IMG/VR virus record: IMGVR_UViG_3300031841_004520 | Span: 32,001 to 96,000 of that record | From: a virus | Strand: one strand, 5' to 3' | Length of the DNA stretch: 64,000 bases | In this document: piece by piece, positions 1-64,000 of the stretch | Layout of the letters: each line of letters starts with the position of its first letter | Numbering within the stretch: position 1 is the stretch's first letter | Translations under genes and position numbers: made by a program | The notes under the pieces: model-generated | The model's database searches: none | The model's input: only the letters and a program-made list of their open reading frames with translations | What the model was told of the DNA's origin: nothing

Positions 1-2
1 TT

Positions 3-650
3 TATGACACCACTACCTCAGGAACTTACGCTTATACTATAGATTATAAAAATAGTAGAATTATATTTAATAACAGACAATCTTCCAATCTAAATATAGA
101 AATGAGTCATTCTTATAGGTGGGTTCAGATATACAACTTCGCAGACGCAAAATGGTGGCAAGAATTACAGTATAATCCAAATAATAATGAAGCTCATCAA
201 AAAACTAAAGATAAGGGTGATTTTACTATTCCTGCACATCAAAGGGTACAGATGCCAGCTGTAGTCATAGAGACTGTTGCTAGAGGCACATCAGATCCAT
301 TTCAAATGGGAGATAAATCTCAAAGGATTTCTCAAGACTTTTTGTTCCATATTATAGCTAATAATTATACGGATAGAAACAATATTATCGATATCCTAAG
401 ATTGCAAGAAGATAAAGTACTATCTTTTTACGATATGGATAAAGTGGTTAAAGATGGCAAATACTGGTTAAATTTTGATGGAACTCTTAATCCCAATAGA
501 CTTCAATATGATGTTTTATGTAAGCTTTCTAGCACATATCATTGGAATACATGTAGATTAAAAAATATGGTTATTTCGGAAGTGGAGTCGTTTAATGCTG
601 ATCTTTTCGAGGCAAATATCAGAGTAACTGCTGAAATTATAATAGTTTAA
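3..650 (+). CDS. Putative tail completion/terminator-like virion protein (5'-truncated by the window edge)
   Basis: The frame of ORF 102..650 is open back to base 3 (YDTTTSGTYAYTIDYKNSRIIF...). It lies directly before the tail-tube genes and has a PAVVIE motif followed by a beta-rich C-terminus. Function is inferred from synteny. Confidence 0.5.
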   Translation, partial: YDTTTSGTYAYTIDYKNSRIIFNNRQSSNLNIEMSHSYRWVQIYNFADAKWWQELQYNPNNNEAHQKTKDKGDFTIPAHQRVQMPAVVIETVARGTSDPFQMGDKSQRISQDFLFHIIANNYTDRNNIIDILRLQEDKVLSFYDMDKVVKDGKYWLNFDGTLNPNRLQYDVLCKLSSTYHWNTCRLKNMVISEVESFNADLFEANIRVTAEIIIV

Positions 651-657
651 AAAAAAT

Positions 658-670
658 GGTGTATAATAAT
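658..670 (+). promoter_or_regulatory. Putative phage promoter, GGTGTA-NN-ATAAT
   Basis: GGTGTATAATAAT follows an A-tract in the intergenic gap before the tail-tube gene. The same motif with the same spacing occurs at 47965-47977 on the - strand. Confidence 0.5.
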
Positions 671-710
671 TCAAGTCTACCGTCTAACAACAGAATAATC
701 GGAGAATATT

Positions 711-1658
711 ATGGCAAATAAAAGAGTGTTTTACGCTTCTCAAGGCGTGGCCGTTGCTCAGTCTGGGGTTAGTAGCCCTACAACGGTTACTGGTGCCCAA
801 AGCGTAACAATGAATACAAATTTTAATCTAGAACAGGTTTTCCAGCTGGGCCAACTGGCAGTTTATGACAATGTTGTTGGCGATCCTAGTGTAGAAGTCT
901 CTATTAGTAAGTCTCTGGATGGACAGCCTACTATCTATAACTTAGCTTGTGGTAGCGGCAGCCTTTTAGAGACAGCTTCTACTGTTAGCAAGGTGGAGTT
1001 TTGTGTTGGGTCTGATACGGTAAATAAGGTTGGTGATAACGCTACTAGTATTCCTAAAATTACTTGTGACCCTATATATCTACAAAGTTTGAGTTACAAT
1101 TTTGCTGTTGATGGAGACTTTACAGAAGAAGTAACATTTGTTGGATTGAGTAAAGTTATTGGAACTGGTCTTGTTACAACTCCTGGTGACGGAAACGCTA
1201 CCAGACAAACAGTTCTTAGAAGACAGAACTTTGATCAACTCAGTTCTAGTCTTCCAAGTCAGGTAGATGGAAAAAATATTCAAAGCATTAGCCTTAGTGC
1301 TGACCTTGGTCGTGAATCTATGTACAAAATGGGTAGATTCAAAGAATTCCATAGATATGTTAACTTCCCGCTTGAAATTTCAATGGACATTGAAGTTATT
1401 GCAGATAGCCTTGATGACGTTGCTGTTGATATTCCTGATGCAAGTTGCTCAGGTCTTAACCTTCCAAAACAAGATTGTGTTTTGCAATTTTGCGACTCTG
1501 AAGGAAGCGGAAGCTACACATTCACTTTGGGTGATGCTACTTTAACTAGTGTTGCATTTGGTGGTGGCGATACTGGTGGTGGAAATGCCAATCTGACATT
1601 TTCATACGTTGTATACAATAGCTTTACAATTGCTAGTGCTGCTTCTCATGCTGGCTAG
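711..1658 (+). CDS. Major tail tube protein (putative), paralog 1
   Basis: 315 aa with a GGAG RBS. Beta-rich and S/T/G/V-rich, upstream of the chaperones and TMP. Starts with NKRVFYA and ends with GGDTGGGNANLTFSY. Confidence 0.65.
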   Translation: MANKRVFYASQGVAVAQSGVSSPTTVTGAQSVTMNTNFNLEQVFQLGQLAVYDNVVGDPSVEVSISKSLDGQPTIYNLACGSGSLLETASTVSKVEFCVGSDTVNKVGDNATSIPKITCDPIYLQSLSYNFAVDGDFTEEVTFVGLSKVIGTGLVTTPGDGNATRQTVLRRQNFDQLSSSLPSQVDGKNIQSISLSADLGRESMYKMGRFKEFHRYVNFPLEISMDIEVIADSLDDVAVDIPDASCSGLNLPKQDCVLQFCDSEGSGSYTFTLGDATLTSVAFGGGDTGGGNANLTFSYVVYNSFTIASAASHAG

Positions 1659-1685
1659 TGTTTAAATAATTAATAGGATTTTTTG

Positions 1686-2645
1686 ATGGGAAACAAAAGA
1701 GTGTTTTATGCCTGTCAGGGGCTAATGCTTGATGGCAAGCCCCTGTATGGCGTACAAAACGTTTCTGTAAGAACAGAACAAAATACTAACGTTGTAGAAA
1801 ACTGGGGCTCTTTGCATATCAGTGGGGTGGCTGTTGACACACCTCGTTCTACCGTTACTATTAGCAGAATCATAGCATCACCTGCTACCGGCGTACCACA
1901 AGGTTCTGGTATATATGGATCTATTGTAAGTGGAGACTTATCTGCAGTAGCCACGAATCACAGTAGTCAATTGTGTTTATTTGTTACAAATGACACAGAT
2001 CCAGGAGTGAGCGATGAATCTACCTCTGTAAGAAACGTATCTTTTAAGGATTGTAGTATAAATAGCCTGTCTTACAGTATTAATGTAGACGGATATTTGA
2101 CAGAGAATACTGAAATAATAGCTTATAACAAAGTACATAATGGTAGTGGATGTCCAATAGGCAGTATGGATTTCAAAAAAAATCAGGCGCACCCAATACA
2201 GAGGCAGGATATAAACTCTTTTGATTTTTCAAATAAAGTTACTTCTTCTGGAGCTATACAAAACATAAGTATTTCTATTCCATTTAACATACAAACCGTT
2301 GATGAGTTTGGTACTGCAATGAGTAGGCACTCTAAGGGTTATCGCTTCCCTACTCTCCCTATAGCCTCCACTCTCTCTGTTTCTGTAATATATCAGAACA
2401 CCGACAGATTTGATAATTATATGTTTGCAGAACCAACTGGTACCACTAGCTGTGATTATATACCGCCAGACTTTCCTCAAGTTACTGGTCTTAGTTTTTC
2501 TGCTTGTGGTGGCTTTGGTGTTAGTTTAGGCAATTGTGTATTGCAAAGTATAGATTATGAGGGTGGTGATGTTGGTGGCGGAAATGCAACACTAACATAT
2601 GATTTTGTGTGCTATAATTCAGGAAGTATACATGGACAAGAATAG
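1686..2645 (+). CDS. Tail tube-like protein, paralog 2
   Basis: Shares NKRVFYA, QxxS-like and GGDxGGGNAxLT motifs and similar length with 711..1658. ATG at 1686 follows AGGA. Confidence 0.6.
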   Translation: MGNKRVFYACQGLMLDGKPLYGVQNVSVRTEQNTNVVENWGSLHISGVAVDTPRSTVTISRIIASPATGVPQGSGIYGSIVSGDLSAVATNHSSQLCLFVTNDTDPGVSDESTSVRNVSFKDCSINSLSYSINVDGYLTENTEIIAYNKVHNGSGCPIGSMDFKKNQAHPIQRQDINSFDFSNKVTSSGAIQNISISIPFNIQTVDEFGTAMSRHSKGYRFPTLPIASTLSVSVIYQNTDRFDNYMFAEPTGTTSCDYIPPDFPQVTGLSFSACGGFGVSLGNCVLQSIDYEGGDVGGGNATLTYDFVCYNSGSIHGQE

Positions 2646-3645
2646 AATTCTGTCAAGATTGCTCAAAGGCTATTATTTTGTTAAGGTGAAAAATTTTAAA
2701 CTCAAAGTTAAGCCCCCAACAGTATATGTAGAAAATAAGGCAGCGCTATACCACGATAAAATTCTAGAAGATCTAAAATTTGATGATAGTCAAGATTGGT
2801 TAGATGAAGACAAAAGGATGTTTATTTTAACTATAAATAAAATATGGGACAATAGTCAACAAAAAGAACTTGACACACTACTTGATGACATAATCATATT
2901 GAAGAAAGAGCTATTTAAAAACTTTAATTTGGTTGATACTAGAAAATTAATTAAAGAAAAAATCAAAGATAACGAGTCTAGAATAAACGTATTGCACAAT
3001 ACAAGATATACATACTTTGATCACACAAAGCAATCATATGCAAATGTGTTAAAAAATCATTATATTATTAAAAATACGGTGTATTTAAAAGACAGATTGT
3101 TTTTTAAGATTCAGAAAGAACAACATTTGTATTATCTACAAAGACTTTCTAACCTTATAACAGAATTAAATATTCAGGACATTAGAAGTATAATACATTG
3201 TGATTCTTGGAAAAGTTTATGGGAAAGTGCTAAAACAGGCGTTTTCGACAAACCTATAAAAGACTGTAATGTTGAACAAAGGATGGCTATTACAGCTAGT
3301 ATGATGTTGGATAATATTAGACAGCATCCTGATTGTCCAAGTGAAGAAATCCTGAAAGATTCCGATGCGTTAGATGGTTGGGTATTATTCCAAAACGATA
3401 AATTCGAAAAACAACAAAAGAAGCAAGCAATAGAAACTAATATAAAAGACAAAAATGCTGGAGAGGTTTTCGTTATGGCTAGTAGTCCAGAGGAGATAAA
3501 ATCTATAATGGAATTAAATGACCCATTAACTAAGTCTCAAATAAGAAGATCGATAGACCATGCAGCAAAGACAGAAGGTCCGACTAAATGGCAGGATATT
3601 CCTGGAATGAAAGAAGCCATAATAAGAGAGAATAAAAATGAATAA
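2632..3645 (+). CDS. Putative tail assembly chaperone, paralog A
   Basis: Likely start is ATG 2632 (MDKNRIL) after AGGAAG. Helical and charged. Its N-terminal half aligns by eye with 3939..4811. Confidence 0.5.
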   Translation: MDKNRILSRLLKGYYFVKVKNFKLKVKPPTVYVENKAALYHDKILEDLKFDDSQDWLDEDKRMFILTINKIWDNSQQKELDTLLDDIIILKKELFKNFNLVDTRKLIKEKIKDNESRINVLHNTRYTYFDHTKQSYANVLKNHYIIKNTVYLKDRLFFKIQKEQHLYYLQRLSNLITELNIQDIRSIIHCDSWKSLWESAKTGVFDKPIKDCNVEQRMAITASMMLDNIRQHPDCPSEEILKDSDALDGWVLFQNDKFEKQQKKQAIETNIKDKNAGEVFVMASSPEEIKSIMELNDPLTKSQIRRSIDHAAKTEGPTKWQDIPGMKEAIIRENKNE

Positions 3646-3946
3646 AAAATATCAGAGAGAATTGCTACGCAAAGCAGAAACTAGATTTAAGACTATCATG
3701 ATAGGCTCAATAGCTAGAGTAGAAGAATATTTTGGTTATTTGTGGGCACACGGCAAAGACAATCCCACAGAAAGAGAAGAAGAGTTTAGGGTCTTGTGGG
3801 ATGAACTAAGGAATGAAATTCTTAACCATGGTAATTATAACATTAGAAAAGGATTGGATGATATATACGAGACATTTGAACAAGGTGAGAGTAAGTACGA
3901 ATATAATTTTATTATGAAAGACAAAAGGAGCAATCAAGATGGATGA
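3638..3946 (+). CDS. Hypothetical phage protein (tail module)
   Basis: 102-aa ORF overlapping both neighbours. Confidence 0.6.
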   Translation: MNKKYQRELLRKAETRFKTIMIGSIARVEEYFGYLWAHGKDNPTEREEEFRVLWDELRNEILNHGNYNIRKGLDDIYETFEQGESKYEYNFIMKDKRSNQDG

Positions 3947-4811
3947 AAATGATTTTAAGATAACTAAAGGCAAGGAAGAGATTGAATTAACGGTCAAATC
4001 GCCTTCACCTAAAAATCAAAGAGAAAGCCAAAAAATTTATAATAGAGCTTTTTCTGATGCTTTAAACTCTGGCTCTATAGTTAGAGCTAGGTTAGACGAC
4101 GTAATGAAAGAGCAAAAGTTATGGGATGATAAGAAAGAACAAGAGTATCAAGATATACAAAAGGGTGTTCTAGAAAATGAAAGAATACTGGCAAAAGGTG
4201 GGATTTCTTTGCAAAAAGCTAGAGAATGCGCACTTAAGATGCAGAAATTAAGAGAAGATTTAAAAAATTTAATATCTGAAAGGACAACGCTAGACTCACA
4301 TACTGCAGAAGGTCAGGCTGATAACGCTAAATTTAATTTCTTAGTATCTTGTTGTGTGGTGTATAAAGATACTAATAAGCCTTATTTTGAAGGATATGAG
4401 GATTACAATAAAAGGGCTATTGAACCAGCAGGTATTATTGGTGCTCAAAAGTTAGCCAATATGCTTTATGGTTTAGATGATGATTTTGAGAAAAATTTAC
4501 CAGAAAATCAATTTTTACATAAATATAAGTTTGTAGATGAAAACCTCCGACCTATCAATAGTGACGGTAAGCTTGTTGATAATGAAGGTAGACTTATTGA
4601 TGAGTATGGTAGATTCATTGATGATAAGGGTAATCGTGTAGATATTGAGGGCAATCCATTAGATGATGACGAAAATTATAAATTTGAGTTCTCTCCATTT
4701 TTAGACGATAGTGGAAAACCCATTATAGAAGATGAAGACAAAGATGAAGAAAAACCTAAACCTAAACCGAAGACTAGAGCAAAAGCAAAAAAAGATATTG
4801 AGTCTTCATAG
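3939..4811 (+). CDS. Putative tail assembly chaperone, paralog B, with DxxGxx heptad repeats
   Basis: AGGAG RBS, directly upstream of the TMP. Contains C-terminal 7-aa repeats and an acidic then basic tail. Confidence 0.55.
   Translation: MDENDFKITKGKEEIELTVKSPSPKNQRESQKIYNRAFSDALNSGSIVRARLDDVMKEQKLWDDKKEQEYQDIQKGVLENERILAKGGISLQKARECALKMQKLREDLKNLISERTTLDSHTAEGQADNAKFNFLVSCCVVYKDTNKPYFEGYEDYNKRAIEPAGIIGAQKLANMLYGLDDDFEKNLPENQFLHKYKFVDENLRPINSDGKLVDNEGRLIDEYGRFIDDKGNRVDIEGNPLDDDENYKFEFSPFLDDSGKPIIEDEDKDEEKPKPKPKTRAKAKKDIESS
4536..4679 (+). repeat. Protein-level 7-aa tandem repeat (DxxG[R/K/N]xx)
   Basis: DENLRPI-NSDGKLV-DNEGRLI-DEYGRFI-DDKGNRV-DIEGNPL-DDDENY. Confidence 0.75.
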
Positions 4812-4839
4812 TCAATTTTTATCTATTCATAACTTTAAC

Positions 4840-4875
4840 ATAGCCCTTTGTGTAATATCATTGGGCTATTTTTTT
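4840..4875 (+). terminator. Intrinsic terminator/attenuator-like hairpin before the TMP
   Basis: Stem ATAGCCC (4840-4846) pairs with GGGCTAT (4863-4869) around a 16-nt loop, followed by a T-run and then the GGAG RBS. Confidence 0.55.
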
Positions 4876-4887
4876 GGAGTTTAAAAT

Positions 4888-7800
4888 ATGGCACAGCCTT
4901 TTAATCTTACAGCACAGCTTAACTTGCAAGGCCCTTCTAATGTAAAAAAAGTAGTTGCAGATATTAGAAGACAGCTTGGAACCATTAAAGCAAATGTAGA
5001 CCTTAACATTAAAGGGACTACAGCCAAGAATATTGCTGGAATTAATAAACAGCTGAACTCTTTAGCTGCTGCCGCTAAAAATGCTCAGGGTAATGTTACC
5101 ACTCTAGGTGCTGCTCTGAAAAGTTTAAATAGCGGATTTAATAGTGCTAATTCTACAGCTAAAACTTTTAATAAGACAGCAGCATCTACAGGCAAAAATA
5201 TACAAAATAGTGCTCAAAGTGTTCAACAAGCTACTACTGCTGTAGAAGAGTTTGGTAAACAATCCGCATTGGCCGTTAAGCGTTTTGCTGCTTTTAGTGT
5301 TGTTACTTCTGTGATAAATAGATTTAGTAGTGCTGTTAGTGATAGTTTTAAAACCTTTATTGCTTTTGATAGACAGCTAGTAAGAGTTGCTCAAGTTACT
5401 GGTGGTACTGCTGCGGACATAAAAGCATTGTCAAACGAGATAGGAAGTTTAGCCGCTAAGTTTGGTGTTGCTTCTACTGATTTGGCTGAAGTTTCTGTTA
5501 CTTTAGCACAAGCAGGTTTAAGTGCAAATCAGGCGAAGGTTGCTTTAGAAGCATTGGCCAAAACATCATTAGCTGCTACATTTACTAATATTAACAATAC
5601 AACAGAGGGCAGTATTGCTCTTATGCGTCAGTTCAAAGTTAGTGTGCAAGACCTAGAGAGTGCTCTTGGATCTATTAATGCTGTTGCTGGTGAATTTGCT
5701 GTGGAATCTAGTGATATCATTACTGCAATTTCTAGAGCTGGTGGTGTGTTTGCTGCTGCTAGTAAGGGAGTGAGTACTGGTACAGAAGCCTTGCAAGAAT
5801 TTGTTGCTGTTTTTACTAGTGTAAGATCTACTAGTCGTGAAAGCGCAGAAACTATTGCTACTGGTTTGCGAACTATTTTTACTAGAATTCAACGTGGCAG
5901 CACAATAAAGTTCTTAAAAGAGTTCGGTGTGGAGCTGCAAGATGTAGAGGGTAAGTTTGTTGGTCCATTTGAAGCCGTTAGAAGACTTAGCGATGCGTTG
6001 CAGGGACTTGATCCTAGAGATGTTCGGTTTACAAAAATTGTAGAAGAACTTGGTGGCTTTAGACAAATTGGTAAAGTTATCCCTTTAATTCAAGAGTTTG
6101 CAACTGCACAAGAAGCATTAGCAGTCGCACAAAGAGGTTCAGGATCATTAACCAAAGATGCTGTAACAGCACAGGCAGCTCTTGCAGTACAATTTCAAAA
6201 AACTCGTGAAGAATTCAACAATCTAATTAGAGATATTGGACAGAGTGCTACTTTTCAAACCATTACTAAACTTGTACTGGGATTAGCTAATTCCTTTATT
6301 AGTGTAGCTGGAGCTTTAAAGCCAATACTACCTTTGATTACTGCACTTACTGCAGCAAAAGGCTTTAAGTTTATTACTGAATTTATGAGTGGGTTTAAGG
6401 GAGGTCTTGGGGGTGGTGGCGGACTAGCTGGTGCTCTTGGTGGTGGTGGAGGTGCTCCATCTGGTGGCGGTGGCGGTGGCGCTGGTGGTGCAGTACAGGC
6501 AAACACTACAGCTTTAACCTCAAGCACTTCAGCAATACAGCAATTAACTACAGCTATAAATAATTTGGTTGGCGGTACTAAAACACAGCCTTTAGGAGCA
6601 TTGCAAGGAATAAAATTTGCTAGAGGTGGAGATGTTCCTGGCACAGGCAATAGAGATACTGTTCCGGCAATGTTACAGCCAGGAGAGTTTGTAATTCGTA
6701 AAAGTGCTGTAGACGCATTCGGTAGAGATAATCTTGCTAGGATTAATAAGTATAACAATGGAGGACCTGCTAAAAGGGCCGGTATTTCAGAAGTCAAAAG
6801 AATTACTAAAGTTTTAGATGGAGACACCTTCGATGCTGAAGTTGTACCAACTCGTGAGTCTTTTACCGCTAGATTTAGACCAGAGGGATATGATGCTTAT
6901 GAAACTAGTGGTATCAGTAGGGTCGCACAAGATAGGCTAGAAAGACTAAGAGAGCTTAATAGAAATAATGCACAAATAAGTGCAGCGTTACGAAATCCCA
7001 AAATCAGTGGCACTGACCCAGGTATTGAAATACCAGAAAATACCTTAATAGAACAGAATAGAACCGCTTTGGATGCAGCAAAGAGTGGGACAAAACAGTA
7101 CGCTGCATATCTTGAGAAGAACAAAGATATTCTTGCAGATCAGATACTTAGAGAAGATGGTGGTTTTGGTAGATATCTTATTGATCATGGCGGTGTTCCT
7201 ATTGGGCCAAGAAATGTAACTGGTAGATTTAGTAAGTTTGCTACTGGCGGAGCAGTTTCAGATACTGTTCCTGCTATGCTTACTCCCGGCGAGTATGTAA
7301 TAAACAAGAAGTCTGCCCAAGCATTTGGTTATGGTAATCTCAAGAAGATTAATGGTTATGCTCAGGGTGGTGTTGTTAAAAATGGAGTTCAGCATTTTAG
7401 TAATGGAGGTATGGCTGATAGACTTAGTGAAGCATTTTCTGATCAAAATATAGCCAAACAGCTTAAAGCTACCTCTATACAAGTAAGAAGATTTGGTTTA
7501 ACTTTACAAAGAGGAGCATCTAAAGCTAGTAAAAAAGTATCTGATAACTTTAGGGTTGCTAGTATACAAACTCAAAGATTCGGTCTTCGCATTGATGAAG
7601 CAAGTAAGTTTACAGGGAGTTTTGTTGGTACTTTTAGTGCTGGTCTTGCTGCTTTGACTCCGCAAATAGATAGCATGGTAGCTAGTTTTGATCAGCTAAA
7701 CGGTACAACCTTAGCAACTAGCGAAGAGTTTATGGGCTTTCGAAAAGGCTTGGAAGGAGCTACATCAAAAGGTTTAAGTGCTTCTATTGCAGCCCAGCAA

Positions 7801-10800
7801 GCTGGTTTTGGACGAAAGAGCACTGCACTAATCGCTGGTGGAGCCGCTGTATCTGGCGCAGTGTCAGGATTTATTGCAGGAGGATCACAAGCACGAGAAA
7901 GAGAGTTTAGGGCAGAGGGTGGCAAAGCTGATGTTAGACGTTCACAGGCTCGTGAAGATTTTAATTCAGCTGGTACAGAGAAGCAGCAATTACAAGCATT
8001 AGCAGATTTTACGGATGCGACTGTAGATTATAACGCTAGTATAGCAGCGGCAAATAAAGAATACATGAGCGAGACTGCTAGGCTTGGTAGAGCTATTGGA
8101 TCGGTTACTGATGGTATTCTTGGCGGACTAATGTTACTTGGTGGTATCAGGGGTGCTAGGGGTGCTATGGGGAGATCTGCAGGTGGTCCTGTTTATGCTA
8201 GTAAGGGACAGTATGTTAATTATGAGCCTAAAGGTACAGATACCGTACCGGCTATGCTGAGTCCTGGTGAATTTGTTGTTAATGCTAGATCTACTAAACA
8301 AAACAAAGGATTGCTAGAAGCTATTAATAAAAGTAAAGGCGGTACGATAAGAAGCCCAGTTTACTTGCGTAATGGTGGGATGTCTTACGACGAGGCTAGA
8401 AAACTAGGATATAGTCATAGTGAAGCTTATGCTATGAATAAGAAGAACATAGAGAGCTCAGGCTCCAAAAATGCTGGTTTCTTTGGTGGGATAGGTTATC
8501 TGGGGCAGCTGAGTCAGTTTTATAATCCTTTTGATAATACTAAAAGAGAAGGTAATGATTCTTTAGGTGAAGGAATTAGAAATACTGGTAGAGGATCAAT
8601 GGCTATAGCAGCTGCGGCAGGTACAGCCGCTGGTGGTCTAGCTCTGGCTCCTGGTCTTGCTGCTGGGGTTGGTGGTACTGGGGCTCTTGGTACTGCTTCC
8701 AACGTAGGTTTCGGCGCAATGGATGCTGCGGACTTTGCTGCAGATCCTTCACTTGCTACTGGAGCAATGTTAGCTACTAATTTTATACCTGGATCTGGTT
8801 TCATTAAAGGTGGTGCTAGAGGGGTAAAGGCTGCAAAGGGAGCAACTCAAGTCGCTAAGACAGCGAAGGCTTCAAAGACAGCATCAAAAGCTAGTAAGAA
8901 AGGTGGTGGGTTCTTTAGTAGACTGTTTGGTGGTGGTAAAAAAGCGACACCAGGTGCAGTAACTCCTCCACAGACACCTTTGCGTCGAACACCAGGAGCG
9001 TCTCCCGTAACTCCAGGGGCAGGCAAGCCTAGCAGCTCCCTGCGGCGAGACTTTATCGGACCTCCTGCTCCACCTCCTAAAGTCCCCAAAGCAACATCAG
9101 TAACTGGTAAAACCAGCAGAACACGAACAGGAATGAGAAGACGTGGATTTGGTAGAACCGGTAAGTTTGGAAGGGCAATGAATATGGCAGGCAATGCTGC
9201 TTCGCTAGGGATGTTTGCGCTTGGTGCTGCTGGTGGCATAAGTGAAGGCGTAAGTCAATATATGGGAACAGATGCTGAATCAGCCGCTAGAATGCAACAA
9301 GCTAGTCTTGACAGATTTGCAGGAACTAAAGAAGGAGCCATAAAGAGAGGTCAGATAGGTAGGTTAGATAGTCCTGTAAATCAAAGAGTGTTAGAAAACT
9401 TCGACAGAGTTAGAGCTGGCGGCGGAAGCGCAGAATTTCAAAGAAGACAATTAGGACAATCTGATGTTAATGATTTAACAACAGGAGGTTTATTAAGTGA
9501 ACAGCGTAGACAAGAAAGTATAAGACAAGCAACCAGTAAGATCGGTGCCGAGGGTGGCAGTTCTATCAATATTGCAGCAGACGAAACAGCACAAGAATTC
9601 ATGGCCAGTGATAGGTATGCTGCCTTAAAGGACGATGAGAAAAAAGCTATTGAAAAGGCCATAGTCGCTGGAGAGAGACAATTAACCAACGATGCTTATA
9701 GGGCTGCTAGAGCAAAAGAACTAGAGCGTGCAGGCATCTCTGCTGCAGATGCTCAGAAACAGATAACTAAAGAATTACATGAGAATACTGATGTCAATGG
9801 TAATCTGACAGGAGCTGTAGCCAGGCGAGCAGAATTAGAAAGAGGTATAGCTGAAGAGACAGCCTCCAAAGCACTTAAGGCTGCTATGGAGCAGAAGAAA
9901 TTTACCAGACAGACAGCAGATCTTACTGCAATTATGACACGAGCTAGTGCTAGTTTTAAACGGCTAAGTAGCGAAATGGATGTTGTTGTTGCGTCTACTA
10001 ATTCTATGGTGGGTGCAATAGGAGGTCAAGCGACCGCTGCTTCTGGTGTTCGTGGTAGTGCGGCTGTTAGAGATGCAGAAGTTCTTAAAAATCCTACAGC
10101 TTTCTCTACATCGGAACTTGATGCTACATTAGCTAGAGCCGTAACAGGCTTAGGGGGTAGTGAGCCAATACAACAAGCTGCAGATTTGACAAGAGCCCAA
10201 GCTGGATTCGACAAACTTAAACCTACCATTGAGGCAGCGTTAAAGGGAGAAGGCGGATCAAGTTTAGATCGTACCGATATTGTAGATATGCTGGAAAAAG
10301 GATTTAAAGATTTAAAAATAGAAGCTCCTGATGGATTTCTTGATGCTGCGGCAGAATCTTTGCAAGGAGGCGAAGGTGCAGGAAAAACTTTAAGCATGAT
10401 GTTGACAAAGTCTAAACAAGCCAACGAACTTCTTGCACAATATGCTGATCTTGCTGCTAAAGGTTTACAGCAACTAGCTGGTCAATCTGATTTACTTAGT
10501 GCTAGTTTGTCTAGAGTTAAAACTTTGCGTGGTGAAAAAGCTGCAATCGATGCTGAGGGTAACGTTAATTTGAAAGAAGCTTTAGGGTTTGATCCTTCTA
10601 AAGGTGAGTTAACGGCTGGTAGAGATGCCAGAATTGGTGCTTTAACTGGCGGAACCACAGATCCTAATGCTATATTTAATCAAATGCAATCGGATTTAGA
10701 TACTCGTAAAACTTTAGAGGGAGGCGGCACAGTAAATATTGGTGGCGAAGAGATGGACCAACAAGCTGCATTAGCTAGTGGAGAAATGGCTAAGTTAAAT

Positions 10801-11802
10801 AGTAGTATTAATGATTCTAGAAAAGCTCTTGAGATGTTGGCCAACGACACTACGGCTGCAGATGCCGCGTTGCAAAAAATTGCTGATAGAGATTCTCAGT
10901 TAAGAGAACAGTCTTCTACGGCATTAGACATGGTCGCTGATCCTAGCAAAGCCCTAGATTTTATTGGTCAAAGTCAATCGTTAAGCAGGGTGTTGAGTGG
11001 TCAGGGTGGTTTCCAAGATGTTGGGGCTGGCAAGGCTGCTTTAGGCCAATTAGAAGGCATGATTCCTCCAGAGATGTTTGCTAAATTACAAGAAAAATTC
11101 TTTAAGGGAGCAGGTCAAGGTACTGGGTTGGGGGGTGCCTTGCAACCATTTGCTGCTGGTGCTGCCAGTGGTATTGATGGCAAAAAAGATGATCCTGTTA
11201 TGGCTCGTGAAATTGCGGCTTTTGAAGAAGCTAACAAGATAAGAAAAGAAGCAACAGACAAACTAATCGCACTTGAGCTACAAGCTGGTGAAGCTATTCA
11301 GGGTAGTCTTACTACTTTAAATGATCAAATCACTAATCAGCTTGCTCCCATAATAGATCAAATCAATACCGAACTTACCACTTTCAAAAATAATGTTGCT
11401 GCTGCTAATGGTGGCGGTGCTGGTGGGGCCGGTGGGGCCGGTGGAGCTGGAGCTGGTGCTCCTCCTCCTCCTGAGGGTGGTGTAGCTGGTGCTGCTCCTG
11501 CTAACAATCCTTTGGCGGGCATACAGGCTCCAAATATTTCGAAGGAAGGCAGAGAAAACCTTGGTTATAAAGATTCTATGGCTGATGATATGGCGGCTCG
11601 TGGTGGAGGATCTGCAAACAACACCATGCAACTACAAGCACCATCAGAGCCAATGCAAGTATCCATAAGTCTAGACGCAGGATCACAAGCAGCTTTAGGT
11701 GCAGCTGGAACAGAAGAGATCAAGAAAGCCATGTCTAGGATAGGTGACTTAATATACGAAAAAACAAATAGCAGTATAGATATTAGAGGGGGATTGGCTT
11801 AA
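4888..11802 (+). CDS. Tail tape measure protein with internal SNase-like nuclease and repeated DTVPAMLxPGE modules
   Basis: 2304 aa and Ala/Gly-rich. Has a TP901-type TMP core (LAQAG...IATGLRTIFTRI...LGGFRQ) and sits between chaperone and baseplate genes. Confidence 0.9.
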   Translation: MAQPFNLTAQLNLQGPSNVKKVVADIRRQLGTIKANVDLNIKGTTAKNIAGINKQLNSLAAAAKNAQGNVTTLGAALKSLNSGFNSANSTAKTFNKTAASTGKNIQNSAQSVQQATTAVEEFGKQSALAVKRFAAFSVVTSVINRFSSAVSDSFKTFIAFDRQLVRVAQVTGGTAADIKALSNEIGSLAAKFGVASTDLAEVSVTLAQAGLSANQAKVALEALAKTSLAATFTNINNTTEGSIALMRQFKVSVQDLESALGSINAVAGEFAVESSDIITAISRAGGVFAAASKGVSTGTEALQEFVAVFTSVRSTSRESAETIATGLRTIFTRIQRGSTIKFLKEFGVELQDVEGKFVGPFEAVRRLSDALQGLDPRDVRFTKIVEELGGFRQIGKVIPLIQEFATAQEALAVAQRGSGSLTKDAVTAQAALAVQFQKTREEFNNLIRDIGQSATFQTITKLVLGLANSFISVAGALKPILPLITALTAAKGFKFITEFMSGFKGGLGGGGGLAGALGGGGGAPSGGGGGGAGGAVQANTTALTSSTSAIQQLTTAINNLVGGTKTQPLGALQGIKFARGGDVPGTGNRDTVPAMLQPGEFVIRKSAVDAFGRDNLARINKYNNGGPAKRAGISEVKRITKVLDGDTFDAEVVPTRESFTARFRPEGYDAYETSGISRVAQDRLERLRELNRNNAQISAALRNPKISGTDPGIEIPENTLIEQNRTALDAAKSGTKQYAAYLEKNKDILADQILREDGGFGRYLIDHGGVPIGPRNVTGRFSKFATGGAVSDTVPAMLTPGEYVINKKSAQAFGYGNLKKINGYAQGGVVKNGVQHFSNGGMADRLSEAFSDQNIAKQLKATSIQVRRFGLTLQRGASKASKKVSDNFRVASIQTQRFGLRIDEASKFTGSFVGTFSAGLAALTPQIDSMVASFDQLNGTTLATSEEFMGFRKGLEGATSKGLSASIAAQQAGFGRKSTALIAGGAAVSGAVSGFIAGGSQAREREFRAEGGKADVRRSQAREDFNSAGTEKQQLQALADFTDATVDYNASIAAANKEYMSETARLGRAIGSVTDGILGGLMLLGGIRGARGAMGRSAGGPVYASKGQYVNYEPKGTDTVPAMLSPGEFVVNARSTKQNKGLLEAINKSKGGTIRSPVYLRNGGMSYDEARKLGYSHSEAYAMNKKNIESSGSKNAGFFGGIGYLGQLSQFYNPFDNTKREGNDSLGEGIRNTGRGSMAIAAAAGTAAGGLALAPGLAAGVGGTGALGTASNVGFGAMDAADFAADPSLATGAMLATNFIPGSGFIKGGARGVKAAKGATQVAKTAKASKTASKASKKGGGFFSRLFGGGKKATPGAVTPPQTPLRRTPGASPVTPGAGKPSSSLRRDFIGPPAPPPKVPKATSVTGKTSRTRTGMRRRGFGRTGKFGRAMNMAGNAASLGMFALGAAGGISEGVSQYMGTDAESAARMQQASLDRFAGTKEGAIKRGQIGRLDSPVNQRVLENFDRVRAGGGSAEFQRRQLGQSDVNDLTTGGLLSEQRRQESIRQATSKIGAEGGSSINIAADETAQEFMASDRYAALKDDEKKAIEKAIVAGERQLTNDAYRAARAKELERAGISAADAQKQITKELHENTDVNGNLTGAVARRAELERGIAEETASKALKAAMEQKKFTRQTADLTAIMTRASASFKRLSSEMDVVVASTNSMVGAIGGQATAASGVRGSAAVRDAEVLKNPTAFSTSELDATLARAVTGLGGSEPIQQAADLTRAQAGFDKLKPTIEAALKGEGGSSLDRTDIVDMLEKGFKDLKIEAPDGFLDAAAESLQGGEGAGKTLSMMLTKSKQANELLAQYADLAAKGLQQLAGQSDLLSASLSRVKTLRGEKAAIDAEGNVNLKEALGFDPSKGELTAGRDARIGALTGGTTDPNAIFNQMQSDLDTRKTLEGGGTVNIGGEEMDQQAALASGEMAKLNSSINDSRKALEMLANDTTAADAALQKIADRDSQLREQSSTALDMVADPSKALDFIGQSQSLSRVLSGQGGFQDVGAGKAALGQLEGMIPPEMFAKLQEKFFKGAGQGTGLGGALQPFAAGAASGIDGKKDDPVMAREIAAFEEANKIRKEATDKLIALELQAGEAIQGSLTTLNDQITNQLAPIIDQINTELTTFKNNVAAANGGGAGGAGGAGGAGAGAPPPPEGGVAGAAPANNPLAGIQAPNISKEGRENLGYKDSMADDMAARGGGSANNTMQLQAPSEPMQVSISLDAGSQAALGAAGTEEIKKAMSRIGDLIYEKTNSSIDIRGGLA
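6616..8379 (+). repeat. Three dispersed copies of the [F/Y]xxGG...DTVPAMLxPGE[F/Y]V...IN...GG module in the TMP
   Basis: Copies lie at about 6616-6765, 7237-7371 and 8173-8379 (DTVPAMLQPGEFV, DTVPAMLTPGEYV, DTVPAMLSPGEFV). Confidence 0.9.
6793..7200 (+). other. Staphylococcal nuclease (thermonuclease)-like domain within the TMP
   Basis: VLDGDTF (DGDT at 6817-6828), R-x4-D-x2-E (RPEGYDAYE, 6877-6903) and FGRYL (R at 7171). Confidence 0.75.
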
Positions 11803-13691
11803 TGTCAAATTATTTTGAAAATACTAAAAGTAGTACTGAATATCATGTTATGACAGAAGAGGTTACTGCATCTGGCACTACGGTGACATTGGGCAGCATT
11901 GGCAAATTAGAGCCTGTTCCTTTTGTTTCTATATCTCTAGAAAAATATACAGTAGGAGACAAAACTCTTGGGGGTGTGTTAAATCTATCTTTAGAAGGTG
12001 TTTTCTATGGACAAAACTTTGATGATACAGCTTCTCAGTTGAAATCAAAAATAGACACCTTAGCAGATCAACATAGCTGCATGACAGGGATTAATATCAA
12101 ATGTGGCGATACAACAATTATCTCAAGCGGAATAGGGTATATAAGAAGTTATGCTTTTCCTCAAGGTCCGCAAAAAAATTGGATGAATATAATTCCTTAT
12201 AATATAGATGTTGTTATCACTCATCAAGGTACTGATCCTGTAGTGAAACCAGACGGGCAATTAAAACTTAAATATGATATAGATAACAATACAGCCATAA
12301 GAAGTATTAGAGAAAGTGTAAGTTGGTCATTAAATGAAAATACCCTTCAGATGTATAATCCAGATCCTAGTAAATATGACACGTATGTGTCAGCATATAC
12401 TAATGAGCATATAGTTGTTCAATATTCTTTAGATATACAGGGTTTTGGTGTTTGTGGAACTGGCTGTCATGATATTGCCGTTTTGAATGCGTTAGATTCC
12501 GCAAAACATGTTGCTGACTATAGAATACACAATATGCAAAACTTAAATACGTCGTCTTTTAGTTGCGATAGCTCAGGATTATTACCAAACAATTATGATA
12601 CCACTATTAGATATGATCATACAAGAGACATTAGCGTTAATGAACTAGAGGGCAGTTTAAGTGTTAAGGGGCAATATATCGTTAGACCTAGTGGCGCAAA
12701 GAAAGACACGCTAATGACAATGGAATCTTCTGCTGATTCTAGTTTAGATAGTGGAGAAAAAACAGTCACTCTTACTGGCAGTATTAGAGGTCTTGTTCAG
12801 AATGAGTATACAACATCTGGCGATGGCAATGGTAATCACTACAGCCCTAAGGATAGTGAAACTCTTATAGATAAAAAATCAACCGCTATGGATGCTGCTG
12901 AACTAGAAATGCAGAATATCATGGTTAGTGGTACCGGTATAATTAAGGAAATAGCTAAACATAATCAGTTGTTAAAATTTAATGCTGCCGTAGGAGATAA
13001 TACTGGTAAAACACTAGCAAACATTTCTAGTACCAACGCTAATACTTGGCAAGCCGGAGATTCAGATAATACTGAATTTAGACTATTGGGCAAAAGTATT
13101 AAAAGAAATTATCCTAATAGTACAATTGATTTTACTTTAACTTATTCTAATAAAAGCAGACATAAAATAGCTAATGCTTTATGGGCAGAGATTAGTATAG
13201 ATCACGAAATGCCTTCTAGAAGATTAGTTGAACATGTAATCCCTGGTAGAGGGTATCCTTTAATGCAAGATATATTGTGTGATACACAAGATGTGTTTAC
13301 TATAAATGTAACTGCACAATTTGAGCCAAACAGTAATATTAAAAACATTATTAATGCAGCTCGTGAAGAGATATTGGTTTTAGTATATAATACTGCTGTT
13401 AGTTTAGGTATAGGTGGATACATTCGCACAGGAGATAGTGAAAATATAGCAAACAATGGTAGTTATAAAAGAAGTATAAAACTAACCAGCCCAACGTGTA
13501 ACAATATAACAACCAGTAATACTACTTTGGATTACTTAGAGATGCCAGGTGATACATTCACTAATGCTGCACAATTAGATCTTACCACATTGAATCCAGA
13601 AGCTTTTGTGCAAGATGACTTTGAGACTGAACGGGGTATTATTCCAGCATCAATACCAGAGTTTGACAAAACAAGAGATAAGCCAGAATAA
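11802..13691 (+). CDS. Putative distal tail/baseplate protein
   Basis: 629 aa and beta-rich. Start overlaps the TMP stop codon (TAATG). Called from synteny. Confidence 0.5.
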   Translation: MSNYFENTKSSTEYHVMTEEVTASGTTVTLGSIGKLEPVPFVSISLEKYTVGDKTLGGVLNLSLEGVFYGQNFDDTASQLKSKIDTLADQHSCMTGINIKCGDTTIISSGIGYIRSYAFPQGPQKNWMNIIPYNIDVVITHQGTDPVVKPDGQLKLKYDIDNNTAIRSIRESVSWSLNENTLQMYNPDPSKYDTYVSAYTNEHIVVQYSLDIQGFGVCGTGCHDIAVLNALDSAKHVADYRIHNMQNLNTSSFSCDSSGLLPNNYDTTIRYDHTRDISVNELEGSLSVKGQYIVRPSGAKKDTLMTMESSADSSLDSGEKTVTLTGSIRGLVQNEYTTSGDGNGNHYSPKDSETLIDKKSTAMDAAELEMQNIMVSGTGIIKEIAKHNQLLKFNAAVGDNTGKTLANISSTNANTWQAGDSDNTEFRLLGKSIKRNYPNSTIDFTLTYSNKSRHKIANALWAEISIDHEMPSRRLVEHVIPGRGYPLMQDILCDTQDVFTINVTAQFEPNSNIKNIINAAREEILVLVYNTAVSLGIGGYIRTGDSENIANNGSYKRSIKLTSPTCNNITTSNTTLDYLEMPGDTFTNAAQLDLTTLNPEAFVQDDFETERGIIPASIPEFDKTRDKPE

Positions 13692-13703
13692 TAAGGAAAT
13701 TAT

Positions 13704-14621
13704 ATGTTTAGGATTTACTACAATACAAAAGTAAGAAATTTTAATAAAGTATTACACAAGCCTAAGGTGTTACATAAGGCTTACAACTATATTTATTGTA
13801 GAGATATTGATCTAAATACTATACAGCCGGGACAAACTTTTAATATAGGTAATTTAGAGCAAACTATTTTAGAAAAAGATAGTGATGGTTTCTTTGTAGC
13901 TCCTGGATTACATATGCCAAATCCTTTATCAAAAGCAGACTTTGTGATTAACTTATTTGGAAATCAACACAATATGTCTTTTAATGCTTTTTCTTCTTAT
14001 AACTCTATGCTCGTTGGTTCTTTGATTTATCCTAGTTTTTATTCACATATAAACGTTGGAGATGAAGCCAGAGCAATAGACATACATGACAATATAGTAT
14101 ATATACAAAATTTAGAAATAACTAGTTTAGAAAATGTAGAAAGTGTTTATTTAAATGACACCATGACTACTGTAGCAAAATTTAATAAAAATTTAGAGTT
14201 GTGCGATTGGCTCAACAAAGCCTCCAACTTATCAATATATTCTTTAACTACTGTCTTAAAAAATTTAGATATGAATGTTTATTTTAGGTGTTATGGTGGA
14301 TCACCTAAGTCCAATTTTGTAGATAATCCAATGCCGCAGTATAAACTAGAAATTACTGACTTGGATACAGAAGAGACTGTGACAAAATATATTTATCAGT
14401 TTCATAGTGAGACTATTAGTGCAAAACATAGATATAAACTTATGGTTAAAGACGAGTTAAATAACATTCCTGTATTGGTTAATGATAGTAGTACTGATGG
14501 CAATATATATGTTGATTTTTCTAATATGGATAATTTTACTATGATGTCTCAAAAAACTACTACATCTAGAAAAACACTTGCAGAAATAGCAGAACCTTTG
14601 TTCCAAAGAAGAGTAAAATAA
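13704..14621 (+). CDS. Hypothetical protein (tail module)
   Basis: 305-aa ORF with AAGGA RBS. Confidence 0.55.
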   Translation: MFRIYYNTKVRNFNKVLHKPKVLHKAYNYIYCRDIDLNTIQPGQTFNIGNLEQTILEKDSDGFFVAPGLHMPNPLSKADFVINLFGNQHNMSFNAFSSYNSMLVGSLIYPSFYSHINVGDEARAIDIHDNIVYIQNLEITSLENVESVYLNDTMTTVAKFNKNLELCDWLNKASNLSIYSLTTVLKNLDMNVYFRCYGGSPKSNFVDNPMPQYKLEITDLDTEETVTKYIYQFHSETISAKHRYKLMVKDELNNIPVLVNDSSTDGNIYVDFSNMDNFTMMSQKTTTSRKTLAEIAEPLFQRRVK

Positions 14622-17600
14622 TGCCTATTAATGATCAATACGACAATAATTTACACATACAATCTCCTGGTAAATTTAATCAGGCAAGTAGCACAAACCC
14701 TATAACTTACCAGAGGTTCTTAAATTGTGATGTTAAGGGTTTTAATTTGAACTTAGGTTTTGGTGGTGCTGAAACTACTATGACTATGGATCTAGTAGAG
14801 TCTTTAGTAGGAAATCCGCCAGCTCATAAAGCGAATGAGACTTTAGCGACTTTTAGAGATCGGTGCAATACCAATCCTCCTGATTCAGATTGCAATCAAC
14901 TTCGTTACAGTGGGGAGTTAGGTAGAGTATATACATTTATAGCAACAAATGTGGATGATGATGAAGTCTTTGAATTTTCAGGAATACTGTCTGACCACGA
15001 TATAAAAATAGATAGTAATGGTCGAACTATAACCATACGGCTGACCGATGGTCGTGTTGCGTTAGAAAATGTTCAATTAGTTATAGGAAATAATTATTCT
15101 AGAAACTATACTTATAATTCTGCTGGAGAAAGTGTTAATGTTTTAAATATTTTATATGAAACTGAAAAAGGTGTTAGTCATAGTTTTGATAATCTAGGCT
15201 TCGACCTTCCGACAGACCCATCAAATCCATTAGCTACATATAGTAAGTGTGATTATTTTATGGATAGTGGATATGACGATGACGGCATACCTGTGACATA
15301 TGTATTAGGTCAATTTATGTCTAGCGATAGATATATGTCCTTACCTCTTAGCGATCAAACGATAAGGATTAATTTAGATAACATATATAATACAGCATTA
15401 AACAGAGTTAGTTACATGCGTATTAATGATACTAGCATTAGTTTAATGGATTTATTGCAGCAGGTTTGTGAAGAAGCGGCTGGAGAACTAGTTATAAATA
15501 CAGAGAGTACAGCAACAGGATATGAAATAGTTGCTTCATTTATTGACAGAAGTGTACCTATACCATCTGATGGATATGCTTTAGGAGCATATGTACAAAG
15601 CAAATTTCCTGTTTATAAATCTTTAAGCTACGGCCAAGAATCATCTTACGAAACTACGCAAAATCTTGTCTTTGGATCTAAGATGAGATATTTTGTAGAA
15701 GTCCAAAGACAAAAAATGCATAGTATACCCACTAAAGATGCTGGTGCGATTATTAATAATCCTCTAGATGTCGTGGTGCCTGATATGTCTAGCGATGCTA
15801 CAGCAGATCACGACAAAGTAAAATCACAAGATCTTAGTGAGCCTCCAGAAGAGAGTTGCTATGATCCGGATGATTTTACTCCACCCAACGGAACATTTTG
15901 TAATATTCCTACTGGCGGTGGCCGAATTGCTATGGTTTTGGGAGAAAAACTTAATGGAGCATTAACAGATCAAGGTATACCTGCTTATACTTTATACTTA
16001 AGTAATCTTTGTGGAGATTATATGGGTATAACTTATGATCTTACAGAGATATGTAGTATTTTAGGTGTTGCAGATCAAGGGTCTGCATTATTGACAGAAG
16101 AAGAATTGCTGTTTAGCCAAACATACGAATCATATATTAATTGGGCTACTATGCATCCTAATAGTATTGGTTCTAAAATGGGAGCTGTGATTTTTGGAGA
16201 TCTTTGGGGCAATTTCCAAGAATATTCATTAAAGATTTTTGCAGACATTGTGGAGAATGGTAGTTTCGACAGCTTCAAAGACCCTGCATTAGCTTTTCCT
16301 GATGTTGAAGTTAGTAAAAAACTTTTTGAGGTTGTTCATGCTTATGTAAAAAATATATATGATACATATTATGGTAAAGAATATGTAGCTTTATTAGACA
16401 CTAGAACAAATCAAACTCTTCCAAAAAATAATTTTCAGGTTTGTATAGGTAAAAGTTTTAACACATGGACCAATCAATCTCAGGGAGATATCGCATTTCC
16501 TCAAGCTAATGCTAACGTAACAATACCTAATAATGATCCATTGTTGTTTATACAACAGGGAGTTTTGCAAAATGTTATCAAAACAGCAGGTAAAGGATAT
16601 TTAAGTACTAGCGAGACCGTATGTAATGGAGCTTGGTTTGGTGGTACTTCTTCTAGCGAAAGAGGAGCAACTAAGATTCTCAGTGATGAGCTGGGTAATG
16701 GTGGTTTAGGTACAGAAGACGGGTTGGCTAGATTTTTAAACGACGACAACACGATAGGTTCTTTTGTAAAATACGGTCCTGTAGATAGTATTTGTAAAAG
16801 GATAGGTGGGACCACTTTTGTGTTTCGTGTAGACTTGAGTGCTTTAAATCCTAGTGATTTTGTTGTTAGGACAGAAATAGTAGGCACTAAGCCAACAGCT
16901 ATGTTATATCTCAGGGCTAGTGTAAGTGAAGAGATGTATTTTGGTAAAATATCACTTACTAATAGTATTGACGTTTATACTGGCTTGGGTGAGCTTCAAG
17001 ATGATTATACATGGGTTAGATTTAGTATACCTAGAGTAAAACTTATTCCGACAGTAGGACAAGAAGGAGCTGTTGGTAGGGCCGCCAGTAGGATGGCGCT
17101 AATTGCTTTACAAGTTATGACAGATATGGGCTCTCTGTCTGGTATAATTGAAGGAGATTTTACTTTAAGAGATGCCATTGCAGACAAATTAGCTGGTGGA
17201 GGAATCAATCCTGGTGTTTTTGATGGGATAGCTGCAAACTTAGCTGTAACAAATTTAGCAAAAATGTCCATACCGGCTATTGTTCCAGAGGCAGTTGCTA
17301 TTCCTTTGCAGAGTGAAATCAGAACCTATGGCCCATGGAAAGGTGTTAGCAATCCTAGTGGCGGAATGAATGTAGTTGAAATGGATTTAGCTCCGTGGCA
17401 ATTTGGTTTCGGTCCTAATGCTCCTGCAGATAGCTACAATAGATTGGAGGCTATTGGGTCATCTCATGCTCAAAATGGAACCTTCGGTCGTCTGTATCAA
17501 GAAAAAGCTAGCATTTCCTTAGCTGGAATTCCTGAGATAAATATTGGTGTTCCGGCGAGTCAACTTAATCAAGATGGTACTACGACCGGTGATCCATACA

Positions 17601-19456
17601 ATCTTCTTACTGACATTAGTTTTGGCTTCGGTGCTGATGGAGCTAGGACCACAATGACATATCAAACATATAGTCCTAAATTTGGTAATGCTCCTAAATA
17701 TTTAGAAGATACAGCCAAAAACACAATAGGACAGAAACTTGAATATATGAAACAGTTTAGGACTGAACGCATCAAAAATGCTGCTGCTGGCTTAAAACTA
17801 AAAGAAGATTTAACCAAGGTTCTTGTTGGTCGTAATATTGGTGGAGGTGGTGGAGGTGCAGGTGTAGAAAATAGTCAGGACAACAGTAGTTATGGGCATA
17901 CCCCCACTAAGTTTTTGATGTGTGGATATTTGAACAAAAATAAGACTAACGATTTAGTTAATTCTGATGATGGTAGAGATGATGACAGTCCTACTATCAT
18001 AACACACAATTTCACGGACAGCTGTGAAGAAATAGATGAAAATCCTTTTGGTTACACAGACACTGGAGCATCGACTAATGAGGGGAATGTTTGTAACAGA
18101 TATACTTCTGCAGAGATACACCCATCCTACCATTTTGATAGTTATCAAAAAGAATACTATAAAAATTTAAGTATGATGAGTATGGATGGAATATATTTAC
18201 CTATATCTATAGAGGGTGGTCCAAATAATAATTTAGCTAGATATACTTCTTATTCTACTCCGGCTGGTCTACCAAAAGGACGACCTATTACTATGATGCC
18301 TCCAGTAAACATTATTAGTAGTGCTGGAGGAGGAGCAGCATTAGATTTAGTTATAGATCAAAAATATACGAACCCTATTTGCAGTAAAGCTATTTTAAGC
18401 ACTTGGGATGATAGAAATTGTGATAGTGATCAAGGTTTTGTCATTATGAATGTGGCGCACGGCAGCGGTGCTGACGATAACTTTAATTTTGATACTGTTG
18501 GACAAAGCGGAACATCAGGTCCTTTAAAAGATAGACAGCAGGAAACAGATTTTAGATTTACCGCTATGAGAGGTCCGTTGGTTTTACAGGCTTGGGGTTA
18601 TGATATTAATGGCAAACCTATTCCTAACGCTAACGATTCAGCGACTGCTGCTGAGTCAGGTACATTTAGAAATAATAATTTAGAAGATAAGTTTTTGAAA
18701 AATTGGTTGAGTAATCCTAAAACCTGGCCTGCTGGCCCTATCGATCTTCGATGGGATAGACATAGAGGTATGTGGGTATCTCCACCATCTAGTAAAATTA
18801 TTGTAGGTAGACTAACATCTTCCTTGTCCGCTTTTGGATCAGCAACTGCAGAATTGTTAAACCCAAGTGCTGGTGGGGTAGACTTTTACGAAGATTACGA
18901 TTTCCATGGTGCTGACGGCACTACTCTTACTGCTAATGTTAGAAATTTAAATGTAACGGTTCATGATTATATTGGTTCTAGCATTTCTAAATGTGCCATT
19001 GTTTTATTGTATTATGCTGATGGCAAATATATGGTGATAGAAGAAGGCGGTAGTAGAAGTTTACAAAGAGCAAGGATTAGTAGTGATCAAACTTTGAGTT
19101 GCAATGGTCAATGTCAAGCAGAATTGTTTTCGGTGGGTGTAGGAGGAGGAATAACATATGGTGATATTGGTGGTATTACAGTGTCGGATACTATGGGTAT
19201 TGTTTCACAAACACTTGCTGGTTTAACGAGAGTTTGGGTGTATAAACCTTCAGATGCAGCTAATTATGAAGTAGTATACATAGGTACTAGAACTGACGCA
19301 GATTGTGGTAGTTGTGGAGGTTTTGGAGTTTATCAGGTTGCTGGAGTAGACTTTAATAGATTGCCAACAGTTGCTTCTGTGGGCAAAGTTGTAACGGTAA
19401 CAGATGGTGGGTGTTTAGCTTTAGTGGACACAAAGAGTTGTGATGGAACTGCATAG
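14621..19456 (+). CDS. Putative baseplate hub/tail tip protein
   Basis: 1611 aa. N-terminal LGFGG...MDLV..FSG motif and C-terminal GPIDLRWD motif; position in the tail module. Confidence 0.55.
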   Translation: MPINDQYDNNLHIQSPGKFNQASSTNPITYQRFLNCDVKGFNLNLGFGGAETTMTMDLVESLVGNPPAHKANETLATFRDRCNTNPPDSDCNQLRYSGELGRVYTFIATNVDDDEVFEFSGILSDHDIKIDSNGRTITIRLTDGRVALENVQLVIGNNYSRNYTYNSAGESVNVLNILYETEKGVSHSFDNLGFDLPTDPSNPLATYSKCDYFMDSGYDDDGIPVTYVLGQFMSSDRYMSLPLSDQTIRINLDNIYNTALNRVSYMRINDTSISLMDLLQQVCEEAAGELVINTESTATGYEIVASFIDRSVPIPSDGYALGAYVQSKFPVYKSLSYGQESSYETTQNLVFGSKMRYFVEVQRQKMHSIPTKDAGAIINNPLDVVVPDMSSDATADHDKVKSQDLSEPPEESCYDPDDFTPPNGTFCNIPTGGGRIAMVLGEKLNGALTDQGIPAYTLYLSNLCGDYMGITYDLTEICSILGVADQGSALLTEEELLFSQTYESYINWATMHPNSIGSKMGAVIFGDLWGNFQEYSLKIFADIVENGSFDSFKDPALAFPDVEVSKKLFEVVHAYVKNIYDTYYGKEYVALLDTRTNQTLPKNNFQVCIGKSFNTWTNQSQGDIAFPQANANVTIPNNDPLLFIQQGVLQNVIKTAGKGYLSTSETVCNGAWFGGTSSSERGATKILSDELGNGGLGTEDGLARFLNDDNTIGSFVKYGPVDSICKRIGGTTFVFRVDLSALNPSDFVVRTEIVGTKPTAMLYLRASVSEEMYFGKISLTNSIDVYTGLGELQDDYTWVRFSIPRVKLIPTVGQEGAVGRAASRMALIALQVMTDMGSLSGIIEGDFTLRDAIADKLAGGGINPGVFDGIAANLAVTNLAKMSIPAIVPEAVAIPLQSEIRTYGPWKGVSNPSGGMNVVEMDLAPWQFGFGPNAPADSYNRLEAIGSSHAQNGTFGRLYQEKASISLAGIPEINIGVPASQLNQDGTTTGDPYNLLTDISFGFGADGARTTMTYQTYSPKFGNAPKYLEDTAKNTIGQKLEYMKQFRTERIKNAAAGLKLKEDLTKVLVGRNIGGGGGGAGVENSQDNSSYGHTPTKFLMCGYLNKNKTNDLVNSDDGRDDDSPTIITHNFTDSCEEIDENPFGYTDTGASTNEGNVCNRYTSAEIHPSYHFDSYQKEYYKNLSMMSMDGIYLPISIEGGPNNNLARYTSYSTPAGLPKGRPITMMPPVNIISSAGGGAALDLVIDQKYTNPICSKAILSTWDDRNCDSDQGFVIMNVAHGSGADDNFNFDTVGQSGTSGPLKDRQQETDFRFTAMRGPLVLQAWGYDINGKPIPNANDSATAAESGTFRNNNLEDKFLKNWLSNPKTWPAGPIDLRWDRHRGMWVSPPSSKIIVGRLTSSLSAFGSATAELLNPSAGGVDFYEDYDFHGADGTTLTANVRNLNVTVHDYIGSSISKCAIVLLYYADGKYMVIEEGGSRSLQRARISSDQTLSCNGQCQAELFSVGVGGGITYGDIGGITVSDTMGIVSQTLAGLTRVWVYKPSDAANYEVVYIGTRTDADCGSCGGFGVYQVAGVDFNRLPTVASVGKVVTVTDGGCLALVDTKSCDGTA

Positions 19457-22400
19457 TGAATCATTTAAATTATTTACAAGAACTTTCATACCTAATAAAT
19501 AAACCTGGTATTAGTGGGATACCTAAAGCTAGGGTTATGATTGCGTTGTATGGACTAACAGATCACTTGCTAAATAGTGCTAGCTATAGTTCAGGAGAAT
19601 TGGCTAATGAATTGCACTTAATGGGCGATTTGGGCATTTCTGTTTTAGATGAATACTCTGATTATTTTTATAATAAAAGAAAAAGCAATGACATTATTAC
19701 AGATTCTATTAAAGACCTTAATAAATTATATAAAGCGAATAAAGAACGTACTATTGCTGCTGCTAACAATAAAAAATTATACAATTCAATTCTAAATATT
19801 GACGAAAAAGATATTGATGAAATAGATGTGGTTTATAGTACAGCATCTTACGGAGATGGAGATCCTACTGACTGTTGCAATCAATCTGGCATTGTGCCTT
19901 GCGACGAACCCTTCACTACTTATGTTAAATATAGTGGAGAGAGCTTTGTGTTTAATACTCCCTTGATGGAATCTGGTGTGTTTGAACCTGGGGTTAATGT
20001 TGAGATTATTAAAGGCAGAAATAATATATTTGATATATACACAGTGGTTAGTGGTTTGGGTGTTGATGGCAGTGGCACTGTAGATCATCCTTTCAGTATA
20101 ATTAATTTTCAAACAATAGATTGCTCTAATGATTTATTAGATCCTACTATTAACACAAATGGTTTGTATACATCTGATGGGCTAATAATAATTACTCCTA
20201 ATTTAGACTCTCAATTGACGCAACTAAAATATACTTGTCATGATGGTGAAGAAGCTTTGAAGAGTGGAGATACTGAAACACATATTCATGGCACTGGCGA
20301 GAACATTAATGTAAGACATGAGAGAGGTAAGATAAAAGTATCGGATCCTTTTACAGCACATGTATTGCCTGTTAGACCTGAGTATATAATACAGTCTGGC
20401 ACTCATGACCATATTCCCAGTAAGTTTTGGGATTTTGATGAAGATATTCCATGTAAGTATGGTGGCTTGTCAAAAATAAAAGCTTTTACTAATAAGAAAG
20501 CTCATTGTTTTGATCAAAATAATTTTGTTTATGAGGTTGAAGGATGGCTTGGAGCACAGCAGTTTTATCCTGATTTACCTGATACTGTATCAATTCTTGA
20601 TTTTAGAGAGGGTTTATTATATCCTACCTCTAACACCAGCCAGATTATGGGAGGTCAACCTAATAAATTTTTACATAGCTCTAATTTACAAGATTTTGAT
20701 GACAAGTTTATTCTTAATATTGGGCAAAATATTGATCCAGACTTACGAATATATGACAGTAGAGGAGATGTCGATCATACAATATTAAGTACTAGATGGC
20801 CAGCAGAAAGAGTCAATTTAAGAATACGCCCTAACTACTTGACATTACCTGATGTGCAATGTCCGGCTACTGAAGAGGAACTACAAAAAGAAGTATATGT
20901 AGTTGATGATTATGGTTCTCCATTATGTTATCCTACTGGGTTTACTAGTTTTAGGAATATTAGTTTAGTAGACGTTAGAACAAATGCTTACATTGTAGAA
21001 AATACAACTCAAGCAGATAATTTTTCTGCATATACATCTATGTATAGCAAAACACTCACTCCTTTAGATGGTATATATTTAGACGAAAATTATAATCCTA
21101 TCTTGGTCAATGAGAATGGTGGTATATTTGGACGTGGGAATATTACGGCCAGAGCACGAGCAGGTTTAAAAACTTACGAATTTTATTATGCAAATTTCAT
21201 AGTAGAGAATAGAGAGTGGGACGCTAATGCTGGGCATGCATATTTACAAACAAATATATCTGTTAACGCTAATGCTGGTAATTTCTTTATAACGGATGTT
21301 GCTGAAATTAGTAGAAATGACTATGAGATTGGATCGGTGGATTGGTACATGGGTTCTGCTATACCTGCTGGCGGAAGTAATGTTTTTGAAGCTAGGGGTG
21401 GGATTAGTATTTTTAACCCTTTTAAACGCAGATGTCCAGGAAACGAAGACACTCCAGAGGGTAGGGCTGCTATTGCTGAGTGTTACCGACGAATAGTTGA
21501 GATTCCTGGATATGAACTGTGTAATGGTGATAGTGATCCAGGTTTTGTACAAAATGATATAATGACTTTTTTGCCCTATGATCTTAATTTGCCTCCTGGA
21601 ACTAAACTTAGTGACTTTATTCAACCTGGATACTTAGTAGAAGGACCTTATGTTTTGCCAGGTACTTATGTTGTGTCTGTAAGTGAGTGTGAATGTACTA
21701 GCTACTACGGTTATAATTATGGGGATTGTCTAGATTGCTGTGGGCCTGTTGTAACTTTGAGTAGGGGTTTTATTTTTAGCGATTATTCATCTACTTCTCA
21801 ATTTCCAGACACCAATTATTTTCCTTATAGATTTAGAGATCCTGCTGGCTTAACAACACAATCTGTAAATATAAACTATTTTGTTAGATCGAATAAAGCT
21901 GTATTATATAATTATGCTGTGTATGTAACTAGTCCTCCTCCTCCAGGGCCAGTGACAGTTTTTACTGCTTTTGAATATTTTGAAGTATGGCTGTCATTAT
22001 TTAGTTCTCCTCAACCAATTATATATCCTAAATACAAATTGCCGTCTCTTATTCCTACTCAAAGTTATGGTAAAGATAATTTTACTTTTAGTAATTGGAA
22101 CGTATGCTATAGACCAGTTTCATTGTCGGCTTATGAGTCAAAAGTTAGTCAACCTGGTGCTGGTGTTTCGTCTAGCACTTATCTAGCTTATTATGGTTAT
22201 AGCAGACTTGGTTGTCAAGGATTATTGCCTTTTTATGATTTAACAGCAATAGATGGAGGGCTTTGTCCTGATGAGCTAGATCCTTATTGCGTGTTGTGTG
22301 CAAGTGGGGGTGGTCACAACAATCCTTATAATATTGCTCCTTGTTTAGCTGAAGATGTATTAGATTATGAAAATAATTCTTTTTATAACCTACCCGTTGT

Positions 22401-24732
22401 AGAATCACAACAGGTCACAGGATCGGTTTATGACGGCCATACAGTACAGGTTTTAGGCTTTATTGTAATAGTAGAATTAAATTTTGCTCCAGGTTTTGGG
22501 CTTAGTGGAAATGTTACTGTAACAGGGAATCCTTCTGTACAGGTAAATTTATTTCCTGGTGGAGATACAGTAACTGTTCCGTATACACCAGGAGAAAGCA
22601 CTAGTCAACTTCTTAGATTTCAAATATCATTAACAGGTAGCGATTTGTATGATGGTGGGACAATAGTCGTTGATAGCAATGGTGAAATTGTTTTATCTGG
22701 TGGATCTATTTTAGACGAAACTGGATCTACCGTACTTCTTCAAGAGGGCACAATTATTGGTTCTAGATATGGTCCATCCTTTGATACTAGTGGAGATAGT
22801 ACTGGTCATGAAGGTAACAGTATTTTCCCAGCAGGGAAAGTTTCAGATCCAATCAGAAGATTTCCAGAAAGCGATTTGGGCATTTCAGCAGGTGGAATTG
22901 GCGATGCTGTAGAACAACAATATTATGGTTATATAGATCCGGTATCAGACATTGTAAATAATCATAATAGAACACATAGACCTAAAGATGTAGGTGGTTA
23001 TGATCTGCCTAATTTTAATACATTTTATACAGTACATCCTAAGTCTATAGAAATAAATGCTCCATCTTCTAGTGAATTATTTCGTGTTTATTCTTCTGAT
23101 GGTTATGCTAGCTTCCTTGTTGGTATGATAGGTGAGGTTGGCTTGATAGAACATAAATATTATACGCCTCCCTGCAGATTGGGTGGTCCAGACGGGCCTT
23201 GGTCCGATCCAGTAACTCCTGAAGATTATGAAGAATTAGAAATATGTACTTCAGAAATAGTACCATTATCTTTAGGCACACTCCATTTTGAGACTAAATT
23301 AAATAATTTGCATATTAATGTATCACAAGACCATGATCCTCTTGGCAGTGGTTCTTATCCTGATTCTTGGACTAGAAAATATATGGAAAATCCTGTTAAT
23401 TATACAGGAGCAGGCGTATTAGTGCCTCCTACTGGTTTTACTGTTATCAATAATGATTTAATTCTGCAACATAAGCCTTCATCTATGAGTTATGATGAAG
23501 CTGCTGGTAGTACTAATATGGGTCTGTTAAGCAACCAGCTAAGCTTTGAAGAAAATGCGGGTGAATATGTTGTTGATAAGAGAGTTAAACATAGTAATAC
23601 TAATGTTCAAACAATATTAGGTGGAGATGGAGAAATTACTGATTGGTATTGTTATCAGTTGCCAGAAAAAATAATATCAGATGATGGTTGTGGCAATTCG
23701 TATTTTGGTCCTCTCTCATACGATAGATTGCTGTTAGATGATCCTTATGAGGATTACCTCAGCATCTATCAAGATAAATGCTGTAAGACTAGAGGTTGCA
23801 GCTGTGCAGACGGCGACTATAATGCTTTTGGTATACATGACATAAGTACGGTTAATGGAGTAGGCGGTAGACCCGGTGATGAGTCAACACAAGCACTCTT
23901 ACATTTTAAGGTATTAGAACGTTTTTGTTACGAGTCTAAAACACAATGGGATTACAATGTTTTTATAAACGGGCCAGCGATTGATGATAGAAGGAGGCGT
24001 GATGGGACTTTAATTGCTCCCCCCGGCAATACGTTCTATGATATGGGTTACCTTATAGACCAATCAAATGCATTTCAAGTTTTTCCAGTATCTGGTGAAA
24101 GCTGTTGTGAGTTTCCAGCATCTACTCCTTGCCCTATTATGCAAACTTATATAGACATAGGGAGTACTCTATATAATAGTCTTCCAGGTTGTATAAATGC
24201 TTATGAGGCTTTGGACGGAAGGCATGTAACGTACAATTTAACTGTTCCAGGAAACCCCGACGGAATCGGAAGTACAGGAAAATCGCAAGGCACTTCAGGT
24301 CAGACGGGTCATCTGCAATATTACTTTGATAAAGATATTGATGGATATGGTTCAACGTTATATTTAAGAGCAGGGTATGGTATTGTATATCAGTTTCCAG
24401 AAATTTATGATACTAGTATTGGTGACTCCGTCCCAGGGGAATGGTACGTTGCCGATACCTGTGAGTCTGGTATAGTTCCTGGTCCTGGAGTTCCTGGTTC
24501 AAGCGGTCCATATCCGAGGTTGGAGATACCATATGATACTTACGATGTTTTTCAATACACACCATGGTTAGCCGTAGACTGTGATAGTGTAGACTCAAAA
24601 AGCAATCAATTTGTACTGGAAGCGCCTGATGGTGCTTGGACTGTTACTGTTAATATAGGTGGAGATTGCAAGGTGGGTTTTTTAAATAGTATGGCAAATT
24701 GTCTAATGGGAGATAAAAACATATATCCATGA
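19456..24732 (+). CDS. Large Cys-rich tail fibre/receptor-binding-like protein
   Basis: 1758 aa with a GTG start overlapping the upstream stop. Y/P/G/C-rich mosaic at the end of the tail module. Confidence 0.5.
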   Translation: MNHLNYLQELSYLINKPGISGIPKARVMIALYGLTDHLLNSASYSSGELANELHLMGDLGISVLDEYSDYFYNKRKSNDIITDSIKDLNKLYKANKERTIAAANNKKLYNSILNIDEKDIDEIDVVYSTASYGDGDPTDCCNQSGIVPCDEPFTTYVKYSGESFVFNTPLMESGVFEPGVNVEIIKGRNNIFDIYTVVSGLGVDGSGTVDHPFSIINFQTIDCSNDLLDPTINTNGLYTSDGLIIITPNLDSQLTQLKYTCHDGEEALKSGDTETHIHGTGENINVRHERGKIKVSDPFTAHVLPVRPEYIIQSGTHDHIPSKFWDFDEDIPCKYGGLSKIKAFTNKKAHCFDQNNFVYEVEGWLGAQQFYPDLPDTVSILDFREGLLYPTSNTSQIMGGQPNKFLHSSNLQDFDDKFILNIGQNIDPDLRIYDSRGDVDHTILSTRWPAERVNLRIRPNYLTLPDVQCPATEEELQKEVYVVDDYGSPLCYPTGFTSFRNISLVDVRTNAYIVENTTQADNFSAYTSMYSKTLTPLDGIYLDENYNPILVNENGGIFGRGNITARARAGLKTYEFYYANFIVENREWDANAGHAYLQTNISVNANAGNFFITDVAEISRNDYEIGSVDWYMGSAIPAGGSNVFEARGGISIFNPFKRRCPGNEDTPEGRAAIAECYRRIVEIPGYELCNGDSDPGFVQNDIMTFLPYDLNLPPGTKLSDFIQPGYLVEGPYVLPGTYVVSVSECECTSYYGYNYGDCLDCCGPVVTLSRGFIFSDYSSTSQFPDTNYFPYRFRDPAGLTTQSVNINYFVRSNKAVLYNYAVYVTSPPPPGPVTVFTAFEYFEVWLSLFSSPQPIIYPKYKLPSLIPTQSYGKDNFTFSNWNVCYRPVSLSAYESKVSQPGAGVSSSTYLAYYGYSRLGCQGLLPFYDLTAIDGGLCPDELDPYCVLCASGGGHNNPYNIAPCLAEDVLDYENNSFYNLPVVESQQVTGSVYDGHTVQVLGFIVIVELNFAPGFGLSGNVTVTGNPSVQVNLFPGGDTVTVPYTPGESTSQLLRFQISLTGSDLYDGGTIVVDSNGEIVLSGGSILDETGSTVLLQEGTIIGSRYGPSFDTSGDSTGHEGNSIFPAGKVSDPIRRFPESDLGISAGGIGDAVEQQYYGYIDPVSDIVNNHNRTHRPKDVGGYDLPNFNTFYTVHPKSIEINAPSSSELFRVYSSDGYASFLVGMIGEVGLIEHKYYTPPCRLGGPDGPWSDPVTPEDYEELEICTSEIVPLSLGTLHFETKLNNLHINVSQDHDPLGSGSYPDSWTRKYMENPVNYTGAGVLVPPTGFTVINNDLILQHKPSSMSYDEAAGSTNMGLLSNQLSFEENAGEYVVDKRVKHSNTNVQTILGGDGEITDWYCYQLPEKIISDDGCGNSYFGPLSYDRLLLDDPYEDYLSIYQDKCCKTRGCSCADGDYNAFGIHDISTVNGVGGRPGDESTQALLHFKVLERFCYESKTQWDYNVFINGPAIDDRRRRDGTLIAPPGNTFYDMGYLIDQSNAFQVFPVSGESCCEFPASTPCPIMQTYIDIGSTLYNSLPGCINAYEALDGRHVTYNLTVPGNPDGIGSTGKSQGTSGQTGHLQYYFDKDIDGYGSTLYLRAGYGIVYQFPEIYDTSIGDSVPGEWYVADTCESGIVPGPGVPGSSGPYPRLEIPYDTYDVFQYTPWLAVDCDSVDSKSNQFVLEAPDGAWTVTVNIGGDCKVGFLNSMANCLMGDKNIYP

Positions 24733-25184
24733 AAATTAAAAATAAAAAAGCAAAAATATTAGTTTTAGTATTACAGGCACTAGGTTGTCGTGTAACTTTT
24801 ACAGATGAAGATGCGACATTTAGTCCTATTGGTGTTGTTAACGAGAAATTAAAAGAAGAGATATTAGAACATAAGACTGAGATACAAGAAGAACTAGGTT
24901 CAGATATTAGACTTATGTCTATATCAGGTAGTAAAAATTGTGTAGGTCATGAATTACAATTGTTAATAAACAAATATTATCCAGATATATCCTGTGAAAG
25001 CATTCAGTCTAAATTAGATGAATATGATGCAAGAGGTTGCTTATGGTGTGAAACTAACAAAAGTATTGTTATTAGAGAAGTACAGCAATTTGCTCGCAAG
25101 CACGATATACAATCAACTTACGAGCAGATTAGAACTGTAGTAAAAAAGGCTATATCAAACGCTAAGAAAACGATTATTTCTTAG
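24729..25184 (+). CDS. Small protein with TubC_N-like N-terminus and Cys-containing C-terminus (possible fibre chaperone)
   Basis: ATGA overlap with the upstream gene. Contains LQALGCRV...P.GVVNEKLKEEILEHKTEI and CVGHEL...C...D.RGCLWC. Confidence 0.5.
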   Translation: MKIKNKKAKILVLVLQALGCRVTFTDEDATFSPIGVVNEKLKEEILEHKTEIQEELGSDIRLMSISGSKNCVGHELQLLINKYYPDISCESIQSKLDEYDARGCLWCETNKSIVIREVQQFARKHDIQSTYEQIRTVVKKAISNAKKTIIS

Positions 25185-25497
25185 GAGGTTTATATTTGTA
25201 CCAGCCTCTATTTTCGAGCCAGTTACCTTCAGCATCTTTACGCTTAGGAAATAGTGTACCACCCTTTTTATGTTGTCCGAAGCCAAGAACAGCTCCACAG
25301 TCCATACAGCGCAGTTCGTAATATTCGTTGTCGTCTACAACTCTAACCACAAACCTAATGTTTTCAGACCCACATACGCCACACTTAGCTTCTCCAAAAA
25401 TTTCTTGGATATTTGCTATTTCTTTAAAAAGTTCTTTTTGACCAGCTCCGTCTAATTCAAACTCAAGCTTGTCTCCAACCTTATATTTAGCTTTCAT
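25174..25497 (-). CDS. Zinc-ribbon protein
   Basis: CGVCGS and CMDCG. ATG 25497 overlaps the upstream TGA. Confidence 0.65.
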   Translation of the reverse strand: MKAKYKVGDKLEFELDGAGQKELFKEIANIQEIFGEAKCGVCGSENIRFVVRVVDDNEYYELRCMDCGAVLGFGQHKKGGTLFPKRKDAEGNWLENRGWYKYKPPKK

Positions 25498-26201
25498 CGC
25501 CACTCCTCTGTGTAACCTTTAATAAATTCAGGAACACTATCAGTATCTTGTTGATAACCAGATAGCTGTCTTATAATAGTCACACCTTCTCTATGAGTCA
25601 AATTTCTTATGTTATTATTATCTAATTCCATGTGCTCTGCTAAAGTTAAAGCATTAATATCTAGGCGTTTACATAATACATCCATAAAATTAATTTGAGT
25701 ATCACTAATCTTATTAACATTATCACCATCAATGTCTGCCACTTCTTCTGCCAGTTCTTCAGCAGCTACAACCTTTCTAAGCCTAAGTCCTCTGCGTAAT
25801 GCTCTACCTTCAGCCCTTGTTTCTGCTACGGCAACAGGGTGGTTACGAAAAATTTTATCACAATTGCCCCAAAATACGTCTGCTGCGCCATTAACGATCC
25901 TGGTTTTAATTTCTACTGGTGTCTTACTATCATTTAAAACATAGGTCAGAGAATGGACTACAGTGGCTCTATTGCCGTTTTCTGGGTCTGGAGACTGTGT
26001 TACTTCTGAAGTAGAGTTAATAACGGTGCAATCTAGAGCGATCTCAAAAATTCTACGCAAACCATCAGTAGTTGGATTGCCTTTAATCTTCTCATCATCT
26101 GATAATAATTCTAGTACATAATCAGTCCACCCTATATCATTAGGTGTTACTTGTTGTTGAGTTTCTGTTTTCTCTTCAGTTTGTTTTTTAACTCTTGGCA
26201 T
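25494..26201 (-). CDS. Putative single-strand annealing protein (Rad52/Sak/ERF-like)
   Basis: AVAETRAEGRALRR...AEE motif and a C-terminal SDxQ helical domain. Confidence 0.55.
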   Translation of the reverse strand: MPRVKKQTEEKTETQQQVTPNDIGWTDYVLELLSDDEKIKGNPTTDGLRRIFEIALDCTVINSTSEVTQSPDPENGNRATVVHSLTYVLNDSKTPVEIKTRIVNGAADVFWGNCDKIFRNHPVAVAETRAEGRALRRGLRLRKVVAAEELAEEVADIDGDNVNKISDTQINFMDVLCKRLDINALTLAEHMELDNNNIRNLTHREGVTIIRQLSGYQQDTDSVPEFIKGYTEEWR

Positions 26202-26995
26202 TATTCATCCTTTATAGTAAAAGTCTTGTCCTTGCTATTCTTTAAATCTTCTAATACTTTTTGCAGCTTATTGAAAATCAATTTTGCTCTTGTGGGAGTA
26301 AAATCTTTTTGTTGTTGAATTCTTATAAGCTTCATTCCTTTACCAATAATTAGTCCGGTCTTTTTCCTGTCGTATTGTTGATTTCTGGTGAGGGTTTCTT
26401 GGCCCCACACTGGCTCAAAATGAGAAGGTCCGTCAACCTCTATTGCTGTAGTAAGTTCTGGGAGATAAATGTCAATCTGCAGTTTGGTATTAGACAATAC
26501 TTGCTCTTTATGAAACTCTACCCTATAGCCATTGTCAATAAGGTGTTTGAGTAAAAATTTTTCTAGTTTTGATCCTGTTTTACTACTTTCTCTTACTCCA
26601 GCTAGTGCTGAGTTTAATATATTAGCTTTCTTATTGTCTGACAGTTTGTCCCAAGATTGCTTGGCCTTTAGTTTTCTGTCTGCCAACTCTGCTTCACTAA
26701 GGCTGTTCCAAGAATGATGAATACCTAGACCTATTTTACTTTTCTCTTCTGCTGTTCTTTGCTTTCCTTTTGTAGGGTGTTTATGTACACCTTTCTTAAG
26801 AGCATTGCTTTGAGCCTGGCTTTTATCTCTAATAGGTATTTCAAACTTATTGGCATCTCTTCTTATTTTATTAGCATAAGTATTTAGCTGTTTCGCTATA
26901 GCTGCAAAACTCAATTTGTCTTTTGTGTATAGTTTTTCAATAACGTTTTTTTGTTCTGTTTCAGAGAGTTTACTATATTTGGGCATAATCTGCAT
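26201..26995 (-). CDS. Free-standing Vsr/DUF559-like (EDxHD) endonuclease with N-terminal HTH and NUMOD3-like motifs
   Basis: IDIYLP..AIEVDGPSH...DRKK motif and a KGKQRTAEEKSKI repeat-like motif. Confidence 0.7.
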   Translation of the reverse strand: MQIMPKYSKLSETEQKNVIEKLYTKDKLSFAAIAKQLNTYANKIRRDANKFEIPIRDKSQAQSNALKKGVHKHPTKGKQRTAEEKSKIGLGIHHSWNSLSEAELADRKLKAKQSWDKLSDNKKANILNSALAGVRESSKTGSKLEKFLLKHLIDNGYRVEFHKEQVLSNTKLQIDIYLPELTTAIEVDGPSHFEPVWGQETLTRNQQYDRKKTGLIIGKGMKLIRIQQQKDFTPTRAKLIFNKLQKVLEDLKNSKDKTFTIKDE

Positions 26996-27368
26996 ATTCC
27001 TTTTGATTTAAAATGTCTACTAATAACTTAACGCTATCTTCTGTGCTGGTTAGCTTTAAAAACGGTTCTATGCTATAGTGAGATACATTGCTAGCATTAT
27101 GTCTACAGGGCACATCTATACTTATAAATTTATTAGAAGGAAATATATGGGCTATATCATATACGGTATTGTCTGATAGCACCAGTTCTTTTGCAGCACA
27201 CAGGTGCCATGCATGAAAATTAGGAATTCCTGGCTTTAATAATATTGATGTTGTATCATAGAATACTTTCGGCTCTGATACTAAATTGGCATTAATTAAT
27301 GCTGTGTACATAGAAAAAATATTACATCTGTCGTGCAGTATTGTCGTATATACTGAAAGATTATACAT
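26973..27368 (-). CDS. Hypothetical protein
   Basis: 131-aa ORF overlapping both neighbours. Confidence 0.55.
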   Translation of the reverse strand: MYNLSVYTTILHDRCNIFSMYTALINANLVSEPKVFYDTTSILLKPGIPNFHAWHLCAAKELVLSDNTVYDIAHIFPSNKFISIDVPCRHNASNVSHYSIEPFLKLTSTEDSVKLLVDILNQKEYADYAQI

Positions 27369-28044
27369 AACTCTCCTTTTTTTTATTAATTTGATGATAG
27401 TCTTTCATGTTGTTGATCAATGAAACACTGTTGTTTATTTCTTGATAATAAAATGGCTCATATTTTGATAATGTATTAATTGTTTCAAATAAGTACTTGG
27501 ATTGCCAGCTATCTTGCCATTGTTGTAAAAAATATCTTATATGATCACTTTGTAGTATATATATATTTGTAACTTTGTTCGGTAGCCCAAAAAATATATA
27601 ATTAACCTTGTCATTATTGATAGTGGCCCCTAAGTTCGAATTAAATCTTTTATTAGAGCTTATAATAACTATAGATTTTTTAATTCTATATTTTATCTTT
27701 AACCAAAATGACTTACTTACTATACAGTTTGTATTAAAAACTATACACTTCGTATTGGTACAGCAACTTAATCCTTGTTTTAAGCTTTGTGTTTCATTAG
27801 AGTGAGTATATATTTCATGTTGTGTAAATTTTACTCTCTTGTACTTATCTATAAGTTTTTGCATTTTTTTACTCTCAAATCCACCAACGACTATAATTTC
27901 TGCAGTAGGAAACACCGATGTGATGTTGATAATATGTTTCTCTATTATGGTTTGTTTTTTGTTTGCAGCTAGTAAACCAACATTACCTATTGATTTCATT
28001 CCTTTGGTAGGTAAAGAACTTATTAATATAAATGATAGATTCAT
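27361..28044 (-). CDS. Degenerate sugar/choline-phosphate nucleotidyltransferase-like protein (LicC/MobA fold)
   Basis: FILI...KGMKSIG..GLL...TIIE..I...EIIVVGGF...NE..SL pattern, but the canonical AAGxGxR and GD motifs are absent. Confidence 0.55.
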   Translation of the reverse strand: MNLSFILISSLPTKGMKSIGNVGLLAANKKQTIIEKHIINITSVFPTAEIIVVGGFESKKMQKLIDKYKRVKFTQHEIYTHSNETQSLKQGLSCCTNTKCIVFNTNCIVSKSFWLKIKYRIKKSIVIISSNKRFNSNLGATINNDKVNYIFFGLPNKVTNIYILQSDHIRYFLQQWQDSWQSKYLFETINTLSKYEPFYYQEINNSVSLINNMKDYHQINKKKESYV

Positions 28045-28457
28045 GCTGTCTTACTGCAAATAAAGAGGTATTCAAATACATTTACATATTTCTGTGTCAT
28101 TATGATATAGTTATTATGTTCTAATATATCTTTAATGTTATTAGCAGTGTGTAAAAACAGTCTGCTTTTGTACAGAATGAGTTGGGCTATTTCTATTTTA
28201 ATTTTATCAAATGTCATCGCAATTGCTAATTGTTTTAAATCAGGGGCTTGTATATGTAGCATTCCGTTTGGTTTTAATTTATTAAAGATCACCTGTAGCA
28301 ATTCTGAATGCTGGTCTATAATAACAAAGTCTAAGCAGTCATGTAAATAGATATTATCTACAGAATTGTCTTCTATTTCCTTTACGTCTTGAAAGTATAT
28401 ATTCTGAGCGTTAGGTACTTCTATATTGTTTTTATGATATATGCTTATATTATTCAT
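28041..28457 (-). CDS. Truncated class I SAM methyltransferase-like protein
   Basis: DNSVDNIYLHDCLD and KLKPNGMLHIQAPD are present, but no N-terminal GxG motif. Confidence 0.55.
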   Translation of the reverse strand: MNNISIYHKNNIEVPNAQNIYFQDVKEIEDNSVDNIYLHDCLDFVIIDQHSELLQVIFNKLKPNGMLHIQAPDLKQLAIAMTFDKIKIEIAQLILYKSRLFLHTANNIKDILEHNNYIIMTQKYVNVFEYLFICSKTA

Positions 28458-28896
28458 ATTTATATATTAGTTTTCTGGTTGTGTCTATAAATTCTTGCCA
28501 AGTATTTTTATCAGAATTTTCGTTTAAAATTAATTCATGAATATCCCCCCAGGATTGTTTAATTTGTTTAGAAAACGCAATTTGTTTGACTATGGGGATA
28601 TTGTTGATCTTTTCTTGAAATTTATTTGAATCTATCATATCAGATTTTGGTTCGTGGTCAATCAATATCAATGGGCATTGATGATATTTCGTAAGTTTAA
28701 TAATTTTTTCTAAGTGTTTAGTCTTATCGTTTGATATAATTAACTCCGGAATAAAACTACCCAAATATATTTGGTCTAAAGCAAATAGACATACTCTTAG
28801 TGTTTTAAAAAACTCTTCAAACTCTCTGTTGTCACTAGGTATCCATAGTATATTATTTATGATGTTTGTTTCTCTTGCTAGTAAACTAGAAATCAC
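28450..28896 (-). CDS. Hypothetical protein (possibly a glycosyltransferase-like fragment)
   Basis: 148-aa ORF in the operon with a P(L)ILIDHE motif. Confidence 0.45.
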   Translation of the reverse strand: MISSLLARETNIINNILWIPSDNREFEEFFKTLRVCLFALDQIYLGSFIPELIISNDKTKHLEKIIKLTKYHQCPLILIDHEPKSDMIDSNKFQEKINNIPIVKQIAFSKQIKQSWGDIHELILNENSDKNTWQEFIDTTRKLIYKYE

Positions 28897-29957
28897 AATA
28901 TATACCTGCTGAAATTTGTGTTGTCAAAAATATTTATGTCAATCTTGCTTATCTTTTTTTGTTTTTCTGATGCAGATAAGGACACAGCTTTTCTCATTTG
29001 TGACTTAATAGATTGTATGTTTGGATTATTCCAAGTCTCATATATGTTAGATATATTATGTGTAGAATATTTACATGCAGATAATATATTCTCCCTATCA
29101 CTATCTACTAGAAAACCGTTGTCTTTTGTTACATAAGAAGAGTTTGCTGTTCCATTTGTAACTATACATAGCTTTTTATGTATCAGGGCTTCTATGCACG
29201 AAGCTGTAGTATATGATCCTTTTGAAACGTCTATATAACAATCACAATTATTAAATAATTGATGCATTTTATGTTCTTCCACATCTCCCACAACCACTAC
29301 AGGTTCGTTTACAGCCTCACTGCTTTTCTTGGTTATGCGATACGCATTATACATTAAATTTTTAATTTCTGTTTCATCATCCCCATTTGTTTTTATTATC
29401 AGTCTAGTATTATCCTCTTTGTCAAATTCCGTCATGTATGCTACTAGAAGAGATATTAGACTGTCTTTATCGTCACTAGATGACATTGTGTAGAAATTAA
29501 ATTCTTTATCTGTATCTAATTTTTTTTGGGTTTTTATATTGATGTCAAAGGGTTCAGGCAATACTTTAATCATTTTGACTACTCCAGATTCTCTCAATGA
29601 TTTTTCTGCAAAATAAGAGTTTACCCATACTTCGTCCATCATATTTATTTTTTCTATCCAGCCTGTATGCCTTAGGTTTCTAGAGATTATTTTTGGAACA
29701 CATATATTGATACCAAATCTGGCATTGTATTCATAATAATCAGGCATGGTATCCTGTATTACTGCGTCGTAGTAATCACTTTTATTGAGTTCATTTTCTA
29801 GTATTTTACCTTGTATGCCAAATGTTTTTGTTTGTAAATACAAAGGCCTAACAGATAATTTTATATTTTTTACATGTTGTAATGCTGAAATATATCTTCT
29901 AGAAGAGTGCCCTAGAGCAGAATCCTCTCTATAATGACCTAGATATAAAATATTCAC
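28893..29957 (-). CDS. GT-B (GT4-like) glycosyltransferase
   Basis: MNILYLGHY, MDEVWVNS and CDCYIDVSKG..EA motifs. Confidence 0.75.
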   Translation of the reverse strand: MNILYLGHYREDSALGHSSRRYISALQHVKNIKLSVRPLYLQTKTFGIQGKILENELNKSDYYDAVIQDTMPDYYEYNARFGINICVPKIISRNLRHTGWIEKINMMDEVWVNSYFAEKSLRESGVVKMIKVLPEPFDINIKTQKKLDTDKEFNFYTMSSSDDKDSLISLLVAYMTEFDKEDNTRLIIKTNGDDETEIKNLMYNAYRITKKSSEAVNEPVVVVGDVEEHKMHQLFNNCDCYIDVSKGSYTTASCIEALIHKKLCIVTNGTANSSYVTKDNGFLVDSDRENILSACKYSTHNISNIYETWNNPNIQSIKSQMRKAVSLSASEKQKKISKIDINIFDNTNFSRYIL

Positions 29958-31588
29958 GAGTAATCTACTATATATTTAAGACCATCTGGAACTGGCGTTT
30001 TACCAGATCTGACTGATTCCCATAAGGTTTGATTATTCATGCTGTCTTCTAAAATCTTCATAGCTTGTTGAAAAGTAAACGGAGTAATATTTGTTCCATC
30101 TTGCTGATACCCTAAGTCTAAATTCCTAATTAATTGTTGAGCAGAAGCAGTTTTCATCATGTGTGGGTTTTTAATGATATTTTCTACTATAAATTGTATT
30201 ATTCTTCTGTGACTACCTAAAGGAGGTACTTTAATGTCATGTCTAGTTATTCTTTCTGCTGTTTCCCACTTGCCTTGTAGTCCTGTAAGTTTTATATTGT
30301 CAAAAATATTTTCGAAAGATTTTGCTGTTTTGTCCCAGTCATATTCCTTGATGCTTTTTTCTCTAACGGATTCCGCTAGTTTCATGCGATCAATAAAACC
30401 CAGCCCATTTATTTCTTTGTATTTATCTATTAAAATATCACAACACTTTTTATCATCAGGATACACTCTGTCTGCACCTGTTTCTAATTCTCTAAAGCTA
30501 CAGCTCAAAGGGACAATATCTGCACCTATAGCCCTACCTATCTCTGCCATAGCTCCATGGTCTATAGTAACTACAGGAACTCCGCATGCAGCTGCTTCTA
30601 CAGGAGGAATACCAAACCCTTCGCAGATAGCATATTGTATATATACGTCAAAAGCATTAAATATATTAGCAAGCTCTGGTTCTGATATTCCGTTAGCAAC
30701 ACTGCAGAAACCCGCTGAGTTTTTTTTGCAATGAGGGCAAGCTATTGGTGATTCAGAATATGTTCCAGAAAAGTTTTTGTGACATTGTGAACACTTGTAA
30801 GAGAAGTATACTAAATTCTCAGCACCATGCTCAATAAGTAAAGAAGGTAGATCCCAACCGTTCATATCAGGATAGCTGGTATGTAAATATAGTTTAGCAT
30901 TAGGTACAACCTTGGCAACATTTTTAATAATTTTAATTAGATTAGGTATCAATTTGCGTTTTTGATTACGCATCACAGAACCTATGATAAAATCATTAGG
31001 ATTAAGTCCTAATTGCAATTTAATGTTATCCTTACTCTGACTGCTTATCTTAAATGTATCGATGTTTACTGCATCATTTACTGGCTCTACTAGATTCATA
31101 GGAATCTGTGTAGACCTTAAGTAGTCTATGCCCCATTGGGTGTGTCCAGAAACCGTATCGGCATTAGAAAAAGTTTGTAGCCATTCTTTTTTTTGTGGCG
31201 CAGAGTCTATTGTTGGTGCTATCATCCAATGGTAAAAAGGTCTATATGGAGAATTTTCTGGAAAATTCAACATCCAATAATCTCTGACATCAAAAACAAT
31301 ATCTGGTTTGAAGTCTTGCACAGCAGTCTCAAAAGCCCAAGACCCAAATGCATGGTGCGGTTTGCTGGCGTATGTCTTAAGCAACTCTTGATCGCTTTTG
31401 GGAGGCACAACAGGATATAATTTCCATGAGACATTATTTTTCATATCAGGGGTTCTGTACGCAGACAGTTCAGCAATTTCGTACTTGCCTGTTGCGTACA
31501 GTCTGGAAAGAACATTTCTAGTATAATTACCAAAGCCTGAGTCAATGTGACTAGACTCTGCACACATAAATATTCTTTTTTTGCCCAT
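29954..31588 (-). CDS. GT4 glycosyltransferase with zinc-ribbon insertion
   Basis: SGFG, FKPDIV, RNQKRK and EGFGIPPVEAAACGVP motifs, with a CSQC...CPHC insertion. Confidence 0.85.
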   Translation of the reverse strand: MGKKRIFMCAESSHIDSGFGNYTRNVLSRLYATGKYEIAELSAYRTPDMKNNVSWKLYPVVPPKSDQELLKTYASKPHHAFGSWAFETAVQDFKPDIVFDVRDYWMLNFPENSPYRPFYHWMIAPTIDSAPQKKEWLQTFSNADTVSGHTQWGIDYLRSTQIPMNLVEPVNDAVNIDTFKISSQSKDNIKLQLGLNPNDFIIGSVMRNQKRKLIPNLIKIIKNVAKVVPNAKLYLHTSYPDMNGWDLPSLLIEHGAENLVYFSYKCSQCHKNFSGTYSESPIACPHCKKNSAGFCSVANGISEPELANIFNAFDVYIQYAICEGFGIPPVEAAACGVPVVTIDHGAMAEIGRAIGADIVPLSCSFRELETGADRVYPDDKKCCDILIDKYKEINGLGFIDRMKLAESVREKSIKEYDWDKTAKSFENIFDNIKLTGLQGKWETAERITRHDIKVPPLGSHRRIIQFIVENIIKNPHMMKTASAQQLIRNLDLGYQQDGTNITPFTFQQAMKILEDSMNNQTLWESVRSGKTPVPDGLKYIVDYS

Positions 31589-31613
31589 GATAATTCCTGA
31601 AGTTATTTAAAAA

Positions 31614-32003
31614 CTAAAATGCTAGAGATTCTTTGTCAGACTGACTTTTCTTACTAGCATTTCTAGTAATTTTAGCAAAGTTGCTGACACGAATCTTCAT
31701 AGTGGATTGCTTGATCTTTTCTCCGGACTCTAGCTCTTTTTCCCAGCTGTCTTTCCTTAAAGAACCTTCAAGCATGACCAGATCTCCTTTGCGAAAAGAC
31801 GATCCGATATTTTCTGCACCAGTATCCCATGCTTCACAAGGGACAAATGTTGTGACCTGATCGGTCTTACCATCAGCCTTGGTATACTCCCTAGACACCG
31901 CTACTGTAAAGTTAACCACAGATGTAGATTTGCCGTTAGAAGTATTAATATTACGCAATTCTGGATCTCTAGCTAAATTTCCCTTCAATAAAACTAAATT
32001 CAT
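31614..32003 (-). CDS. ssb: Single-stranded DNA-binding protein
   Basis: MNLVLLKGNLARDPELR, KGDLVMLEGSL and a C-terminal LAF. ATG 32003 follows AAGGAG. Confidence 0.92.
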   Translation of the reverse strand: MNLVLLKGNLARDPELRNINTSNGKSTSVVNFTVAVSREYTKADGKTDQVTTFVPCEAWDTGAENIGSSFRKGDLVMLEGSLRKDSWEKELESGEKIKQSTMKIRVSNFAKITRNASKKSQSDKESLAF

Positions 32004-32042
32004 AGTTTCTCCTTTTTCAAAAATAAAGTAACACAATAAGCT

Positions 32043-32070
32043 ATTATATCAAACATAGATATAATGTCAA
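32043..32070 (-). promoter_or_regulatory. Consensus sigma70 promoter (TTGACA-16 nt-TATAAT, with extended -10 TG)
   Basis: On the minus strand the sequence reads TTGACA ttatatctatgtttga TATAAT, upstream of ssb. Confidence 0.85.
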
Positions 32071-32071
32071 G

Positions 32072-33649
32072 CTACACTTGCCATACCTTTTTTATTATCA
32101 TTCCGTCTTTCTTCTTGGACTGTTCTAGTTTCATCACAGCCGTATTGTCAATAGACAAAAGGTTTTTAAAGGTTTTGAATTCTTCTGGGAAGATGACAGC
32201 ATCCAAAGAACCTGTGCTATCTGTAACTTTTACAAATGCCATTTCTTGTCCTGGATTTGCTCCTCTTTTTGTTTTAATAATATTAACATCTTTTATTTCT
32301 ATACCAATCATTATATTATTAGATGCTATTTTAGATTCTTTAAGTGTTCTGCAATCTGTGTTAACAAAATTTAGATCACATTCGTCAATCTTAGAGCAAG
32401 ATACAGCGATCCCTAGTAGTTGGTTTTCTGTGTCTGCTATCCAAGGTATAGTGTCTGACAGGCTATATGCTGGTTTTTTAACAGAACTCAATATTGACTC
32501 TACCGACTTTTTTCTTCTGGCATTAACTTTGGTCAGAACGCCTTCAATACATTGAGTAATATTCTTATATCCTGCTATATTAGTGATTACAAATTCTTTT
32601 TCTTTTTTGGTTAAGTTTGTTATTGCATCAAAATCAAATAACATTCGTTTTCTATCTACCTTAAAATAATCAAAGCATCCTACGGATATCATATTTTTTG
32701 CAGCCGTTTTGTTTATGTTGTCTAAAACTATAAATAGTATCTGTAGATATGAAGCGTCTTTTATATCTATTTTAATTTCTTGTAGTTTGTTAAATACTGA
32801 AGCGCCAACCCCCTTAATGTTGGTCAGTCCAAAGTATATACATTTATCTTTTAATACAAAGTCTTTATTTAATAATTTAAAATTAGGATTACAAACCTCA
32901 ATAGCCATTTCTCTACAATTGCTGACTAATTCATATATTTCTCTTAAAGGATCTATCTTATCTTTGGCAAACTTTAAATACGATACAAAAAATCTAGAAG
33001 GGAAATGAGCTTTGACATATGCAGATAGGTAAGCATTCATAGCATAGCTGACGGCATGGCTTTTATTAAAACTATATCTTTGACTTTTTTCAATCCACCC
33101 AAAGATTTCTTCAGCTTCTTCTTCATTGACAATGTTTGCTTCCTTAGCACCATCAATAAACTGCTTTTTAACTTGAGCCATTAGGTCGGCTTTTTTCTTA
33201 CCAATAGCTTTACGAAGAACATCAGCATCCTGCAAATTAAAGCCTGCTATTTTCTGAGCGATTTGCATAGCTTGTTCTTGATAAATCATTTCTCCATATG
33301 TAGACGACAGTATATCTTTTAAACTATCATGATAATGATCTACAGTTTCTAGGCCGTTCTTTTTATCTATGTAATGATTAGAGACATTCTTACCGTCTCG
33401 ATAAGCCTCTAAACATCCTGGGCGTAGAATAGATATAAGAGCAGAAAGCTGTTCTATATTTTGTGGTTTGAGTTTTTTAGACATAGTTTGACCAAGTCTA
33501 GACTCTAGCTGAAAACAACCTTTTGTATTGCCTTCTCCAATTAAATGCCAAGTGGTTTTACAGTCTAGATCTAAATTCTCAAGAGTAAGGTCTAAATCTA
33601 TCTTACCTTCGTGTTTTTTAAATCTACAATCACATCTTCTTTTATTCAT
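32072..33649 (-). CDS. dnaE: DNA polymerase III alpha, C-terminal part (fingers, HhH, OB)
   Basis: GCFQLES, SILRPG, IYQEQ, LRKAIGKK, YSFNKSHA, GLTNIKGVG and MAFVKVTD. Likely ATG 33649 overlaps the exonuclease stop. Confidence 0.9.
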   Translation of the reverse strand: MNKRRCDCRFKKHEGKIDLDLTLENLDLDCKTTWHLIGEGNTKGCFQLESRLGQTMSKKLKPQNIEQLSALISILRPGCLEAYRDGKNVSNHYIDKKNGLETVDHYHDSLKDILSSTYGEMIYQEQAMQIAQKIAGFNLQDADVLRKAIGKKKADLMAQVKKQFIDGAKEANIVNEEEAEEIFGWIEKSQRYSFNKSHAVSYAMNAYLSAYVKAHFPSRFFVSYLKFAKDKIDPLREIYELVSNCREMAIEVCNPNFKLLNKDFVLKDKCIYFGLTNIKGVGASVFNKLQEIKIDIKDASYLQILFIVLDNINKTAAKNMISVGCFDYFKVDRKRMLFDFDAITNLTKKEKEFVITNIAGYKNITQCIEGVLTKVNARRKKSVESILSSVKKPAYSLSDTIPWIADTENQLLGIAVSCSKIDECDLNFVNTDCRTLKESKIASNNIMIGIEIKDVNIIKTKRGANPGQEMAFVKVTDSTGSLDAVIFPEEFKTFKNLLSIDNTAVMKLEQSKKKDGMIIKKVWQV

Positions 33650-34385
33650 CTTTAAAACAATTCTTAAACTGTATCCTTTGTGCAAGGTTTTTATGTAATT
33701 TCAAAAATCTGATTAGTATATTGGCACAATCCGTAACATCTTTGAATGCGTCGTGAGCATTAGAAGAATCTATTCCCATGTAAGTCCTAATAGAATCTAA
33801 TGAAATAGATTTGATTTCTGGAACATACATCAGCCATAAGCCTATAACATACATTAGATCAATCCTATCTCTAGGATGAAATATAGATGAACTTTTTTCT
33901 TTTGCATCAAAATTGTCATACGTTTCACTCAATCTGTCTACAATCTTCATATCAAACTTATTAATATTATATCCACAGGCTATAGGTGCGGTAAATTTAC
34001 TTTTTTTACTTTTGCCAGACCCTACTAAGTGATAGTTGTCTAGATACCCTATAAATTGTTGCCAAGAGTGTTTTTGCTCTGGATATTTCAGCCATTCATT
34101 AAGAATTTGACTCTTATCAACACCCTTAACTTTCCCGTGCCAATCTAAAATATCAGAATCGGTGTAAGGATGATTATCTATTGTGACAGCCTTGGACTTC
34201 TCTTGCAATTCAAAATCAGCTAACTTAATAGGCTTAAGGTTTATATTAAATTCAGAGTCCTTGACTATCTCCAACCTGTAGGGGTCAACCATAACGGCGG
34301 CTAGTTGAACAGGACTACACTCGTTAGGATTGGCCCCATCGGTTTCAAAATCAAATACACATATCTTATTCTTGTTTATGTTCAT
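33642..34385 (-). CDS. DEDDh 3'-5' exonuclease (DnaQ/epsilon-like)
   Basis: VFDFETDG, GYNINKFD and HDAFKD. Confidence 0.88.
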   Translation of the reverse strand: MNINKNKICVFDFETDGANPNECSPVQLAAVMVDPYRLEIVKDSEFNINLKPIKLADFELQEKSKAVTIDNHPYTDSDILDWHGKVKGVDKSQILNEWLKYPEQKHSWQQFIGYLDNYHLVGSGKSKKSKFTAPIACGYNINKFDMKIVDRLSETYDNFDAKEKSSSIFHPRDRIDLMYVIGLWLMYVPEIKSISLDSIRTYMGIDSSNAHDAFKDVTDCANILIRFLKLHKNLAQRIQFKNCFKDE

Positions 34386-34560
34386 CTTCTATAGTTTCTA
34401 CTTCCTTATTTCCATCGATAATTAAATCCTTGTCACCATCAAGAATTGCTGCATTTCTTTTTAGCTTACAGCAACTAATCTTTTGAGGCTGAACTTTTAC
34501 ACACTCTTTACCATCATGTAAAAACTTAGCGCCAATACTTAACCTACCGAACTTAGTCAT
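34366..34560 (-). CDS. Small hypothetical protein between the split dnaE halves
   Basis: 64 aa with an AGGAG RBS, overlapping the exonuclease start. Confidence 0.55.
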   Translation of the reverse strand: MTKFGRLSIGAKFLHDGKECVKVQPQKISCCKLKRNAAILDGDKDLIIDGNKEVETIEDEHKQE

Positions 34561-34561
34561 A

Positions 34562-36412
34562 TCATACTCCTTGTAATAGTGATTGTACGCCCATCATTTT
34601 ATCTAACAGGCCGATACCTAATATATCAAACTTTACTACACCAATAGACTCCAGGTCATTCATCTCTAACCCTGCGATATTCTTTTTTGTTTTGGTGTCA
34701 TAGATCATTGGACAGATTGAGGATAGGCTACTTTGTGATATCGCTATACCCGCTGCGTGTTTAGACTGATTACATTTAGTTCCTTCTAGTCTAATAGCCT
34801 GCTCAAATCTTTTTGCAAGTGGGCCGACTAATTTATCGTCTTTTAAATGACACCAATCTTTAAGGGGTTTTGGGTTGTTTTCTAAAGCCCACTTAATTAT
34901 AGAAGCGTCTTTCATTTCCTGTAATTCGTCTGCGATCTTAGCTTCGTCTGGTATATGCTTTGTGATTTGATTCATTTCTTCAAAAGAAATATTGCTATAA
35001 ACCCTCAACACCTCCTTGAGTGAACCTCTACCCTTTAGGGTGTTATATGTAATCATTTGGGAAACCTTGTCTTGACCATATGTATCTTTAATATAATCAA
35101 TGATGTTTTCTCTTTGATCCATAGGTACGTCTACATCGATATCTGGCATGGATACTCTACCGCCAGTATTCCTGCCAGCATTGTAAAATCTTTCAAAAAT
35201 TAAGTCATATTTAATAGGATCTATAGCGGTAATACCAATAAGATAGGAAACCAGACATCCAGCAGCACTACCTCTTCCTGGTCCAGGTAGCCACTTCTGT
35301 TTACGGACATGATCAACAATATCCTGTACAATCAAGAAGTAGCTAGACAAATCTGCTCCTTGTAGTACGTCTAACTCGTATTTAATTCTGTCCACATATT
35401 GAGAATGCAATTCTTTGTCTACATTATTGACTATTTTGTTTTTCCAGCCATCTCTACAAAGCTGTCTCAGGTATTGGGCTGGATCGTATCCTTCTGGACA
35501 CTTAAAGTCTGGAAGGTTAGGTGTTTCTAAAATATCATAGTCTTCACACATACTGTCTACTAGATTAGTATTATCTATTTCGTCTTCTGTGTTTACTTCA
35601 TTCATTTCTTCATGAGACAACAGGTGATAGCTGTCAGACTTGAAAAAAGAATCTAAACCAAAACTTTCTCCGGTAGAGAGCTTACTAGCTACTTGAGGTA
35701 AAGTCATTTTGAGATTACTACACAGTAAAATCCTTTGGTCTACGGCGTCATATCGTTCACAATAATGAGAATCTATACTAGATATTTTAGGTATCTTGTT
35801 TAAGTTACAAATATCTCTTAGTTTTTTGCCAATAATTTGTTGATATTCATTCTCTTGGTCCATTAGTTGAACTTCAACAAAAAAATTATCTTTACCAAAA
35901 ATTTCGGATAATTCGCCCACCTCTTTCTCTATCTGTGAGTCTGAAACAAACTTCTCCTCTTTATATATTTTATTAGCCAAATAAGAACCAGGATGTCCAC
36001 TCATGCCAATAATATTGCCTTGAGATAACCTATCTTTTAATTTCGCTATATCTAATCTAGGTTTGTAATAATAGTTATCTGGCCTATTTGATTCTGACAC
36101 TATTTCAATTAAATTCTTCCAACCAGCTAGATTTTTAGACAACAGAAGCATGTGTGATAATTTTCTGTTTTCTTTAGATTGTATATTACTGTCTTGATCT
36201 GATATATACAATTCAACGCCAAGGATAGGTTTGATTTTGTTGTGTTTCATAGTTTGGAAAAAATTGATACACCCAGAGATGGATCCATGATCGGTAACAG
36301 CACAACTGGTCATATTTAATTTATGACATCTTTTAGCAACATCCTCTGGCTTAGAAAGACCATCCAATAAAGAGTAATGCGTATGCAAATGCAAAGGCGT
36401 ATAGTGTTTCAT
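34562..36412 (-). CDS. dnaE: DNA polymerase III alpha, N-terminal part (PHP and palm)
   Basis: HLHTHYSLLDG, TDHG, GPGRGSAAG, FERF, MPDIDVD, KHAAG and KFDILG. Confidence 0.92.
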   Translation of the reverse strand: MKHYTPLHLHTHYSLLDGLSKPEDVAKRCHKLNMTSCAVTDHGSISGCINFFQTMKHNKIKPILGVELYISDQDSNIQSKENRKLSHMLLLSKNLAGWKNLIEIVSESNRPDNYYYKPRLDIAKLKDRLSQGNIIGMSGHPGSYLANKIYKEEKFVSDSQIEKEVGELSEIFGKDNFFVEVQLMDQENEYQQIIGKKLRDICNLNKIPKISSIDSHYCERYDAVDQRILLCSNLKMTLPQVASKLSTGESFGLDSFFKSDSYHLLSHEEMNEVNTEDEIDNTNLVDSMCEDYDILETPNLPDFKCPEGYDPAQYLRQLCRDGWKNKIVNNVDKELHSQYVDRIKYELDVLQGADLSSYFLIVQDIVDHVRKQKWLPGPGRGSAAGCLVSYLIGITAIDPIKYDLIFERFYNAGRNTGGRVSMPDIDVDVPMDQRENIIDYIKDTYGQDKVSQMITYNTLKGRGSLKEVLRVYSNISFEEMNQITKHIPDEAKIADELQEMKDASIIKWALENNPKPLKDWCHLKDDKLVGPLAKRFEQAIRLEGTKCNQSKHAAGIAISQSSLSSICPMIYDTKTKKNIAGLEMNDLESIGVVKFDILGIGLLDKMMGVQSLLQGV

Positions 36413-37444
36413 TCAATCAGTACTTCCAGGAGCTTGGTAATATCCTACATGATAGCCGGGTACAGTGTACTCGTCAACCACAGAATCTATTCCATTCATT
36501 TCTACATCATGTTTTACTTGTTCACACATAGTCATAAATTCTCCTTGTTCACACAACTTACCTTCACGATATTCAATCATTGGGGTTACATTTGTGCCAT
36601 TAAAAGAATTTTTACCATAATGACATAACTTTTTACATTTCCAGCTTTTGCTTAACTGTGGTTTTTTACATTTTTTAATTTTTTCAAATTTTGTCCTAAG
36701 CAAATTTTCTGTTGCTATAATGTCTGACTTATCAAAAGTCATACTAAAAGGACCACCATCATTAATAAAATATATTGTTACAATACAGTGTTTAATTTCA
36801 GGATATAGTTTTTGTGCAGCATAGAAGTAGATCATAAGTTGGGGATCTTTTTCTAGTTTTTCTTGTGTCTTCTCTTCTCCTGTAGCCCAGTTAAGCCTAC
36901 GTCCAGTTTTCCAATCAATAATCTCTAAGGTGTCTTCATTAACCCTAGTAATTAAATCTATTGTACCTTTCATAGCTAGGTTACCTTTAAGGTCACCATA
37001 ATCATATTTAGCCCATGGTTTGTCTATAGTAATATCAAACTGCTGTTCAGGATAAAGAATGTCTCTGTTTCTAGGATCAAACATACCATCAGCATATGTG
37101 ATGGCTTTGTGGGCCCATTTAAAACAATCTTTTTTGTCTTTTTCAGACCATTCATGATGGTCAAAATTAGATGTATAGTAATCATATACTTGTGTACTTA
37201 ATTCAGTCAGATCGTAATCGTTTACATCAACTTCACCCACAATATCATCTGTAAAAGTTTTTTCTCCTTTTTGTTTAGTGAACTGTACAAAAGCTAATAT
37301 TTCTAATATCTTGTGGACTATAGTGCCTTTATCTGCTTTTTTATTAGAAGGAGACCTATAGCCTAAAACATAATCAAAAAAGTATTGTTGTTCACACATA
37401 CAATGGGTATTATATGATGAGCTGCGGAAATAAGTAATTATCAT
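36413..37444 (-). CDS. PD-(D/E)XK exonuclease, Cas4/AddB-like
   Basis: GTIVHKILE, GTIDL, IIDWKTG and QLMIY, with N- and C-terminal Cys residues suggesting an Fe-S staple. Confidence 0.85.
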   Translation of the reverse strand: MIITYFRSSSYNTHCMCEQQYFFDYVLGYRSPSNKKADKGTIVHKILEILAFVQFTKQKGEKTFTDDIVGEVDVNDYDLTELSTQVYDYYTSNFDHHEWSEKDKKDCFKWAHKAITYADGMFDPRNRDILYPEQQFDITIDKPWAKYDYGDLKGNLAMKGTIDLITRVNEDTLEIIDWKTGRRLNWATGEEKTQEKLEKDPQLMIYFYAAQKLYPEIKHCIVTIYFINDGGPFSMTFDKSDIIATENLLRTKFEKIKKCKKPQLSKSWKCKKLCHYGKNSFNGTNVTPMIEYREGKLCEQGEFMTMCEQVKHDVEMNGIDSVVDEYTVPGYHVGYYQAPGSTD

Positions 37445-38073
37445 TATGTTGCCTTATTTTTTGTATGAACTAGGTATTTTTGGTTCTTGGGTGAGGTTAT
37501 ATGTTTTTTTAGAAAGTCAATAATTAATTTATTTCTGTCATCAATAGATATGTCGGGATTGTCTATAACTAAATCAAAATTAGATTGGTCGTATTTATCC
37601 TCGTCTAGTGCTGTTTCGCTTGCGTGTGTAGAGCTATAAAGGTTTCTATTAAGTTTGACTACTAGACCACCAGCATTTTTAACAGCCTCAACCTCATTCG
37701 GAAATCGACAATCAGCAATTAAGGATAATCCTCTCCCGTGTTTTTGGATTAATCTGATAGTAGCCGCTGCCCAGACATCGTGCTGCATTCTTCTAAAAAC
37801 ATCCGTTCCAACATACTGGAGTACTTCTCTGGCTGTCATTTGTGCGTCAATACCGGGCCAATAGCAATCCACAGTTTCATTTTTGTTTTCATCTGTACCA
37901 TAACATTGTTCTTCTGTTAAGCCCAATATATTGATACAAAGTTGTTTTAAAGGATCTGCAAAATTGTATATCTGTGAGCATCCTAGAGGTGTGTGTTCAT
38001 CAAACAAATTTTTAACAAATTCACAAGATGTAGTTTTACCAGATTGTTTTCTGCCAGCAAACGCTATAATCAT
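37444..38073 (-). CDS. Deoxynucleoside monophosphate kinase
   Basis: AGRKQSGKTT, FADPLK, REVLQYVGTD, DCRFPNE and HASE. Confidence 0.9.
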   Translation of the reverse strand: MIIAFAGRKQSGKTTSCEFVKNLFDEHTPLGCSQIYNFADPLKQLCINILGLTEEQCYGTDENKNETVDCYWPGIDAQMTAREVLQYVGTDVFRRMQHDVWAAATIRLIQKHGRGLSLIADCRFPNEVEAVKNAGGLVVKLNRNLYSSTHASETALDEDKYDQSNFDLVIDNPDISIDDRNKLIIDFLKKHITSPKNQKYLVHTKNKAT

Positions 38074-39230
38074 AAATACTCCTGTATGGTTTTTTTGATT
38101 TCTGTGTCAATTTGATTAGAAGTCATGTCGGCAATATCATTAGCAGATATTCCTATATTATATACATTATATGTACGATTGCAATTTTTGGAAATATTTT
38201 GAGCTGCCTTACGACCAGCATCATCATTGTCCATAATTGTAAATATGCACATTGCTCCACTAGAATCTAGTAGTAGCTTTTGTTGATTACTAAGATTAGT
38301 GCCAAATATAGCTACGCTATTATGAATACCATTTTCTTCTAACTTCCACACATTACCAGGACTCTCTACTAGAATTACATACATACTTTTTTTAATATGC
38401 TGTTTAGCAAACCAAAAGTTATATAAGTATTCTTGTGTTTTAAATCCACCATTGTGTTTCCACTTAGAATATTTCCATAGGTTTTCGGCAGAAGGGCAAG
38501 GGTCTGATGGATCATGAAAACCTCCACACCTATCACACTTTTCATATATACTTCTACCGGTACAGCCCACCATCGTTTCATAATTCATGTCGTAAATAGG
38601 TACGACAACCCTGTTGTACATCTCCCTTTTAGGATTAGAACATAGTCCAACATCATATTTGTCCATAATGTTTTGGCTATATCCTCTGTCTATGTAGTAT
38701 TGAGCAGGTATTGCTAGACTACTTCTCACCGTGTTTCTAGTAACAGCAGGCTTGTTAGACTTTGCTGTTTTTTGCATAGATCGCATAGCAATATTAAATT
38801 TATGCTTGCTTTGCTGGGTTCTATTAATTCTGATGTTTTGTAATTTGGTATTTGTAAACTCTTCACAGAATTGTAAAGTTTCTTTAAAGCTACAAGTTTC
38901 GTCACCCGACTTAGACCAGTTGTATTTTTTGTTAGACAAAAGCCCTCTAACGAAACCTATAATAGATGGCTGAAAAACTTCTTCACAATTATGTGTTCTA
39001 CACTTCCAGTTACCTCTATATGATTCTCCTTCTGGATATATGTTAATTGCTGATGGATTGTCACCACCATGAATAGGGCAGCACATACTATAAAATCTAC
39101 CATTATCTTTATGGTCAATTTCAAAATAATCGAATAAATCTTCTGCTTTATCGCATAAGTTGTCGCAGAGTATCTTTAATTTTTGTTGTTGATTTTTATT
39201 CGAATGGGATTGCTTCTTCACTGTCTTCAT
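38070..39230 (-). CDS. dnaG: DNA primase (CHC2 zinc finger and TOPRIM)
   Basis: CPIH...C..HNC, RVVVPI, ILVES and MDNDDAG. ATG 39230 follows GAGGAG. Confidence 0.85.
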   Translation of the reverse strand: MKTVKKQSHSNKNQQQKLKILCDNLCDKAEDLFDYFEIDHKDNGRFYSMCCPIHGGDNPSAINIYPEGESYRGNWKCRTHNCEEVFQPSIIGFVRGLLSNKKYNWSKSGDETCSFKETLQFCEEFTNTKLQNIRINRTQQSKHKFNIAMRSMQKTAKSNKPAVTRNTVRSSLAIPAQYYIDRGYSQNIMDKYDVGLCSNPKREMYNRVVVPIYDMNYETMVGCTGRSIYEKCDRCGGFHDPSDPCPSAENLWKYSKWKHNGGFKTQEYLYNFWFAKQHIKKSMYVILVESPGNVWKLEENGIHNSVAIFGTNLSNQQKLLLDSSGAMCIFTIMDNDDAGRKAAQNISKNCNRTYNVYNIGISANDIADMTSNQIDTEIKKTIQEYL

Positions 39231-40644
39231 CAAACTCCTCAATACTATCAGGTTTTTGCATTAGTTCCAATCTGGTTTTGCCTTCGCTAATCTTAGCACA
39301 CCAACCCTTCATGTTACAATTAATATAATCATTGTCATCCAACCCTCCTCCATGCCTGCTGACCAGAGGTAATAGTTTTCTATTTCCGTTATCTGGACCA
39401 TCTTCTGCTATTTCCTCATCTGTCTTACGTTTGAATATAGTGAAGTTGCTACAAAGCCAAATAATTCTATCTGATCCACTGGCGGTATCTGTGCTCTCTT
39501 TGGTGATACCATCCCTGTTAAGCTGAACAAATGCTACTATAGGGACTTTATACCTAGTAGCAAAGTTATGTAAGGCTGTCATCATGAATCCTAGAACCTG
39601 ATATTCTTTCATGTCTTGACTCATGCCTTGGCTGTCCATGAGTTTTAAGTAGTCGTAAAATATTACGCAGTCCTTAGCTGATCCGTCTTCATTTAGTCCA
39701 ACTTCTTTAATCAACCATCGTCGCATCAAGGAGATTTGATCTTCAAAAGGTTGTCCAGCAATAGACTTGTGATATATACCCATATCTTTGAGTTGCTCTG
39801 CTGCTTTTTGTATTTTGTTTTTCTTGTTTGGAGATTGAGCAAACTTACCGGTTTCGATGCTACTAATATCCACTTCTGTCATCATGGCCAGTATCCTATT
39901 TATGTGATCCTCTTTCATCATTTCTGTATCTAAATTTAGGATTGGTACTTTTGATTTAGAAGCAACATTAAATCCAATATTATCTGACAATAAAGTTTTC
40001 CCTGTTTTAGGTCTAGCAGCAATTACATTTACTGTACCTCTACGCAAACCGCCTCCAATAGCCTGATCATAGATAGGGAATCCTGTAGGTATACCTATTT
40101 GGTCTATAGGATTATCAATTAATGACTGTATATATTCGTCAACATCCTGACCAACGGTTGTGGGGTGATTCTCTGTGTCATTAAGAAGAGAAGAAAAATT
40201 AAATATGACGTCTTCTGCAATACCGACGATACTGCCAACAGGTTCGGTTCCTTTTACTTCTGAAACCTTACTTTTAGCTTCGTCTAACTGTTTTTCTAAT
40301 AGTCTAGCTATTTCTAGCTTTCTAACTTTTGCAGCAAACTTTCTAACATTGTCTAATTCTACTGGGAAGCTGGTAATTGCCTGCAAATGTTGAACTTCTT
40401 CTTTTTTAGTAACTATTGAGGATAGATGTAATTCCTCAGCAGCTGAAAAAATAGTAGCTATATCCAATTTAGTGTTTGGATTTTTCTCAAAAACATATTT
40501 AAAGCATTTGTATAAAACAATATTGCTATCTATAGTAAATGAGCTTTCTTGTAGCAGATCTGCTACATCATAGTAAGCATCTTCACCGTAGTTAAATATA
40601 CCTGACAGAACCGCACGTTCTGCTGACGCATCTGATAATTTCAT
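39196..40644 (-). CDS. dnaB: Replicative DNA helicase
   Basis: AERAVLS, GIPTGF, ARPKTGKT, DYLKL and QLNR. Confidence 0.92.
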   Translation of the reverse strand: MKLSDASAERAVLSGIFNYGEDAYYDVADLLQESSFTIDSNIVLYKCFKYVFEKNPNTKLDIATIFSAAEELHLSSIVTKKEEVQHLQAITSFPVELDNVRKFAAKVRKLEIARLLEKQLDEAKSKVSEVKGTEPVGSIVGIAEDVIFNFSSLLNDTENHPTTVGQDVDEYIQSLIDNPIDQIGIPTGFPIYDQAIGGGLRRGTVNVIAARPKTGKTLLSDNIGFNVASKSKVPILNLDTEMMKEDHINRILAMMTEVDISSIETGKFAQSPNKKNKIQKAAEQLKDMGIYHKSIAGQPFEDQISLMRRWLIKEVGLNEDGSAKDCVIFYDYLKLMDSQGMSQDMKEYQVLGFMMTALHNFATRYKVPIVAFVQLNRDGITKESTDTASGSDRIIWLCSNFTIFKRKTDEEIAEDGPDNGNRKLLPLVSRHGGGLDDNDYINCNMKGWCAKISEGKTRLELMQKPDSIEEFDEDSEEAIPFE

Positions 40645-40645
40645 T

Positions 40646-41023
40646 TTACCCAGCCATTGTAGAACATTTATTACACTTATAACGATCTATAGATTCCACC
40701 ACCCCTGCATTTACTTCTTCCTTTTTGCCACAAACACGACAGGTTACATTTACCGGAGTATAGCTTCTCGTTCTAGGTACAGGAGACTGTTTTGATACTT
40801 TTTTATCAAATTCCACATCCTCTTTATGCATATTAAATTCTGCCATCTGTTCAAACTTATTTACTCTTGCACTTTTCCTATCTATATTTTTAGATTTAAT
40901 TGCAGAGTTGCTGAACTGTGGTTCTGACTGTTGTTCTACTGCTGGTTCATCATCTTCAGGCAGCATAGCAGACAACATCTTAATCATTTGTTTGATCTGT
41001 TTTGGGCTTAAGTTATCATCCAT
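40646..41023 (-). CDS. Hypothetical protein with C-terminal zinc ribbon
   Basis: CRVCG...CNKC. Confidence 0.6.
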   Translation of the reverse strand: MDDNLSPKQIKQMIKMLSAMLPEDDEPAVEQQSEPQFSNSAIKSKNIDRKSARVNKFEQMAEFNMHKEDVEFDKKVSKQSPVPRTRSYTPVNVTCRVCGKKEEVNAGVVESIDRYKCNKCSTMAG

Positions 41024-41507
41024 TTTTAATCATCCCCTTTGCTCTTTGTGTAGAAATTAAAATATCTGATAAATTTTTAAGTGTACTTGAGAGATAGGTT
41101 AATCTATCTGATCTTTGTTTAGCATATTTTTTTATTTGGTTTAGCTTGATTGCTCTTTCATTGTGCTTGATTGCCTGTAAGGATTTTTCTACATATCCGT
41201 AACCCTTATAATTATTAATTTCGTCAGCTATAGTTTCTTTAATAGTCTCATCAGCCCAATTGTATCTAGCCATTTCTCTATTTAAACTTCTTTGTATATG
41301 GAAACCAAATTGACCAATCCTGTATGCGATCTCAGCACATTCTGTAACAGTAAGTTTTTCTAGAACGTCCCTATTCATAGTAAGGTATTCTTGTAGTTCC
41401 GCTTCTGGCAAGCTATCTCCGGCATATGCTGGGATACCAATACCCTTTTCGTATTCGTCTAATATGTTGTCCCAATGGGTTATTTCTTCTTTAGCCGTTC
41501 TGCTCAT
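41016..41507 (-). CDS. Helical hypothetical protein (possible UvsY-like recombination mediator)
   Basis: Coiled-coil character and position near recA; the function is only a guess from synteny. Confidence 0.4.
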   Translation of the reverse strand: MSRTAKEEITHWDNILDEYEKGIGIPAYAGDSLPEAELQEYLTMNRDVLEKLTVTECAEIAYRIGQFGFHIQRSLNREMARYNWADETIKETIADEINNYKGYGYVEKSLQAIKHNERAIKLNQIKKYAKQRSDRLTYLSSTLKNLSDILISTQRAKGMIKNG

Positions 41508-41901
41508 TTATTATATCTTTCCATTCTGATATTTTATTATAAGGCAATTCTATAAAACCAATCTCGTTTGTTTCACACCAGTTTTTCTTTTCTCTGTCTC
41601 TTTTTTTATGTTTTAAAAAATTTAGTTTGTTTTGATGGAAAAATGGAACATACTTATAGTGCTGTTCGCCATGAACCTCTATACAAATTTTAGCAAGAGG
41701 TAGGTAAAAGTCAAGATATAAAATTTCGGTTCTTCTCAAAGGTATCGGAACTTCCTCTAAAATCTGATAAGTAGGAAAAATATTTCTTATGACTTCCCTA
41801 GCTTGTAAATGTAGTTCAGATTTATTCTGTCTACTACCTTTAGCTATGTGTCCTGTTAATTGCCATTTTTGTAATTTACCATCTAAATCAATAATCTCCA
41901 T
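41491..41901 (-). CDS. Vsr/DUF559-like endonuclease
   Basis: LDFYLP..CIEVHGEQHY...RDREK. Confidence 0.75.
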   Translation of the reverse strand: MEIIDLDGKLQKWQLTGHIAKGSRQNKSELHLQAREVIRNIFPTYQILEEVPIPLRRTEILYLDFYLPLAKICIEVHGEQHYKYVPFFHQNKLNFLKHKKRDREKKNWCETNEIGFIELPYNKISEWKDIINEQNG

Positions 41902-41905
41902 ACCA

Positions 41906-42952
41906 TCACATACCCATTGTGTCTTTCACTTGATTCCAAAGAGTGTCATATACTTCTGGATTAGAAGCAATATAATTTCTAGCTTTTTCTTCACCTTGGA
42001 ATTTAGGGGTGTCTTCTACACAAGAAATAGTATACCAAGCGCCAGCCTGATCTACCAATCCAATATCTTTAGCTAAATTAAATACTTCCATCGCTCTGTC
42101 TATACCTTCTCCATACCGTAAGAAACTTGTAATCTTACCACCAGGAGGACCTAAAGCAGAACAATTTACCATCCAATGTATTTTTTGTCCAATCTGAGTA
42201 TCTTCTTTACCCACTCTCCATGGCTCAAAATAAGTAGCTCTTAGTTTAACATCAGTTTGATAAGCAATAGCTTGTCCAGATTTTTCCTTAAACTCTACAT
42301 TACCGTGACCCGGATTACCCATTAGGTGAGTAATGCCAATGACAACATTTTTATTAACAGGAATTACATTTGCTACTTTTCTGCAAAACTTAGCCAATAG
42401 CTTTGCTCCATCTGCTCTTTGCATTTTACCCATGTCAGCAGTAATTTCAGCTTCTGTACATAGTGCTGAATAAGAATCTATAATTAGTACAGATCCTGGT
42501 TCTTCATTAATGATTCTTTCTCCGATAGATAAATACTCTTCAGCATGTAGTATCTTACCTTGCTGAGATCCTATGACATGAAACTTATCTAGATTCAAAC
42601 CTGGAATACCTTCTAAATCCCTCTTCTTCAATCTACCTTCTATGTTTAGATAATACACATCTCTACCATCTGCAAACGAACTGTGTGCATATTCTTTTCT
42701 TTGTGCTGTAGCAGCGAAGTCTAACGATGTTGTTGTCTTGCCACACTTAGGATGTCCGGTGAAAATCATAAAGCTACCCTCTGGGACACCACCATTCAAC
42801 ACAAGGTCTAGGCAAGGAGATACAGGGATAGTTATGAGGTTTTGGTCTACCACGGAATTAGCAGATAGCATGATGCCGTCCCCAAATTGTTTTTTGACCC
42901 CATCTTGGATTTTGTTTTTCGTTGTTGGGGTTTTACTTTTGGTTTTGCTCAT
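41906..42952 (-). CDS. recA: RecA/UvsX-like recombinase
   Basis: LDLVLNGGVPEG, Walker A GHPKCGKTT, Walker B LIIDS, and GAWY...FQG. Confidence 0.88.
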   Translation of the reverse strand: MSKTKSKTPTTKNKIQDGVKKQFGDGIMLSANSVVDQNLITIPVSPCLDLVLNGGVPEGSFMIFTGHPKCGKTTTSLDFAATAQRKEYAHSSFADGRDVYYLNIEGRLKKRDLEGIPGLNLDKFHVIGSQQGKILHAEEYLSIGERIINEEPGSVLIIDSYSALCTEAEITADMGKMQRADGAKLLAKFCRKVANVIPVNKNVVIGITHLMGNPGHGNVEFKEKSGQAIAYQTDVKLRATYFEPWRVGKEDTQIGQKIHWMVNCSALGPPGGKITSFLRYGEGIDRAMEVFNLAKDIGLVDQAGAWYTISCVEDTPKFQGEEKARNYIASNPEVYDTLWNQVKDTMGM

Positions 42953-43358
42953 CTTCTAAATCCTTAAGTTTTGATAAAATATTTTTAGTAGTTTTGTATT
43001 TCTTGTAAGTAGACTTATCTCTACCCAAGTCTATTGTAACATCTTTATTCTGTTTAGACAAGATCTTTTCATGCTTCTGTATTACCGGTGTCAAAAATTT
43101 AGATCTTAGAGAGTAGGTTCTATAGCACTTCTTATCCTTGATAGCTGCTATAATTGCCTTAGCACTATGCTTTTTCAAAAGCCTGTGTGCTGTAAAAATT
43201 TGACTTTTATAAAATGACGACCATTCCTTATTATTCCAAAATCTGTAATGTAAATCCTTTTGTTCAATTCTTGCCTTATTCTCACAAATCAATTCCGTAA
43301 TATACTGAGCAGCAGATACTTCTTTGCCGTTCGAATATTTAGAAATGTATTTATTCAC
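42933..43358 (-). CDS. Hypothetical protein
   Basis: 141-aa basic ORF overlapping its neighbours. Confidence 0.6.
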   Translation of the reverse strand: MNKYISKYSNGKEVSAAQYITELICENKARIEQKDLHYRFWNNKEWSSFYKSQIFTAHRLLKKHSAKAIIAAIKDKKCYRTYSLRSKFLTPVIQKHEKILSKQNKDVTIDLGRDKSTYKKYKTTKNILSKLKDLEDEQNQK

Positions 43359-43668
43359 GAGCTTTGTTAATGGCGTTCTTATACTTGGAGTTTATATTGC
43401 TTTCTCTATCGTCAGTTAGTTCAGACGATGCCTGTGTCATTATAGTAACATTTTTGGTTCTTTTGCCAGATGTTTCTTTGATAAAAGAATCGGCCTTACT
43501 AGATACCGTTTTAATGTTCGCATTATTGGAGCTTTCTACGCCGACAACATCTACCACTGTTTGTTCAGACAGATTTAATTCTTTAGCTATTTGCTTATCC
43601 TCCATTTGAATAACTTCTTTCAAATATCGAACAGCATATTCTTTAGTTTTAGATATTTTTGCCATCAT
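43351..43668 (-). CDS. Small HTH-containing protein
   Basis: KQIAKELNLSEQTV. Likely start is the ATG at 43668 or 43665. Confidence 0.55.
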   Translation of the reverse strand: MMAKISKTKEYAVRYLKEVIQMEDKQIAKELNLSEQTVVDVVGVESSNNANIKTVSSKADSFIKETSGKRTKNVTIMTQASSELTDDRESNINSKYKNAINKARE

Positions 43669-44036
43669 TCCATCTCTCTTTCTGCATTTCTTAACCATGC
43701 AATATTCTTAGTCTTTAAAAAATTTGTATATAGTTCAAATACTCTAGGCGATACCGACTTAAACTCCCACGCCTTCTTGCCAATTTTAGATAAGAACTTA
43801 TTTGATGTTCCTTCTGAATACATTCCGATAGGATTGTATATTTTGCCGTGTGATCCTAGCTTCAAAAAATATCTGGTACTATTACCTAAAGTAATACTTT
43901 TGGCTAGGACATCTCCAGTACCGTCCTCTAGTCTTGGAAAATTTTTATTATCTAAATAATCATGCTGTCCAAATACTGTGTAGTATTCATATGTCTTGTT
44001 ATCAGGCTCATGATTATTAATCTGTCTTGTACTCAT
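43665..44036 (-). CDS. Hypothetical protein
   Basis: 123-aa ORF in the operon. Confidence 0.6.
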   Translation of the reverse strand: MSTRQINNHEPDNKTYEYYTVFGQHDYLDNKNFPRLEDGTGDVLAKSITLGNSTRYFLKLGSHGKIYNPIGMYSEGTSNKFLSKIGKKAWEFKSVSPRVFELYTNFLKTKNIAWLRNAEREME

Positions 44037-44037
44037 A

Positions 44038-44385
44038 TTATTTGGGCCAAATTGTTTTTGGCTTCCTTTCTATTCTAGACATTCCATCAGGCAAAACGGT
44101 GTTAGGATCTTCTTTGCCTCTATTAGAATAATGTTTCCTTTGTAGTTCAGCTTTATAGTCGTCACTAAATTTTTCTGTGTTTCTCTGAGCCAAGTCTCCT
44201 AAGGTTTTTAGTTCAGAATCACTTTTCTTTACAGAGCTGTTTAAGGTAAGCATATCTTCCTGATAGTCTCTACCACAAATTTCGTTACAGCTATCGCACT
44301 TTACTCTGTCTTTGTAGTCGTTGATATTAGCAAAGAGATCAAATGATTTATTGCAGGATTCACAAAAATATGTATATGTTGGCAT
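44038..44385 (-). CDS. FmdB-family zinc-ribbon protein
   Basis: MPTYTYFCESC...CDSC. Confidence 0.8.
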   Translation of the reverse strand: MPTYTYFCESCNKSFDLFANINDYKDRVKCDSCNEICGRDYQEDMLTLNSSVKKSDSELKTLGDLAQRNTEKFSDDYKAELQRKHYSNRGKEDPNTVLPDGMSRIERKPKTIWPK

Positions 44386-44386
44386 A

Positions 44387-44953
44387 TTAATTTATAAAAT
44401 TAGAAACGTATTCCATCCACTCTTCTGGTATTTCTTTTATTGTAAGTAAGTACTGTGCTATTGGCAAGTATTTTTCGCTCTTAGATGGAATATATGGTTT
44501 TTTTATTAGAGGCATCTTAGCTTGTTGTGGGGTTTTATCTCCTTTTTTTAAATTACAACTTAGACATGCGGTGGTTATATTATGCCACCCAGTTGCTTTT
44601 AAAGAACTGTGAACCGGCCATTTAGACTTGGGTATAACATGGTCATAAGTTAGCTTTCTTGATTTCTTGCCACAATACTGGCATGTATAATTATCTCTAA
44701 TGAATATATTCTTCCTGCAGAATTTTATTTCTTCTTTAAAGAAATTATAAAACTTAGTTAATTTAATTACAGAGGGTATAGATATATCTTTATACACAGA
44801 CTTGATACTATCTTTGTAGTAAGATACAACCTCTACATTGCTTTTGTATCCTTTAGAACTACCATACCATAGCACCATAGCCTTTTGCCAAGATATGGTG
44901 CATAGTGGTGTGTAGTTACAGTTTATAATTAAACAGTCTTTGTGCTTAGACAT
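44387..44953 (-). CDS. HNH endonuclease
   Basis: RDNYTCQYCG, DHVIPKS and NITTACLSCNLKKG. Confidence 0.9.
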   Translation of the reverse strand: MSKHKDCLIINCNYTPLCTISWQKAMVLWYGSSKGYKSNVEVVSYYKDSIKSVYKDISIPSVIKLTKFYNFFKEEIKFCRKNIFIRDNYTCQYCGKKSRKLTYDHVIPKSKWPVHSSLKATGWHNITTACLSCNLKKGDKTPQQAKMPLIKKPYIPSKSEKYLPIAQYLLTIKEIPEEWMEYVSNFIN

Positions 44954-44954
44954 T

Positions 44955-45641
44955 TTAAAGCCTATGTACTATCTCTGCTATGATTGGATTTCTAACGATG
45001 TCGGAAATTTCTAAATGAGAAAAACCCACACCATTGGCTCCTTGCAATCTATCTATAATAGATCCAAAACCACCCTTTTGAGTAGCATGTAGATCTGATT
45101 GGTCTAGATCACCAGTAAGCACCATTTTACTATTCATGCCGATTCTAGTCAACAGCATTTTCAATTGATCATAAGAAGCGTTTTGACATTCATCCGCTAC
45201 AATAAAAGAGTCATGAAAACTTCTACCTCTCATTAAACCTAGAGGCACAATTTCTATTGCCCTACCAGACTTAAGTTTGTGGAAATGTTCCATTTTAAGA
45301 AAATAATTGACTTCATCAAATAATGGCAATAAGTATGGGTGTAGTTTTTCTTCAGCACTACCCGGCAAAAAGCCTAGCTTTTCTCCTGCTTCGACAACAG
45401 GTCTAGTGATAACTATCTTTTGGACCTTATAATCTAATAGATATTCTAGAGCCATACCAACAGCGATATGCGTTTTACCACTCCCAGGAACACCCTGACA
45501 GAAAGTGATAGTGCTTTCCGCTACAGTTCTAATATAATCTTTTTGATTTATAGATCTTGGCTTAAGTCTATTTTTAAATCCAACAATATGTTCTTCAGGG
45601 GCTAGCTTGTCAGCAGCCTTTTTAATTTTGCGTTTTCTCAA
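44955..45641 (-). CDS. phoH: PhoH-family ATPase
   Basis: GVPGSGKT, RPVVEAGEKLGFLPG, MRGRSF, DECQN and GDLDQSD. TTG start. Confidence 0.92.
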   Translation of the reverse strand: MRKRKIKKAADKLAPEEHIVGFKNRLKPRSINQKDYIRTVAESTITFCQGVPGSGKTHIAVGMALEYLLDYKVQKIVITRPVVEAGEKLGFLPGSAEEKLHPYLLPLFDEVNYFLKMEHFHKLKSGRAIEIVPLGLMRGRSFHDSFIVADECQNASYDQLKMLLTRIGMNSKMVLTGDLDQSDLHATQKGGFGSIIDRLQGANGVGFSHLEISDIVRNPIIAEIVHRL

Positions 45642-45665
45642 GGTTATACCTCTCTAGGAGTAGAA

Positions 45666-47864
45666 CTAAATCAGACATGCGCCGCCAGCACAGCTAATTT
45701 CCTCTATCCCTGTGGTATTGTCCTCTGTTTCCAATAGCTGTGTATAATCAACTTTTGCGAAACTGTTATATAGATCTGTGTATATCTTCCAATTATATAC
45801 GTCTTTCATACAGTAGGTCAATCTCTTTAGGTCGTCATCGAAATATTTTTTAGCAAATCTTTGCATTTTTATGGCAAATAGTTTTTTGTCTTCCGAGTCT
45901 TTGTCAGATGATTGCTCTAGGGTCATATAGTCGCAAGCAGCCCATAGATTTAAACCAAAGGCATTCAGACCCAATTCAATTAAACCAGAACACCATAGTG
46001 ACGCATCTCCATATTCTTTGGCTATTTCTTTGGGAGTGTATACTGTGGTGAATGGTGCTTGTGGATAATCCTTATCTCCACTTTGTGGAATAAGACTAAT
46101 ACCAGCAAAGAACCGCCTATTATTATATATAAACTTTGTAACATCTTGCCATTCATCAGGCTGCACGGTAACGGTATTGCTAACATTATGGCTTAGAAAA
46201 TCTTGAGTGCATAAGGATCTGTTCTTTCCAGAATGGACCCAATTCTTCTGAGCTTCTTTTACAACACCCAGCATTTCTAAAGCTGGTAATTGATTTTTTA
46301 GCTTAGAGCCATCAGGAACTTCAATAGGAAATTTTACAACCTCGTCTGTATCATTGGCAGACCAAGATGATTTTTCACACGCTTGAGGATTATAACTTTT
46401 AAAGTGTTGATAGGGAGCTTCTAGAATATTGGCTTGTACATGCCTAATGTATCTTTTTGCATGATGCGGATGGATACCAGAACTTGTTCCCAGCATGCTA
46501 CTACTAGTACCTTCAGGCTTTAAGCACGTAACTCTTGCTGCCTGATTGATGCCTATCTTTTTAGAAAGTTCTTTATTGGTATCAACAGCAATTTTTGCGC
46601 CTTTTTTCAAAACTTTTTCCGTTAATACTAACTCATGCTTTTCCATAATCCCTGTTAAAGAAACACCAAGTAAAGCCTCTCGCTCAAAAATAGTCTTGCT
46701 ATCATCTCCTAAATAATCTAATGCAGTAAATCCAGCCTGTAAAGTTCCAATAATTGCAGCAGCTTTGCAGCGTTCATAAAAATCTTCTTCATCAGATAAT
46801 GAAGAACAGTTAATGGTAGAAAGATTACATCCCTGCCAGCCTGATCTGCCAGACTCTTCGTTTACAGGCCACATACCCACTTCAACACATGGATTAAACG
46901 TCATTTCTGTAGAGTCACTCCAAATAAAACCTGGCTCACCAAACTCTTTTACAGAATCCATTAGTATTTGGAATTGTTCATATGTTGTATTGTCTTTTAG
47001 CAATAAGGCCGAATTATTGCTTCTGGCTCTCTGTGGATTGTCTACATACCAGTTACCAGTTTTAGCCTTTGCCATCTCTTCATCATCTGGACTAAATAAC
47101 GCTAGTGACGCACTTCTGCGAACGCCACCAGATAGTACAGCATCGCTTGAGTGCATAATAATATCATAAGCATCAATCGGTCTGAGTTTTTTCTGTTTTC
47201 TTTCAACGCACACCTCCAATAATTCTCTAATTTTTTCTAATCCATTTTGTAATGGTTCAAACCCAGGAGCTTTGCCTACGCCAGAAGACAGGGTTGATCC
47301 CTTTTCTCTGATGTTACTATAATCAAAAACGATATATTGATCTTTGTATTCTTTAAATTTATTTTCGGCAGGCTTTGTGAAATATGAACTCAATAACACC
47401 CCCAAGGCATCTGCCCAACCTTCAATACTATCTTCTATTTTATACTTTACGCCCTTACGCTTATCTTTTGTGTTCGGAGAAAGTGTTGGTAATTTGGCGA
47501 TGTGGTGTTTTTGAACACTAAACCCTGTGCCACTACCACACAGCAATAGCCAGAAACATTCTTGAAAAAATCTCAATCGATCACAGTATGAGCTTGTACA
47601 ATTGTAGATCTTGGCATGTCTTTTTAAAATAGGTTCTCCACCGAATTGTAAGGCCCTCTGGCTACCCAATACTTTTTTCTTCAGCATGAGGTCGTAGGCC
47701 CAATTAATATCTTCTGTGATATCATTATCGTCATATTGAGTATGCATCATGTTTTGCACACGCTCAACCGCTTCTTTCCAGGTCTCTCTACGATTCTTGT
47801 CTCCCAACCATCTAGCGTATTTAGAAACGAAAGTATAGTTTTGAAGTTCTTGAAGCGCAGACAT
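45666..47864 (-). CDS. nrdJ: Class II (adenosylcobalamin-dependent) ribonucleotide reductase
   Basis: YNC, GSGTGFS, GGVRRSA, NPCVE, GCNL, KPEGT and a C-terminal CAGGAC. Confidence 0.9.
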   Translation of the reverse strand: MSALQELQNYTFVSKYARWLGDKNRRETWKEAVERVQNMMHTQYDDNDITEDINWAYDLMLKKKVLGSQRALQFGGEPILKRHAKIYNCTSSYCDRLRFFQECFWLLLCGSGTGFSVQKHHIAKLPTLSPNTKDKRKGVKYKIEDSIEGWADALGVLLSSYFTKPAENKFKEYKDQYIVFDYSNIREKGSTLSSGVGKAPGFEPLQNGLEKIRELLEVCVERKQKKLRPIDAYDIIMHSSDAVLSGGVRRSASLALFSPDDEEMAKAKTGNWYVDNPQRARSNNSALLLKDNTTYEQFQILMDSVKEFGEPGFIWSDSTEMTFNPCVEVGMWPVNEESGRSGWQGCNLSTINCSSLSDEEDFYERCKAAAIIGTLQAGFTALDYLGDDSKTIFEREALLGVSLTGIMEKHELVLTEKVLKKGAKIAVDTNKELSKKIGINQAARVTCLKPEGTSSSMLGTSSGIHPHHAKRYIRHVQANILEAPYQHFKSYNPQACEKSSWSANDTDEVVKFPIEVPDGSKLKNQLPALEMLGVVKEAQKNWVHSGKNRSLCTQDFLSHNVSNTVTVQPDEWQDVTKFIYNNRRFFAGISLIPQSGDKDYPQAPFTTVYTPKEIAKEYGDASLWCSGLIELGLNAFGLNLWAACDYMTLEQSSDKDSEDKKLFAIKMQRFAKKYFDDDLKRLTYCMKDVYNWKIYTDLYNSFAKVDYTQLLETEDNTTGIEEISCAGGACLI

Positions 47865-47883
47865 ATTTTCTCCTTAAAATAAT

Positions 47884-47958
47884 TCAGGATACAGCGACGG
47901 CGAAAGAAATAACATAAAGGCCATCAGCTAGGTAAGTGTTAATAAAATTTACAGTCAT
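47884..47958 (-). CDS. Possible leaderless 24-aa peptide upstream of nrdJ
   Basis: MTVNFINTYLADGLYVISFAVAVS; the ATG is 6 nt downstream of TATAAT. Confidence 0.25.
   Translation of the reverse strand: MTVNFINTYLADGLYVISFAVAVS
47892..47930 (-). promoter_or_regulatory. Stem-loop in the nrdJ leader
   Basis: UAGC-U-GAUGGC pairs with GCCGUC-GCUG around an 18-nt loop similar to the loop upstream of the TMP. Confidence 0.45.
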
Positions 47959-47964
47959 GATAGT

Positions 47965-47977
47965 ATTATAGTACACC
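47965..47977 (-). promoter_or_regulatory. Putative phage promoter, GGTGTA-NN-ATAAT
   Basis: Minus strand reads GGTGTACTATAAT upstream of nrdJ and matches 658-670. Confidence 0.5.
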
Positions 47978-48433
47978 GAACAGATCTTGCAACCAAGAAA
48001 CATTCGGTTTTGTTTTTATAATCTCTATCTTACTCTGTTTAACAAAAAGGTTGAATTTTTTTTGTTCTTTTTCATTGAATAATTTTGTTCCGTGGCTGTC
48101 CCACATTATTACTTTTTTTATTCCTTCTTGGTGTAGGGCGAGTATGCAGTCGTTGCAACACTGACCTGTAATATACGCAATACCGTTGTCTGGACGTACA
48201 ACACAATTAGACAAAGCATTGCGTTCAGCATGAATCATCCAATCATATTTTTCTGGACGAGTTTTTGGTAAGGATTCGTCATCCATACCTTTAGGGAAAC
48301 CATTGTAGCCAACACCCAATATTCTGTTGTGTTGATCTGTAATCACGCAGCCGTGTTGGGTATGAATGTCATGACTACGTTGCGATGCAACTTTTGCAAT
48401 TCCTAAAAAATAATCTGTCCAGTTTGGTCTCAT
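47966..48433 (-). CDS. dCMP deaminase
   Basis: RPNWTDYF, GYNG, HAERNA and CxxC. Confidence 0.9.
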   Translation of the reverse strand: MRPNWTDYFLGIAKVASQRSHDIHTQHGCVITDQHNRILGVGYNGFPKGMDDESLPKTRPEKYDWMIHAERNALSNCVVRPDNGIAYITGQCCNDCILALHQEGIKKVIMWDSHGTKLFNEKEQKKFNLFVKQSKIEIIKTKPNVSWLQDLFGVL

Positions 48434-48436
48434 ATT

Positions 48437-49393
48437 TTATACTATTGGTATCTCAGTTTGGATATTGGGAAAATCTTTTAAAAACTCTTCAGGGTTATTG
48501 AAATTATCTTCTAATGGCTGTTCTTTAGACTGCTTAATTGTTACATGATCTATTTCTTCTGGTTTTATTTTTATATTTATTCCGTTTTGATCATAGACTT
48601 CCTGAAGGTATTCCAGTTTATTTTTCTGTGCGTGTAACACTTCATAATTTATTATGCACTTAGGTCCATCGAAGTTGTTATATATTTCAGCAATTTTTTC
48701 TTGAGCGTTTTTTATCTGATTAAATTTACCTAAATATGCTTCTTTATTCCACGTAATCTTTAGCTTTTTGCATTCTTGTATTCTGTTCATATTTTTTTCG
48801 TTAGTGTCAATATACCACACATTATTTAGGTTTCCTTTAACTTCGCTAATATGCGTCAACAAAGCACTTTTCCTGTGTGGTATTATTAAAGCATTGCAGT
48901 GTTTTAGTATTTTGTTTATATCTATATTATTATTCATCCTGTCTGTTTCTTCTAAAGATGTTTGACCTAGGAAAACTTTTACTATTGTATTTTTATTCAC
49001 AGTTTTGTTTAAAAACTTTACACTTACTCCATACAATTCTTCGTTAGATGGTTCGATAAATCTTTCCATCTCTTCGATAAGTTCCTGTATAGGTACTGAG
49101 TGATATTCACGAACTAAGCTTGATAAATTCCTAAGTAAAAACTCCTGATGTGCATCAAGCCATCCCGCATACTTATATATATAATTGCTTTTGTGAGCAG
49201 CCATTAACTGTACAACTTTTGTTTTTATGTACATATTCCAAAAGATATGATTGAAAAATTCACCCAAACAAAACCATTCTTTAAAATTTGAACGAATTGT
49301 TGACAGTATGAAATTTGTACCAACTCTACCACAAGCTGACAACATGATAGCATTTGTCTTGTTACAGCTTGGAGAAGTGTTCTTTGATTTCAT
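48437..49393 (-). CDS. Sulfotransferase-like protein (Stf0-like)
   Basis: PAPS-loop-like GRVGTNF, GEFFN, YEVL and a C-terminal KQS...N. Confidence 0.6.
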   Translation of the reverse strand: MKSKNTSPSCNKTNAIMLSACGRVGTNFILSTIRSNFKEWFCLGEFFNHIFWNMYIKTKVVQLMAAHKSNYIYKYAGWLDAHQEFLLRNLSSLVREYHSVPIQELIEEMERFIEPSNEELYGVSVKFLNKTVNKNTIVKVFLGQTSLEETDRMNNNIDINKILKHCNALIIPHRKSALLTHISEVKGNLNNVWYIDTNEKNMNRIQECKKLKITWNKEAYLGKFNQIKNAQEKIAEIYNNFDGPKCIINYEVLHAQKNKLEYLQEVYDQNGINIKIKPEEIDHVTIKQSKEQPLEDNFNNPEEFLKDFPNIQTEIPIV

Positions 49394-50213
49394 CAAATTT
49401 ACCTTTATTATTCAGTTTATACAGCCCGTTGCTATCCATTTCCAGATCTTTAATATCAAAATCATGAGTAAGTATTTTTTCTCTAGAATTATATCCTCTA
49501 TATTTGTAGTCTCCGTGATATAAATGCTCTACGACACCTTTACAATAGCCAACATCTACGCCAGAAGATTTGTCTAAATTTTGATAATAATTTAAAAAAT
49601 CTTGTATCAAATTATTAGGCATTGCGAATATCTTGTAATTAACAATATCGCCTAACCAAGCATATAATTGTAAGCCATCATTACTACCCATAATATGTTT
49701 ATCATAAAAGCCGTTTGGTAAAAGTGATCTGCGACATCCCCAGGATAGTCCAACAGCCAAGCTGCGTCCTATAGGTTCATTATGATGTATGTAAGAGTGT
49801 AGTAGTTTGGCATAAGAAAAGCAGTTGAGATTATGATTAAAATGATTGTCTAGCTCTACCACTCTTTCAAACGGTTGACCAAAACACTTTTCATCTAATA
49901 ATTTATCTAATTCCGTAAGCCAATCGTCATTATGAAATACTACATCTGTATCTACCCATACAATTTTATCTACACTATCAGGCAAAGTTTCTAAAGCTAT
50001 ATTGAAACATCTTTCCTTTTGCCATAAAAAATTTTCAGGCTTAGCTACAATTTGTATAGCATCATCTATAAAAAAATGAGATGCGTCTGTAGCTAATTCT
50101 ACTGTAATTAGATCATGGGCAAAGTTTTTTCTAAATTTCTCATAGTTAGATTTTCTAACAGGATTATTATTATAATTAAAATATGAGCATATTGCCTTAA
50201 TCATTGAAGTCAT
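49362..50213 (-). CDS. GT-A-like glycosyltransferase, WQKER family copy 1
   Basis: SYFN, WQKERCFN, WVDTD and HLYHG. Confidence 0.6.
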   Translation of the reverse strand: MTSMIKAICSYFNYNNNPVRKSNYEKFRKNFAHDLITVELATDASHFFIDDAIQIVAKPENFLWQKERCFNIALETLPDSVDKIVWVDTDVVFHNDDWLTELDKLLDEKCFGQPFERVVELDNHFNHNLNCFSYAKLLHSYIHHNEPIGRSLAVGLSWGCRRSLLPNGFYDKHIMGSNDGLQLYAWLGDIVNYKIFAMPNNLIQDFLNYYQNLDKSSGVDVGYCKGVVEHLYHGDYKYRGYNSREKILTHDFDIKDLEMDSNGLYKLNNKGKFDEIKEHFSKL

Positions 50214-50625
50214 GTTCCTGTATACGTTTTTCTATATCAAGATTAAATGCAACCGACTTAACTAAGTTAATGTTGAAGTCTCCATCTTCGTTAGAGTCGC
50301 ACACATGCGGATTGTATGTGGTAGTCCTAATAAAATTTACGATCATTTTTAGTAGCCGTTCTTTTTGTTGATGTGCATAGGCTATCTCTTCAAAAAGGAA
50401 AGCTAAAAATTTGTGTATGTCTGTTGTTTTGCAGGGTAGCATGCCCATATTTATACCGTAGCATACCCAATGAAAATACAGTCTTTCTTTTTCTGTCACG
50501 CTATGTTCTTTACAATAAGGTTGATAAAAATCAGAAACCTCAGGGTATTGTTCTGAGTATGTAACTTCATCAAAAAATTGATTACATTTATTCTTTTTAT
50601 AAAAATCTTTTAGTGTTATTTCCAT
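50197..50625 (-). CDS. Hypothetical protein with FDxxxYxxxYP...HW..YG motif
   Basis: 142-aa ORF in the glycan cluster. Confidence 0.5.
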   Translation of the reverse strand: MEITLKDFYKKNKCNQFFDEVTYSEQYPEVSDFYQPYCKEHSVTEKERLYFHWVCYGINMGMLPCKTTDIHKFLAFLFEEIAYAHQQKERLLKMIVNFIRTTTYNPHVCDSNEDGDFNINLVKSVAFNLDIEKRIQEHDFND

Positions 50626-50628
50626 AAT

Positions 50629-51267
50629 TTAATTTTTGTAGGCAAAAAACCTATGAAAAGGACAGTCCATAATACCAATAATTCTGTCCATCAATAACTG
50701 CTCAGTAATATCTACCAAAATATTACTATTACATACATCAACAACTCCTTGATATACATCTTGGTTTCCAGGTATATCATCAATAACAACTATGGTGTCA
50801 GTATGAGCGAATTTTTTACAATCATGGACATCTTGAATTAAATCGTCTGTACTATGACCTCCATCAATATGAATTAAATCATATTTTTGTGTCGGAATAT
50901 GTTTTTTTATAGTGGTATGACTGTTACCAGCAGTAAATATGCAGTCATAATTCTGTGCTAAATAATCGCAACTACCCTTGGTATAAGGATGGCTAAATAA
51001 ATCAAAACCTAGTACTTTTAATTTTGGATTAGCGTACAAACACAAGCCTACAGAATGTCCTCCATTAATTCCTACTTGAACTAAACTTTCAGAAACTCTA
51101 GACAAATTGTATAAATTGTTTCTTAGTGAATACTTCTCTGTATCTAAAACAAAATGGCTGGCATGATTGTATAGGCAATTTCCCTCAAAGTCAGGCAAAT
51201 ATGGTTTTACAGATTTATTTAAGTTTTTGACTATTTCAGAATCAAGAAATTCGTTGTCATTAAGCAT
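50629..51267 (-). CDS. Class I SAM methyltransferase (Methyltransf_24-like)
   Basis: QVGINGGHS, GNS, YDLIHIDGGH and VVIDD. Confidence 0.8.
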   Translation of the reverse strand: MLNDNEFLDSEIVKNLNKSVKPYLPDFEGNCLYNHASHFVLDTEKYSLRNNLYNLSRVSESLVQVGINGGHSVGLCLYANPKLKVLGFDLFSHPYTKGSCDYLAQNYDCIFTAGNSHTTIKKHIPTQKYDLIHIDGGHSTDDLIQDVHDCKKFAHTDTIVVIDDIPGNQDVYQGVVDVCNSNILVDITEQLLMDRIIGIMDCPFHRFFAYKN

Positions 51268-52015
51268 TAATTATTTCCTTTGCCATTTCTAATCTATATT
51301 GATTAATTTGATTGTGTGTGTAACCAAGCCTCTCTGCTCTTTTCCACGATGTGCCGTGACCTAAATGATATATTTCCATATTAGGAAAATCTTTTTCTTC
51401 CGGATCGTAGTGCCTACAGATCTTGGTATGATGTCTTGAAATATTAAATACTTTCATTACATCAGAAAGTGTGTTTTGATGATATACAGCTTCAAGAAAG
51501 TCTTGATCTCCAAAACATCTCCTGTTTCTTTCTTCATAATGTTTCTTGCACCAATTAACAATATTATTTTTTTGTGCAATTAAGAATAAGATATATTTCT
51601 CCCAACCATGACTGTCTGCAGAGGCAAAGCATGAACAACATTCGTCTCTCCAATATAATTTACTATCTATCTTGTGATCAAATCTAAATCTTTTATTTAT
51701 TACATCATAATCAGATATAAAAGAAGGTTCTTGTATTGTGTGGAAAGCAGCTATTTCTCTTTGTGCAGCCAACCAATATCTATGAACTGGATTTTTTTGT
51801 TTTAGTCCTGCACCTCCCCTAACTTCTATATGTACTTCTTGCACTAAGTCCATATATTGATTAAATAGTGATGATTTTTTGGCATCATCAATAGACAAAA
51901 TGATAGGATCAAAACCTTGCTTTTTCCAGCTCTCTTCCCACACACCTAGCAAGCTCTCATGCATTTCTTGATCTGGATCATTTAGATTTTCATAATATGT
52001 ATATATTTTTGTCAT
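51260..52015 (-). CDS. Putative GT-A-like glycosyltransferase
   Basis: WEESWKKQG, SDYDV and GDQD. Confidence 0.5.
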   Translation of the reverse strand: MTKIYTYYENLNDPDQEMHESLLGVWEESWKKQGFDPIILSIDDAKKSSLFNQYMDLVQEVHIEVRGGAGLKQKNPVHRYWLAAQREIAAFHTIQEPSFISDYDVINKRFRFDHKIDSKLYWRDECCSCFASADSHGWEKYILFLIAQKNNIVNWCKKHYEERNRRCFGDQDFLEAVYHQNTLSDVMKVFNISRHHTKICRHYDPEEKDFPNMEIYHLGHGTSWKRAERLGYTHNQINQYRLEMAKEIINA

Positions 52016-53205
52016 AGCGTATTGATTTCACAAGGGACATCAAAAATTTTACTAATCCAATAAACAAAACCAGACCCCCAATCATACACACTGTAAGATA
52101 TATTACTTTTGCTTTCAGAAAGAATCTTTACATCTAAAGCTGTGTGTAATAATTTTTCATCTTCTATGTCTTGATTTTGAAAATCAGTAAAAGTAAGGGT
52201 AGAAGGAGCATAGGATGTATGAGTGCTCTTTTCGTGTATAATGTGTATCTTTTTGCTCTTGTTGACCTTCTTAAAGTATGCTTTTAAATCATTGCAGTCC
52301 GACATAATGATTAGATTTTTACACTTACTATCTTTCAAATATTTTTTTGCCATTTTGTAGTATTCACTATAGTCATGATCAAAAGATTTGTAATTAGGAT
52401 TTTCTTTAATATACTCTGGCAAATCAGATATTTGCTCGTCTAAGTGAGATACGCTTTTTCTGTCGCCTAGCCTAAAGTGTAAAACATGATAGTCTTTTAT
52501 ATTAAGTGTTTGATAAAGATTTTCTACATCTTTATGAAAGTAAATATGAAATTTAAAATATCTTTTGCATTTATCTGTTAGGTTGTAGTTTTGTAAGAAA
52601 CATCTAGCATTTCTGTCATAGTGCGGCACAATTAGAACATCATGATAAAATGAAGATATTGCTAGATCTTTTGAACTACTTATGGTCTCGTTAAGTATCT
52701 TTTTCATGTGCATAGACCAATTTTGGGAACCTCTATTGGATTCTGCTTCTACTTCTAAATCTATGGGCTCTGATTGCGTTTCAGGGGCTGTGGTTAAAAT
52801 AAACTTACCGATAGGGTGCTGTTTAAAATCAAGGGTTACAGAGGCTTGTGTGTGATGACACAAGTTTTCAAATAGATGCACAGAACCTCTGAGAAAATCC
52901 CCTATACCACCACTAAATCTCTTAGTGTAGCAATTAGTTACACTTTTTAAATTTGATACATTTACAGGATATATACTAGACAGCTCAAAATGAGATAAGT
53001 CATGATCATCTCTATATAGTTGTAAAATAAAATTATACAAGATATCCATATGATGTCTTTGTGTAATCACCAATATGGATTTTACCAACCATTCATCTAA
53101 CTGAGACTTATCTTTGCAATAGTCATACTGTAAAAAGTATTCAGCAAAAGTTACTAAGTCTCCAGTATTAACAAAGTCATTAAGTATCTCTTTAGGTTCG
53201 GCCAT
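52012..53205 (-). CDS. Putative fucosyltransferase-like (NodZ/GT23-like) glycosyltransferase
   Basis: GGIGDFLRG, HFRLGD, IMSD and a D..ILS...SGF motif. Confidence 0.6.
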   Translation of the reverse strand: MAEPKEILNDFVNTGDLVTFAEYFLQYDYCKDKSQLDEWLVKSILVITQRHHMDILYNFILQLYRDDHDLSHFELSSIYPVNVSNLKSVTNCYTKRFSGGIGDFLRGSVHLFENLCHHTQASVTLDFKQHPIGKFILTTAPETQSEPIDLEVEAESNRGSQNWSMHMKKILNETISSSKDLAISSFYHDVLIVPHYDRNARCFLQNYNLTDKCKRYFKFHIYFHKDVENLYQTLNIKDYHVLHFRLGDRKSVSHLDEQISDLPEYIKENPNYKSFDHDYSEYYKMAKKYLKDSKCKNLIIMSDCNDLKAYFKKVNKSKKIHIIHEKSTHTSYAPSTLTFTDFQNQDIEDEKLLHTALDVKILSESKSNISYSVYDWGSGFVYWISKIFDVPCEINTL

Positions 53206-54166
53206 TTTGTTCCTGTATCCATTTATATGTCTTCTCTAATCCATTATAAAGTGTCATAGAGGGTTGCCAACCTAATTCTTTTTGTAAAAGTCTATTATCA
53301 GAATTTCTACCATTAACACCCACGGGACCATCTACATTTTTGTATTTAACATTCTTGCCAGACAATTTAATAATCATTTCTGCAAACTGATTGATGCTCA
53401 CCATTTCTTCACTACCAATATTAACTGGTCCAGCAAAATCTGATCGTGTTAATCTTAATGTGCCTTCTATACACTCATCAATATATAGGAATGATCTTGT
53501 TTGCTTACCCGTTCCCCAAATTTCAATAGTATCTCCTTCTTCTGCCCTAATAACTTTTCTACACAATGCAGCAGGAGCTTTCTCTTTGCCTCCATCCCAA
53601 GTGCCTTCTGGCCCAAAGATATTATGATACCTAGCTATGCTTACGTCTAATCCATGATTTCTTTGTAATGCTAAATAAAATCTTTCACTAAATAGTTTTT
53701 CCCATCCATATTCACTATCTGGTGCGGCTGGATATGCAGAATCTTCGCTACATTTTGGGTTGTCTGGATCTTCTTGATTATATGCTGGATACATGCAGGC
53801 ACTGCTGCTATAGAACAGCTTACCGACTTTTTTGCTAACAGCTATTGAGCCTATATTAAGATTAATTTGTGCAGAATTATGCATGATACCCGCATCGTTC
53901 TCTCCAGTGAAAATATATCCTGCTCCACCCATATCTGCTGCTAGTTGATAAACTTCGTCAAACACTTCTCCATTAGGTAAAGACATTACTCTTTCAGCAT
54001 TTCTAAAATTACACAAATCTCCTAGTGCAAAATCATCAGCTTCTGTTGTAGAGAAATCTGGTATCTTTAGATCCGCACCTCTAACCCAGTATCCATCTGC
54101 CTTTAATCTTTTAACAAGATGCGATCCTATGAATCCACCGGCTCCACACACTAATGCTGTTTTCAT
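53192..54166 (-). CDS. GDP-mannose 3',5'-epimerase-like NAD-dependent epimerase
   Basis: GAGGFIGSH, LAADMGGAG, SSACMYP, YGWEK, KAPAALCRK and GRNSDN. Confidence 0.9.
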   Translation of the reverse strand: MKTALVCGAGGFIGSHLVKRLKADGYWVRGADLKIPDFSTTEADDFALGDLCNFRNAERVMSLPNGEVFDEVYQLAADMGGAGYIFTGENDAGIMHNSAQINLNIGSIAVSKKVGKLFYSSSACMYPAYNQEDPDNPKCSEDSAYPAAPDSEYGWEKLFSERFYLALQRNHGLDVSIARYHNIFGPEGTWDGGKEKAPAALCRKVIRAEEGDTIEIWGTGKQTRSFLYIDECIEGTLRLTRSDFAGPVNIGSEEMVSINQFAEMIIKLSGKNVKYKNVDGPVGVNGRNSDNRLLQKELGWQPSMTLYNGLEKTYKWIQEQNGRT

Positions 54167-55107
54167 CTAGCTTGCCTCTTTTTTTCTATTTCTTTTTGTA
54201 ACATAGATAAGAATTGATTATTTAATTGTCTTATGTTGTCTAGCTGCCAATTAACCACACTTTCGTAGTAATCGATATTTTTTTCTAGCTCTTCTATTTT
54301 GTCTTGTACACAAGTTATATTATTACAAATCATGTCTGGGTGCAAGAAATGACTATTATCATTAGCGGTTTGTCCTATACACACTGTGTTTAATGAGCTT
54401 GCGTCATGGAAAAATTGACCATGTCTTTGACTAATACATATTGCATATTTAGATTTTGATAAATTGCTATAATATTGTTTCGATTCACCCTCTATAATAT
54501 TAGTAGGACAATAATATGAAGTATTTTTTACTGGAGAATTATTGTTGTTTGGCATATCTAACATATATTCGTCTTTATCTCTATTGTCTAAAAAGTACCC
54601 ATGCTTGTTTGTAACATTAAACATTTTTTGCATAGCTTCTATATCTCTAGGAAAAGTAAAGAACTTTTCATTAATATGTCTTTGCTGTTGATGATTAATA
54701 TGTTGCAAAAATACGTCGTAGTCTTGACTATATTTAGCATCAAAATGCTCAGCATTAAAATATAAAAATAGAGTATTGGGGTATCTATCAATAATATTTT
54801 TTTGTATTATTGCATCTTCTGATATTACTACATCATATTGACCAAAATCTACATCATCAATATTCACTGTATTTTGTGTGTGTTGCTTTACGGTGTCGAA
54901 CAAATGAGAAATCTCTCTCATCCAGGGCATAGCAATAGTTTCATTAATTATTGCACAGTCCATTTGTAACAATAATATCATTTGCAAAGGATGTCCAGCT
55001 TTAGCATAAAATTTTGAAAGTATAAATTCTGGACTAACATCATTAAACTTAAATGATGACCACGGGCCACCTATGTGTATTTTTTGCTTAACATACAGAC
55101 TTTTCAC
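54163..55107 (-). CDS. Putative glycosyltransferase-like protein
   Basis: GTGA overlap start. Y...LSKSKY motif resembles a GT-B C-terminus. Confidence 0.45.
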   Translation of the reverse strand: MKSLYVKQKIHIGGPWSSFKFNDVSPEFILSKFYAKAGHPLQMILLLQMDCAIINETIAMPWMREISHLFDTVKQHTQNTVNIDDVDFGQYDVVISEDAIIQKNIIDRYPNTLFLYFNAEHFDAKYSQDYDVFLQHINHQQQRHINEKFFTFPRDIEAMQKMFNVTNKHGYFLDNRDKDEYMLDMPNNNNSPVKNTSYYCPTNIIEGESKQYYSNLSKSKYAICISQRHGQFFHDASSLNTVCIGQTANDNSHFLHPDMICNNITCVQDKIEELEKNIDYYESVVNWQLDNIRQLNNQFLSMLQKEIEKKRQAR

Positions 55108-56309
55108 AACATGCCCCAAGGATCAACGACTTTTTTATTATAAAAATTTAATCCAGCAAATCTTTTATCTGGATGCATAATTATTATGCAATCACTTTTA
55201 TTAATTAGGTCTTCTGGCGTTTGTTCCATAAAAATATTTAAATTTTCAGATGTTTGCACTATGTAATCAAATACCCGCACTTGTTTTTGTATTCTTTTTA
55301 GAAGTGATACAGATGGCGACCCTATGGTAACTGGTGAGTCAGGTTTAAAAGATAAACCAAGAATGCCTATGTTTTGATATTTATCACACTCTTTAGCTAT
55401 ACTATTTAAAACCATATCGTTAACTTCTTGTGCAAATATTAGATTTTTAGCTATATGATTCCTGTCTTTAGCGAATTTTACAAAAGCGGTGGCATCTCTG
55501 GGAAAACAGGTACCTCCATATGGAGCACCCGCGCCAAAAAACTTATTACCAATTCTTTGGTCCATACCTACAACATTAGTAATATTATGGACATTGACAT
55601 TTGGCAAGCCTTTACAAAGCTCTCCTAAAAAATTAGCAAAAGTAATTTTACTTACTATATATGCATTTAAAGCAACCTTAGCTATTTCAGTTTCTTCTAA
55701 GGTTAAAGATTCATGACTACAATTGTTTTGGTGCATTTTAGACCAAACTTTATGTACAGTTTCTAAATCTCTAACATTATTAGATCCGACTAGGAAAAAG
55801 TCTGGATTTTTAAAATCTTTAATAACGCTGCCTAATTTTACAAAATCAGGTACATACGCAAAGCCAAAATCATCCTCAAATTTTTTACCAGAAATTTTCT
55901 CTATGTCAGATATTAATTTTTTAATACTACCAGGTAAAACAGTTGAAGATAGAACTATGGTATGATACGGCTTTTCTATCTTTTTCAAGTTTACAGCTAT
56001 ATCAGACATAGCAGCTTCTACAAAATCAGCAGCATAGCCATCATCTCCCAACTGTGTATTAACTAAAATTATAGATACGTCTGTCTCTTTAATTGCCTGT
56101 TCATATGAGTCTGTAAATTTTAAAAATCTATGCTTGCAGCTATTAAACAATTCTTCAAGACCCGGTTCATAAAATGGAAGCTGTCCATTTTTTAAACTAT
56201 CTAATATATATTCGTTTTTATCAACAGCAACTATACTATTCCCTATTTCTGCTAAACAGCTTGCCAAAGGTAGTCCTAGTTTTCCCAAACCTATAAAACT
56301 TATATTCAT
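55104..56309 (-). CDS. UDP-glucose/GDP-mannose dehydrogenase family
   Basis: GLGKLGLP, FYEPGL, STVLPG, GGTCFPRD and GLSFKP. Confidence 0.9.
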   Translation of the reverse strand: MNISFIGLGKLGLPLASCLAEIGNSIVAVDKNEYILDSLKNGQLPFYEPGLEELFNSCKHRFLKFTDSYEQAIKETDVSIILVNTQLGDDGYAADFVEAAMSDIAVNLKKIEKPYHTIVLSSTVLPGSIKKLISDIEKISGKKFEDDFGFAYVPDFVKLGSVIKDFKNPDFFLVGSNNVRDLETVHKVWSKMHQNNCSHESLTLEETEIAKVALNAYIVSKITFANFLGELCKGLPNVNVHNITNVVGMDQRIGNKFFGAGAPYGGTCFPRDATAFVKFAKDRNHIAKNLIFAQEVNDMVLNSIAKECDKYQNIGILGLSFKPDSPVTIGSPSVSLLKRIQKQVRVFDYIVQTSENLNIFMEQTPEDLINKSDCIIIMHPDKRFAGLNFYNKKVVDPWGML

Positions 56310-57346
56310 TGTAATACCTGTAATATTTTTTTGGTTAGATCTAAAGGTCCTATAGATACCCTAAAACAATTTTGCAATCCCTCCAAGTAACTCCTATCTC
56401 TGACTAAAATTTTATTTTCTGCTAAAACCTTTAGTGTATTTTTAATATTATCGGTTTTAACAATTATAAAGTTTCCGTAACCCTTTAGTGTTTGGTACGA
56501 TGTGTTTAAATTATCATAAAAATATTGCTTAGACAATTCCGTTTGCTCAACACATGAGTTCAAATAATCAATATCAGACAATGCAGCTATTCCAGCAAGT
56601 TGAGCAATTGAGTTTACACTTTTGCCATTTTTAATTTTTTGTAAAGATTTTATATTTTCTTTATTAGATATAATATATCCTAGTCTAAATGAAGCTAAGC
56701 CAAATGCCTTAGAGAAAGTTCTTGTCACAACAATATTAGAAAATTGTTTTGTTAATTGCACACAACTTGTTTTACAAAACTCATAATAGGCTTCATCTAT
56801 AATAAATAGAGTATTTGGATTATCTTTTAGTAAACTTTCAATAACAGATATGGGTATCAAATGTCCAGTTGGATTATTAGGATTAACTATATATACAACA
56901 TTATGCTTTGAGCATTCTTCAAAGTCGTATTCATGTTTATCAAAAATATTATTTATTAAAGAGCTTGTGTGGTTGGCTGTATTAATATCAATAAAGGTAT
57001 CTACCTGAGTATATGATGGTGCATAGGTCAGAACACTGGTGCTTTCATCTACAAACACAGAAAATATGTCTTTTAAAGCATCGTCAGATCCATTGTATAC
57101 CTCAATATTTTCTTTTGGAACATCAACATACTCAGATATTTTGCTTTTAAGTTGTTGTTGTGTGATATCAGGATATAGTCTAAAATTAATTTGTTTGGTT
57201 AAACTGTCAAAAACTTCTGTTACCTTGGCACTAGGAGCAAACAAAGACTCGTTCCAATCACAAAGAGTCCACGACTTATCTAAAGTAAATCTATTAGATG
57301 TAACATATGGTTTAATTGTTGCCAAATGTTTATTGTGCTTAATCAT
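56306..57346 (-). CDS. HisC-like PLP-dependent aminotransferase/decarboxylase
   Basis: NGSDD, NPNNPTG, DEAY, RTFSKAFGLASFRLG and RVSIG. Confidence 0.88.
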   Translation of the reverse strand: MIKHNKHLATIKPYVTSNRFTLDKSWTLCDWNESLFAPSAKVTEVFDSLTKQINFRLYPDITQQQLKSKISEYVDVPKENIEVYNGSDDALKDIFSVFVDESTSVLTYAPSYTQVDTFIDINTANHTSSLINNIFDKHEYDFEECSKHNVVYIVNPNNPTGHLIPISVIESLLKDNPNTLFIIDEAYYEFCKTSCVQLTKQFSNIVVTRTFSKAFGLASFRLGYIISNKENIKSLQKIKNGKSVNSIAQLAGIAALSDIDYLNSCVEQTELSKQYFYDNLNTSYQTLKGYGNFIIVKTDNIKNTLKVLAENKILVRDRSYLEGLQNCFRVSIGPLDLTKKILQVLQ

Positions 57347-58674
57347 TTTTCTGTAAAGATGTTTCTTATTTTACCTGTTTCAGTACTTCTTTTAATTTCA
57401 TCAACTATTGCAATATTCAGTGGTAGCGAACCTACTCTGCTAGACATACCTTTTCTAATTTCGGTTTCCGTTTTTTCGCAAAATTTCTCATTCTTAACAA
57501 TATTCATTGTAAGACTACGGTCTGCTTTTTGAAAAATTTGGAACATTTTAACACCATCTATCTTATACATCATAGTGTAAAAGTTAACCCCTGGCAATCT
57601 ACAACCATCTTTAGATATTAGTATATCGTCACATCTACCATCTATATCTAACATAGTGTAACATGTGCTTTTGTCATTGTTTATGATTCCTACATCGTTT
57701 GTTTTATATCTAAGAAAAGGCATATAGTAATTATTAAACCCTGTACCAACTATTACATTTTGATCATTTTCTTGCACAAATTCAGTAATACCATATTCAA
57801 AATTTTCATAATAGTGGTCCGACTCACTAGTTTGATGATGAAACACAACTTTTTCTTGTAGTCCATAGTGCGCTTTGGGTTTGATGCCAAAAGCCTTATA
57901 TATTTTGTTAGACCATTCTTCTAACATTTTTTCTGAGGCTACATGTATTTGCGATATGTTTAATGATAAATTATGGTCTTCACATAAACATGCTAGTATG
58001 TAAATGCTAGACGGATACCCAACCAGTGTGTGATAATTTCCTGCATTTATTTTTTTTACATAATCATGTACAGTCTTATCATTAACATGATATGCTGACA
58101 TGTATAGTCTTCTTAATTCATAGTCATAATTCCATAACATATTTTCTTTAGGGGGCACAAATCTACGCAGCCAAACACTAGGCTTGTCGTACATTGTTGC
58201 TCCATGGTCATTAAAAGCCCTTAGTACAAAAGCGGCTTCTTTTTTGTATAAATCATCAGTGCCATAAAAAATTAATTTTTTACCTGTTGATCCACTAGTT
58301 CTAAATTCAAAACATTTTTGTCCAATCATATTAGAAGCAATAAGATCTTTTGTATTATCTCTAATAATATCTTTTGTAAGTATTGGCAGTAAAGAGATAT
58401 CAGAAGCAGATTTGAATGATTGTGGACAAAGCCCACGGTCTAACATCACATTTTTATAGTAAGGCACATTATTGTAGCAGTGTGTAATGAGTTTCTTGAA
58501 CTCTAAATATTGATAGTCTAATAATTGTTGTTTGTTCCATGTTCTAGATGTCATTAAGTTTTGAAAAGTTTCTACAAAAATCTTACCATACCTACGATTG
58601 AAAGGCACGCAATTGTAGTATGCTCTTTTTAGAAAACCAGGACAAACTTTAATTATTTTGTTTACACTACCCAT
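57343..58674 (-). CDS. CapK/PaaK-family adenylate-forming ligase
   Basis: VPYY, LPILTK, TSGSTG, GYPS, YG.QE, MPFLRYKTND, GRCDD and TGKIR. Likely ATG at 58674. Confidence 0.85.
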   Translation of the reverse strand: MGSVNKIIKVCPGFLKRAYYNCVPFNRRYGKIFVETFQNLMTSRTWNKQQLLDYQYLEFKKLITHCYNNVPYYKNVMLDRGLCPQSFKSASDISLLPILTKDIIRDNTKDLIASNMIGQKCFEFRTSGSTGKKLIFYGTDDLYKKEAAFVLRAFNDHGATMYDKPSVWLRRFVPPKENMLWNYDYELRRLYMSAYHVNDKTVHDYVKKINAGNYHTLVGYPSSIYILACLCEDHNLSLNISQIHVASEKMLEEWSNKIYKAFGIKPKAHYGLQEKVVFHHQTSESDHYYENFEYGITEFVQENDQNVIVGTGFNNYYMPFLRYKTNDVGIINNDKSTCYTMLDIDGRCDDILISKDGCRLPGVNFYTMMYKIDGVKMFQIFQKADRSLTMNIVKNEKFCEKTETEIRKGMSSRVGSLPLNIAIVDEIKRSTETGKIRNIFTEK

Positions 58675-59005
58675 TATGAAAAAAGTCTTCGCTGTTAATA
58701 GCTTTGTCGTCAATATAATAATCTGCCATATACTTTACTCCACTTCTCAGGTGATCAAATTTTAATCCCCAATCTTTTAGTTGATTTAACGTTTTAAAAA
58801 ACCAAGACCTACCTGAATTATTACCTCTGGCTGTTTCAATGATGATTATATGTCCCTCATCATGTAATTCGTTAATTTTATTAATTCTGTCAGATATAGG
58901 CTTAGAATCAAAATACTGCGGACCACTCTTACCGTCTGGGCCCACACCCATTTCAGTTCTACATAACGTGTCGTCTAAATCTACTACATAAATTAATCTT
59001 TTCAT
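58667..59005 (-). CDS. Capless HAD phosphatase (capsule-biosynthesis type)
   Basis: DLDDTL, TARG and K..ADYYIDDKA. Confidence 0.85.
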   Translation of the reverse strand: MKRLIYVVDLDDTLCRTEMGVGPDGKSGPQYFDSKPISDRINKINELHDEGHIIIIETARGNNSGRSWFFKTLNQLKDWGLKFDHLRSGVKYMADYYIDDKAINSEDFFHNG

Positions 59006-59784
59006 TATAAAGGTGCTTTTACATTTACTCCTGGAAAATTTGGAATTACATGCGTTGATTGATTAAATTTTCGCATAGCTTCTACCAAAAGTCTTTCATT
59101 TTCTCTAAACTGTGGCCAGAATGAAGGTCTAGAACTTTTGTAAGGGCCTCTAACGTCTCCACCTTCTTCGTGATGTAAAGCATAAATATTTTCACTACAA
59201 TCTATACTATCATAGCCTATTTGTCTTGGAAGCCATAACATACACCTATCAAAAGATCCTCTAGCTATTAAGAAATTTGGAAAGAAATTTTTAGAATTTA
59301 AATTTAAATATACGTCTTTGTGAAAACAAAAATAGTCACAATGTTCTGTGTTTCTGAATGGCAGGTCACCAGCAATTTCCATGATTTGCTCATCAGACAA
59401 ATTATTAATATCTAAATCACAATAATCTACCCAATCTCTTCTTTTGCCTACCATTTGAAAGGGCTTATCATATTTATCTTTTATATGCTTAAAAGTTTCA
59501 CAAAAATCTGATAAAAATATTATATCGCTATTTACATAGCAAAGATATTGATTATCGGTTTTATCTATAGCATCTAGGAAAAGATCTTTGATTGAAGGTG
59601 GATCTAAAGGCTTGAGTTCTTTAGGATATTTTCTAGCAACAACTTTAGGATGTTCTAAAATCTGACTAGTTTCTAAAGACGTATACACTACAATTTCATG
59701 GACGCAATCTAGTTTTGTCCATGATAGTAGTGAGTTTTTTTCTCTATACAAGAATTGTTCTAGAGTAGTAAAGAATGTTATCAT
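59005..59784 (-). CDS. GT-A-like glycosyltransferase
   Basis: YVNSDI, RRD, DYFCF and ALH. Confidence 0.6.
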   Translation of the reverse strand: MITFFTTLEQFLYREKNSLLSWTKLDCVHEIVVYTSLETSQILEHPKVVARKYPKELKPLDPPSIKDLFLDAIDKTDNQYLCYVNSDIIFLSDFCETFKHIKDKYDKPFQMVGKRRDWVDYCDLDINNLSDEQIMEIAGDLPFRNTEHCDYFCFHKDVYLNLNSKNFFPNFLIARGSFDRCMLWLPRQIGYDSIDCSENIYALHHEEGGDVRGPYKSSRPSFWPQFRENERLLVEAMRKFNQSTHVIPNFPGVNVKAPL

Positions 59785-60671
59785 TTTAAAAACTTAGCTT
59801 TGCATAATGTCCTAATTTTTTCTTTTACGCCATCGTCCCATAAAAATTCCTTTACCATTTTATTATATGGCTTATAGTTTTTCCAATTTTGTGCATAGTG
59901 GTCTGCGTTGCTATGCTCTCCCCATTCTCCAATATACTGTGCATTCATAGTAAAGGTGGATATTTTAATAAAATTATTTAAGGCTAGAAAACCACTCATA
60001 ACACTATCTTGACTAGTTACTACTTTGGTTGGGTCCATGCCATATTGTTCACAGTATCCCAATATTTGTTGATGCGGCCTACCCCTATAGTCATCTGGTA
60101 GCATAGCATAGTAACCTTCCATAAAAGGAGCCACAACATCATATGCTCTTTTAAAAAACCCATATCCCCAAATATGCTCCATTTGCATAAATTTGTTATT
60201 ATTTCTCTCTTGCTGTTTATCCCAATCGTCGTATCTTGTAAGATAGTCACAATACTTAAAAACATCTGTGTGTCTATGAATTTCACCAAAACAACTCACC
60301 ATACTGACGTCTTTATCATCCTGGAATTTATCCATTAATAAATTTAACTGTTCTAGATAATAGTCATTTAATACTATATCGTCTTCTATAAATATAGCAG
60401 AATCTGCTCTATCAAAAATAAATTCTCTTGCTCTTTTTTGATTAAAAGCAACGCCTAAGTTGCATTCACTAGCAAAGACTTTGGATTTAGGAAAATGCTT
60501 ACTAAAAACATCTACACTGTTTTTTACTTTGGGCTTATCATCCGTTAGTATTCTTGCACCATCTTGAAACAAAAAAACCTCAGCGTCCTTGACTTGAGGC
60601 TTTAATGCTTGCAATACTTTATCTAAATAATCTGGACGATTATACGCATATACTACTATTGGTCTTGACAT
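59781..60671 (-). CDS. GT2/GT13-like glycosyltransferase
   Basis: YNRPDYL, FQDG, NLG, IFIEDD, WG and YIGEWG. Confidence 0.8.
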   Translation of the reverse strand: MSRPIVVYAYNRPDYLDKVLQALKPQVKDAEVFLFQDGARILTDDKPKVKNSVDVFSKHFPKSKVFASECNLGVAFNQKRAREFIFDRADSAIFIEDDIVLNDYYLEQLNLLMDKFQDDKDVSMVSCFGEIHRHTDVFKYCDYLTRYDDWDKQQERNNNKFMQMEHIWGYGFFKRAYDVVAPFMEGYYAMLPDDYRGRPHQQILGYCEQYGMDPTKVVTSQDSVMSGFLALNNFIKISTFTMNAQYIGEWGEHSNADHYAQNWKNYKPYNKMVKEFLWDDGVKEKIRTLCKAKFLK

Positions 60672-60696
60672 TATAATCCTAGATACTGTAGTGAAG

Positions 60697-60945
60697 TTAA
60701 CTCTTGGTTAGTTTATTATAAACTAAAAGAGCAACCACGCCACCACCAATTCCCATAAAAATTCCCGCAGGCTCTAACGCACTATAAAACCCTAATAAAT
60801 AAGATGCTGCTCCGCCGCAATACGATCCAGCAACACCAAGGGCTACGGTTTGAAAAAACCCTAATTTTTCTTCACCAGGAACTATACTCTTAGCAATAGA
60901 CCCTACAAAAATACCATATACGCACCATATTAATAAACTAAACAT
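60697..60945 (-). CDS. GlsB/YeaQ/YmgE (transglycosylase-associated) small membrane protein
   Basis: Three hydrophobic helices with G..VGSIAKSIVPG and LGVAGS.CGG. Confidence 0.75.
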   Translation of the reverse strand: MFSLLIWCVYGIFVGSIAKSIVPGEEKLGFFQTVALGVAGSYCGGAASYLLGFYSALEPAGIFMGIGGGVVALLVYNKLTKS

Positions 60946-61324
60946 TACTTACCTCTATTAAAGAATGAACTTGTTCGTGACTCAAATCGCTTGCAGCATC
61001 CAATATTTTCTCACACAAAACACTTCCATGTTTTTTATATTCTTCCCTTGGCATATTTTTCCGTAATATTTTTTTAAGACGCATTTTGGTATACCATCCA
61101 CGCCTTACGCTTAATGTTTTAATATGACTAGCATAAGCAGTACATTTTTGTTCAGTACTAGTCAGCATTTTGAGTTCTGTTTTATTACAGTCTTGTATGA
61201 CTCTGATCAAAGTAAGAAATACCCCAATCAACATAATAACAACTATGACACTACCAAAGTTAGCCTTCGGATCTATGTCAGAATCTATAGCAATTTTTTC
61301 TGCAATTTTTTCTAATTCATTCAT
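60938..61324 (-). CDS. Hypothetical single-TM membrane protein
   Basis: Hydrophobic FGSVIVVIMLIGVFLTLI segment. Confidence 0.55.
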   Translation of the reverse strand: MNELEKIAEKIAIDSDIDPKANFGSVIVVIMLIGVFLTLIRVIQDCNKTELKMLTSTEQKCTAYASHIKTLSVRRGWYTKMRLKKILRKNMPREEYKKHGSVLCEKILDAASDLSHEQVHSLIEVSNV

Positions 61325-61328
61325 GATA

Positions 61329-61601
61329 TTACTTCGGCCTTATGTTAATATAAAATTTACCATCCCTGGCGCCAGTTTTTAAAATACCATCCGATGTTAT
61401 TTGTGCTTTAGCTTCAACTGGCGGACCTCCGCCTATGACTGTAGGAGGATACCCAGCAGTATTCGTTCCAAAAACAGGGTTGTACCCTGCAGTATTGTAC
61501 GCTGCAGTATTATACCCTGCAGTACTATACACTATATTGTCGTCAATATTATTTATAGTCGTTTGTAAAATTTTGTTGAATAGTTCTTTATTACTCATCA
61601 T
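61329..61601 (-). CDS. Small protein with pentapeptide NTAGY repeats
   Basis: YSTAGYNTAAYNTAGYNPVFGTNTAGYPP; overlaps the upstream gene. Confidence 0.55.
   Translation of the reverse strand: MMSNKELFNKILQTTINNIDDNIVYSTAGYNTAAYNTAGYNPVFGTNTAGYPPTVIGGGPPVEAKAQITSDGILKTGARDGKFYINIRPK
61481..61525. repeat. 15-bp tandem repeat x3 (plus a degenerate copy at 61448-61462)
   Basis: tgtaccctgcagtat / tgtacgctgcagtat / tataccctgcagtac. Confidence 0.85.
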
Positions 61602-62436
61602 CTTTTCTGTCTATAAAATATTGAGCTATGTCCTGTTTAAACTCTGGCTTGTTGGGCAGCAACTCTATAAGACCATCTGTAATTTTTATGTCTGTATATG
61701 GGTCATATTTGTGATTCTGTAGTATTTTGTTCTTTTCCCAATACTGTCTATTGTCAGTATTCCCATGATACAAATGCTCTACACTCCCTTTAATACACCC
61801 AATTTGACCGTTGACGTTTTCATTATTGCTTAAGGCCCATAATAGGTATTTACGCCTCATTCTTGGAGGCAGAACCAATACTTGCTGATGGTCCCACAGT
61901 CCCAACCAAGCTATTAGCTGTAAAGCGTCATTGTTCCCCAACACATCGCAATCAAACAATCCACCATCTATCACATTTTTTCTCATAGCCCAACTAAAAC
62001 CTATAGCTGGCCAATCTTGTTTCTTTGTATTAAGGTAGTCTCTAGCAAAAGAAATGTTATTATGTGTGCTGTTTTCTGATTTCTCATAAACGCTTTCAAA
62101 ACATTGTGCAACAGGGTAACGATTTAAAGTTTTATCTATGTCTTTTAGTATATCTTTATTATTAAAGATAATGTCACAGTCCACCCAAACCACAATATCT
62201 GTACTATTTGGAAGACTATCAATTAATATATTTAGAAGTCTTTCTTTTTGCCAGACTATATTAGAAGTTGTTCCTTTTAGCTTTATGCTGTCTTCTATAA
62301 AAAAATCTTGATCATCAATGGTGAGTTCTGCTGTATGAATTTTATATGGAAAATGTCTACGAAACTCTATATAGTTATTCTTAATCCTATTAGAGTTTGT
62401 AAAATTGAAGTACGAAGTTATAAATGATATACTCAC
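61591..62436 (-). CDS. GT-A-like glycosyltransferase, WQKER family copy 2
   Basis: SYFN, WQKERLLN, WVDCD and HLYHG. Confidence 0.6.
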   Translation of the reverse strand: MSISFITSYFNFTNSNRIKNNYIEFRRHFPYKIHTAELTIDDQDFFIEDSIKLKGTTSNIVWQKERLLNILIDSLPNSTDIVVWVDCDIIFNNKDILKDIDKTLNRYPVAQCFESVYEKSENSTHNNISFARDYLNTKKQDWPAIGFSWAMRKNVIDGGLFDCDVLGNNDALQLIAWLGLWDHQQVLVLPPRMRRKYLLWALSNNENVNGQIGCIKGSVEHLYHGNTDNRQYWEKNKILQNHKYDPYTDIKITDGLIELLPNKPEFKQDIAQYFIDRKDDE

Positions 62437-63074
62437 AGTTTCTTATATTCTAAAATAATCTGTGTTGGATATTCTAATATACCTAAGTTTAAGGGGTTGT
62501 CTTTACTTGATCCCAAATACTTTAGTTCTTCATCGTTGTAGTCAAGTTGTTTATTGGGCAAAATTGGCCTGAGGTTATTCGATGCATTGATAACTTTAAA
62601 TATGTTGTCTAACTGTATTCCAGGCAAACAATCATCAATTAAAATTATAGCAGAATCGTTGAGAAAATTATTTGGATGATTTAAAATAACAGTGAGTACT
62701 ATATCTTTAGCTACAGCATCAATAAAAAGGAAATCATAACTACTATTGTTAGACGATATAGTAGTAAACTGACATTCATTGTGCAGTGTAGTATACTCTG
62801 AGAGTTGCATTTCATGTAATACGCCTTTAGCCCAATTATAATTATCTTTATTAACTTCTATTGAATAAAATTCAAACCCAAATATTCTTGAAAGTTGTGC
62901 AAAAGTAACGGTGCTCCAACCCTCATTTGTCGAGTCTTTACGCATTGTGCCAAACTCTATTATTTTTTCTGGTTTTCTATCTAAGATTAATTCAATCGCA
63001 TGATTAAATGAATTATATCTGCAATTACCTGCTAAAAAACCTTTTTGTTTTGGTTTGTTGTCTTCTTCCGTCAT
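62433..63074 (-). CDS. Class I SAM methyltransferase-like protein
   Basis: IIEFGT, ST, YDFLFID and ILIDD. Confidence 0.7.
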   Translation of the reverse strand: MTEEDNKPKQKGFLAGNCRYNSFNHAIELILDRKPEKIIEFGTMRKDSTNEGWSTVTFAQLSRIFGFEFYSIEVNKDNYNWAKGVLHEMQLSEYTTLHNECQFTTISSNNSSYDFLFIDAVAKDIVLTVILNHPNNFLNDSAIILIDDCLPGIQLDNIFKVINASNNLRPILPNKQLDYNDEELKYLGSSKDNPLNLGILEYPTQIILEYKKL

Positions 63075-63886
63075 AAAATATCTTTAATTTCATTGTGCAA
63101 TTCTGTTTTATCGCTAGACCATTGCCATAAACCATTACTACCTAATTCAATATCCTCACTGATATCAAACAGATGTTTGTTTAATATGTGTGTATAAATT
63201 GGACGTTGACTACTAGTGGTGGTAATTTTAATGTCATTTAAATTATTTAATTTATTTTGCACAACCATAAAGTCATCGATAGCTTTGGCTAATAGGGGTA
63301 GGCTAATATCTTGATGGAAGTCACGACAAAAACTGTTATTCCAAGCTCCTTGCCAAGTAACAATTTGATGTAATTCATTATTGCCTACAATAGAAAAATC
63401 ATACAAGCCCTTAGGCAAAGCATCTCTTCTTGCAGCCCAAGCCAAATCATACCTACCTACATTAGATATGACAGGATTATTCTTTAGACTATATTTTTCA
63501 CCTTCCTGTTTGATTTTTGCTAGATATCCCAACTCATCATTAACATGACTAAAAAGTTGGCATATAGGATATTCGTCTAATGCCACTGTTGCCCTTTTGT
63601 ACCATGACAAATCTTCAAAAATAATATTGGGATCTAACCAAGCTACTTGATCAACAGAAGACCTTAGTGATTCTACACCTATATTAATTAATCTTTGTGG
63701 TTGCCAAAGCATATTAGATTCGTTGGCAGATATCCTAATAGAATCATCAATCCAAAAATATTGATCGGCAAAAGCAACTTCTACTACAGTTAAGGGAGCA
63801 TTTAGATTATTTTTAAATTCTATAAAATCCTGTCTAACTTTGTCAGAATTATTAGGATTAAAATAGTAGCTTATACATCGTAACAT
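63071..63886 (-). CDS. GT-A-like glycosyltransferase, WQKER family copy 3 (degenerate)
   Basis: YYFN, WQPQRLIN and WLDPN (DxD lost); HLYHG is absent. Confidence 0.55.
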   Translation of the reverse strand: MLRCISYYFNPNNSDKVRQDFIEFKNNLNAPLTVVEVAFADQYFWIDDSIRISANESNMLWQPQRLINIGVESLRSSVDQVAWLDPNIIFEDLSWYKRATVALDEYPICQLFSHVNDELGYLAKIKQEGEKYSLKNNPVISNVGRYDLAWAARRDALPKGLYDFSIVGNNELHQIVTWQGAWNNSFCRDFHQDISLPLLAKAIDDFMVVQNKLNNLNDIKITTTSSQRPIYTHILNKHLFDISEDIELGSNGLWQWSSDKTELHNEIKDIL

Positions 63887-63888
63887 GG

Positions 63889-63999
63889 TTATCTATAAAT
63901 TATATTACTTGTTTTTTCTAACCCATCTTCTGGTTCACAATAGTTGCAATCTATTTTCTTAATTCCATCACCACTGATATACCACCCCTTGCCTTTACA
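63889..63999 (-). CDS. 3' end of a zinc-finger protein (starts beyond the window)
   Basis: ...CKGKGWYISGDGIKKIDCNYCEPEDGLEKTSNIIYR*, a CxGxG...CxxC pattern. Confidence 0.55.
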   Translation of the reverse strand, partial: CKGKGWYISGDGIKKIDCNYCEPEDGLEKTSNIIYR

Positions 64000-64000
64000 C

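What the first reader, a model, noticed from the sequence alone, without database searches (positions are those of the whole stretch)
6616..8379. Repeated [F/Y]xxGG...DTVPAMLxPGE module may partition the TMP into swappable cargo cassettes
Seen in sequence: three ~45-70 aa modules, bounded by short motifs FARGG, YNNGG, FATGG, YAQGG, FSNGG and YLRNGG. They separate dissimilar segments (nuclease, helical region, toxin-linker-like region). The protein motif is conserved while the codons differ. Inference: the modules could be processing or translocation signals and recombination anchors, making the TMP a polymorphic effector-delivery polyprotein analogous to polymorphic toxin or polyvalent protein systems.
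Basis: partly seen in the sequence, partly recalled or inferred. Interest (0 to 1): 0.85.

Follow-up and report, generated by a model that had tools for sequence, protein, structure and literature searches.

The report
Conserved joints bracket swappable nuclease cassette
The tail-length "ruler" protein of this uncultured phage holds three copies of an old, unnamed joint peptide that phage lambda's ruler has once, and two of them fence a nuclease-like domain that near-identical phages have swapped, so the tail probably carries an exchangeable enzyme into the host, though cutting at the joints is not shown.

Summary
The 2,304-aa tape measure protein (TMP, 4888-11802) has three copies of one ~50-aa module with a near-invariant core, DTVPAMLxPGE[FY]V, and [FY]xxGG flanks. 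Codons differ between copies.

The module has no Pfam or NCBIfam model. It occurs in 32,656 protein-cluster representatives. These include lambda gpH (residues 732-785, beside the approximate gpH*/gpHC cut), mycobacteriophage Douge gp16 (twice) and JBD30 gp46. T5 pb2 and P23-45 gp96 lack it.

The segment between modules 1 and 2 belongs to a family whose profile matches staphylococcal nuclease (E=2e-6). The residues aligned to SNase's DGD, R, D and E are invariant.

This slot is a true cassette. An IMG/VR contig is 96-99% identical in DNA on both sides but 48% in the slot. The breakpoints lie in the Gly-Gly edges of the modules. Nine of 30 flank-matched TMP pairs show the same pattern.

The other inter-module segments of this TMP are conserved. 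They carry hydrophobic stretches and are not cargo-like. Processing at xxGG is untested, and no peptidase was found. The toxin analogy is not supported by Pfam.

The scan has noted this architecture on other DNA. Verdict: first reading partly supported; a new variant of enzyme-bearing TMPs.

The parts
4888..11802 (+). Tape measure protein gene, 2,304 aa (P0001)
   Evidence: ORF; PF10145 E=6.5e-22; TIGR01760 E=6.7e-24; phrog_28 E=1.1e-22
5446..6048 (+). TP901-type TMP core (PF10145), aa 187-387
6262..6351 (+). Hydrophobic stretch, aa 459-488, just upstream of the Gly-rich tract and module 1
   Evidence: Kyte-Doolittle 19-aa windows of 1.5-1.65. Lambda gpH has the same order: hydrophobic 691-712, Gly-rich, then the module at 732.
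6394..6492 (+). Gly-rich tract, aa 503-535
6610..6765 (+). Module 1 (aa 575-626): FARGG 6616-6630, core DTVPAMLQPGEFV 6655-6693, YNNGG 6751-6765
   Evidence: HMM 70.7 bits; motif positions; 71-92% identical across 18 relatives while the neighbouring slot is 13-56%
6766..7233 (+). Slot I1 (aa 627-782): staphylococcal-nuclease-like domain. DGD 644-646, R664, D669, E672, and GR at 761-762
   Evidence: A family profile of 14 sequences (A4) hits thermonuclease chains with E=2e-6 over SNase residues 12-110. D18, G19, D20, R38, D43 and E46 are invariant in 14 of 14. 2 of 14 members give weak PF00565 hits. The window's own copy has no Pfam hit.
7234..7410 (+). Module 2 (aa 783-828): FATGG 7237-7251, core DTVPAMLTPGEYV 7261-7299, YAQGG 7357-7371. 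A second xxGG (FSNGG 7396-7410) follows 8 aa later.
   Evidence: HMM 77.3 bits
7411..8163 (+). Segment I2 (aa 842-1092): conserved, not swapped, with two hydrophobic stretches (7825-7881 and 8092-8148)
   Evidence: 95% nt identity to L002; 25-95% aa identity across relatives, always the same family; hydropathy
8215..8379 (+). Module 3 (aa 1110-1152): core DTVPAMLSPGEFV 8239-8277, SKGG ending at 8343, then YLRNGG 8362-8379. No upstream xxGG.
   Evidence: HMM 66.2 bits
8605..8670 (+). Hydrophobic Ala/Gly-rich stretch after module 3 (aa 1240-1261)
8938..9174 (+). Very basic, Pro-rich stretch (aa 1351-1429), function unknown.
   Evidence: Sequence. No family hit in aa 1165-1571 apart from one sub-threshold DUF2076 row.

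Best explanation
The three repeats are copies of a very widespread, unnamed 'joint' module of tail tape measure proteins. It consists of [FY]AxGG, a short Gly-rich linker, the core D-T-V-P-A-M-L-x-P-G-E-[FY]-V, two short helices, and [FY]xxGG. The module fences off autonomous segments of the ruler.

In this phage, joints 1 and 2 bracket a slot that holds a staphylococcal-nuclease-type domain. The residues corresponding to the SNase catalytic and Ca-binding set are intact.

The slot behaves as a cassette. Related phages carry other versions, or unrelated domains, in the same place. Exchange occurs between genomes by crossing over in the conserved DNA of the joint cores, so each cassette travels with its own Gly-Gly edges.

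Because the TMP fills the tail lumen and is expelled ahead of the DNA (established for lambda, T5 and others), the nuclease is most likely carried in the virion and delivered into the host envelope or cell at infection. That step is inferred.

What the joint itself does is not shown. My best reading is that it is a flexible, unstructured-on-its-own hinge or docking peptide used during tail assembly or maturation. It lets a globular insert sit in an otherwise extended ruler. I give about one chance in three that it is also where the ruler is cut, as lambda's is cut close to its only copy.

Shown here: the module family, its spread, the nuclease kinship, and the cassette exchange with its breakpoints. 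Inferred: delivery, nuclease activity, and the joint's molecular role.
For: Module family:
- All 121 stored long TMPs carry 3-7 copies, 546 in total.
- 32,656 cluster representatives match at E<=1e-3, with up to 11 copies in proteins of up to 7,872 aa.
- The core is 87-100% conserved at 13 positions in 525 instances.
- It is present in lambda gpH 732-785 (E=1.6e-6), Douge gp16 (two copies, E=6.7e-14) and JBD30 gp46 1016-1066 (E=0.005).
- It occurs in TMPs of Gordonia, Mycobacterium, Clavibacter, Nodularia and Nitrincola phages.
- It occurs in T4-like cyanophage proteins encoded next to baseplate hub genes. In one, a glucosaminidase domain follows it.

Nuclease: the profile match to SNase has E=2e-6, and the key residues are invariant.

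Cassette:
- P0003 is about 95-100% identical up to 'INKY' of module 1, 52% in the slot, and about 96-100% again from module 2.
- P0006 has 72-89% flanks and a 13% (unrelated) slot.
- L002 is 96-99% identical in DNA in the N part and 95% in I2, but 48% in the slot. Identity stops at the xxGG after module 1 and resumes at SDTVPAML of module 2.
- 9 of 30 TMP pairs with both flanks >=85% identical have slot identity below 60%, in at least five lineages.
- 137 first-slot segments of 450 aa or less fall into 44 clusters.

Precedents for enzymes riding in TMPs: TM4 motif 3 (abstract), T5 pb2 metallopeptidase (passages), P23-45 gp96 virion RNA polymerase (abstract), and SLT domains after the last module in Gordonia phages Mollymur and Clawz.
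Against: - The window's own nuclease copy has no Pfam hit.
- Its fold could not be confirmed. The model had mean pLDDT 44, and Foldseek found nothing at E<=0.001.
- This copy carries a ~45-aa insertion relative to shorter family members.
- No nuclease activity, virion presence or delivery is shown for this phage.
- Only one of the inter-module segments of this TMP behaves as a cassette.
- The module is predicted to have almost no structure on its own (pLDDT 63, two short helices), so its role rests on inference.
- In lambda and Douge the module region is unresolved in virion maps (passages). This gives no structural support for any docking partner.
- Unlike lambda and many relatives, this TMP has no module near its C-terminus; the last one is 1,152 aa away.
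Confidence: 0.6

Rival explanations
1. This is the polyprotein reading of the first reader. The joints are maturation signals. After the tail is built, a phage or host protease cuts in the [FY]AxGG / xxGG flanks. The ruler then becomes a set of free pieces in the tail lumen: N part, nuclease, hydrophobic segment and C part. These pieces are ejected separately.
For: [quoted passage not shown]
- Computed masses are 77.7 kDa for 1-710, 79.3 for 1-730 and 80.1 for 1-737. Lambda's only module starts at 732 with FATGG at 733-737.
- T5 pb2 is cut after R1127 (passage), and the next residues are A-E-G-G (sequence).
- In T5, lambda and here, a hydrophobic stretch precedes the site.
- The GG pairs are at least 90% conserved.
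- JBD30's authors place a hypothetical cut at residue 1066, which is the end of its module match. They do so only by analogy and a predicted Arg-C site.
Against: - No cleavage has been mapped to the residue in any module-bearing TMP.
- T5 pb2, the only TMP with a mapped site, does not match the module profile (0.7 bits).
- Across lambda, Douge and the marine set, the only universally kept potentially catalytic residue is one Glu, so self-cleavage is unlikely.
- No peptidase family appeared among the 25 of 40 Pfam families listed for 58 window ORFs, and nine tail-region neighbours gave no Pfam hit.
- Lambda mass estimates from gels cannot separate residue 710 from 737.
Confidence: 0.3
2. The joints are purely structural and are never cut. 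They would be register clamps or docking pegs that hold the TMP strands together, or bind the tail assembly chaperone or tube lumen, on either side of non-helical inserts. On this reading the slot varies because of an arms race with host exclusion or sensing of TMPs, not because it delivers a useful enzyme.
For: - The core is extremely conserved while its surroundings drift. That fits a conserved binding partner.
- Paralogous copies keep position-specific sequences across phages. Module 1 is 71-92% identical between phages but 54% identical to module 2 in the same protein.
- TMPs are sensed by a bacterial Avs family (passages).
- Tandem joints with 10-14 aa between them exist, as in P0030.
Against: - The module region is not resolved in the symmetric virion maps of lambda or Douge, so no stable ordered docking is seen in mature particles.
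- The invariant SNase-type residues across 14 divergent slot domains indicate selection for activity, not only for being different.
- Two unrelated nuclease-like motifs occupy the same slot in close relatives (the PD-(D/E)xK-like reading of P0006's slot rests on a motif seen by eye and on earlier notes).
Confidence: 0.25
3. The nuclease-like domain is a non-catalytic OB-fold that holds nucleic acid, for example the leading end of the phage genome inside the tail, rather than an injected enzyme.
For: TMPs contact the DNA end in the tail (passages). SNase-like folds are often used as binding domains (recalled). The window's copy has a large insertion and Ala/Tyr where SNase has Thr41/Pro42.
Against: The Asp, Arg, Asp and Glu positions aligned to SNase are invariant in 14 of 14. 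Inactivated OB-fold relatives usually do not keep them (recalled).
Confidence: 0.12

Closest known systems
Phage lambda tape measure protein gpH and its maturation to gpH* plus gpHC
   Same: One copy of the same module lies at residues 732-785 (30 bits; E=1.6e-6 against PDB sequences). It is preceded by a hydrophobic stretch and a Gly-rich tract, as module 1 is here. The cut that makes gpH* lies in or near this region (passages).
   Different: Lambda has a single copy 71 aa from the C-terminus and no inserted enzyme. This TMP has three copies in its first half and none near the C-terminus. Lambda belongs to TMP_2/PF06791 and this protein to PF10145. Lambda's cleavage site is unmapped.
Mycobacteriophage TMPs with embedded host-like motifs (TM4 gp17 motif 3, a peptidoglycan hydrolase; Piuri and Hatfull 2006)
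   Same: A small enzyme domain is embedded inside a TMP. It is dispensable for viability but aids infection (abstract). Actinophage TMPs also carry the joint module.
   Different: Those cargoes act on the cell wall, whereas this one is nuclease-like. I did not see a delimiting joint or cassette exchange described in what I read of that paper (outline and abstract only).
Thermus phage P23-45 gp96, a 5,002-aa TMP with a fused virion RNA polymerase
   Same: A nucleic-acid enzyme is fused to a TMP and acts in the host after ejection (abstract).
   Different: The RNA polymerase is N-terminal rather than in an internal slot. gp96 has no match to the joint module.
Phage T5 pb2 (pb2* plus pb2C, cut after R1127)
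   Same: This TMP has a residue-level mapped maturation cut between a hydrophobic stretch and an enzyme domain (passage). A-E-G-G follows the cut.
   Different: pb2 does not match the module profile (0.7 bits). Any likeness is limited to the xxGG.
Staphylococcal nuclease / thermonuclease family (Pfam PF00565)
   Same: A profile of the slot family aligns to SNase residues 12-110 with E=2e-6. DGD, R, D..E and the GR motif are in register.
   Different: It is below Pfam's threshold: 2 of 14 members give weak hits and the window's copy gives none. It has DAYE where SNase has DTPE, plus an insertion of about 45 aa. It is embedded in a virion protein rather than secreted.
Polymorphic toxin systems and polyvalent proteins (Aravind group; features recalled, not read here)
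   Same: Variable domains are exchanged on a conserved delivery scaffold.
   Different: The variable part here is internal, not a C-terminal tip. No immunity gene, releasing peptidase or array of spare cassettes was found. Only one recognisable enzyme-like domain is present.

Membership tests
TP901-type tail tape measure protein (PF10145 / TIGR01760) | Match to the family core above the curated cut-off | tested here: met
   PF10145 78.8 bits against a cut-off of 33.2; TIGR01760 84.6 bits against 28.8
TP901-type tail tape measure protein (PF10145 / TIGR01760) | Largest gene of the tail module, placed between chaperone-position genes and distal tail genes | tested here: inconclusive
   It is the longest ORF on the + strand block. 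The neighbours have no Pfam hits and only one weak PHROG row.
TMP joint module (unnamed; lambda gpH 732-785 type) | Core [DS]-x-x-P-A-x-L-x-x-G-E-[FY]-V followed by helices with G...L...N, and Gly-Gly flanks | tested here: met
   Three copies at 66-77 bits. The profile of 129 instances hits lambda gpH, Douge gp16 and JBD30 gp46.
Staphylococcal nuclease family (PF00565) | Sequence match to the family | tested here: inconclusive
   The family profile against PDB gives E=2e-6 to thermonuclease. The window's copy has no Pfam hit, and 2 of 14 relatives reach only E=8e-4.
Staphylococcal nuclease family (PF00565) | Ca-binding Asp21/Asp40 and catalytic Arg35/Glu43/Arg87 (residue roles recalled) | tested here: met
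   D646, R664, D669 and E672 align to them and are invariant in 14 of 14. The GR at 761-762 aligns to YGR and is kept in most members.
Staphylococcal nuclease family (PF00565) | OB-fold beta-barrel with three helices | tested here: inconclusive
   The model had mean pLDDT 44 and only part of the barrel at 50-85. Foldseek gave no match at E<=0.001.
Lambda-type TMP maturation (gpH* + gpHC) | Proteolytic cut near the module | not testable with these tools
   This needs protein chemistry. Lambda's own site is unmapped (passages).
Lambda-type TMP maturation (gpH* + gpHC) | Module lies within about 70-260 aa of the C-terminus, ahead of the hub-binding terminal helix | tested here: not met
   The last module ends at aa 1152 of 2,304. 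By contrast the distance is 71 aa in lambda, 80 aa in Nitrincola phage, and 105-264 aa in most of the larger relatives.
T5 pb2 cleavage-site motif | Sequence likeness to the region around R1127 | tested here: not met
   The module profile scores 0.7 bits on pb2. Only A-x-G-G after the cut is shared.
Polymorphic toxin systems (features recalled) | Variable C-terminal toxin tip with an adjacent immunity gene and a releasing peptidase or pre-toxin domain | tested here: not met
   The variable domain is internal. No toxin or peptidase Pfam family was found in the TMP or among the 25 of 40 families listed for the window. Immunity genes were not specifically sought.
Polyvalent proteins of phages and conjugative elements (features recalled) | Several different enzymatic domains in one giant delivered protein, usually including a processing peptidase | tested here: not met
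   There is one enzyme-like domain and no peptidase.

The most novel reading that the evidence does not exclude
The joint is the long-sought maturation signal of tape measure proteins. A protease would recognise the invariant core and cut at the flanking [FY]AxGG. This would explain lambda's unmapped gpH to gpH* plus gpHC cut. It would also make multi-joint TMPs true virion polyproteins that release exchangeable enzymes, here a Ca-type nuclease, into the host ahead of the DNA.
Probability: 0.25. Interest if true: 0.85.

Novelty: new variant of a known kind. Interest (0 to 1): 0.62.

Why it matters
Tape measure proteins are usually treated as rulers with an occasional wall-degrading domain. This case adds several points.

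- One short, unnamed module is shared by lambda, actinophages, cyanophages and tens of thousands of uncultured phages. It marks the edges of autonomous TMP segments.
- One slot between two such modules turns over between nearly identical phages.
- In this phage that slot holds a nuclease-type domain, a class of TMP cargo that my literature searches did not find in print.

If the nuclease is delivered, it would be a ready-made virion enzyme acting on host or foreign nucleic acid before any phage gene is expressed.

The module's position beside lambda's still-unmapped gpH cut also gives a concrete, cheap experiment on a 50-year-old question.

For annotation, a profile of the module would delimit cargo domains in very many giant TMPs.

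Tried and rejected
- Pfam, NCBIfam and PHROGs on the modules: no named family. The only hits were two PHROGs of unknown function.
- Lambda's Pfam family PF09718 maps to gpH 627-701, upstream of the module, so it does not cover the module.
- Single-sequence and whole-TMP-profile searches of PDB sequences gave nothing for the slot. Only the slot-family profile did.
- Fold of aa 560-860 from 8 sequences: mean pLDDT 44, with the modules around 30.
- Foldseek on that model: no match at E<=0.001. SNase entries crowd the weak rows at TM 0.1-0.18, which I do not count as evidence.
- Fold of one module from 129 sequences: pLDDT 63, with two short helices only.
- Three copies of the module as a complex: the verdict was 'no answer' (score 0.02). 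This is neither for nor against.
- ESM Atlas on the slot: best score 0.83. A cluster with PF00565 on 26% of its members appeared at rank 9. This is a lead only.
- Ten slot representatives from other phages: none reach a Pfam threshold.
- P23-45 gp96 and T5 pb2: no module.
- Pfam survey of 58 window ORFs to look for a tail peptidase: none among the 25 families shown; 15 more families were not shown.
- Literature searches for the motif or for nuclease-bearing TMPs: 'tape measure'+'GEFV' gave 0 papers. For 'tape measure protein' with SNase terms, none of the 12 listed (of 197 found) holds 'tape measure protein'.
- Xu et al. on gpG/gpGT-gpH binding was not in the library, so the chaperone-binding idea could not be checked.
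- Supplements were not opened. The T5 mass-spectrometry figure and table, and lambda's proteomics tables, may hold peptides that bear on the cut sites.
- Chance or low-complexity repeat was rejected on the HMM scores and on conservation across thousands of proteins.

Full report
WHAT IS THERE

The finding lies inside one 6,915-nt ORF (4888-11802, + strand) that encodes a 2,304-aa protein. It is a tape measure protein (TMP). PF10145 matches aa 187-387 (E=6.5e-22), TIGR01760 matches aa 147-466, and several PHROG TMP families match.

The window is otherwise phage-like. It encodes DNA polymerase III alpha, DnaB, SSB, RecA, PhoH and sugar-nucleotide enzymes. The tail-region neighbours have no Pfam hit and one weak PHROG row.

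THE OBSERVATION

The core DTVPAML.PGE[FY]V occurs three times, at aa 590, 792 and 1118.

The three copies share 18 invariant columns and score 66-77 bits against a module HMM. Their codons differ. In the 39-nt core, 27-29 bases agree, 5-8 of 13 codons differ synonymously, and the longest shared exact DNA words are 12, 8 and 9 nt.

The same numbers also show that the copies cannot recombine with each other inside the gene.

THE MODULE IS AN OLD, WIDESPREAD, UNNAMED TMP ELEMENT

- A search with aa 560-1170 found 3,262 long proteins among 8,000 scored.
- All 121 stored proteins carry 3-7 modules, 546 in total.
- A profile of 129 instances (A5) found 32,656 cluster representatives at E<=1e-3 and 9,581 at E<=1e-10. 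Proteins reach 7,872 aa and up to 11 copies.
- In 525 instances, the 13 core positions are 87-100% conserved.
- Aromatic/aliphatic-xxGG lies upstream in 335 of 527 modules and downstream in 470 of 527, against 0.043 per 30 aa elsewhere.

Neither Pfam nor NCBIfam has a model for the module.

Among cultured phages, tblastn finds it in 100-116 records. These are nearly all annotated TMPs of Gordonia, Mycobacterium, Clavibacter, Nodularia, Streptomyces, Nitrincola and Ralstonia phages.

It also occurs in proteins of T4-like cyanophages encoded beside baseplate hub genes. In one of these a glucosaminidase domain follows the module.

Among solved-structure sequences the profile hits three TMPs:
- mycobacteriophage Douge gp16: two copies, E=6.7e-14;
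- lambda gpH residues 732-785: E=1.6e-6;
- JBD30 gp46 residues 1016-1066: E=0.005.

In none of these is the module resolved. Only the last 25-42 residues of each TMP were modelled (passages read).

T5 pb2 and P23-45 gp96 do not match. Lambda's Pfam family PF09718 maps upstream, at 627-701.

WHAT LIES BETWEEN THE MODULES

Segment I1 (aa 627-782) clusters with 19 other first-slot segments. A 14-sequence alignment of this family (A4) has D18, G19, D20, P28, R38, G41, D43 and E46 invariant.

As a profile, A4 matches staphylococcal nuclease chains at E=2e-6 over SNase residues 12-110. DGD, R, D..E and YGR are in register. The 60 rows shown are all named staphylococcal nuclease, thermonuclease or, in one case, Nuclease A.

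By my recollection of SNase, these are the Ca-binding and catalytic positions. The support is sequence-level only:
- The window's copy has no Pfam hit.
- 2 of 14 relatives reach PF00565 weakly.
- The fold model was poor, and Foldseek gave nothing significant.

Segment I2 (aa 842-1092) is a different matter. It is conserved in all close relatives and carries two hydrophobic stretches.

A hydrophobic stretch and a Gly-rich tract also precede module 1. This is the same order as in lambda gpH.

THE SLOT IS A CASSETTE

Protein comparison by segment shows the pattern.
- P0002 is 96-97% identical in the N part, 90% in module 1, 51% in I1, 93% in module 2 and 95% in I2.
- P0006 has 72-89% flanks and 13% in I1.

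Residue-level alignments put the breaks at the end of module 1 (after INKY) and at the start of module 2.

P0006's insert is unrelated. By eye it shows a GYMFE...D...AELK pattern, which earlier notes of this scan called PD-(D/E)xK-like. I did not test that.

At the DNA level, IMG/VR locus L002 compares with the window as follows:

- aa 1-186: 99% nt identity
- aa 187-500: 96%
- module 1: 89%
- I1: 48%, with a different length (108 against 156 aa)
- module 2: 89%
- I2: 95%

The codon alignment shows near-perfect identity through the core and helices of module 1. Identity is lost from the xxGG onward and returns at SDTVPAML of module 2. The cassette therefore travels with its own Gly-Gly edges, and the joint cores are the conserved DNA on either side. 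A second short divergent patch lies just before module 1.

The pattern holds more widely. Of 30 TMP pairs with both flanks at least 85% identical, 9 have slot identity below 60%, and 8 of these are below 30%. At least five lineages are involved. In addition, 137 first-slot segments of 450 aa or less fall into 44 clusters.

None of ten slot representatives reach a Pfam threshold. Among the 240 relatives listed, the precomputed Pfam column shows mostly the TMP core. Besides it there are EF-hand families, SHD1, Laminin_II, a Gly-zipper, PF21724 and, in 2 proteins, SLT. No toxin families appear.

HOW IT PROBABLY WORKS

It is established for lambda and T5 that the TMP fills the tail lumen, is expelled before the DNA, and can carry enzymes. 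Both are cut during tail maturation (passages). TM4's embedded hydrolase aids infection (abstract), and P23-45's TMP-fused RNA polymerase acts in the host (abstract).

By inference, the nuclease-type domain here rides in the tail and reaches the host at ejection. Its slot is kept exchangeable by the conserved joints.

What the joint does at the molecular level is open. On its own it is predicted to be nearly unstructured, and it is unresolved in virions. Both points fit a transient role in assembly or maturation better than a fixed structural one.

The processing idea has real but indirect support:
- Lambda's only copy starts at residue 732.
- gpH* is estimated at about 78 kDa. Computed masses are 77.7, 79.3 and 80.1 kDa for cuts at 710, 730 and 737.
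- The authors place the cut in the Gly-rich region and say the site is unknown.
- T5's mapped cut after R1127 is followed by A-E-G-G, but pb2 lacks the module.

No protease candidate was found here. I put cleavage at about one in three.

COMPARISON AND NOVELTY

Enzyme-bearing TMPs are a known kind. Relative to what I could find in print, three things are new:
- the delimiting joint as a recognisable family that includes lambda gpH;
- the DNA-level evidence for cassette replacement at it;
- a staphylococcal-nuclease-type occupant.

Searches for the motif and for nuclease-bearing TMPs found nothing. These cover only the held library, and supplements were closed.

The polymorphic-toxin and polyvalent-protein analogies describe the logic of a variable payload on a conserved vehicle. 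Their defining features are not met here.

Earlier notes of this scan describe the same architecture on other genomes. I re-tested the lambda link and the cassette exchange myself. I did not reproduce the claimed likeness to T5's site beyond the xxGG.

LIMITS

DNA of the closest protein relatives (P0002, P0003, P0006) could not be read, and the DNA breakpoint rests on one locus pair.
- The sets examined were chosen by score, so copy numbers are biased upward.
- Nothing here shows expression, virion content, activity or cleavage.

Noticed in passing
L002 (IMG/VR contig, locus coordinates 1282-4901) against window 4888-8600: This is a near-identical phage. Its TMP N part is 96-99% identical in DNA, but it has a different, shorter (108 aa) SNase-like cassette. 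A small divergent patch lies just before module 1, and divergence resumes after module 3 (63% nt).
   Followed up: yes
window 7357-7410 and 8332-8379: After modules 2 and 3, two xxGG motifs lie 6-8 aa apart (YAQGG-8 aa-FSNGG; SKGG-6 aa-YLRNGG). They look like the two edges of an empty slot. 217 of 527 modules in relatives have two such motifs within +20..+70.
   Followed up: partly
window 8938-9174: A 79-aa, very basic, Pro-rich stretch in the TMP (many K, R and P). It has no family match and no explanation.
   Followed up: no
window 11410-11481: [quoted passage not shown]
   Followed up: no
window 6001-12000: G+C is 41-45% in the TMP gene against 30-38% in most of the window. This probably reflects Gly/Ala-rich coding.
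   Followed up: no
window 25174-63886 (- strand): The window encodes DNA polymerase III alpha with a PHP domain, DnaB-type helicase, Toprim, SSB, RecA, PhoH, dCMP deaminase, a dNMP kinase, HNH endonucleases, a PD-(D/E)xK nuclease, two group-1 glycosyltransferases, and UDP-glucose/GDP-mannose dehydrogenase, epimerase and aminotransferase genes. This is a large lytic-type phage with sugar-modifying genes. Which ORF carries which family was not resolved.
   Followed up: partly
window 102-4811 and 11802-25184: Eleven structural-region ORFs were scanned, including two of 1,611 and 1,758 aa. None has a Pfam hit. Of the nine scanned against PHROGs (the 1,611- and 1,758-aa ORFs were not), only one had a weak row. 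The tail of this phage lineage is essentially unannotatable by family libraries.
   Followed up: partly
L084 2195-5047 (Synechococcus phage S-SCSM1) and L083 4005-6305 (S-SM2): T4-like cyanophage virion proteins encoded after the gp26/gp51-like genes carry one strong copy of the joint (51-73 bits). In S-SCSM1 a glucosaminidase domain follows 50 aa later. The module is therefore not confined to siphophage TMPs.
   Followed up: partly
P0122, P0123: Predicted proteins of 7,794 and 7,872 aa carry 10-11 joint copies. If they are rulers, the implied tail lengths would be extreme.
   Followed up: no
L086 and L088 (Gordonia phages Mollymur and Clawz): An SLT transglycosylase domain lies about 275-290 aa downstream of the last joint copy and before the C-terminus. 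The order is joint, then wall-degrading enzyme, then terminal part.
   Followed up: partly

What the first reader, a model, noticed from the sequence alone, without database searches (positions are those of the whole stretch)
6616..7410. Tape measure protein carries an apparently active staphylococcal-nuclease domain between repeat modules
Seen in sequence: between two copies of the GG...DTVPAMLxPGE[F/Y]V module the TMP reads VLDGDTF, then RPEGYDAYE, then FGRYL. Established: SNase uses D21 (DGDT), R35, D40, E43 (R-x4-D-x2-E) and R87 (YGR). All five residues are present, the R/D/E spacing is exact, and the E-to-R segment is expanded to about 90 codons. TMPs leave the tail during DNA ejection, and their well-known enzymatic cargo is muralytic rather than nucleolytic. 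Inference: the phage may inject a nuclease as part of its TMP, for host DNA/RNA degradation, anti-defence, or exclusion of competitors.
Basis: partly seen in the sequence, partly recalled or inferred. Interest (0 to 1): 0.9.

Follow-up and report, generated by a model that had tools for sequence, protein, structure and literature searches.

The report
Nuclease-like domain inside phage tape measure
The tail tape measure protein of an uncultured 124-kb phage carries a divergent staphylococcal-nuclease-like domain with all key catalytic residues kept, in a slot that near-identical phages fill with a different version, so the phage may deliver a nuclease with its DNA, though no activity has been tested.

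Summary
Observation confirmed. ORF 4888-11802 (2304 aa) is a tape measure protein (PF10145, TIGR01760). Between two DTVPAML modules lies a 163-aa domain (6763-7251) with DGDT, R-x4-D-x2-E and FGR. The composite motif appeared in 0 of 200 window shuffles. Direct searches (Pfam, NCBIfam, PDB sequences) do not call it SNase, and direct hhalign gives only 5%. Homology is reached in two steps. Sister tape measure proteins hold a compact version in the same slot. That version matches true SNases (hhalign 96.4%, P 1e-9) and the window's family (97.2%, P 4e-11); reversed controls give 1.6% or less. AlphaFold with 11 homologues is confident (pLDDT 88) and shows the SNase strand/helix order. Foldseek's best hits are mostly thermonuclease-like, but none reaches E 0.001. 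The five catalytic positions are invariant in 19 of 19 domains. A phage 91-94% identical in DNA on both sides has an unrelated-looking cassette at exactly 6754-7216. SNase homology is about 0.9 likely. Activity (about 0.6) and delivery into the host are inferred. No tape-measure-embedded SNase turned up in four literature searches or in 50,697 phage records. It is a new variant of a known kind.

The parts
4888..11802 (+). Tape measure protein gene, 2304 aa (P0001)
   Evidence: Open frame. PF10145 E 6.5e-22, 78.8 bits against a cut-off of 33.2, aa 187-387. TIGR01760 E 6.7e-24. phrog_28 tape measure E 1.1e-22.
5446..6048 (+). PhageMin_Tail (PF10145) core of the tape measure protein, aa 187-387
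6616..6762 (+). DTVPAML module 1 (aa 577-625), left border of the cargo slot
   Evidence: Matches tape-measure PHROGs.
6763..7251 (+). SNase-like domain, expanded variant (aa 626-788)
   Evidence: 11 real homologues, all in tape-measure-like proteins. AF2 with alignment A1: pLDDT 88.3, pTM 0.84. Foldseek top hits are thermonuclease-like but weak. Two-step hhalign link to SNase.
6817..6828 (+). DGDT (aa 644-647); D646 aligns with the second D of the SNase DGDT motif (Ca2+ ligand by recalled SNase numbering D21)
   Evidence: Invariant D-G-D in 19 of 19 domains. Aligned to DGDT of YokF-type SNases.
6877..6903 (+). R664-x4-D669-x2-E672, aligned to the R-x4-D-x2-E of SNases
   Evidence: R, D and E invariant in 19 of 19. 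hhalign columns.
6904..7062 (+). Insertion of about 50 aa (two helices and a hairpin) absent from the compact variants and from SNase
   Evidence: AF2 secondary structure, E52-54 H56-65 H70-77 E88-90 E95-97 in domain numbering. Gap in the compact variants in the merged alignment.
7165..7179 (+). FGRYL (aa 760-764); R762 aligns with the R of the SNase YGR strand
   Evidence: R invariant in 19 of 19. Second collinear hhalign hit, Q132-140 to T78-86.
6754..7216 (+). Exchanged cassette relative to the sister phage locus L050
   Evidence: blastn: window 1-6753 is 90.8% identical and 7217-8333 is 94.1% identical to L050, with nothing alignable between them. Protein identity is 0.16-0.54 in aa 601-800, against 0.92-1.0 in the flanking 50-aa bins (0.80 in the bin at aa 551-600, next to the slot).
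7237..7371 (+). DTVPAML module 2 (aa 784-828), right border of the slot
8194..8343 (+). DTVPAML module 3 (aa 1103-1152)

Best explanation
The gene is the tail tape measure protein of an uncultured siphovirus-like phage with a record of 124 kb. Between the first two of its three DTVPAML linker modules it carries an 18-kDa cargo domain. This domain is a divergent member of the staphylococcal nuclease (thermonuclease, OB-fold) superfamily. It keeps the DGD metal-binding loop, the R-x4-D-x2-E segment and the arginine of the YGR strand. A helical insertion of about 50 residues follows the catalytic glutamate, and the two C-terminal helices of canonical SNase are missing. Proposed mechanism (inferred, not shown): the domain travels in the tail lumen as part of the tape measure protein and is expelled ahead of the DNA at infection. 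It then folds where calcium is available, at the envelope or periplasm, which in seawater-like media holds millimolar Ca2+. There it cuts nucleic acid non-specifically: competitor or incoming foreign DNA, or host DNA/RNA if it reaches the cytoplasm. Low cytoplasmic Ca2+ would keep it quiet in the producing cell. The slot behaves as an exchangeable cassette and is probably under conflict-driven diversification. My odds: SNase homology about 0.9; catalytically active about 0.6; delivered to the host as part of the ejected protein about 0.6. The whole chain is about 0.5.
For: Tape measure identity: PF10145 and TIGR01760 score above their cut-offs.

Family: an exhaustive HMMER search of 1.84 billion representatives gave 13 hits. 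Eleven are real, and all lie in tape-measure-like proteins or fragments that carry the same modules. Two (P0005, P0011) are spurious coiled-coil repeats and were dropped.

Conservation: 17 of 163 query positions (198 alignment columns) are invariant in the 11-sequence alignment, and these include all five catalytic positions. With 8 compact variants added, all five are invariant in 19 of 19.

Fold: AF2 with the alignment gives pLDDT 88.3 and pTM 0.84, with the order b1-b2-b3-[insertion]-helix-b4-b5 as in SNase. In BFVD, ranks 6, 7, 9, 10, 11 and 15 are named TNase-like, SNase-like or thermonuclease, and ranks 1, 3 and 5 are named endonuclease or nuclease, with probabilities up to 0.99. In the PDB, SNase V66I is rank 2 with probability 0.75.

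Homology bridge: compact variants in the same slot of sister tape measure proteins match a profile of true SNases (YokF, PF00565 E 9.5e-33, plus IMG/VR relatives) at 96.4%, P 1.1e-9, over 96 columns. They match the window's family at 97.2%, P 3.8e-11, over 46 columns. Reversed-sequence controls give 0.2-1.6%.

Pfam SNase is the top hit of three compact variants, below threshold: E 0.015-0.11, 13.4-16.2 bits against a cut-off of 21. The only tblastn hit of the L052 domain in 50,697 phage records is an annotated thermonuclease family protein, E 8e-3.

Cassette exchange. That the tape measure protein takes part in genome entry at the inner membrane comes from the abstract of bioRxiv 10.1101/2025.11.03.685801 and from established knowledge.
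Against: No direct profile or sequence search calls the window's domain SNase. Pfam and NCBIfam give nothing at E up to 10. PF00565 finds nothing in the whole virus record. PDB sequence searches with the single sequence and with the profile give no SNase. Direct hhalign of the window's family against SNases gives 1% and 5% probability. The ESM Atlas gave no usable hit.

No Foldseek hit reaches E 0.001, and TM-scores are only 0.33-0.42. The confident model rests on 11 sequences, and the single-sequence model was poor (pLDDT 54). The bridge to the window's family covers only the N-terminal 46 columns. The C-terminal half rests on a weak collinear hit (P 0.039) and on the invariant arginine.

The C-terminal helices of SNase are absent. 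From recalled knowledge, these carry nucleotide-binding tyrosines, and truncated SNase is unstable. A non-specific nuclease travelling next to the phage's own DNA needs an unexplained safeguard. Cytoplasmic Ca2+ is too low for canonical SNase. Nothing here shows activity, ejection or folding after ejection.
Confidence: 0.5

Rival explanations
1. The domain is an SNase-fold module that binds calcium and nucleic acid but does not cut. It might hold the leading end of the phage genome in the tail and draw it into the cell, or anchor the tape measure protein, using the old active site as a phosphate clamp.
For: The C-terminal helices are missing and a 50-aa insertion follows the catalytic glutamate. 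A binding role removes the self-DNA problem. OB-folds are common nucleic-acid binders (established knowledge). The domain always sits directly after the first module, at about aa 500-660 in the full-length homologues.
Against: The general-base glutamate and both metal-binding aspartates are invariant in 19 of 19 sequences, in two subfamilies that share only about 20-30% identity. Non-catalytic SN-like domains such as those of Tudor-SN have lost them (recalled). Binding alone would not require the glutamate.
Confidence: 0.22
2. The domain is an active nuclease that works outside the injection step. It might act in the lysing producer cell or in the surrounding medium, for example clearing extracellular or released DNA around virions or at the cell surface. 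In that case the tape measure protein is only a carrier, or surplus unassembled protein is the acting form.
For: From established knowledge, SNase-family enzymes are typically extracellular and Ca2+-dependent. YokF, used here as reference, is annotated as a putative lipoprotein nuclease. Phages often carry stand-alone thermonucleases (PMC2147016 passages).
Against: No stand-alone copy of this family was found. All 11 real hits lie in tape-measure-like proteins or fragments of them. The fixed position between tape-measure modules argues for a role tied to that protein.
Confidence: 0.1
3. The resemblance to SNase is convergent or due to chance. The domain is an unrelated small beta-rich fold specific to these tape measure proteins.
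For: Direct searches fail. Foldseek E-values are all above 0.001.
Against: The motif appears in 0 of 200 and 0 of 2000 shuffles. The two-step hhalign link gives 96-97% with clean reversed controls. The hits are collinear and align all five residues. Thermonuclease-like proteins dominate the Foldseek list. The single tblastn hit is a thermonuclease.
Confidence: 0.07

Closest known systems
Staphylococcal nuclease / thermonuclease family (Pfam PF00565; e.g. B. subtilis SPbeta YokF)
   Same: It has the DGD[TS] loop, R-x4-D-x2-E, the aromatic-G-R strand, and the order of three strands, helix and two strands. The compact sister variants also keep the following helix with an L..G[VL]A motif.
   Different: It scores below the Pfam threshold even in the compact variants (13.4-16.2 bits against 21), and not at all for the window's variant. 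It has an insertion of about 50 aa after the glutamate. The two C-terminal helices are missing. It is embedded in a 2304-aa virion protein rather than being a secreted stand-alone enzyme.
Tape measure proteins with enzymatic cargo (muralytic domains, e.g. T5 Pb2 peptidase, mycobacteriophage Rpf-like motifs; recalled knowledge)
   Same: It has a TP901-type tape-measure core followed by a globular enzyme-like domain that would leave the tail at ejection.
   Different: The cargo is nucleolytic by homology, not muralytic. It sits in a modular slot bordered by repeated DTVPAML modules and is exchanged between close relatives.
SNase-related domain on a phage tail hub protein (BtI1 homologue of phage 0305phi8-36 gp147; PMC2147016, passages read)
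   Same: An SNase-type domain is fused to a tail protein that meets the cell envelope first. The authors also found its purpose obscure.
   Different: It lies on the baseplate hub, not the tape measure protein, and in a Bacillus myovirus-like element. No sequence relation was tested here.
Polyvalent proteins of phages and conjugative elements (Iyer et al. 2017, PMC5512222; abstract and passages read)
   Same: The idea is a large multidomain protein delivered with the DNA and carrying conflict-related enzymes. The giant homologues of this tape measure protein (up to 6311 aa) look like such arrays.
   Different: That paper's text holds no occurrence of 'tape measure', 'SNase', 'staphylococcal nuclease' or 'thermonuclease'. 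The window's protein has only this one recognisable enzyme-like domain. The only match to a polyvalent-protein domain was LPD39, E 0.072, in one of 11 members.

Membership tests
SNase / thermonuclease (PF00565) | Match to the family profile above its curated threshold (21 bits) | tested here: not met
   The window domain has no hit at E up to 10, and the whole record has none. The compact sister variants score 13.4, 15.7 and 16.2 bits. Homology is supported only by profile-profile comparison through these intermediates.
SNase / thermonuclease (PF00565) | Catalytic set: two Asp metal ligands, Glu general base, two Arg (D21, D40, E43, R35, R87 by recalled SNase numbering) | tested here: met
   D646, D669, E672, R664 and R762 are present. 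They are aligned to the YokF-type residues and are invariant in 19 of 19.
SNase / thermonuclease (PF00565) | OB-fold barrel with the SNase strand/helix order | tested here: inconclusive
   The AF2 model (pLDDT 88.3) has the expected order. Foldseek's best hits are SNase and TNase-like, but E is 0.0026 to 0.38 and TM is 0.33-0.42, with none at E 0.001 or below. Model coordinates could not be inspected.
SNase / thermonuclease (PF00565) | C-terminal helices completing the nucleotide pocket | tested here: not met
   The domain ends about 26 residues after R762, at module 2. The first of these helices is present in the compact variants only.
SNase / thermonuclease (PF00565) | Ca2+-dependent hydrolysis of DNA and RNA | not testable with these tools
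   This needs a biochemical assay.
Phage tail tape measure protein (PF10145 / TIGR01760) | Family profiles above threshold | tested here: met
   PF10145 scores 78.8 bits against 33.2. TIGR01760 scores 84.6 bits against 28.8.
Phage tail tape measure protein (PF10145 / TIGR01760) | Place in a tail gene module (after chaperone-sized ORFs, before large distal tail genes) | tested here: inconclusive
   The gene order fits by size: ORFs of 102 and 290 aa lie upstream, and ORFs of 629, 305, 1611 and 1758 aa lie downstream. Of 10 neighbours, 9 have no PHROG match and one has a weak 'virion structural protein' match.
Polyvalent proteins (Iyer et al. 2017) | Several effector domains plus a processing metallopeptidase in one polypeptide | tested here: not met
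   In the window's protein, Pfam finds only PF10145. HExxH-like motifs were seen by eye only in the giant homologues. Pfam on two of these gave weak hits only.

The most novel reading that the evidence does not exclude
A lineage of uncultured large siphoviruses uses the tape measure protein as a delivery vehicle for an active, calcium-switched non-specific nuclease. It stays silent in the producer's low-calcium cytoplasm and is armed at the envelope of the next host. There it destroys competing incoming DNA or host nucleic acid. The DTVPAML modules act as standard connectors that let phages swap such cargo cassettes in an arms race. The giant 4000-6300-aa relatives would be whole effector arrays built on the same connector system.
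Probability: 0.3. Interest if true: 0.85.

Novelty: new variant of a known kind. Interest (0 to 1): 0.66.

Why it matters
Tape measure proteins are known to carry wall-degrading domains. A nuclease would be a different class of cargo at the very first moment of infection. It raises two clear, testable questions: how a phage keeps a non-specific nuclease from cutting the genome that follows it, and what nucleic acid it meets at the envelope. The modular slot also matters. It is bordered by repeated connector modules, is exchanged between phages that are more than 90% identical in flanking DNA, and is expanded to multi-enzyme arrays in relatives. This suggests a general system for delivering proteins through siphovirus tails. 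Such a system would be relevant to superinfection exclusion, counter-defence and engineered phage payloads.

Tried and rejected
- Direct family searches of the window's domain found no SNase: Pfam, PHROGs (only phrog_452 'endonuclease', E 0.27), NCBIfam, PDB sequences with the single sequence and with the profile, PF00565 against the whole record, and the ESM Atlas.
- The single-sequence AlphaFold model was poor (pLDDT 54) and was not used.
- tblastn and megablast of the domain and of the gene against 50,697 phage records found nothing. The L054 compact domain also found nothing.
- A first SNase profile made only of near-identical Bacillus YokF/YncB proteins (best 120 listed, 72-100% identical; 8 used for A2) was too shallow: hhalign gave 1%.
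- hhalign in global mode failed outright.
- I looked for an SNase reference in E. coli K-12 and found none.
I used the single protein instead.
- Two hits of the exhaustive search (P0005, P0011) are repeat proteins that match only the helical insertion. I dropped them as spurious.
- The Pfam Isochorismatase hits on the modules (E 0.015 and 0.13, below threshold) were judged noise.
- The complex-prediction, sequencing-run and read-mapping tools were not used, because no claim here depends on them.
Full report
**What is there.** The window is bases 32001-96000 of a 123,592-base virus record, with 35% G+C. ORF 4888-11802 (+) encodes 2304 aa. It is a tape measure protein. PF10145 scores 78.8 bits against a cut-off of 33.2 at aa 187-387. 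TIGR01760 scores 84.6 bits. phrog_28 'tail length tape measure protein' gives E 1.1e-22. The gene order fits a tail module by size: two small ORFs upstream and four large ORFs downstream. Of 10 neighbours, 9 have no PHROG match, so the phage belongs to a poorly known lineage. The first 571 aa find only distant tape measure proteins (22-26% identity) in 50,697 GenBank phage records.

**The observation.** A module of about 45-50 aa containing DTVPAMLxPGE[FY]V occurs three times, at aa 590, 792 and 1118. The composite motif occurs once in the window, in 0 of 200 shuffled windows, and in 0 of 2000 shuffled proteins.

**Direct tests of 'SNase' fail.**
- Pfam and NCBIfam give no SNase hit at E up to 10.
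- PF00565 finds nothing in the whole record, although it rings in 6 of 14 control genomes.
- PDB sequence searches with the single sequence and with an 11-sequence profile list no SNase.
- The ESM Atlas gave no usable hit.
- The only hint was phrog_452 'endonuclease', E 0.27, over the DGDT-to-E stretch.

**Relatives.** An exhaustive HMMER scan of 1.84 billion representatives gave 13 hits. Two (P0005, P0011) are repeat proteins that match only the helical insertion, and I dropped them. The other 11 are tape-measure-like proteins of 2199-6311 aa, or fragments that carry the same modules. In the full-length homologues the domain comes directly after the first module, at about aa 500-660. Aligned with the window's domain (ten homologues; the partial fragment P0006 was left out), identity to the window is 31-73%. 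Seventeen positions are invariant, among them D-G-D, the R, the D and E of DAYE, and the R of FGR.

**Fold.** The single-sequence AlphaFold model was poor (pLDDT 54). With the 11-sequence alignment it gave pLDDT 88.3 and pTM 0.84. The order is three strands, then an insertion (two helices and a hairpin, domain residues about 48-100), then a long helix and two strands. This is the SNase order with an insertion after the catalytic glutamate and without the two C-terminal helices.

Foldseek against the PDB found nothing at E 0.001 or below. SNase V66I was rank 2 (E 0.38, probability 0.75, TM 0.36/0.42). Against BFVD there was again nothing at E 0.001 or below. But ranks 6, 7, 9, 10, 11 and 15 are named TNase-like, SNase-like or thermonuclease, and ranks 1, 3 and 5 are named endonuclease or nuclease (E 0.0026-0.41, probability up to 0.99, TM 0.33-0.38 for the long alignments). 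This evidence is consistent but weak.

**The bridge.** Among 80 IMG/VR loci fetched with the region, an HMM of the family found the domain in only five: L049, L050, L052, L054 and L055. L049 has the full domain. The other four match only the N-terminal half. Reading them, together with L051, showed a compact version of about 110-130 aa in the same slot. A database search added P0137-P0141.

Pfam SNase is the top hit for three of these compact variants, below threshold: L052 E 0.021 with 15.7 bits, L054 E 0.11 with 13.4 bits, and P0138 E 0.015 with 16.2 bits, against a cut-off of 21. L050, L051, P0137, P0140 and P0141 gave no SNase hit in those calls.

I built a reference SNase alignment from SPbeta YokF (PF00565 E 9.5e-33) and 11 IMG/VR relatives of 35-70% identity. 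The hhalign results were:
- Compact variants against SNase: 96.4%, P 1.1e-9, 96 columns. These cover DGD, R, D..E, the helix, the YGR strand and the next helix.
- Compact variants against the window's family: 97.2%, P 3.8e-11, 46 columns.
- Reversed-sequence controls: 0.2-1.6%.
- Window's family directly against SNase: only 5% (P 0.0073, columns 14-56 to 11-50), plus a second, collinear hit on the FGR strand (P 0.039).
- Merged 19-sequence alignment against SNase: 77.8%, P 1.9e-5.

These P-values are for single pairwise comparisons. In the merged alignment the five catalytic positions are invariant in 19 of 19. The L052 domain has one tblastn hit in the phage collection, an annotated thermonuclease family protein of Sulfurimonas phage SNW-1 (E 8e-3, 31.5% identity).

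I conclude that the domain is an SNase homologue (about 0.9). The N-terminal half is well supported. The C-terminal half is supported by structure prediction, by collinearity and by the invariant arginine.

**Cassette behaviour.** Locus L050 comes from a close relative. Its DNA is 90.8% identical to window 1-6753 and 94.1% identical to window 7217-8333. Nothing aligns for window 6754-7216 against L050 10139-10457. At the protein level, identity per 50-aa bin is 0.92-1.0 on both sides, apart from 0.80 in the bin at aa 551-600 next to the slot. It is 0.16-0.54 in aa 601-800. P0004 shows the same pattern in a milder form (0.48-0.76 in the slot). Other loci hold unrelated sequence between the same modules (L122, L097, L090). 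So the slot is exchangeable, and the SNase-like cargo comes in at least two forms.

**Mechanism.** The following are shown: the host protein is a tape measure protein; the domain has SNase ancestry; the catalytic set is under strict conservation; the slot is modular. The following are inferred.

(i) Activity. SN-like domains that have lost function also lose these residues (recalled), so conservation of the general base and both metal ligands across two subfamilies argues for catalysis.

(ii) Delivery. Tape measure proteins leave the tail and act at the inner membrane during genome entry (abstract of 10.1101/2025.11.03.685801; established knowledge).

(iii) A calcium switch. SNase chemistry needs high Ca2+ (recalled). 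That would keep the domain inactive in the producer's cytoplasm and active at the envelope.

(iv) The target is unknown.

Against an active enzyme stand the missing C-terminal helices and the risk to the phage's own DNA.

**Known or new.** Four full-text searches found no tape measure protein with an SNase or thermonuclease domain. The terms were: tape measure protein / nuclease domain / polyvalent; tape measure / thermonuclease; tape measure protein / staphylococcal nuclease; tape measure protein / nuclease domain. I read only the listings and the matching passages of PMC9376991, PMC6639632, PMC2147016 and PMC6965579.

The nearest precedent is an SNase-related domain on a tail hub protein of the BtI1 element, whose purpose the authors called not obvious (PMC2147016). 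The polyvalent-protein paper (PMC5512222) holds none of the terms 'tape measure', 'SNase', 'staphylococcal nuclease' or 'thermonuclease'. One BFVD entry of 1342 aa from an uncultured phage is already labelled 'Staphylococcal nuclease (SNase-like), OB-fold'. Automated annotation of SNase folds in large phage proteins therefore exists. I could not check whether that protein is a tape measure protein.

**Verdict.** This is a new variant of a known kind: a tape measure protein with enzymatic cargo, here nucleolytic by homology. Interest is 0.66.

Noticed in passing
window 6616-6762, 7237-7371, 8194-8343; loci L049-L128: A module of about 45-50 aa (GG..DTVPAMLxPGE[FY]V[IV]N...N..GG) recurs three times in this tape measure protein and many times in the giant relatives. 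97 IMG/VR stretches encode a relative of the module-bearing region. The modules border slots that hold unrelated inserts in different phages (L122, L097, L090). Their role (connector, hinge, cleavage site or recombination site) is unknown, and no Pfam model in the local copy matches them.
   Followed up: partly
P0007 (6311 aa), P0012 (5601 aa), P0009 (5023 aa), P0014, P0003: Giant homologues carry the same SNase-like domain first. After it come long arrays with, by eye, Walker-A-like, HxGH nucleotidyltransferase-like and HExxH motifs. Pfam on P0014 and P0003 gave only weak hits: a cytidylyltransferase-related region at E 0.004 and EF-hand at E 3e-4.
   Followed up: partly
window 32072-36412 (-): The DNA polymerase III alpha subunit is split into two ORFs. 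One has the PHP and NTPase domains (34562-36412). The other has the finger, HhH and OB domains (32072-33685). A DnaQ/RNase T-like exonuclease ORF (33642-34385) lies between them.
   Followed up: no
window 28893-31588 and 50629-60671 (-); 37444-38073 (-): There are two group-1 glycosyltransferases. There is also a block with a methyltransferase, an NAD-dependent epimerase/dehydratase, a UDP-glucose/GDP-mannose dehydrogenase, a class I/II aminotransferase and a family-2 glycosyltransferase, plus a dNMP kinase. These could serve DNA hypermodification, which might protect the phage genome from its own nuclease, or glycan synthesis. This is pure speculation.
   Followed up: no
window 711-4811 and 11802-25184 (+): Nine of ten genes flanking the tape measure gene have no PHROG match at E 0.001. 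These include two very large ORFs of 1611 and 1758 aa, presumably distal tail or fibre proteins.
   Followed up: no
window 36413-37444, 38070-40644, 41906-42952, 44387-47864 (-): The replication and metabolism set comprises a PD-(D/E)XK nuclease, a Toprim primase-like protein, a DnaB helicase, RecA, an HNH endonuclease, PhoH and a class II ribonucleotide reductase. No tRNA genes were found in the window.
   Followed up: no
P0005, P0011: Two long tandem-repeat proteins scored E 9e-24 and 3e-8 against the domain, through its helical insertion only (17 and 12 matched stretches). This is a reminder that the insertion is coiled-coil-like and attracts spurious hits.
   Followed up: yes
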